A DNA stretch of 37,778 nucleotides from Sphaeroforma arctica JP610 (taxonomy: Eukaryota), in NCBI RefSeq assembly GCF_001186125.1, contig NW_014039970.1:1-37778 (forward strand), given 5' to 3'. The first letter of the stretch is position 1. Each line of letters opens with the position of its first letter. The translations under genes were made by a program, and so were the position numbers. This document shows, piece after piece, positions 1 through 37,778 of the stretch. Under the pieces are notes generated by a model. It saw only the letters and a list, made by a program, of their open reading frames with translations. It was not told the origin of the DNA and did no database searches.

Positions 1-47
<47 letters not shown>

Positions 48-104
48 ATTTTACTTATATAATTATATATAATTATATTACTATATAGCTATATATATAT
101 ATAT
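1..104. repeat. (GT)n and TA-rich microsatellite in the tryptophan synthase intron
   Basis: Directly visible gtgtgt... and tatata runs. Confidence 0.9.
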
Positions 105-476
105 AATCACGAGCATGTAAAATCGACACGTCGTGTTGCAGTACAGTGCTAAGGCCAACATAAGTACTGAGTACAAATTAAGGCCAGTCAATTCGAAAAT
201 CCATCCAGTTATAGCCGAAATACACGGGCGGTCCAAAATAATTAGGTATATGACAAATGTTTTACATGCAATACAAAATGTTATCTAAGTCCGGTCCATT
301 CAGGCAATAAGAAGCAAGGAACAATACTAGTAAAATTCATTGTAGCGAAAGATAAGTGTTTGGTACGTAATAAGGATGATACGTTGTTAAGTATCAGTAT
401 AGCTTATTATACAGAAAAAAGTAAGCATTTATCATGACATGCATACTCTATTGACGCAAACCAACAACTCACGAAC

Positions 477-686
477 CTGATTCGCAGCCTGGATGGTAGG
501 TCCGTCCGCAATCGGGTCTGTGAATGGTACACCCACTTCGATGATGTCCGCACCAGCTTTCTCAAGTGCTAAAAGTATAGGCACAGTCTGATCTGGGGCC
601 GGGTAGCCAGCGGGGATGTATGGGATAAATGCAGGTCTCTCCTCGCGCTTGGCCTTGGCGAATGCTGATAGTAGTGCCTCAGACAT
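477..686 (-). CDS. TRP5: Tryptophan synthase alpha domain, first coding exon (70 codons); remainder of the gene lies beyond the window start. Probably the fused alpha-beta enzyme (TRP5-like).
   Basis: Translation MSEALL...AFIPYIPAGYP...GADIIEVGVPFTDPIADGPTIQAANQ contains the TrpA signature (E-x-G-x-P-F-x-D-P-x-A-D-G-P-x-I-Q). Exon ends at CAG|GTTCGT donor (477/476). Confidence 0.93.
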
Positions 687-1157
687 GTTTAATGGTCTAT
701 GATATATACCTGGACTTCTGTTATTGTATGCAGCTAGCTAGAATGTTAACGTTAAGGCTGATGCAAATAGATATTTAAAGACAATTGACTGCTGTCTGCT
801 TACAGCATGCACCGAGTATTACTAAGCTAGTGGTACAAATACAAATATATATAAATGTGTCTGCTTGTCCTCTTGCCGTCGTGATCCACGTTTGTACTGT
901 AAACTATATGTAAATAAATAGTGGGAAACATGGAATGGTGCTTTCCGGTGGTCATTGTTTGTTAATTAAATTTGGTGTGCGTGATGTCAGAAATTTTTTA
1001 AAGCAGAGTGCTGTGTCAAGCCTCAGCCTGACTGGACTACCTGTCGTGTAGGTGTGCCTGTTCTTCCGTTGTCCAATCAATCACTAAGAAATGGTGTCAA
1101 AATGACCAATACCACAGCAGGTCACAAGAAGTCATCAGGAGGAATATTATATCACGA

Positions 1158-1239
1158 TGAGTCAATACTTATTTGTTTATTTGTTTTTTATTAAAACAAA
1201 ATACATCCATTATTCATACCACCCCTCACATGTGAGTCA
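1158..1239. promoter_or_regulatory. Two perfect AP-1/GCN4-type TGAGTCA elements upstream of tryptophan synthase
   Basis: TGAGTCA at 1158-1164 and 1233-1239, about 470-550 bp upstream of the ATG; function inferred. Confidence 0.4.
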
Positions 1240-2092
1240 TGACTTATTTATTACCATTCAGGCACTCACTCCAGTGATCCAGTCTATATATAGATACCTA
1301 ATTATTCACATATAAATATTTATGTACTGATATAGAGCCATATTTCTTCATATCACCGGCCATTTTAGAATTTAGTTCTTAGGCCTGGCTCAGTGACTTT
1401 TCAAATAACTACTGACAAGTGACATATGACCCCTATTTACTGTATATATTTAGAGAGAGGGGTCTGTATTTACATAGTCTGTACGTAATTCAACAATATT
1501 TATTTATTACAAAAAAACAAAATCAAAGTACTGCCCAGTATTCCTACGGACTTGTCCGTTCTCCCTAAATTAAAAGGCTCGTTCTTAACGAGGGTTTTAA
1601 TTAAAAAATGAATTTCTATTAAATGGTGTGTCGACCAATTCCTTATATTAAATTGGATTTCAAAACACGATAAAACACAAAGCCCTCGAAAAATGCAATT
1701 AACCTTTAACGTTTGTTAAGGAATCCGAAAACGTACCGTTAAAATACGCTTGTCAATCGTGACATCATTACCGTACAAATTACAATTGGATATTAAAAGC
1801 CCGCCACATTAATAGCTATTTATAAACCGCGCATCTATCTATGTTATTAAATATTTTGTAAATCACAAGTTGAAATGTTATGTTCATATATTTACATCGT
1901 ACGTTGTGCCGGTTGTGTGTGCAACCGCTTAATTGTTTCGGTTGCGTGTTGGTGTAGTGGATTATGTGTTGAAACTCTTGTACACAGTGTTTAAGGCCAG
2001 CATATACATTATGTGCAGTCATACCATCACCTGTGATTGTTCGAAAGACTTCCTATGCGGCAATGTTTGAACTACCAGCCGAATATCAGCTG

Positions 2093-2600
2093 TGTAAGAT
2101 TCGGTCTCTCAAGGCGATATTTACGCCTTAGAGTAAATAAACGCGTAGGTAAATTCTAAGTATCGTGAAAATATCAAAGTAAATAAATGAAATGAGTCTT
2201 TTAGTAAAGTTAGGTATGCCTCGTGAAAACAGCAATACTCTGAGGGATTGTGAAGCTGAGACATTGCCTATATATAATCCTCTCAGTACTATTTCCGCCG
2301 AAAGAATTTTATTTAGTGTTTCGTAGTCGCTCTATTAGAAACTATGGTATGTTTCATTGGGATGAATCCGAGGGACTCATAAAATCCTATCTTTAGAAGA
2401 AAAAAATTTAAAATACTCTTGATGTCCTTAGTTATTGTCTAAACCAATAACTTGCCACTTATTAAGAATTATCGACTTAACCTTCATCAGACTGGCACAT
2501 CTGGTTGTCTGATCGGAGGATAAATTAGACGTTAATAGACCCTAGAAACCTATATTCGGTTGAGCCATCTCGCTACCGAAGTATTCAAATATAAATAAAG
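2093..2600 (+). mobile_element. Degenerate LTR-like remnant (3' boundary uncertain)
   Basis: Starts TGTAAGA. Shares collinear blocks (ctgagacattg ~2255; ggcacatctggttg..gaggat ~2494; ccatctcgc..agtatt ~2565) with the reverse complement of 6060-6568, and partly with LTR 9555-10137. Confidence 0.35.
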
Positions 2601-3064
2601 TTGGAAAGTAAATATAGTTCTATTAATAGAACTAGACTAAATCTTATGTTTGGTATTTACTGGGCCTTTTAATGGCCTTGTCCAAATATGTGATATGTAG
2701 AATGGAAAATTTATTAACTAATAAGACCGTTAAAACCCATTTAGGAAACTTAAGCTCATTGTACTATTAAGAGTACGTTTATATTTTACCTACTACTTCA
2801 GAGTACGTTTATAACAGAGTCCAATGTGGAGACCCGGTTATTAGAATTTTGGTATTTCTTATTGTATTTATGATCTTATTGGCATATGTGACCGTGTATA
2901 TCATCGTACCTATAATAAGTATCCTTTGTTTCGTGTGTTCTTTCGTATATGAGTGGTTTTTATTAAAAGAATTATAATTGTTACCAAGCAACTGTATAAT
3001 ATATCTTTGTATAGTAATAATTGATATTCAATCTAAGTAATTAATGCATCAACCAGTTTGAACC

Positions 3065-3210
3065 AAGTAACACTTAGTAAAGAGTGCTAAATCTGAAATA
3101 AGTGAACTTAGTCAGAAGTGCCATTGTGAATGGCATAATTGATATTCCCAATAGCACATTTGACTGAGTTCACTTATTTCAGATTTGACACTCTTTACTC
3201 AGTGTTACTT
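3065..3210. repeat. ~146-bp imperfect inverted repeat (hairpin; MITE-like or pre-miRNA-like)
   Basis: Left arm aagtaacacttagtaaagagtgctaaatctgaaataagtgaacttagtcagaagtgccattg matches the reverse complement of the right arm (aagtaacactgagtaaagagtgtcaaatctgaaataagtgaactcagtcaaatgtgctattg); ~62-bp arms. Confidence 0.9.
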
Positions 3211-4199
3211 AAGCAGTGTATCTCGTGTGACGCATATCCTAGGTATAAGTTTGTTATACCGTGGAATTATTATCCATGATACCGTAGTAAAATATCTCTG
3301 GTATTCGTTGTTGTTATACACCTTGTGGCCTGAACGACTCCGTTATAATCACTGTACCATGTGTATGCAAATTAATCTAGTATTCTAATCAAATTGAGAT
3401 TTACTGGTCCGAATCTATTAATCTATTTGTTATGTGTATTTCGTCTACAAGCCACTAGTCTGTGTTCATTTGTAATGTATTATAACTTCATACCCGTGTA
3501 TGAAGAACTTCCATGTTAAATCTATCCGTAAATTAATGTATTATTTTTCTTTTGAATGTGATTGTATTCGATTGAATGCGATCTCGATTTTTAACATGTA
3601 TACATGTGACCCTTTGTTGTTTTGTTATGCGTAAGCCCTCTATCTATAACGCGCATGACCTCCTCTAATATGTGTTGAAAGAAATATCCGTGTTTTAACT
3701 GTGTATTATAAGCTGGTTATTGTATATTTACGAGTGTTAACGTTCATTACAAAACGTGTAGCGTATATTATATCACGTAAACTTTTTGTGAAAACGTTTA
3801 TATTTGTTTGGAAAAATTAGGTATATTTCTAGGCCCCATTTTTCTGTAAATATATACGTAAACGCATTAGACAAAAATCGTAAAAGGCATTAGACTAAAA
3901 TTTTAAACGCATTAGACTAAAAGTATAATTTTTATGAAAGTTAATACAGAGTGTTCTTCTTTCGTCCGCCTATGTCGCGGACAGTTACCATTTTACTATA
4001 TAATAACTCTAACAATACTGTACTGTCTTCTTTCTTCTCTTATTCCAGATTTGACCATGTGCGACACCCTTATATGTGACGCTCTCCAATTATGGGTATC
4101 AGCAACAACTCCTTGTCGTGCTCGACCATATCGTAGTATACCATTAAACCTGCTTATTCTGGTCTGCGCTTGTTCTTAATGATTTGAGGTGTTATGTAT

Positions 4200-5130
4200 G
4201 ATGTGCGCGTGGTGTGATGTTCTCATGGACATACTTGAGATGGGCACGCTTTCCGTGACTCCGTCACAGCGCCTTACATGTTCCGCCTGTCACACCAATA
4301 GAGTTACGCATGTTCCGTCTTCTACGTAAAGGTGTCTCGACTGTATCGCCTCCTGCGTAACACGTCGCACATGTTCCGCCTGCTGCGAAATCATGTTGTA
4401 CACATTCCACCGTCTATGTAATAATGCTACCCATGGTATCGTTGAGTATGTAATAATGCTATCCAAACCAACACAGCTCATAGCGACTATGCAACACGCC
4501 TGAGGCTGTGGGTTCCTACCGACACTCAAGTGTTCGCGCAAAGTTCAATGCGGCGTGTCCTCGGGGTTGCTCACCTCTGAATAAGAGTCAACAGGGTGCT
4601 CGCCTTTACTCTCAGCATCTAAATAGTCTTAAGGTCTATTCTGTCGACTGTGATAGTGTCATGTAACACGCTAGTGAGGCTGCGGTTGCTCACCGACTTC
4701 AAAGTGCCTACGCAAAGCTCAATGCACCGTGTCTTCAGGGTTGCTCGCCACTGAGTTAGAGTCAACAGGGTGTTCACCTGTACCCTAAGCATATAGATAT
4801 ACTTGCCACTGACCACCACCGCTCATGTTTAGCGACGTTTGGCGTCGTGTGTCTGTTGTTTTTATGTCTATTATATTAGTGTTGCACGTATACTACTATG
4901 ACACTAGTGTAAGCCCTTATATGCTTATTTGTACTTGTTGTCTTCTTATAGTGTATAATGCATCAAACTACTTATATCATTTCAGTTGTTGTCAAACATG
5001 TATCATGTTTATCTATCGTAATGTATGTAAGCAATGTTCTTCTAATAGTAATCTGTGCAGCTCGTGCATCAGATATGTTCTAATACAGGTGTCTATTCTA
5101 TATATAACAGCTTTTAATACAAGAATATCA
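4200..5130 (-). mobile_element. Putative 3' LTR of Gypsy element 1 (distal boundary not determinable)
   Basis: On the minus strand a purine tract AGAGGAG (5137-5131) directly precedes TG at 5130 (alternative start TGTATT at 5121), ~110 bp after the pol stop. No second copy in the window to fix the end. Confidence 0.4.
4500..4790. repeat. Diverged direct repeat pair (~115 bp units, ~175 bp period), probably inside the 3' LTR of element 1
   Basis: tgaggctg...cgcaaag(t/c)tcaatgc...gggttgctc...agagtcaacagggtg at ~4500-4615 and ~4675-4790. Confidence 0.75.
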
Positions 5131-5658
5131 CTCCTCTAACATCGACTATCGGTTATATAAGTGTGTTGTCATCACCCATGCACGCAGCAAGGACGCAACC
5201 TTGGCCAGATATACCATCGACCCAGGCTGCTCTAACCTTATGCGGGCACGACGTTGGGATCGTCAAAGGCATCGGCTGTCACCCATGTAGGAGATCCTTC
5301 CAACCAGCGTACCAAATATTTCGATTGTTGAGTCGCCTCATTATGACGGTGCAAAATGATGCGCCGAAATGTCAAGCCGCTCTCTCTCCATAGAGATTCA
5401 TTGAGTGGTGGCTCGGTGGCCCAATGTACAAGCCGAATAATCCCCACATTCACGGGTCGGTCTCTGAGATCAGGTGGCTTGCTGCCATCCTTTGCTCGTA
5501 GATGGTAGCTCTGATTTTCCCGACTATGGGTCACGTACGGACCAAGCAGTGGTTTCATGGCTTTGGTCGTCGCTCCCTGAGCGAGTATCATGACGACGTC
5601 CCCCATCTTTAATTCAATCAAATCAAATTTACGCATCTGATCCGTGTAGCCTCTGCCA

Positions 5659-6568
5659 TGACATCAGTATACTTAATCGTTTTCTGATGAAGTTTTGGTA
5701 GTGTGAAATCAGCGGGTTTTTATAGTAGAATCACACGTTAGCGTATATTTAAAAACGTATTAACGTTTAAACGCTATTTCGGCTATAAAACCTGGTATAT
5801 GTTGAAACGCAATTGTAGATATTTGTATCTGTATAACAATCAAATAATCTAATTATAGATATATTGAATTTACAGAAAACAAACAAACAAATAATCTTAT
5901 TTGGATATTTGGAATTAAATACAATTGTATACGACAGAGGCCGGAGACCCTGTTAAAATTGATATGATGGTTTTTCTATCATGATATGTTTTCCATCAAA
6001 ATATTGAGATACAACACTGGGTGAGTCTCAGGTAATATTGACACTTGTTGACACATGTTGTATTACCAAATACTCTCAGCGCGAGATAGCCTACTGAGAA
6101 ATGGGGCATGAAAATGATCCCCTCGAGCCGGCCAACTAGATGTGCCCGTCTATGCCTTCAATGGGATGGAGAGCTAGGTACCGTGTGATGGGGTATAGGT
6201 ACAGACATTTAACTGTCCATCATGGTGTTATTTATTTATTTTTATTTTTTAAGTTGGACTTTATTGGTAATTGTGATTGGAAGGTAATTTCGAGGCATGA
6301 AATGGTGTAGAAGAAAATATCATGCATCCAATGAAATGGAATCTGATCTTAGTTACTGACACCGAATAAATATAGACCGAAGTATTGAGTGATTAGAGCG
6401 GAGCCATAAAGACAATAGTCTCAGTCTTACATCCCCTAATCTTTAGCTCATTACCAAGGGCTGAAGCTAAACTTAAATTACATTGTGCAAATTTACTATG
6501 AAGTCTTACTTTTCTTTTACGTTAACTTATTGAAACCGATAGTCAGCCTGGTTGGTCTGACTTTTACA
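5659..6568 (-). mobile_element. ~0.9-kb AT-rich insertion interrupting the element 1 integrase C-terminus; LTR-like (TGTAAAAG...TGTCA on the minus strand)
   Basis: The integrase ORF stops abruptly at 6564 and resumes at ~5655. Termini TG..CA and blocks shared with other LTR-like sequences; no clean TSD seen. Confidence 0.55.
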
Positions 6569-7519
6569 GCAGGATAGTCTTCTCCAAATTATCCAGCCTC
6601 TTTAACCATACATCATTCGTGGTAGGAGTAAGACCAGGTAAGTCATCAGTCATGTTTTCAAGCGGGACATGTCGTCGACCAAAATAAACGCTAAATGGTG
6701 CTGACTTGTGATGTCGTGATATCCGAAGGTTCTGGTATAACATGGTAAGCGGTAGACGTTCATCCCACAACTCCGGACAACCAACACACAATGCGCGCAC
6801 GCATTTGTGGATTTCCTTATGTCGGCGCTCCGCCGCGCCCAACGTCTGCGGGCGGTATGGTTGAGGCGTCTTGTGTAAAATGCCCAACGCTCGTGTGATG
6901 GATTTGACAATATTATTTACAAATTCGGTGCCCTCGTCACTCTGAATCTTACGAGGAAATCCATGCTCACCAAACACTGACACTATCTCTGCCGCCACTA
7001 TCTTTGCATCCTTCGCAGGTATCGCCCGTAGGATAAAGTAGCCCGACGCCACATCAAGCACATGTAAAATAAATTTGATTCCTTTAATGGATGTGACCGC
7101 CATAGAAATGAGATAGATTTGTATGTGATCCCAGGGGTACCGAGCGGTAATATTTATTAGAGGATGAAAACCCTTCTACATCGTATCGTTGCCCAAGCAT
7201 GTGCGACATAACTTGCGGACTTCTTCTGTGATTTCCATCGTCGCGCATATGTTGTACTGTAACTGCTGGGGCCGGACGTCCCTGTTCATGAAATTTCCAT
7301 GTCAACTGTACCCGACGGTTCGCTTCATCGTGCCCTGGATGATTCATCACTGTAGCACCAGCACATATTTCAGGAATTTGTGCAGCGATCTGTCGCGTTC
7401 GTTTCGCTATCACCGGTTGTGCCCAATCTTCCTGATAACGTGTACTAGCGTCTCCACATTCAGGTACCTCCAAGCCTAAGTCACACCAAAACGATGGATT
7501 GACTTTGTACCCAGATGGA

Positions 7520-7921
7520 GGGCCAATACGTACCACGATAGTATGCTCCCACGGGTATTTACCACAAGCCTGTGAGCCGTGCTTCAAGAATGTGTGAGCC
7601 GTACGTGGGATAAGTAGCGGGTCTGCTTGCATCATCGATAGAAGTAAAAGGAACCGTGGCGCACGTGTGTTCAACGGTAAACATATTGTTGCCGACGCCT
7701 TGTCCTTCAACACCTTACGCAACAAACCCTTAATGTATATGACGCCACGGTGGGTTCATCCATGCGTTGTATTTACTCCAGTCAAACTTAAACGCCCCGC
7801 CATCATTGTCGTACGACCAGTAATGGCGAAGCTGAGCGTTATGACTCGAGGCAAAGGCGTCGACGTCGTTTGGTCCAAAGTGCTTCTGTATCTGGTCAAA
7901 GAAATCTGGAAACAACTTCTA
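7520..7921 (-). pseudogene. Dam-like / DIRS-type DNA N6-adenine methyltransferase domain in element 1 Pol
   Basis: In frame after RNase H (...LPDMWSR...YMSR*KLFPDFFDQIQKHFGPNDVDAFASSHNAQL...AFKFDWSKYNAWMNPPW). After a frameshift it continues LLRKVLKDKASATICLP...PWEHTIVVRIGP. NPPW at 7745-7756. Confidence 0.85.
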
Positions 7922-9554
7922 ACGTGACATATAGAACACCGCGGGGTAGTTGATATCCGCCGTGCCCTCATGAACACGACTCCACATGTCTGGTAACTTG
8001 TTCAGTTCTCCAGGTATATGTGTAATAGTAAAATTGAACTGTGCAATAATATGATGCCATCGCTGCAACATACTATTCATTCAGCTGAGTGTTCATGTAT
8101 ATGAGGGCCTTATGGTCGGTGTGTACAGTAAACTGCTGTCCAATGAGATGATCATGGAAGTGAACCAAAGCATACACAGGTAAGTGCTAATTATTCTTTC
8201 CTCGGGGTTGCATATGTCTGTTGTGCCTTGTTGAGAGTTTTGAGAAGAACATCAGGTGACGTTTGCGTCCGTCAATCAATTGAAACATTGCGCCACCAAT
8301 CCCATAATCGCTTGCATCCGTTTCTAATTCAAGTGGTACACCATCAACAGGAAAATTCAACCTGACTGCCGACACGATAGCCTCCTTCATCTGATCCCAT
8401 GGCAATTGATGTTCTGGGTTCCAACGATCCCTAATGGGCTCCTTAGGTTTAAGTTTAGAAAAGGTTCGGAGTGGAGCTACCTTGTGTGCGAAGTTAGGTA
8501 GATGCTCATGTAGAAAGTTTGCTAATCCTAACGCCGAGGCATTATCCCTTTGACATCGTGGAACTGGCCAGTCAATTAAACGTTGCTGTTTCTCATGATC
8601 CTCGTCAATGCCTTTTACTGATATCGTCTTTCCCAGGACCATCACCTCTCCCACCGCAAAGTGACATTTCTTCTGATTAAGTTTGAAGTTATTCTCCGTC
8701 AGGCGTCGAAGGACCTCTTGAACCGTAGCAATGTGCTCCTCGTAATCGTCCGATGCAATTATTAGATCATCAATATAGCATTGTACGTCTAGTCCTACCA
8801 TCAAATTACTGATTGTGCGTTGAAATTGTGACGTGAGTGTCGTCAAGCCAAAGGGAGCTGACGTAAACGAGTACTGCTGACTGTCCCATGTAAACGAAAA
8901 CATGTGCTGCGAATCGACGTGCACCGGTAACCGATGGTACGCAGCCGATAAGTCCAACGTGGTGTAGTAACGCTTGCCCTTCAAGTTGCTGATGATTTCG
9001 TTGACCTTTGGAAGTGTAAACTGATCGCCCGGGATAAGAGCGTTGATCTGCTGCAGGTCCAAGCACACACGCACCTTAATAAGTTCACCCGACGGTGTGA
9101 ATGATGGTACTGCCAACTAAGGAAGGTTAACAATCGATCCGACGATTGGTGACCAATTCGTGTTCCCATTTGTCTACTTGCTTCAATACATGTGGTTTGT
9201 ATTTGTCAGATACAAAATATCTTGTCTGCCGATGTAGGCCCAGGAGTATATCCCGAGGAATAGGGAGTGACACCTCACTACCCGGGAGTGTGCAGCGAGC
9301 TGCATCCAGAATAGTGTCATTAGCATCCAGGTATTGGTGTAGGCGTACGCGTATATCATCTGGCTCGGACAAGTCTGGGGCCATTCGAAGATTGATCGGC
9401 TCCAGGAGTTCATCCATAACATTACGAATTATCTCTGGAAATGGAGATACTAATCCGGTTAAGCCTAATCTCAACTCACCCATAATATCTATACCCAGTT
9501 TTATATCAATGTTATCCGGTAGGTTCATAAGTTCAAATGTACATCCCTCAGTGG

Positions 9555-10137
9555 TGTAGAAATACGGCCTCCGGTCAGTCTAAAATATCAAGATCAAATG
9601 AGATAACACATTGGTTTTTATTTGTGTTTAAAATAATTTAATACATGTTCTTTTTCCAATATTTCCAAAGTGTTCTAAATTCATTTTGATGGCTCCAGTA
9701 GCCTGAGTATTTGGTATGACTCATTTACTTGGACCTATATGAGACGATTGTAGATGTAGGATACTATAAACTAAATTTTATAATCTCTGAACTACTACTT
9801 ACAGGTTTTGGTCTTCCCGCCAATCTCCAAAATCCAATATGTCTTTGTCTCTTTTTAACTTTTCTTCAGATGGAACTTTATTTATATTAGCTAATGTATT
9901 AACTTGACTTACGTTCTTATGTCCATCTACAAATTAGACATGTGGTCATGAACACTTATTACTTCTAGTAAAAACTATTTCAATAAAAAACAGCTAGAGG
10001 TACGTCCTGTGTGATCGAGGATATTAAGGTTCTTACCAAGGGGCAGTCCCGATCATTCTTACACAAGCTACCACTTAAATTGTATCTTCGTTTATATGAC
10101 ATAGTTTAGAACATAGAAATATCCATCGAAATTTACA
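9555..10137 (+). repeat. 5' LTR of element 2 (583 bp, TGTAGAAA...TTTACA)
   Basis: TG...CA termini; matches the reverse complement of 13075-13600; followed by a leader and gag. Confidence 0.9.
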
Positions 10138-10325
10138 TATTTTTCAGTTAGTTAGTAGTTACCGTAGTGTACTGCTTCTAGACTGTCTAATAATTGCTTA
10201 CTGTACAGCGACAGGACTGTAAGTATTCTATACTACCTCATAGTGGCTAATACTACCCTAAAGTTAGCTACACGCTAGTTACTATATCTAGACTTTATTA
10301 ATTTCCCTATTCTTGAGCTACTGCT

Positions 10326-12305
10326 ATGGCTAAAGAAATTCTAAAGGCAACGGAGCCGCCAGCTCTAAGCCTGCTAAGCCTGTTGAGGTTCCTGAGGTTA
10401 CTGGGGACGCTGGTCCGTCTAGTACTGAGCCTGCCGTTGAAGCTGTAGAGGAAACCGTTTCTAAGCTTGGATTTGAGGAAAACTCTGAGGATGACTCGTC
10501 GGACCCTAAAGCCTTGGAAGTAGAGGTCTCAACTGCCGCGGAAAGACTCGCCAGTGTCCGTGTGTCTCCTATTAGTGCAGCCCAGGGCATCAGCTCGCCA
10601 TTTGACCGCGAAAAGTCAGATATTGGAAAGACTATATCTCCTGAACAAGTGGAGGAATCGTCTCGAGATCGACGGTTTATTACTACTAAAAGTCAGCTCA
10701 ATCTACCTATTAACAAAGATGGCGGCGTTCCCTTTCGTGAAATTTCATTGAATGCCTCGCCACTGAATGCCTCGCCACTGAATGTTGGGGCGGAAGACAA
10801 AAATGTTGGGACGCCATAACTCGACAACGAGTGGTTGGATCTTTTCAATCTCGACGCCATTTGAACCGCAAAGATGAGCTTTTAAAGGCTAGCCGCAGCC
10901 GCAGCTTCTGACCCTTCGACAGTATCCCACGTGGCCGATATTCTTCCTAAACCGAAGAAAAAAATATCCCGAGCCGGGTTTCAAACCTGGGGGTTCAAGC
11001 AGGGTTACTACTGAGCCAGTTATCGCTGGTGGAGTGAGTAAAACTTCAAAATTTAATCTCTATAGCAAGCTACAATCGACCATCCTCACGACAAACCTAA
11101 CCCTGCCAGAGGCTATGATCGTATGGAAATCGATGAGGCTTACCACCCTCATAACATCGATCCTCATTTACCATCTAACCCAGGTAAGCACGACTTTGAT
11201 AATCGTTATACTAGTTTTTCACTAGAGAGTACCCACTCTAGCTCTGAAGACGAGGAAGTGAGAACCAGACAACAACGTCTCAGGCTATTACGTTCTGGTA
11301 TGCAAGTCCTCGAGGACCGTCTGTTGAATGACTCTGACCTTGACGATAAGAAAGAGGATAACATTCGCTATCTAATCGATAACAAGAGAAAAGAGATAGA
11401 CTCCATCTTGGCACTAGCAGCCCGTAGCACTGAGGGTGAGCCTCGTGAACGCTTCGAATCATGCTTTATAAAGCAGCCAGGTAACGCGAAGGCTGAGGTC
11501 GATTTCTCTACTAATGAGAGTACAGTGGAGACACTGGAGGCCTTTGACCAGCTTAAGGAGTCTGCCATCCTTAAGGATAAGCGGATGATGAATGCCTTTA
11601 TTCATTTCTGTGAGTCAGAGGAATGAAAAACTATCTTGAAGGCCCATGAGCCCAACTGGAAAGCTTTACCCTGGCGCCAGTTGCGCGAGAATATACTTAA
11701 CGCCTTCTTTGAAGATGCACGTGACCGTGAACTTCTAGATTCTTGCAAGTCCTTTGCGAACGATACTACTGTTCGAGGTGCTCTAGCCCATATGACACAT
11801 ATAAACACTCGGATGGGAGGTCGTACCTATACTGGCGAATATGTATTAATTTGTCAGATGATGGAGACTCTGGGAGCTAACCTTTTTAAGAAGGTCAATG
11901 ATGATATTATCGCCTATGGTGATTTGCGATCTATGCCTTGGTCTGTCTTTGAGAAGATAGTTCAAAAGCATACCAAGCCATCTACTAGAGTACTTAGTAC
12001 CTCGAGCTTTATCTAGCCCGCTAAGCGTACCGCGATAGAGAACAACATGGCGCGTAGTACTAAGAAACCTCGCACTACTGCTGGAGGTGGTAAAGGCTAT
12101 ACTTCTACTGAACCAAAGGGCGAAAGGAAGGAGAGAGCACCTTGCAAGAAGTGTGGTTACAACCTCACTAATCGTGATGGCTAGCGGAATGGTAAACACG
12201 ACTCTGTTAAGTGTGCACCAGGAAAGCCAAACTTTGGACACTATATGAAAGAGTGTACTACTTGCAAGGGTACTAACGGTTGGCACAAAGATGATTGCAA
12301 GGACA
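10326..12305 (+). pseudogene. Degenerate gag of element 2 (acidic/low-complexity N-terminus, helical core, Cys/His knuckles)
   Basis: ATG at 10326, 190 bp after the LTR. Fragmented ORFs 10514-10819, 11123-11626, 11636-12016. CKKC...H...C and CTTCKGTNGWHKDDC motifs at ~12140-12300. Confidence 0.7.
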
Positions 12306-13074
12306 TACCGGGGAACTCGCGATCGCGTCCAAACTTGCGTACGGAGGCGAATAAACGCGCCAACTCGCATGCACCGCTTACATCAAACCCACGGGCTCGT
12401 TGTCGATCATGTGTACAAAATATTCCGCCGGGACCAGGACATGCAAGTCGTTGTCCTAACTTAAACGAGCACCGATCCAGGGGTAGCCGCACACAAAATG
12501 GTGGGGCTACAGTTCAACGCACATCGGCTACAAGCACATCGACACGCGGGACTCACGGATCGGGTATTAATTTCCAACCCCGTGCTAACTTAGTGGACGG
12601 TGATGTTATACCTGTTCAACCAACCACCGAGACAGGGGAGACTGAAGTGATGCACATTCATGATTTGGTCGATGAATCGTATGTGCAGAGTGACGATGAG
12701 TTGATGGAAGAAGAGCGGACACCCGATGGTTGGGAAGTTGGAATAAATTTGGAGTGACAGACTGGGGTGCCTGATGTGAACATGTGCATGTCATTTGGTC
12801 ATATGGCAACAAGAATATTTGCAGTAAAAGATAAATTGTTTCCTACTGACAATCGCGCATATGTTACTTTACAAGTGAACGGACATGACATGCGCACTCT
12901 TATTGACACGGAGGCCAACCGTTCAGTCATCACTCAGGCATCCGCAGCTAAGGCACACATCTCTATTACACCACCGGCCAAGGATAATTACATATACTTG
13001 GCGGACAAAGCCTTCAGCACTCCACGCTTGGGCAAAACACAAGCAACAACGGTACAGTACGGGTCAGCTACCAC
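12306..13074 (+). pseudogene. gag C-terminus and aspartic protease N-half belonging to element 1 (displaced and inverted relative to its pol)
   Basis: CRSC...H...C knuckle; protease motif TLIDTEANRSVI (DTGA-like). The frame ...YGSATT joins in frame across TSD CCAC to EGCTFELMNLPDNIDIKLGID at 9554 on the minus strand. Confidence 0.75.
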
Positions 13075-13600
13075 TGTAAACTTCGATGGATATTTCTATG
13101 TTTTAAACTATGTTATATAAACTAAGATACAGTTTAAGTCAATTAGGATTTAGCAGTGGTAGCTTGTGTTAGAATGATCGGGACTGCACCTTGGTAAGAA
13201 CCTTAATATCCTCGATCACACAGGACGTACCTCTAGCTGCTCTTTAATGAAAAAATTTCACAAGTACTAAGTGTGCATGACCACACGTCTAATTTGTAGA
13301 TAGACATAAGAATGTAAGTCAAGTTAATACATTAGCTAATATAAATAAAGTTCCATCTGAAGAAAAGTTAAAAAAGGNNNNNNNNNNNNNNNNNNNNNNN
13401 NNNNNNNNNNNNNNNNNNNNNNNNNNNNNNNNNNNNNNNNNNNNNNNNNNNNNNNNNNNNNNNNNNNNNNNNNNNNNNNNNNNNNNNNNNNNNNNNNNNN
13501 NNNNNNNNNNNNNNNNNNNNNNNNNNNNNNNNNNNTACAAATAAAAACCAATGTGTTTTTAGGGTTTTATTCTAGACTGACCGGAGGCCGTATTTCTACA
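13075..13600 (-). repeat. 3' LTR of element 2 (contains N-gap 13378-13535)
   Basis: Reverse complement of 9555-10137; preceded on the minus strand by the purine-rich tract AAAAGCTACTGGGGGCAA (13618-13601). Confidence 0.9.
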
Positions 13601-13726
13601 TTGCCCCCAGTAGCTTTTAGGACTACGGACGTACGTGAAGATATGATCTAGTTCGTAAAGCAAAAACCAAAGTAAACCGGTTTCGGTCATGGCTTATCGA
13701 GTAAGTATGTGCCTATATGTACGGGT

Positions 13727-16700
13727 TCAAGACTCATGTTGTACTCTATGTCGTTTAGTATTTGGTCCAGTAATCATTTCTGATGTAGGCGCCTTACGTT
13801 TATTACGTGGTTTAGTAATAGCCAAAGGTTGTTCTTCATTAGTAAGTAACCTCGAAGAATTTTCTGCTCTGTTGGTAAGCAGATCTGAAATTTTAGTGAC
13901 ATAGGAAGTAGGTGGCAAATAGGGAATTTCAGATCCATCCGGGTTTGTAGTCACCTGATGAAACCCTTTCCGTTTATCTCGTGTGTTCTTATGTAAACGC
14001 TTATTTCATTTCTTATTAGAAATACGAAGGAAGTCGCGAGATTCACGAAACGCATCGGAGGTTAGCCAAGCTACTGTCCCATCCATAAAACGGGTCTTGT
14101 AGTAAGTGTAACCGTCTTCGGATGTTTTGTCAAATATATCTTTGACTTGTGACTCCATAACCGGGACATCAGAATCAAATGAGCGAGCGAATGATAGTTC
14201 GGAGGTAGGGATACGGCGAGTGCCTAGATTTGTTGCGCTAGTACCATCTATGTTATTCACTTCGTAAGTATCACTCTTCTCATCATGGTAGGAAATAACA
14301 AAAGGTCCAATTGTCTTAAAAGAGAGTTCGGTAACGTTGGCATTGCGATTTATAATGTTATCATAATCGCCAACTTTGAACTGAACAATGTTCTTAGTGT
14401 TATTCCATCGGTCATGCGCTTTAAGTAGGGCACGATTTTTGTGCTCGAGTAAACAGGGATAAACAACGTTTTGCATCTGCTCGATCTTTTATAGCCACGG
14501 AGTAACATGCTTCTCGGGCTCAGTTTTGTCAAACGTTGCTTGTAATTCACTATAGTGGCCAAAGAAATAGTGAAACGGGAGTGTTCCAGTTTGAGGATTC
14601 ATGCTGTTATTCATTTGAGTCTGAACCCATTTCAAATGATAAGGCCACATCCCTCAACGTCATCCAGTGCGGTACGCAATAGCTTCTTTAGTTCTCTATG
14701 ACGTGTCTCATTTGCACCCTGCGTTTGAGATTTATAAGGAACACCACGCCTATGGGTCATGCCTGATACGAGTATAAGTGCCTCCATTACGTCGGTACAA
14801 AACTCACTACCGTTTTCAGAACATAGTACTCGTGGGAAACCGAAGTCATTAAAGACGTGATAGCATATCTCTGCCACTGTTTGCGGGCGTTTGTTCGGTA
14901 TTGCATAAAGCAAGTTATAGCCCGAAGCCACACATAAGAAATGACAGATATATACATCGCCAGTGTGCTTGGATCGTGTGAGTTTATCCAAATCGACTAT
15001 GATTCGGCGCATCGGTTGGTCTTCTGTCACACTTTTTAGGGGTGCCGAATCGTAGCGCTTGATCTGGTTCTTTTCACAATCAGTACAGCGTCGGTATACT
15101 TCACGTAGGGTTTCTTTCAGCGCCGGGTGATCAAGCCCTACACGAATAGACATCTTATAAGTATGCTCTTATGCTCGATGAGTTAAATTATGTATTATTT
15201 TAACTCTACTCTCGAGCTCTTCTAAGTCAGTCAGATTCTGTGTAACGCTGGCTGGATGAACCATAGTCCCGTTAGATAGGGCAACTTAAATATCAGGAGG
15301 AGTAGACTCCTGAGATACGTGATAAACGACATTAGAATGTTGAAGTATCTTCTTCAGTTGTTTCGCAACTCCTGGCTGTTCTTTAAGCAGCGCTTTAAGT
15401 AGTTGAGTGCGAGCTTCAGGTTCTCTTAGAGCTTTGAGTCTTTGATCCATGGCCTTAGCTAGTTCCATGTTTCTACGATCTAATGCCGTCTCAATCGGCA
15501 TTGCCTCGACTGCATTCTTGTTGGGTGCATGTGTTGTACGAGTCTTGAGCTTTTGTTCAAACTCCTTAGACTCTTCTAGTTTAGCTAAGAACTCGGTTGA
15601 GGGTTACTTAGTGGTACCTGCAGGACCGATGCGATAAACGATGGTGTGTTTCCAAGGCGTCTTCTTAATAGAATAGGATCCCCGATACAAGAACGTGTCG
15701 GTTTAACGGTCGACATAGATAGGCTCGTCTTGTATCATAATAATTAAATCATGTATCCATGGGTCGGAGCTACTTAAGGGACAACACAGCGTAATGGTAG
15801 ATTTAGTAATATTAACATAATTTAACAACTGTGCGATAAGTTGCCAAGGTGGGTTAGCCCACGCATTATGCTTTGATAAGTCAAGTTGAAAGGCATCACC
15901 TTTAGGATGAGTCAACGACCTATATTCAGAAACCTGTTTGTTATGTTCTGCGGCGAACATATCAAGAGTAAATGGACCCCATCTTGATTGAGCGAGGTTA
16001 AACCATTTATTATTAAGCATCCAATCGGTTGCTAATAAATCTTTAACTGTTTTCTGGTAGTCAGGGACAAGTCGCGAGAGCATGTCAGGAAGATGATTAT
16101 GTATTCCTGGTAACTGTGTAATGTTAAAAGAAAACTCAGCGGCTCACCAACTGTGAATCAGGGTTCATGTCCTTTAAGTATGTTAAAGACTTTTGATCAC
16201 AGGCGACAGCAAAGTAACTTCCATAAAGGTAGTCTTTAAACTGTCTTAGCGCAGGTAACAATAGCAAGGAGCTCTTGTTTAACGGTAGAGTAATTTCGTT
16301 GACTCTTATTATAACTCTTGCTAAATAATTGTATGTAGCGTGGTTTACCATTTATCGTTTAGTATAGCACTCCACCTACCGCTCGATCTGAAGCGTCGGT
16401 TGCTACTTGGAGTGGTACGTCATCCACAGGGTATTGCATGATGGGTGCGTCCATTACTTTACTTTTGACTAGCTTAAATGCATCATCACATTCTTTAGTC
16501 CAGAGCTTTCCCAAAGGTCCATTGTGCAGCCGTAGGTGACTGAAAGGCTTCAAGTAATGAGAAAGATGAGGGACCGAATCCGAGAAGAAGTTAACAAATC
16601 CACACACAGAGTTCACATCTCTTCCAGTAACCTCTGTTGATAAATCCAACAGAAATTATTTCTTGCCAGGATCAATTTCTACCCCTGCTGCAGATACCTT

Positions 16701-17650
16701 GTAACCAAGTAAGTGTATAGTATCTTTAGCAAAAGAACACTTGTTTTCATTAATCTTAAGTTTGGCATGGTTTAGTCGCTTTAAGACTTCTTTAACGAGT
16801 TTAGCATGTTCATGTGCTGTCTTTGTAAAGATAACTATATCATCTAAACATGCTGATACGTTATCCGACAGGTCCGCAAATGGTTCCATCATAACTTGTT
16901 GGAAGAAAGAAGGTAACATGTGTAGGCCTTCAGGTGCACCTTTAAACTGGTACTTCTTACCTTTCCAAGCAAAGGAGATTATTTCCTATGCGGCACATAT
17001 ATTTGTAATTGATGGAATGCAGCTTTTAAGTCTACCTTGGAAAAGATAGTCGCACCTTCCATTTTGCGTAGTATCTCGCTTATCTTTGGTAAGGGAAAAC
17101 TGTGTTGTGAAATTAGTTTGTTAATTGGCGACATGCCTAGTACTCCTCTTGTTTTACTAAATGTTCCATCAGATTTATATTGATCGACCGCTAAGAGAGC
17201 TAAGTTAACTGGGATTACCTCATAATTGATTTCAATTAGACCCTGTTTTAACCAATCTTCAATTTGGGGGTTGGCGGCGTCTTTGTGTCTCCAACTCACG
17301 TAGTTGTGTGAAGGAAACTTTAACTTAGAGAAGTCGACGTTTGTTAAGTCAAGCTTAACGTACCCGTTAGAGAACTTAAACATACACCAGTCAGTTATTG
17401 CAATCTTCCTGTTTTGTATAATTAAGTTCATAATTATATCGGTAAAGTGCGGAATCATATCCTTTGCTTCACCTTCCGGAGGTTTAGGTATCTTTAACAT
17501 GTTATCATCTGACTGATCTTTATTTGGGTCTAGCCCTTTAGGCAGACCAGTGAGAGTTATACCTAAACTGAGAAGATCAGTTATACCTATAATTAAATCG
17601 TATTTCTGAGACATGTCAGTAACGATTAGGTGAGTCTTTACGTCTAAATT
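13727..17650 (-). mobile_element. Element 2: degenerate Ty3/Gypsy-type pol (protease end, RT, RNase H, MTase-like domain, integrase, chromodomain-like), truncated at ~17650
   Basis: YDLIIGITD; FPLPKISE, KVDLKAAFHQL, CLDD; VATDASDRAVGG, ACDQKSL, LPGIHNHLPDMLSR; integrase CTDC, IIVDL, SENGSEF, GANETRH; chromodomain-like YYKTRFMDGTVAWLTSDAF. Confidence 0.92.
15622..16026 (-). pseudogene. Dam-like / DIRS-type DNA N6-adenine methyltransferase domain in element 2 Pol
   Basis: DWMLNNKWFNLAQSRWGPFTLDMFAAEHNKQ...GDAFQLDLSKHNAWANPPWQLIAQLL...TITLCCP...W...PWKHTIVYRIGP, in frame with the RNase H end. NPPW at 15844-15855; one premature stop at 15703. Confidence 0.88.
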
Positions 17651-19170
17651 ACTATATGTTGTATTTAACCAGGTACTTTATATTCATATATATATAGCCA
17701 GTACAAATCCGCGCTCGTGAACAGCAACCATAACTTGGTGTCCTTGTGAAAATGCAGCACGTAAGAGTGGAATTTGATCGTCGGTCGCAGCATCTAAAAC
17801 CCATATGTATATGTATATGTATGTATATATAAATGTGTGTGTGTGTGTGTGTATGCAAGTATGTATGTATGTATGTATGTATGTATGTATATATATATCC
17901 TTATAAATGTCATGCAATCCTACTTGAACAATTCGTAGGATATTTGTCATCGTACTATTGTCAGATATGTGACGAATGTCGTAGGCATGTATGCCAACAA
18001 TGTACCTCACTGTGCCAGTGCNNNNNNNNNNNNNNNNNNNNNNNNNNNNNNNNNNNNNNNNNNNNNNNNNNNNNNNNNNNNNNNNNNNNNNNNNNNNNNN
18101 NNNNNNNNNNNNNNNNNNNNNNNNNNNNNNNNNNNNNNNNNNNNNNNNNNNNNNNNNNNNNNNNNNNNNNNNNNNNNNNNNNNNNNNNNNNNNNNNNNNN
18201 NNNNNNNNNNNNNNNNNNNNNNNNNNNNNNNNNNNNNNNNNNNNNNNNNNNNNNNNNNNNNNNNNNNNNNNNNNNNNNNNNNNNNNNNNNNNNNNNNNNN
18301 NNNNNNNNNNNNNNNNNNNNNNNNNNNNNNNNNNNNNNNNNNNNNNNNNNNNNNNNNNNNNNNNNNNNNNNNNNNNNNNNNNNNNNNNNNNNNNNNNNNN
18401 NNNNNNNNNNNNNNNNNNNNNNNNNNNNNNNNNNNNNNNNNNNNNNNNNNNNNNNNNNNNNNNNNNNNNNNNNNNNNNNNNNNNNNNNNNNNNNNNNNNN
18501 NNNNNNNNNNNNNNNNNNNNNNNNNNNNNNNNNNNNNNNNNNNNNNNNNNNNNNNNNNNNNNNNNNNNNNNNNNNNNNNNNNNNNNNNNNNNNNNNNNNN
18601 NNNNNNNNNNNNNNNNNNNNNNNNNNNNNNNNNNNNNNNNNNNNNNNNNNNNNNNNNNNNNNNNNNNNNNNNNNNNNNNNNNNNNNNNNNNNNNNNNNNN
18701 NNNNNNNNNNNNNNNNNNNNNNNNNNNTATATATATAGAAGAAAAAAATAAAGAACCCCAGCAGATCTTTTTTAACTTCCAACGCAAATATTGAAATATG
18801 CGTTTTGATCTTACGTTCACACTATATCATTTCGCGAGTAATCCCATAAAACTTCTTCTACAACATCGCCTCTTCCTGAGCAAAATGAACAGAATTTTCG
18901 GTCCATGTACTCCATGTACAGCACTGGGTTGCCGGATTCCCTTAAGTATTCCCATAAAGAAGGTGGTACCTCTGCCCTGTATCAGTCTCACAGACGATGT
19001 TAGCATATCATGTACGACCAGCTAGTCTAAGCATATTGATGTTTTCAACAGGCATTCTTTTCTTGCTGCAAAGGCTATGTAGAAGTCCAGTTCAAACTTC
19101 TGCACGTCCGCCAACGACCAGTCAACACCCACAAAGTTTTCGCTCCCAAGCAGTACCATGTTCGGTTGGT

Positions 19171-19470
19171 TTACGGCGAGATTTTTTCCAACGACGACAA
19201 GTCGTACTGTCCCTTGGTCGTGGTGCATAGTTGCTGCATGGTATAGTACTTCCAGTCAAAGCCTGTATCTATGCCGTTGGTACAAAACCGGTCTGTGAGA
19301 TTTGTACCTGTATCGACCGTGCTTTCACCCCCAGCATCAGTAGTAGTATCAGTATTAGTGTTTGTATTTGTATTAGTGCTTGTATTCGTATTAGCAATGT
19401 ACACAAGTGCACCACCAACCGCAGCTACTACAAGTAGTAAAAATACACTGACTATTATTTGCGCCGTCAT
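19171..19470 (-). CDS. Small predicted membrane-anchored protein (N-terminal hydrophobic helix, Asn/Thr repeat), possibly a truncated pseudogene
   Basis: MTAQIIVSVFLLLVVAAVGGALVYIA then NTNTSTNTNTNT linker and a Cys-containing segment; no recognisable family. Confidence 0.35.
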   Translation of the reverse strand: MTAQIIVSVFLLLVVAAVGGALVYIANTNTSTNTNTNTNTDTTTDAGGESTVDTGTNLTDRFCTNGIDTGFDWKYYTMQQLCTTTKGQYDLSSLEKISP

Positions 19471-19587
19471 TTTATAAAGTGCGATAAATGTACAGTTCAT
19501 TTTATTATTACTATTCATCAGAGAGCTACGATAGTTTACCACCATACACGCCCCAATTCAATTTCTCCTTTGAGATCTGTCGTGTAA

Positions 19588-20265
19588 TTAGCAGCTCAGG
19601 GATCGCTCCAAAAACTCGTCAGTGTGCAGACTAGTAACCTTCCTGAACCCAAGTGTTTGCATATCGCAAACTCTATCAACGTCACCATGCCATTCCTTAT
19701 TTGTACCTCTTACTCTGGCGTAGTAGTACCAGACCAGGTTATCGCTGTAGAGATGAAGGGGTCTAACAGACTTTCCTGGATCAGCCTCGTACCAGCACGT
19801 TGTGACCCAAGTACCGTCGTTCTTTAGGTGGAGAAAGGCGATATCGACCGACAAGTGGCAATTGTTGGTGATTTGGAACCCCTTATTATCGGGATTACAA
19901 TCCCCGCCGTCGTAACCACAGACGCGACTGTTGCATTCGGAATTGCACACCCCGTTTCCATACTTGACCTTGTAGTTACAGACGCTTTCGTCGCAGCAGT
20001 CGTTTTCGAAATACGAGCAAACGTCGACCTCGTACCAGTTAACACCAGGAATAATGGACCGTCCAAGAGGCACAGTTTCATTCACCGTAACATTTTTCGC
20101 GGTGACCATTGGACCATCATCCGTAAGATGCAGGAGTTCGACACCAGCTACATTGGCCCCATAATCGGTCGCGTCAGCCGGTGTGGGGAAAACATCGTCT
20201 TCAAGAGGAGCGGAGAGCACCAGCGCGCAGACGGCGGCAACCAAGGTAGCCTTTACAGAAATCAT
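19588..20265 (-). CDS. Intronless secreted protein: signal peptide + LNR (Lin12/Notch) repeat + DUF1036-like domain
   Basis: MISVKATLVAAVCALVLSA signal; C...GNGVCNSECNSRVCGYDGGDC LNR consensus; C-terminal FQITNNC..VDIAF..W.T..WYEADPG..WYYYAR..W.GD resembles DUF1036. Confidence 0.75.
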   Translation of the reverse strand: MISVKATLVAAVCALVLSAPLEDDVFPTPADATDYGANVAGVELLHLTDDGPMVTAKNVTVNETVPLGRSIIPGVNWYEVDVCSYFENDCCDESVCNYKVKYGNGVCNSECNSRVCGYDGGDCNPDNKGFQITNNCHLSVDIAFLHLKNDGTWVTTCWYEADPGKSVRPLHLYSDNLVWYYYARVRGTNKEWHGDVDRVCDMQTLGFRKVTSLHTDEFLERSLSC

Positions 20266-20573
20266 TTCAAAGTTCAATTGCGTGGACTTTTGGGCTTTTG
20301 CGGGATTTGTAGGCTTTGTTGATTGGAATTGGGAGGTTATGATTATTTTCTGTCCAAGGAAGCCAGTATTTATAGGTAACAATTCGCTTTTTTTTGCTAG
20401 TAAGGTTGACGGATCAGCCGTGATCGGTGACCAATACTGTAAACTTCTGCTATTTTAACACTCGAATATAGAGTATTAAAAATCTTTCGCATTTCTATTT
20501 TACCATCTTTCAACCATAAAACCTAGGAAGTATACCGTAATTTCAATACCAAGTCGAATTTGCCGTGGAGTCA

Positions 20574-21060
20574 AAGTCGTTTTCACAATATATTAATTAA
20601 AGATGCGCTACGCTAGTTTGCCATCGTGCCATTTTGATATTTATTTTCTTTACTTATAAAAGTTAATAAAAAAATCTCCCAAGTGCAAAATCGAGAAATT
20701 TGTCGTTTGCTTCTTTTTATTTGTTTTCAAAAATATGTTTCTTTATACAAGCGATAAATTTTCTATAGATATAAAGCACCTATATACTCTAGAATAGGCT
20801 CTGCAACTCAGTCTGCAGTCTGCAGTAGACGACATGTCGGCGAGGTAGTTTCAGCCGACATGTAGCGAAGTCGTTTTCATATTATATTAATTAAAGATGC
20901 GCTACGCTAGTTTGCCATCGTGCCATTTTGATATTTATTTTCTTTACTCACTAAAAGTTTAAAAAATATCTCTCAAGTGCAAAATTGAGAAATTTATTGT
21001 CTGCTTCTTTTTATCTGTTTGTAAAACAAATGTTTCTATATAAAAGCTTTAAATTTTCTA
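20574..21060. repeat. Direct repeat pair of ~190 bp (20574-20765 and 20868-21060)
   Basis: aagtcgttttca..tatattaattaaagatgcgctacgctagtttgccatcgtgccattttgatatttattttctttact...aaattttcta occurs twice. Confidence 0.9.
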
Positions 21061-21061
21061 T

Positions 21062-21675
21062 TACGTACTAGAGTAGATACTCTAGACTTAGAGAGATATT
21101 CTGAGCACAGAGTAGACCGCAGAGTGATTATTAGTCACCTTACCTGACTGGGATTGGCTTATTTCAGATCTATGCATATTTGTAATACTGTCAAATTGTC
21201 AATACTTTAGAGTTTAGCGAGAAGTGCGAGGAGAAACTCAGAGAAACCTTTTGTTTAGAAAAGAAATCTCTTTTTAAAATAAATACTTATTAAAACCTTC
21301 TCTGAAATTCTGACAAAAAAAAAGTATGTGGATACTATCACACACAATCACTCGCTCACACACGCGTTCACCCAATTACACACCCGCTCCCTCATACCCG
21401 CTCACTAATATTTACACACGCCTACATACATACGTGTAGTTGTCGTGTAGTACGTGTATACACTTTTTTGTTTGAAAAATCGACATGTAAGATCTTCAAT
21501 CTTCCCCATAAAATATAAAATAGCCATAGCCCCATCTTTTACTCTAATAAATATTCTGTATATATATATACATATATATATATCTGTATATATATAGATA
21601 TAAATATATACTTATTTATATATATATATATATATATATCTGTATATATCTATATCTATATCTATATCTATATCT

Positions 21676-21706
<31 letters not shown>

Positions 21707-21783
21707 TCTATATCTATATCTATATCTATATCTACATCTACATCTACATCTACATCTATATCTATATCTATCTATATATTTAT

Positions 21784-21816
<33 letters not shown>

Positions 21817-23431
21817 GACATATACATAGACATAGACATAGACATAGACATAGACATAGACATAGACATAGACATAGACATAGANNNNNNNNNNNNNNNN
21901 NNNNNNNNNNNNNNNNNNNNNNNNNNNNNNNNNNNNNNNNNNNNNNNNNNNNNNNNNNNNNNNNNNNNNNNNNNNNNNNNNNNNNNNNNNNNNNNNNNNN
22001 NNNNNNNNNNNNNNNNNNNNNNNNNNNNNNNNNNNNNNNNNNNNNNNNNNNNNNNNNNNNNNNNNNNNNNNNNNNNNNNNNNNNNNNNNNNNNNNNNNNN
22101 NNNNNNNNNNNNNNNNNNNNNNNNNNNNNNNNNNNNNNNNNNNNNNNNNNNNNNNNNNNNNNNNNNNNNNNNNNNNNNNNNNNNNNNNNNNNNNNNNNNN
22201 NNNNNNNNNNNNNNNNNNNNNNNNNNNNNNNNNNNNNNNNNNNNNNNNNNNNNNNNNNNNNNNNNNNNNNNNNNNNNNNNNNNNNNNNNNNNNNNNNNNN
22301 NNNNNNNNNNNNNNNNNNNNNNNNNNNNNNNNNNNNNNNNNNNNNNNNNNNNNNNNNNNNNNNNNNNNNNNNNNNNNNNNNNNNNNNNNNNNNNNNNNNN
22401 NNNNNNNNNNNNNNNNNNNNNNNNNNNNNNNNNNNNNNNNNNNNNNNNNNNNNNNNNNNNNNNNNNNNNNNNNNNNNNNNNNNNNNNNNNNNNNNNNNNN
22501 NNNNNNNNNNNNNNNNNNNNNNNNNNNNNNNNNNNNNNNNNNNNNNNNNNNNNNNNNNNNNNNNNNNNNNNNNNNNNNNNNNNNNNNNNNNNNNNNNNNN
22601 NNNNNNNNNNNNNNNNNNNNNNNNNNNNNNNNNNNNNNNNNNNNNNNNNNNNNNNNNNNNNNNNNNNNNNNNNNNNNNNNNNNNNNNNNNNNNNNNNNNN
22701 NNNNNNNNNNNNNNNNNNNNNNNNNNNNNNNNNNNNNNNNNNNTATATATATATATATATATATAAAAGCGTTCCTGACAAAAATTTGTTGAAAAAAAAA
22801 TTGTGTGACGAGTGGCGACAGTGACTTTTGGGATAGCATATACTAAATACACACTACAGCTATTACTCTTTCAAGGGAATAAACGACAATATAACATACA
22901 TATTTACATAAATATATTAATAAATACAGTTATGCGAAGTCAGAACAGTACAGGACTACAGACAGACTCACAGTACTGTATTTACAACACAACAAGAGAG
23001 AGTATGCATAGCTTGTTGTTATTTTAATCATAATATTTTTAAAAACGAAAACACACTTTCGTTTGTCGGTTCTCACAACATACACTATCTCTGTCGTCGA
23101 CTCGTCTGTCGTCTGTCGATTATCCCTCTGGAGCAATCTAGTGACAGAGGCCGTTCACTGTTGTAGACTCTACGTACTAGAGTAGATACTCTAGACTTAG
23201 AGAGAGATATTCTGAGCACAGAGTAGACCGCAGAGTGACTGTTAGTCATCTTACCTGACTGGGATTGGCTTATTTCAGATCTATGCATATTTGTAATACT
23301 GTATACTTTAAAATTAGCGAGAAGAGCGAGGAGAAACTCAGAGAAACCTTTTTTTTTAGAAAGGGAATCTCTTTTTATAAAAATAATTATAAAAACCTTC
23401 TCTGAAATTCTGACAAAAAAATAGTATGTGG
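21062..23431. repeat. Direct repeat pair of ~265 bp (21062-21331 and 23171-23431) flanking microsatellites and an N-gap
   Basis: tacgtactagagtagatactctagacttagagag...gggattggcttatttcagatctatgc...aaaccttctctgaaattctgacaaaaaaa occurs twice with substitutions. Confidence 0.9.
21558..21884. repeat. Compound microsatellite (TA)n/(TATATC)n/(CATATA)n/(CATAGA)n
   Basis: Directly visible. Confidence 0.95.
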
Positions 23432-24000
23432 CATTGTGCCATGTGGCATGTGCTTGTGAGTAAATAGATGTTACTGTAGATCAAATATATGTCATAACCA
23501 AATTAAGTTAAATATTTATCTATTTGTTTTAAAAAGACATGTTGGAGTCTCTGGAGAATGTGTGCGCAAAACGAGTTTTATATTGTTTCTTTTTTAAAAA
23601 TAATAACAAAACATAAGGTCAATATTATAAGTCACAGGTCCCCCCCCCCCCCCCCTGATTTTGGGCTTAAAATAAACCCTAAAACACGGAAGCACATCCG
23701 AACCGCCCTAGTTGTGAATTTCAAAGGTTTGTCTGTATTTAAAATGGACTAATTTTTATATGCGCATAGCCTTCTAAAATACAGAATATGCGGCGAGCCG
23801 GCGACCGCTATATGTGTGATTTCAAAAAAAGGCAGTTGAGGACTAGTAGAGAGGGCTGGCAAGTGGCAGAGAATCTTAGAGTTAATCGATTAGTATTCGC
23901 TATGCGCACTTGAGAAGCTCAATAGCACCTCTGTTGAGTACAACTTTGGCTAGGAAACAAACAATGGGGATTCATTGTCTATATATAACCCAGTGGGGGA

Positions 24001-26157
24001 ATGAGCGAAATATCATTCCCTCTAGCTTGTTTTAAACTGTCAAAGTCTCCAGAGAAGATGTGTATCGCACCCTCGACAACTGACGATGGCTTGACAGCAG
24101 TTCTGAGCAACGGAGTGTATGGAGAGATTCTCCGTGCCTTTGATCAGCTCAAATTGAAAGATTCCACACTACACGTACCAAAGTTTGTTGTTGTTGGAGA
24201 TGAGAATGTTGGCAAGAGTTCAACACTGGAGCGTATAGCTGAATACAAAATATTCCCGACGGGAGTGGGGTTCACCACACGGATGATCACCAAGTTGATG
24301 CTCAGGCACACAGACAAGGATGATCAGGTTACCATACGGGTTGTTAATCGGAACTCAGGAAATATTGCTCGGGATAACCTGGACAAACTATACGAATTGA
24401 ATATACCAGTTGGAAATGACTATCGCAATGGAGAGACAGACATACGAGAGCATGTGTTGGAAATAATCAACAAGTTCACAATTCAGACCGGTGATAATCT
24501 GACTAAGCAGGTATGAAGCTTAGCAGTTGTGCATGTACCCTACGCGAGGCACTTGAGTGATATTTTCATAATCAAGTTATTGCATATCAATTGACGACAT
24601 TTACCCAAATTCAAATTACAATCCATAGGATGTTGAAATGGATCACGAATTTCAAGTCGAAGTGCAATCTTCTCGTGTCACTACTTTAGATCTGTATGAT
24701 ATGCCTGGTAAGTGTGTTGCCTTATTCCTGCTTATTCTTGCTTGTGTGTTTTATGCCGTCCGCGTATATTTGCTCCGACAAAAAACCCCCCCACCTGGTA
24801 TTGAACTCAATTGTCATATTTAAATATGAAATACAACTGCAGGTATAGTATCAGACCCCCCAAATGTTGCTAAAAATACTCGACGGTTGACTATGGGACA
24901 ATTAACTGATCCGAATGTGATAGCAATATGCGTACTCTCAGCGCAAACAAACTTACGCAATTTCAATATCTTGAATCAGGTGTGTTGGTCTTGGTGCCAT
25001 TTTGATTGCTATGAGTTCGTTATAGGAGCCCCGGTGAGTTGGTCATTACTACGTGCACACAATTTTTACTTTGTGAACTACCGTTAGAATCTCCTCATGT
25101 CAAGAAAAATTTAAAAATTATCCTACAGATCCGTGAAGCTAATGAAAGACGAGCAGGGGAGACTCTGCGTGCTATTGGGGTACTAACTCATGTAGATAAG
25201 TCTACTCCAGAAAGGGTTAGAAAAATGATAGGAGATTTCTTGCCTCGTTCTCCCTTGCAATCTCTCATTCCATTGATCAATGAGGATACGAATCCTATCG
25301 ACGATAGAAGCAACGGATATACTGAAAACGATTTTCAGGACGCGGGTTCGGCGGCGTTGGTACAGCACTTGGATTCAGAATTGAGAACTTATATGCGTGA
25401 CTTTTGGTTGGGGGAGCAGAAGCAGAAGCTTCAACGCTGTAGGGAGGATGTGAACAACAAGATCTCTGCTTTGGGTGCGGTTGCAGATACAGATATGTAC
25501 AAGAATTTGATTGCGGCTACTGTGCATACTGTTATTAAGCAACACTTCCGAACTATCCTAGAGAATCTTCAAATCGATTCACAGATGTTCGCCACAGCTT
25601 TATCAGGACCAAATGCATTTGGCAGCACAGACATCACATTCTCTTGCGTGCCAACGGATCGGTTGAACAAAATCAGATTTTGCTGCTTCTGGAAGAGCAG
25701 AATTTCCGACAAGATGTCCTCATTGATAAGTTTGATGATGGACAAGGTGAAACTACGTCTATCGAGCACAAGTCTAAAAGCAGTTCTCATCTCCGGTATC
25801 AGTCAACAATATGTGGTTTCGCGATTCTCGGCGATCCCTGGTTTCGTGGAGAGCTTGTTCGAAGAACAATTGAATATGGAACGTAGTTCGATTTCAAGCA
25901 TTATGAATGATATAGCACCTATATTCAAGGCACCTAACAATATTTCTGGAATTCGCAACGAACTGACAGATGTGTTGGTAGAACACATATTCGCGCCGGT
26001 ACTTCTATGGTTTGAAAATCCAGCTTTTGTGCGCACTTTAATGGGACATTCGGATTGTTGGGCGGATGACAACGATTCCAAGCGACTTGAACTTCAGGCC
26101 AAACTGGTACACATTGAAGAGGCGGAGCAAGTAATCGAAAGTCTGAACGACTCTTGA
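24001..26157 (+). CDS. Dynamin-superfamily GTPase (Mx-like, divergent); exons 24001-24510, 24629-24707, 24843-24979, 25129-26157 (~584 aa)
   Basis: G1 PKFVVVGDENVGKSS, G2 FPTGVGFTTR, G3 LYDMPG, G4 GVLTHVD. GT-AG junctions keep frame. C-terminal GED-like helix KRLELQAKLVHIEEAEQVI. Confidence 0.88.
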
Positions 26158-26529
26158 CTAGGTCAAGAAAATGATGATCAAGGTGTCATTAGTCAAAGCG
26201 ATACGGCGAGCCCAGAGGTATACTGTCCGGTCACTCTAGCAAGCGTATCAGACTTCGATTCTCAACTCGATATACTATATTTTATAAATTGATTTCCGAT
26301 CGCCTGATATTGGTTCTTAATTTATATGTATGTGTAGCCAATTTCAATATAGCGATTTGAATTGTGGCAGAGACAATGGCTTCTGAGCGTTCTATTTCAA
26401 ATTTCAATGTACCTTTGTTTGACTCGGTATTTCATGTTACATTTGCTAATGTATGTGCAAGTTGCAATACTCTGATTGATAGCAATCGATCAGAACAACC
26501 TAACTTACAATTGTACAACGCTAGAAGGA

Positions 26530-26900
26530 ATGAGCTGTGTGTCCATTGTGATATGTGGTGCAATGAGAGTACACTGTAAATATGTGTCCATGGCGATATG
26601 GAGACAATTCGAGTACATGGTTACTTACAGTACTATGAGAGAACGCTGTAATTATGTGCCCATGGCGATATGTAGAGTACAGTTAAAGAACATGGTGATA
26701 TTTAGTAAAATTCGAGTATATGGTTATATACAGTACAATGAAAGAACGCTGTAATAATGTGTCCATAGCGATTTGTAGTACAATTCGAGTACATGCTTTA
26801 TATACAGTACAATGAGAGAAAGCTGTGATTATGTGTCCACCGCGATATGCAGTGTAAATAGAAAACATGGTGATATGTAGTACAATTAGAGAACACAGTG
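26530..26900. repeat. Degenerate minisatellite (~55-60 bp units)
   Basis: Recurrent tacaatgagagaacgctgtaattatgtgtccatggcgatatg-like units. Confidence 0.8.
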
Positions 26901-28636
26901 TAAGACAAATCCGTATTCTGAATGTCAAAAAAGTATCGAACGTTGTGATCAAGCCATTTAATGCATCGTGATGGATAACTCACAAAGTGGTATGAGGTAT
27001 GTCTTGAAGTATGATGTCTTGCTGACCTCGGGTCATCTACATTTCCTTACTCATGTCAGAAATATAGCATGTAGTTGCAAGTACACACTCGTATAACACC
27101 GCTTGGAAATTGTGCTTCCATTTTAGCTTGAAAACATGACAATGAATCAACTGATAAAGTTGAAGTAATAAATAGAATTGTATATTTATGCTAGCATATT
27201 ACATATCTCTTATTAGTAGTATCCACTATTGAATGGCCGAAGAGTCAATAGTTCTACTTTGGCGATCGCAACTGCGCGTAGTCTTCCGTGATGTATTCTA
27301 TTGCGCAATTATTCATTAGCGCTGTGGAGTTTTGTATACATACGTCTCTAGGCCAGAATGAACTAACCTGGTAGTAGTTGCGCATGTCCCTTCGTAAATT
27401 CTGCATTTGCTTAAGTGTAGTATTTATCACCGAAAGCGTAGCTGTAGAGTCCCTATTTCTTTTATTGAACTTGAAATCTGTCCGGAACGCTTTTTCCCCA
27501 TTTGTAGGCCCCCGAGAGATCCTAAATGTAATTTTGTTTCAAAAAATAGAGCATACTTTTGTGGGTCCGTTATTAACGGCTGAAAAGAAAAGTTGTTTTA
27601 TAAATAAAAAAAGGGGGGGGGGAGTGAGTGTGTTTAAATGTGCGAGCGCGTGTGACTGAATAACAGTGCGTATTTACCTGTGTGTGTGTGTTGAGTGAAA
27701 GTGAGGGAGAAAGGGTCCATCATGAAATCCCACCCTGTGCGGATATATTCACAAGTAATTAGCTACCCTCTTTGACGAAACGTTTTTGGTCTCTGCGGCG
27801 CCCCAGCCGTGTTTTATTGAAGACTGCCAAATCAATAGCCCTATATCAGCAACTTGTATAGCTCACAGCTGCGTGTACAAGATATAGCATCCTGATGTAT
27901 TTTAAAAATGCCACCTGTACGATCAGATCTAGCAAGCCATCGTTCGCGAAGTACATCATGTTCTAATTTAGTTTATTTAATTTATTTCTAAGTATGTACT
28001 ATTTATTTATTTATTACAAGAATGGAGGCGGCAATTATGCCGTTTGGCTTCCTAACGAATCGCCTGATACCTGTGGTTCCAACAAACAACACAAATTTGG
28101 CTCAGATATTATCTCGAATTAGGACACAATTGCGTTGTAAATGCAATTGCAGAATAAGCTCAAGTGGACTAACTTAAATATCGTTTGTACTAGGATCGAA
28201 TGGTTGTGCACGTGTAGTACATCCAACAGAGAGAGAGAGAGAGAGAGAGACCTGGACGCAACAGTATAAAGGGATACCCGCAGACTTATGGCTGTGTAAA
28301 CCACATGGAGCCACCAAGCACCTTTATCATCATACAAGTATAACTCAACTGAGTACGTATATGTGAATCTGAGCTACGCAACAAAAATGCCTTTCTACTA
28401 TTGATACTGAACGTTACAGCACCTTGTCTATTGGATGAAGTGTATGAGTAATTTTAAATTAATGAAGTGTTGTTCCTAGTTCACCCTCGACAGATTTTTT
28501 TTGACAAAAAACATATATAAATAGGATACACACCCGCGCAGTCTAGGCGTGGGTCACTACAGATCTACTAGTGGTAATTAGATGTACACTTACACCACTT
28601 GTATACCAATTGGGGTATATGCACATACAATCACAA

Positions 28637-31600
28637 TCAATGGATCACTATTCCATGGGATGGTTCTGTTGCCTGAGCAGCCAAGGAATTCATTGCCAAT
28701 AGCCTTGAGAGTGTGATTGGCGTGTTACTCCTCTATCACTGATAACTATCGATAACAATCTTCCGTTGACACCCAATTTGCATTTCAATGTAACCCCACT
28801 GATGTATGTATACTGTATAATATATTGGATCAAATGCGTGCGCAAACACAATCCATGACGCATCGTCCCGTATGATACATACCTGAGCAGCCAAGGCATT
28901 GTCAATCACTTCAAGTGCGTGGTCGATGTGTTTCTTCTCCACAATTAACGGTGGCAGCATTCGCAGCACATTCGGGCCAGCGGATATCACGAGAACCCCA
29001 TTCCCTCGAGCTGTGTAGTGTGTGTGTACAGTGTTTCGTATACGTGATTTGAGTAAGAGTGTACTAAATCGCGAGCTCACACATACGGTGCACGTGCGTA
29101 TATATAGCTGCGTTATGGGCATGCGGACGTTCAAGCATTGGTCGTTATATTAGTTCTATAGCACAAGCACAACAGTCTATAGCAGTTACAGGCACAGTTG
29201 TTTGGCGACAAGGTTTACATATAGTCACACGTAGGTGCGTGCATATGGATATCATGACTATTCACACATTGGAATCCAAACATAGGTGTTGTGGATCATC
29301 GCGTATAGGAATTTACACACGAGTATCAGTGATAACCACTCAGAAATTCATTCATAGATGGACACATAAATAGTCGCAAATAGATATGTACACATAGGTA
29401 TATACATAAATAGTCACATTTAGATAGATGGACACATAAATAGTCGCAAATAGACATGCACACAGGTATATACATAAATAGTCACATTTAGATGAATATT
29501 CACGCACATAAGATCTTTTCACATGATACTCAAACAGAACGTGCACAATATACACCGACCCACAGACATTCCGACAGAAGTCGTTAATATGTGCTCAGTA
29601 AATCCCTAAAACGGGCTAAACTCCATCTGCGTTGTAGCTAACGCACAACACATACAAACATATTGTACACCAAATTCACCTAATGGTGTTCTTATACACG
29701 TGTAACACTCCCCAATATAAGGGGTATACAGGAGTCTATTGTAGCTGCCACGCTCGCACACAGGGTAGGCTACAACAGGGTCTTAAACACCTCACACACA
29801 CAACACGTAAGACGGAAAGGAATCGCATCGAGTGACCAAGAGCAGCTTACCTTTCGTCACCACATCCGCCACCGGGCAGGTCAAAACCATGCCCATCATC
29901 AAACCCCTTCCTCTAACCTGAGATACTAGGTCAGGGTACTTGGCACGCAGACTCTCTAGGCCGTTGACAAGGTACTCGCCATTTGCGCGCACGTTGGATA
30001 AGAAGGTGTCTGAGTTGATGATATCGAAGGTGGTCTGTGCTGCCGCACAGACTAAGGGACCGCCACTGAAGGTTGACCCGTGATCTCCTGATATGAGCCA
30101 AGCGGAAGAACACAACAGAGGGAGGAGAGAGGTTAGCGATTGCTGTGGTACATACAGTAGGTATCAGATCCTATAGGGAAAGGATTATAAGTACATGATA
30201 GTGCATGATAGGCAAGTACATGGTAAGCAAAGGATTCTACATACTCCTCCGAATTCTTCATATGATTCGGCATCGCAAAACAGAACGAGGAAGGAGAGTG
30301 GGTTGGCGAGTATCACAGTGCACAATGTGACTGATACTATATAACATGGTGTGCATGTAAGGACGGATTATCATAATGTCAGATGAAAACTAAATCATCT
30401 TGCCAGATGCCATTGCTATCTCGCATTCAAATCTACCACCTTCATGAGGTCTAACTCACACATGTATGCTCAAGAACTTGTATACTAAACACAAAAACGC
30501 GAACGCATATACATAAATATAAATACACACACTCATATATATATATATAGGCAGTGCACAGTACAAGATGACCCACCTGGCTTGATGGTACTCGACACAG
30601 CGTCTGTGACCAGCACAGCACCAATGGGAAGTCCTCCAGCCAAGGGCTTGGCAAGTGTCATGATGTCAGGTTTCACGTCAATGGTGTCACTCTCATGACC
30701 CCACAGTCGGCCGGTACGACCCAGGCCACACTGCACCTCGTCAAACACCAGCAGCACATTCTTCTCATCGCATATCTGTGGGTGTGCAGAGGTGTGTGGC
30801 AGTGTGAGGCTACCGTTATAGTCTTGCTATCCATAGTTTTTGGACTTCGTCATGCATTAACAGCATGATATTCTAATACGGGCAAGTTATACATTTACAA
30901 AATTGTCATACCTTCCTCAATGCAACCAGGAACTCGTCTCTGGCGGGTGTGACCCCACTCTCGCCCTGAATGGGCTCAACGACAGCCGCACACGTCTGAC
31001 TGTCAATGTGCTGTGAGAGCGTCTCTGTGTTGTTGAAATCGGCTGTGTGCACATTGCCGATCAATGGCCTGAATGCGTCCTGCAGTGATATAAAGTTAGG
31101 GCAGTCAACGAGGTTAGGAGATAAGAATAAGATGGAAAGAGTTGAATTATTAGGAAACCCCAAAACATGTCACATGCAACAGTACAACATACCTGGTAGT
31201 TGGTTTTACTAGATGCATATCTCAATATATATATATATATACGAGTCACATACAACGACACAACATACCTGGTAGTTGGTTTTACTAGATGCATATCTCA
31301 ATATATATATATATATACGAGTCACATACAACGACACAACATACCTGGTAGTTGGGATTGGGTGTGATGGATAGCGCCCCCATGGTACGGCCGTGAAAGC
31401 CGCCTGAAAATGACACTACTTTGTTCTTTTGGTGGTTTGGGTAGTTGACATGAGCCCTGTAAGTGACAAGCGGGTGAATTAGGAGTCGGTTTGTATGTAA
31501 AGTAAATTATGATAAGAGTTGTCTATATATATATATACAGATATGCATTCTGCTCATATATATGTATAAATCACGACGATAATTACCGATGGGTAAACGT

Positions 31601-32315
31601 AATTTTCTTCTTATCACTTCGCCATCTACTTGGCCTATCTAACAACATCTTATCACAGCACCATCTACATATCATGCTTCATTTTATCCACAGAAGATTA
31701 TTTTATCACGACAACAAAACTACTTCACGCTACCAAACCCATATTTACATGTCCTCATACCTCATATCACTAAACAACCCACTAGACCCTACCACACCAA
31801 TCACTTTCACTAAACTAAATAAAAAGAAGAGGGTGTTGAGTTTGTGGTACTTCGGGATTGGTGTATTAACCCTACCATACCATTTCCTAGCGAACTTGAT
31901 AGCCGCTTCGTTTGCCTCTGTGCCGCTGTTGCAGAAAAACACTTTGTCCGCAAACGAATGCTCCACCAGACTCTTCGCCAGTTGGGCGGCGGGTTGTGTG
32001 TGGAACAGATTGGAGACGTGTACGAGCTTGCTGGAGTACTCATTCACAGTCTTCACCCATGCCTGTGATAGGGAAGAAGAACGTGAGCATTACATATAAT
32101 TAGTGCACTGATGTATATATATATATATATAAGCGGCTTGTGCTTGCATTTGTGATATAAATATGTGTGTGTGTCTGTGTATTTGGGGGGCATGTGCACT
32201 GTTTGTATGCTATGTTTTTTTCTCGCGCTTATAGGGACGTGCATGTATTATCTGTGTGTATTGGTCTCCTTTACTCAACACATCAGGCATACCCCACGCA
32301 CATATATAATATGTT

Positions 32316-32346
<31 letters not shown>

Positions 32347-33489
32347 CATACATAAACATATATATACACATGTACAAAGTACATAAACACGAACAATCAC
32401 ATACATACACACTGACATTGCCACATACGCATATATATATATATATATATACACTGCAAGTCCGGTCCGATACGCTTATAAGTGAACACAGTGTGTGCAA
32501 GTGTGGAAGAGAATATGCATGTAGATGCGTTAGTAGCTGAAGGCACGGGACGCTCACACAATCATACTATTTTTTATTCAAATAGTAGGAAATGAAATGC
32601 AGAACACTTATTGTATCACGAAATGGTAAGCGAAGATAGTTGAAAATAAAGGACACTAATACAGTATCGTGAGATAGTATGGTAAGGATAGATAGGTGCT
32701 CATGTGGACAGACATACCGGGTGACTGTGTCCCAAAGCGTTTACGGCGATCCCCGCAGCGAAGTCTAGATACTCGCGACCATCACTGAACAAGTGAAATG
32801 AGAGAATTTGGTGTTCGGGTGAAAATGCATAAATTAAAAAAAAATCATAAAAGAAATATATATATATATATTCCACGAATTATGGGTTATATTGCTGCTT
32901 ATACATGCAACTACACATATGGTGATATTGACGCACCAGATTGGCATTCGGACTAGGAGCGTGGTAGATGCGGTATGCGGACTTTCCCATCAAGATATGG
33001 CATGGTAGATATGTGAAGGGAGATACACAGATATGGCTACCGTAATGTTGGTAACTTTCCCTCTGTATGAACTCTTTTGTGTACGACTCCATCTATCGGT
33101 ACGACGGTATGGGCATATAGACTCTATCTAAACCCGCGTGTCGAGGTATGCGTTCATATACTAATACATAATATGTATATCCTATTACGTACTCTAGTAT
33201 GTGTACTCGATGCAGGACTAAATTCGATGTACCATATATGCAAATCACCTACACCCAGATATAAAACTTCAACCATCTCAAAACAAAAGCTTGTACATGA
33301 GAAACAAAGCAGACCTTACCTGTCATAGAGATGCACCCCCTCTCCATGAGTGAACTCAATATCTGGGCGGACGTATGTGCCCACTAAATACTTGAAGTTA
33401 TCTCGTGCATTCGCAACACCACGTGACGAAATAGCACTGAGAGACTTCAGTGATGATGCATGTTTCACATTGCGACTGATTGAATACAT
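28637..33489 (-). CDS. ARG8: Acetylornithine aminotransferase (class III PLP; ArgD/ARG8) with a mitochondrial-type presequence. Exons 33320-33489, 32718-32784, 31881-32062, 31345-31456, 30912-31079, 30577-30775, 29851-30087, 28883-29010, and tentatively 28637-28672.
   Basis: [114 protein letters not shown]. All junctions are GT-AG and phase-compatible. Confidence 0.95.
29354..29494. repeat. Two-copy ~70-bp tandem duplication in an ARG8 intron
   Basis: atagatggacacataaatagtcgcaaataga...aggtatatacataaatagtcacatttagat occurs twice. Confidence 0.85.
31184..31355. repeat. 77-bp tandem repeat copying the ARG8 exon 4 donor site
   Basis: caacatacctggtagttgg at 31184, 31261 and 31338. Confidence 0.9.
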
Positions 33490-34745
33490 CGTGAGATGGT
33501 AGGTGGGAGTGGTACTGTAGCTGCAACGCCGAGGGCTACTGTGGCACTTAAGCTTGGGATAGTTTTGCCCACGAGGAGATATGCACAGTGAGATTTATAC
33601 TTACGACAGCATGAGAACACTCGACAAGCCAACTATCTACACAACCTACGCCTTATAGGCCTATGATAATTGAGAGACTGTCAACCACAGGCACACAGCA
33701 ACGCAGCAGAGGCACACGCTCTTTTAAATTGATGACATGGAGCGAATGGCTTAGGCCCAATCAATTGGCACCATCAGATTAGGGGATCAGATAGAATAAA
33801 CGACATTACATCATTCCCAAATGTTGTAAACTGCTTTCTGCATGTCGTAATTCGGATATTTATTTCAGGAATACCAATGTACTCTTTGTATTTTATACCA
33901 GTGATATAGTTACATCACCCTATTGTACGTTGTAACGTATACAAAGTTCGATCCCAATACCTTGTACACTTACGCTCTACGTTTACTTCGATGTGGTCTT
34001 TAGGTTGGTAATAAGGGTGCAATATTAAGATTATAAGGCGCAATATATAGGGTCTAATACCCCATATAGTACAATTATTTGTCACAATAGGTCCAGACCT
34101 GTCAATCTGTCGTGTATGCATACAACGGTTAAATGTCTCACCAATATACGTTTACGTTAAACGTATACACTGGACGACAACAACGAGCAGTGGTATATAC
34201 AATTTAGAACATTCGAGTGTGTTCGCTGGTGTTCGATATTCTCGACAAGAAAAGGTAAACAGACAAATAAATAACGTCATATCTGACATCAATACGTTTT
34301 GCGTTAAAACGGATATACTTCTGGAGAGTACAGGTTTGCGTTAAACAGTTGTGTCTTTGTTGGCCCTATTGTAGCATCTATGGGTGCACCTTCGGAGCCC
34401 AGAGATGCAGAGGTTTCTGATGATTCTCCCAAGGGGTTCATACTAGGTCAATTGGTTTCTAATCTTTTGACCCGTTTATATGTTTACAATTCGGCTAAAT
34501 AAGCGTTTACATTAAACTTCTATTTAGGACCCCTTCAACGGATTGAGGTTGACGCTCTGAACATATATTTATAATTGTGTCTGGCATTTACGTGGTGGTC
34601 GTGTGTACTGCCACTTCAATAGTCCGTTGTGGATCCTACTTGTTTTGAAGGTACTGGATTGTTTGACCATACGTTACACTATCTAAGTCAGCAGAGTATC
34701 ACTCAACAGTTACCTAAGTTATCCATTGCTCTGAATTCATTCACC
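33490..34745. promoter_or_regulatory. Divergent intergenic region (candidate bidirectional promoter) between ARG8 and OTC
   Basis: ATGs at 33489 (-) and 34746 (+) point away from each other, 1.26 kb apart. Confidence 0.6.
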
Positions 34746-34839
34746 ATGCCCGGACTGCTCGCAAAACCCCGTCATTTTATGACCCTCAAAGACTACAGTA
34801 TGTTATACTTCATTGTCGTGTCCTATAAACTTATATATA

Positions 34840-34873
<34 letters not shown>

Positions 34874-34895
34874 GTATGTATATATATATATATAT

Positions 34896-34929
<34 letters not shown>

Positions 34930-36292
34930 ATATATATATATATATATNNNNNNNNNNNNNNNNNNNNNNNNNNNNNNNNNNNNNNNNNNNNNNNNNNNNN
35001 NNNNNNNNNNNNNNNNNNNNNNNNNNNNNNNNNNNNNNNNNNNNNNNNNNNNNNNNNNNNNNNNNNNNNNNNNNNNNNNNNNNNNNNNNNNNNNNNNNNN
35101 NNNNNNNNNNNNNNNNNNNNNNNNNNNNNNNNNNNNNNNNNNNNNNNNNNNNNNNNNNNNNNNNNNNNNNNNNNNNNNNNNNNNNNNNNNNNNNNNNNNN
35201 NNNNNNNNNNNNNNNNNNNNNNNNNNNNNNNNNNNNNNNNNNNNNNNNNNNNNNNNNNNNNNNNNNNNNNNNNNNNNNNNNNNNNNNNNNNNNNNNNNNN
35301 NNNNNNNNNNNNNNNNNNNNNNNNNNNNNNNNNNNNNNNNNNNNNNNNNNNNNNNNNNNNNNNNNNNNNNNNNNNNNNNNNNNNNNNNNNNNNNNNNNNN
35401 NNNNNNNNNNNNNNNNNNNNNNNNNNNNNNNNNNNNNNNNNNNNNNNNNNNNNNNNNACATATACATACTAATACTATAACATATACTAAATAAATATAT
35501 ATAATATAACTATAATAATAAATAGACTAACATACATATACATATACACACATACACACACACACGCACACACACACACACGCACACACACACACACACA
35601 TACATACACGTACACATACACATACACACACATACACAAATACACATAAATAAAATACACATAAATAAAAATACACATACATACATACATGCACATACAT
35701 ATACATATACACATACACACACACACACATGTATATATATATATACATATAGATATAGATATAGATATATTGAAATGGATATAGATATGGATATATAGAT
35801 ACACACACATGTATACATGGATAGATAGATACAAACGCCCACAGCATATATATATATATATGCATACATACATATATATATATGTATACAAATATGTATA
35901 TATATATAAATATATGCATACATACATATATATATACACACACATATATATATATATATAGGTGTGTGTGTGTATAGCTATGTATCTGATCGTTCCCAGA
36001 CATTCTTTGGTTCCACTCGTTCTTCACCATTAACATCCTCACGTCTCACCCTCCCTCTTTTCGCACACAACAGCGGCGAAGGAAATCGGCGAACTGCTAC
36101 GCATGTCACATGTGCTGAAACAGAAAGTGGCGGACAATGACACCTCATTTAAGCCCTTGCATGGTCGCACATTGGGTATGCTGTTCCAAAAACGCAGCAC
36201 ACGCACCCGAGTGAGCTCAGAATCGGGAATGTTCAAATTGGGTGGCCACGCGCTGTTTTTGGGCAAAGACGATATCCAGCTGGGTGTAAATG
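34746..36292 (+). CDS. OTC: Ornithine carbamoyltransferase (ArgF/ARG3/OTC), exons 1-2 (34746-34797, 36074-36292); gene continues beyond the window
   Basis: [26 protein letters not shown]...[50 protein letters not shown] carbamoyl-phosphate motif; GT-AG junctions in frame. Confidence 0.93.
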
Positions 36293-36459
36293 GTATGTGC
36301 AATGGAGTTATTTGTTCCTTTGAATAGGGTTGGAAATATAATTTGTTTCTGGTTTGGTGAAGGATGTGTTTAAGAGTCGGGATAGGATTGTATTGCGTGC
36401 GGACACGTCTACAATAGAGTTCTTCGATGGATTGAGAAGGGATTGAGAAGCCAACAACA

Positions 36460-36685
36460 CGCAGAGTACATGTAGTGCTTGTGAATTAACTTACATATTA
36501 ATGCAGAGTATAAGTAGAAATAATGGATTAATTTACGTATTAATGCAGAGTACAAACAGAAATAATGGATTAATTTACGTATTTATGCAGAGTACAAGTG
36601 GTGCTTATGAATTCTTTTACGTATTGATGCAGAGTACATGCAGTGCTTATGAGTTAATGTACGTATTATTACAGAGTACATGTGG
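36460..36685. repeat. ~42-bp minisatellite in OTC intron 2
   Basis: Repeating taatgcagagtaca...tacgtat units. Confidence 0.85.
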
Positions 36686-36959
36686 TGAATTGTTGTGATA
36701 GTATCTATTGCGCTACAGTCCTTCTTCTGTATGCTGAATCCAGCTGACTTACACGCACATACGCACACACACATACATGTGTGTATATGTATATATGTAT
36801 ATAGGTATGTTTCTGTCAATGGTGCGGCCGAAGTGGAGTTTACCAGAAGTACATGGGAGTGTCTGTGGTACACAACATATTGCTAAGCTTGCAGTATAGA
36901 TTGCGACATGGCGTGCACGGTACCACAGATACCAATAGTCTAAACACGCAGCAACCAAA

Positions 36960-37336
36960 CAGTACTTGCGCATTACTTGTACATGACCATAGCCCATACG
37001 TCTATCTACCACTGATGATCTTTAACAGCACTTGCACATTGCTTGTACATGACCATAGCCCAAACGTCTATCTACCACTGATGATCTTTAACAGCACTTG
37101 TACATTGCTTGTACATGACCATAGCCCATACGTCTATCTACCACTGATGATCTTTAACAGCACTTGCACATTGCTTGTACATGTCCCTAGCCCATACGTC
37201 TATCTACCACTGATGATCGTTCGCAGCACTTTCACATTTCCATAGCCTATGCTTATATCTACCACTGATGATCGTTCGCAGCACTTGCACATTACTTGTA
37301 CATGTCCATTGCCCATACATCTATCTACCACTGATG
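36960..37336. repeat. 66-bp tandem repeat (~5-6 units) in an OTC intron
   Basis: cagcacttgcacattgcttgtacatgaccatagcccatacgtctatctaccactgatgatctttaa units. Confidence 0.92.
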
Positions 37337-37451
37337 TGTACCACAGTGCTTGCGAACATCACACAGCGGTCAGACACTCTAACTAAACGCAGCCGTCTCC
37401 CTCACGCGCACCTACTGTGCACACTCGTGTACATTCATCACTTTGTTTGGT

Positions 37452-37778
37452 TTATACGTCTATGGGGGTTTCTCTCTCGAGATATGTGCTCAAACTAGGT
37501 TTATCTTTATACGTCCATCGGGGGGTTTTCTCTCGGGATGTGTGCTCAAACTAGGTTTATCTTTAAATGTCCATCGGGGGGTTTGCTCTCGGGATGTGTG
37601 CTGAAACTAGGTTCATCTTTATATGTCTGGGGGGGTTTTCTCCGGGATGTGTGCTCAAACTAGGTTTATCTATATGTGTCCATCTGGGGTTTTCTCTCTC
37701 GGGATGTGTGCTCAAACTAGGGTTATCTTTATATGTCTGTGGGGGGTTTTCTCTCGGGATGTGTGATCAAACTAGGTT
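37452..37778. repeat. ~56-58-bp tandem repeat (6 units) running to the window end
   Basis: gggggttttctctcgggatgtgtgctcaaactaggtttatcttt units. Confidence 0.92.

What the first reader, a model, noticed from the sequence alone, without database searches (positions are those of the whole stretch)
15622..16026. Gypsy-type LTR retrotransposon with a DNA N6-adenine methyltransferase domain inside Pol (element 2)
Seen: right after the RNase H end (LPGIHNHLPDMLSR) the same frame reads DWMLN..WF......WGPFTLDMFAAEHN...GDAF..D...NAWANPPW.LI..LL......TITL..P....PW. A DDE integrase and a chromodomain-like region follow, and the element has TG..CA LTRs. Known: DxFA (SAM-binding) plus NPPY/F/W (catalytic) define amino-methyltransferases, and this phage-Dam-like domain follows RNase H in DIRS tyrosine-recombinase retrotransposons. 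Standard Ty3/Gypsy Pol is PR-RT-RH-IN(-chromo) with no MTase. Inference: this is a Gypsy lineage carrying its own 6mA (or 4mC) writer. It could methylate its cDNA or insertion site, for example to mimic host transcription-linked 6mA or to evade host defence, alongside a chromodomain reader. I do not know of a description of this architecture, but I cannot search for one.
Basis: partly seen in the sequence, partly recalled or inferred. Interest (0 to 1): 0.93.

Follow-up and report, generated by a model that had tools for sequence, protein, structure and literature searches.

The report
Gypsy retrotransposon carrying adenine methyltransferase domain
A broken copy of a Gypsy-type jumping gene carries an adenine-methyltransferase-type domain between its RNase H and integrase, a design already described in a May 2026 preprint; in working copies the domain likely methylates the element's own nucleic acid (untested), and the element also ends in a worn-down chromodomain that the preprint reported as absent in what is probably the same lineage.

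Summary
Observation confirmed, on the minus strand. A Pfam Dam domain (PF05869, 35.1 bits, cutoff 28.1) with DxFA and NPPW sits between RNase H and a DDE integrase in a Ty3/Gypsy pol. The copy is dead (8 stops, 4 frameshifts), but unbroken relatives (82-88% and about 68% identical) keep the order, as does a second, distant element in the window. The class is not new: bioRxiv 10.64898/2026.05.21.726589 names it DAM-LTR, describes an ichthyosporean lineage and proposes the same 6mA-mimicry idea. This scan has also seen DAM-LTRs in other genomes (there with Dam before RT). Three additions. (1) The pol tail here and in Abeoforma whisleri relatives is a divergent chromodomain with an incomplete aromatic cage (HHalign 97.7%; profile hits HP1, E 9e-7), below the preprint's threshold, so its 'lacks chromodomains' is probably wrong. 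(2) The closest solved fold is the RNA cap methyltransferase PCIF1 (Z 11.0), so an RNA or hybrid substrate stays open. (3) NPPW is altered in some family members (CPPW, NPPC). The LTRs exist, with a 4-bp target duplication, but are inverted relative to each other by a rearrangement. Catalysis is untested.

The parts
15622..16035 (-). Dam-like N6-adenine methyltransferase domain of element 2: DMFA 15963-15952, NPPW 15855-15844, in-frame stop at 15703-15705
   Evidence: PF05869 35.1 bits; PHROG 111; model pLDDT 92.3; PCIF1 Z 11.0, rmsd 2.8, 133 aligned
16050..16502 (-). RNase H of element 2, with frameshifts near 16350 and 16140
   Evidence: PF17919 45.7 bits, PF17917 24.7 bits; tblastn to P0001
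16659..17145 (-). Reverse transcriptase of element 2, with a frameshift near 16980; YxDD reads CLDD in this copy
   Evidence: PF00078 66.6 bits; translation
17146..17644 (-). C-terminal part of the protease and RT N-terminal region of element 2; homology to P0001 begins at its residue 92
   Evidence: tblastn 86% identity
15289..15603 (-). Poorly conserved linker between Dam and integrase; likely holds a protease cleavage site (inferred)
   Evidence: P0001 linker 16-33% identical to seven relatives, against 30-68% for Dam
14635..15288 (-). Integrase: H2C2 zinc finger and DDE core; the second Asp reads Glu in this copy and Asp in P0001
   Evidence: PF00665 27.5 bits, under the 32.6 cutoff; P0001 36.5 bits, H2C2 E 0.16; sequences
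14153..14383 (-). GPY/F-type SH3-like integrase C-terminal domain
   Evidence: alignment A1; model residues 1-66 match MLV IN CTD 7jyz at Z 6.2; SH3_Tf2-1 weak in 2 of 12 members
14009..14152 (-). Divergent chromodomain with incomplete aromatic cage
   Evidence: HHalign 97.7%, control 0.2%; profile hits HP1 1kna at E 9.3e-7; Chp1 chromodomain Z 6.8, rmsd 2.1, 51 aligned; atlas; cage residues
13601..13610 (-). Polypurine tract directly before the 3' LTR
   Evidence: sequence; the same G-run precedes this LTR in the loose ends of other copies in runs X1 and X4
13075..13600 (-). 3' LTR of element 2, TG..CA, with a 158-base N gap inside; followed by the 4-bp target duplication GTGG (13074-13071)
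9555..10137 (+). 5' LTR of element 2 (inferred), TG..CA, 583 bp, preceded by GTGG (9551-9554); now inverted relative to pol
   Evidence: 319 of 345 ungapped aligned positions identical to the 3' LTR; 86.5% over 304 columns with gaps
10138..12311 (+). Leader and decayed gag of element 2's family (inferred)
   Evidence: contig depth stays at the LTR's level up to 12311, where other copies run on in different sequence in X1, X4 and X8
12312..13074 (+). gag end and protease N-terminal half of element 1, displaced by the inversion
   Evidence: PF13975 31.4 bits; other copies join 13072 to 9552 on opposite strands; P0012 residues 36-117 map here and 118-239 to 9540-9166
5241..9554 (-). Element 1: a second, distant DAM-LTR (PR-C, RT, RNase H, Dam 7918-7492 with DAFA and NPPW, integrase, SH3, chromodomain); decayed; element 2 inserted into its protease
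   Evidence: Dam 37.7 bits, RVT_1 82 bits, rve 38.1 bits; 39% identity to P0001 over RT-RNase H

Best explanation
This is a dead copy of a Ty3/Gypsy LTR retrotransposon whose pol reads protease, reverse transcriptase, RNase H, Dam-like methyltransferase, integrase, SH3 and divergent chromodomain, and in working copies the Dam-like domain likely methylates adenine N6 on the element's own DNA strand during reverse transcription. Steps: (1) shown: domain order, fold, motifs, conservation, LTRs, polypurine tract and target duplication. (2) Inferred from Ty3/Gypsy biology: pol is cut by the element's protease inside the virus-like particle, probably in the variable linker after Dam, which would leave Dam on RT-RNase H as in DIRS. 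(3) Inferred: the domain is a compact SAM-binding core with no evident target-recognition domain, so it would depend on being tethered to RT and act on cDNA or the RNA:DNA hybrid rather than on free double-stranded DNA. (4) Inferred, following the preprint's model: 6mA on the new copy would be maintained by host AMT1 and favour transcription. (5) Inferred: the cage-poor chromodomain would bind chromatin or nucleic acid to bias integration but would not read methyl-lysine as HP1 does. Identity as a DAM-LTR: about 0.93. Catalysis on the element's own DNA: about 0.45.
For: Dam hit above cutoff. Model pLDDT 92.3 with Asp28 in a strand and NPPW right after a later strand; the top folds are adenine-N6 methyltransferases. 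The motif-I Asp and both Pro are invariant in 15 of 15 aligned clade members and the Asn is in 14 of 15. Dam is as conserved as RT, RNase H and integrase (P0001 against P0002: 68, 61, 72, 58%) while the linker is 33%. Differences among near-identical copies lean synonymous: 8 of 20 listed rows (p 0.036), or 8 of 14 (p 0.003) after dropping six rows that reach the 8% threshold only through one contig of X17; expected share 0.20. No difference is listed at the first two bases of the Asn codon in 4 of 4 runs. The RT tree splits 17 integrase-type rows from 22 DIRS-like rows at 100/99; the best PDB match of P0001 is Ty3 Gag-Pol, E 6e-63. The preprint reports more 6mA and more transcription on DAM-LTRs in two ichthyosporeans.
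Against: No activity was measured here. The preprint's eukaryotic DAMs did not raise 6mA in dam-minus E. coli. Iyer et al. (PMC4738411, passages) judged DIRS1 MTase copies likely inactive. The closest unbroken relative P0001 has CPPW, and NPPW reads NPPC in 39 contigs of X1 and 10 of X8, where it carries most of the summed depth (depth is not copy number; 4 contigs and under 0.1% in X4). The best structural match is an RNA enzyme (PCIF1 Z 11.0); E. coli Dam is at Z 8.2 and T4 Dam at 7.9. The host and its AMT1 status were not determined. 6mA enrichment could come from host AMT1 acting on transcribed copies.
Confidence: 0.5

Rival explanations
1. Same element, but the domain is an RNA adenosine methyltransferase, like PCIF1, that marks the element's own transcript or the RNA strand of the hybrid to aid stability, translation or packaging.
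For: PCIF1/CAPAM is the top match in both fold searches (Foldseek E 9.3e-4, ranks 1-5; VIA Z 11.0, next 9.0), followed by the rRNA enzymes DIMT1, KsgA and Erm. PCIF1_WW weakly hits the Dam region of element 1 (E 0.063) and of P0024 (E 3.5e-4). Iyer et al. place the DIRS1 MTase in the PCIF1 clade. It would explain the negative E. coli DNA test.
Against: A shared fold does not fix the substrate; identity to PCIF1 is 13-14%. The sequence profiles hit are phage DNA methyltransferase families. The preprint's association with AMT1 hosts and DNA 6mA points to DNA.
Confidence: 0.2
2. The domain is a catalytically dispensable nucleic-acid- or SAM-binding module of RT-RNase H, kept for its fold; the 6mA seen on DAM-LTRs is written by the host.
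For: CPPW in the unbroken P0001; NPPC common in X1 and X8; FPP or HPP in 3 of 20 integrase-type relatives, with one more not parsed; negative E. coli assay; Iyer et al.'s reading of DIRS MTases; earlier scan notes report degenerate motifs in other lineages (not checked).
Against: The Asn is kept in 14 of 15 members of this clade at 30-68% identity; a purely structural domain would not be expected to hold both DxxA and NPP[WF] so tightly.
Confidence: 0.25
3. The arrangement is an accident of this locus: a DIRS fragment nested in a Gypsy element, or an assembly chimera.
For: The locus is nested, rearranged and gapped.
Against: Single unbroken ORFs P0001 (1400 aa) and P0002 (1376 aa) hold RT, RNase H, Dam and integrase in this order; 17 of 151 proteins examined carry Dam and an integrase in one chain; the RT and RNase H before Dam are Gypsy-type.
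Confidence: 0.02

Closest known systems
Ichthyosporean DAM-LTR lineage (Fernandez-Moreno et al., bioRxiv 10.64898/2026.05.21.726589; whole main text read; figures and supplements not visible)
   Same: Ty3/Gypsy LTR element with a PF05869 Dam domain in pol. The nearest named relatives found are Abeoforma whisleri EukProt proteins P0003, P0004 and P0006, which group with this element in the Dam tree (15 rows, 85/99) and, for P0003 and P0004, in the RT tree (13 rows, 92/93).
   Different: The preprint says this lineage lacks chromodomains; here the element and all ten relatives aligned, P0004 and P0006 among them, end in a divergent chromodomain. The host of this window was not determined.
Chlorophyta DAM-chromovirus-like clade and EpiLTRs (same preprint)
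   Same: Dam plus chromodomain in a Gypsy pol.
   Different: No cytosine methyltransferase hit in any ORF scanned here; the chromodomain here is below the Pfam cutoff and lacks the third cage aromatic. No sequence of that clade was in hand by name.
DIRS1-type tyrosine-recombinase retrotransposons with a Dam/MT domain (PMC4738411, PMC5890265, PMC6338049: passages; PMC3783388: search listing only)
   Same: Same domain family in the same place, straight after RNase H; most of the best 150 homologues are RT-RNase H-Dam proteins that end soon after Dam.
   Different: This element has an aspartic protease, a DDE integrase, direct-type TG..CA LTRs, a polypurine tract and a target duplication, and its RT groups apart from the DIRS-like rows.
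Group II chromodomains of plant chromoviruses (PMC3350952, passages)
   Same: They lack the first and usually the third cage aromatic; here the third is missing in 12 of 12 and the first in 7 of 12.
   Different: That paper reports group II only from plant Gypsy elements; relationship not tested here, so probably a parallel loss (inference).
PCIF1/CAPAM cap-specific adenosine N6-methyltransferase
   Same: Closest solved fold (Z 11.0, rmsd 2.8, 133 of 147 residues).
   Different: PCIF1 is a much larger cellular enzyme (about 480 residues in the solved chain); 14% identity; no sequence-level PDB hit.

Membership tests
Ty3/Gypsy LTR retrotransposon | pol order protease-RT-RNase H-integrase | tested here: met
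Ty3/Gypsy LTR retrotransposon | Gypsy-type RT/RNase H | tested here: met
   PF17917/PF17919; best PDB hits Ty3 7q5b E 6e-63 and 4ol8 E 6e-57. The RT tree had no named Gypsy, Bel-Pao or DIRS references.
Ty3/Gypsy LTR retrotransposon | TG..CA LTR pair, polypurine tract, target-site duplication | tested here: met
   LTRs 9555-10137 and 13600-13075, PPT, 4-bp GTGG; inverted relative to each other by an inferred rearrangement
Ty3/Gypsy LTR retrotransposon | primer-binding site after the 5' LTR | tested here: inconclusive
   No TGG start after the LTR and no self-priming match beyond 7 bases
DAM-LTR (2026 preprint) | PF05869 Dam domain in the pol of an integrase-encoding LTR element | tested here: met
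   35.1 bits, E 1.4e-8; unbroken ORFs
DAM-LTR (2026 preprint) | NPP catalytic triplet | tested here: met
   NPPW in both window elements; variants CPPW (P0001) and NPPC exist
Ichthyosporean DAM-LTR lineage | Dam groups with Abeoforma/Pirum/Sphaeroforma elements | tested here: inconclusive
Ichthyosporean DAM-LTR lineage | host is an ichthyosporean encoding AMT1, with 6mA on the copies | not testable with these tools
   No genome held; the host-gene search returned only the window's own protein
Ichthyosporean DAM-LTR lineage | no chromodomain (as stated in the preprint) | tested here: not met
   Divergent chromodomain here and in A. whisleri P0004 and P0006. None of 12 reaches E 1e-5 singly, best 1.5e-4, so the stated feature is probably a threshold effect
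Canonical (group I) chromodomain | three-residue aromatic cage (HP1 Y24, W45, Y48) | tested here: not met
   Element 2 has Ser, Phe and a gap at the three positions; the third is a gap in 12 of 12
DIRS retrotransposon | tyrosine recombinase instead of DDE integrase; no protease | tested here: not met
   rve integrase and aspartic protease present; no recombinase family hit in the ORFs scanned
EpiLTR | Dam plus C5 cytosine methyltransferase plus chromodomain | tested here: not met
   No DNA_methylase hit in P0001, P0002 or the window ORFs scanned
Active DNA N6-adenine methyltransferase | methyl transfer to adenine in DNA | not testable with these tools
   Motifs and fold only

The most novel reading that the evidence does not exclude
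The Dam domain of these Gypsy elements is a PCIF1-like writer that works inside the virus-like particle on the element's own RNA or RNA:DNA hybrid, and the lineage described as chromodomain-less is in fact a cryptic chromovirus lineage with a cage-less chromodomain that steers integration to active, 6mA-marked chromatin. Natural subfamilies with NPPW, CPPW and NPPC would then give a built-in test of whether catalysis matters.
Probability: 0.2. Interest if true: 0.65.

Novelty: new member of a known kind. Interest (0 to 1): 0.3.

Why it matters
The class is already in a preprint, so the architecture itself is not news. The locus matters modestly. It suggests a correction: the ichthyosporean-type DAM-LTRs probably do pair the methyltransferase with a chromodomain, which changes the count of writer-plus-reader elements and the preprint's split into chromodomain and non-chromodomain DAM-LTRs. 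It also offers handles on an open question, what DIRS/LTR Dam domains actually methylate: unbroken ORFs, natural catalytic-motif variants within one abundant family, and a structural lead towards RNA or hybrid substrates.

Tried and rejected
No whole genome is held, so copy number, dN/dS on intact DNA copies and AMT1 presence could not be computed. A word-index search with the P0001 Dam region found only P0001 and P0002; the exhaustive search was needed. A homologue search with the neighbouring LNR-domain gene, meant to place the host lineage, returned only itself. Pfam and PHROGs on the single chromodomain-like tails of the window: no Chromo hit. Foldseek on the tail model: no match at E 0.001; tandem Tudor domains ranked first and chromodomains matched only the last 50 residues at E about 0.1-0.3; VIA Z values stayed under 8, so the fold search alone is weak and the case rests on the profile comparisons. 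phmmer of the Dam domain against PDB sequences: nothing. No RNA holder was listed by the run search, and X17 is RNA only by guess: no inference on expression. CpG, ApT and GATC counts showed no clear signature. I first took 13110-13374 and 9852-10100 for terminal inverted repeats or an unrelated insertion; rejected once the TG..CA ends, polypurine tract and target duplication were found. I then considered the plus-strand LTR a solo LTR with all of gag belonging to element 1; disfavoured by the depth step and loose ends at 12311. Element 1's Dam falls among DIRS-like rows in the Dam tree, but it fills 43% of columns on a long branch, so I gave it no weight. The direction DIRS to Gypsy was not tested: the trees are unrooted and have no prokaryotic outgroup. 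No complex prediction was run.
Full report
1. The observation. The motifs are on the minus strand. One stop-free frame (16143->15706) runs from the end of RNase H through DWML, DMFA, GDAF and NPPW. It scores 35.1 bits against Pfam Dam PF05869 (cutoff 28.1, E 1.4e-8) and hits PHROG 111. An AlphaFold2 model on a 15-sequence alignment is confident (pLDDT 92.3, pTM 0.87). Its best structural matches are adenine-N6 methyltransferases: PCIF1/CAPAM first (Foldseek E 9.3e-4; VIA Z 11.0, rmsd 2.8, 133 aligned), then DIMT1, Erm and KsgA (Z 8-9), E. coli Dam (Z 8.2) and T4 Dam (Z 7.9). The domain is real and far above chance.

2. The element. Pfam finds RT, Gypsy-type RNase H and an rve integrase core around the domain, in the order PR-RT-RH-Dam-IN. 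This copy is dead: 8 in-frame stops and 4 frameshifts against its closest unbroken relative, one stop inside Dam. Two unbroken ORFs were found: P0001 (1400 aa, 82-88% identical) and P0002 (1376 aa, 68% over the query). P0001's best PDB match is Ty3 Gag-Pol (E 6e-63). The exhaustive search gave 1036 hits at E 0.001; I examined the best 150 plus P0001. Of these 151, 17 carry an integrase in the same chain, 20 were classed as LTR-type by integrase or Gypsy-type RNase H, and 38 are RT-containing proteins without those features, which I call DIRS-like (recombinase not tested). An RT tree of 15 LTR-type proteins, 22 of the 38 DIRS-like proteins and the two window pieces separates the two groups at 100/99. 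The accident explanation (nested DIRS fragment, chimera) is therefore rejected.

3. LTRs and layout. No direct repeat flanks the pol. A TG..CA LTR follows a polypurine tract at 13600->13075, and a second copy lies on the plus strand at 9555-10137; 319 of 345 ungapped aligned positions are identical, and GTGG stands outside both. Contigs of other copies join 13072 to 9552 on opposite strands in X4, X7 and X8, and P0012's protease maps half to 12836-13081 and half to 9540-9166. So element 2 inserted into the protease of a second element (element 1), making a 4-bp duplication. Contig depth stays high from the plus-strand LTR to 12311, where other copies run on in different sequence. I infer that 10138-12311 is element 2's leader and gag and that 12312 to about 17650 was later inverted, in the genome or in the assembly; this was not resolved. 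Element 1 is a distant family (39% over RT-RNase H) with its own Dam (37.7 bits, DAFA and NPPW). No primer-binding site was recognised.

4. Is the domain under selection and catalytic? Between P0001 and P0002, Dam is 68% identical, RT 61, RNase H 72, integrase 58, the linker 33; across six more distant relatives Dam is 30-47% and the linker 16-30%. In 15 clade members the motif-I Asp and both Pro are invariant and the Asn is in 14. Contigs laid on 281 bases of the domain number 1141, 2939, 293 and 15 in four runs, so the family has many variants. Of 20 listed differences 8 are synonymous against 0.20 expected (p 0.036); dropping six non-synonymous rows that reach threshold only through one X17 contig gives 8 of 14 (p 0.003). 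This is a rough test: two rows share a codon, two share a site, and transition bias is ignored. Against catalysis: P0001 has CPPW; the Trp of NPPW reads Cys in 39 contigs of X1 and 10 of X8, with most of the summed depth there, but under 0.1% in X4; 3 of 20 LTR-type proteins have FPP or HPP.

5. The chromodomain. Singly, the window's tails have no Pfam Chromo hit. Aligned with ten relatives that also had none at E 0.01, they form a GPY/F-SH3 region followed by a chromodomain-like block. That block against six canonical chromodomains from other DAM-LTR proteins gives HHalign probability 97.7%, E 1.9e-12; the SH3 part as control gives 0.2%. The profile's best PDB hits are HP1, CBX5 and CDY chromodomains (E 9.3e-7 to 3e-6; 63 sequences at E 1). 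The model's last 55 residues align with Chp2 chromoshadow (Z 6.9) and the Chp1 chromodomain (Z 6.8, rmsd 2.1), middling scores; Foldseek gave nothing at E 0.001. The atlas's two best clusters for the P0001 tail are Chromo at score 0.90. Eight of 12 members hit PF00385 at E up to 5, best 1.5e-4. The third cage aromatic falls in a gap in 12 of 12, the first is non-aromatic in 7 of 12, and the second is Phe rather than Trp in element 2's own subclade. This resembles plant group II chromodomains (PMC3350952, passages), so HP1-like methyl-lysine reading is unlikely.

6. [quoted passage not shown] It reports more 6mA and expression on DAM-LTRs in two ichthyosporeans, an association with AMT1, no activity in dam-minus E. 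coli, and the model that Dam marks reverse-transcription intermediates for maintenance by AMT1. Its domain calls used E 1e-5. The nearest named relatives of this element are A. whisleri EukProt proteins P0003, P0004 and P0006, which group with it; P0004 and P0006 have the divergent chromodomain, and P0003 ends before the integrase. That they belong to the preprint's set is my inference. Iyer et al. (PMC4738411, passages) place DIRS1 MTases in the PCIF1 clade and think them inactive. PMC5890265 and PMC6338049 (passages) know Dam only from DIRS. Six searches found no other paper describing DAM-LTRs and none reporting a chromodomain in the ichthyosporean lineage; the library lacks most subscription journals. 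The scan's own notes list 60 findings with these words; the 8 shown are in other genomes, with Dam before RT or before the protease. None is similar by sequence or in this genome.

7. Mechanism. Shown: architecture, fold, motifs, conservation. From established Ty3/Gypsy biology (own knowledge): pol is processed and reverse transcription occurs in a particle. Inferred: cleavage in the variable linker leaves Dam on RT-RNase H; the compact domain acts on the nucleic acid RT holds; 6mA on the new copy is kept by the host and favours transcription; the SH3-chromodomain biases integration without a methyl-lysine cage. I put about 0.45-0.5 on self-DNA methylation, 0.2 on an RNA substrate, 0.25 on a non-catalytic role.

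8. Verdict. Real feature, correctly read, already described as a class. New member of a known kind, with one probable correction (the cryptic chromodomain) and leads on substrate. Interest 0.3.

Noticed in passing
window 5241-9554 (-) and 12312-13074 (+): A second, distant DAM-LTR (element 1) with Dam, integrase, SH3 and chromodomain; element 2 inserted into its protease, so one DAM-LTR family is nested in another. It groups with P0012 in the RT tree (98/93).
   Followed up: yes
window 12312 to about 17650: Segment inverted relative to the inferred original layout; the first 91 residues of the P0001-type protease are absent at the right breakpoint. Real inversion or assembly error not resolved.
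   Followed up: partly
window 5665-6560: About 0.9 kb of A+T-rich sequence interrupts element 1 between the integrase core and its C-terminal domains; no second copy in the window.
   Followed up: partly
window 15844; P0001 residues 698-701: Natural variants of the catalytic motif within one family: NPPC common in runs X1 and X8, rare in X4; CPPW in the unbroken ORF P0001.
   Followed up: partly
P0010, P0021, P0025, P0069, P0096, P0099 (unnamed records): Other RT-RNase H-Dam-integrase proteins with canonical chromodomains, outside this element's clade; P0025 is a Gag-Pol fusion with HPPW, P0096 and P0099 have FPP. Hosts unknown; they may be further DAM-LTR lineages.
   Followed up: partly
window 477-686 (-): First exon of a tryptophan synthase alpha-chain gene (PF00290 86.7 bits).
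   Followed up: partly
window 19591-20265 (-): 225-aa ORF with a hydrophobic N-terminus, an LNR/Notch repeat (28.6 bits) and a weak DUF1036 match; no homologue besides itself among proteins of similar length.
   Followed up: partly
window 23989-26157 (+): Dynamin-like GTPase pieces (Dynamin_N 39.9 bits) in two long frames.
   Followed up: no
window 20574-21331 and 23171-23431: Short direct repeats (about 195 bp at 89%; about 270 bp at 90%, on both sides of a microsatellite and gap).
   Followed up: no
window 26534-26891, 36461-36712, 36892-37342, 37451-37778: Tandem arrays with units of about 72-100, 42, 66 and 56 bases.
   Followed up: no
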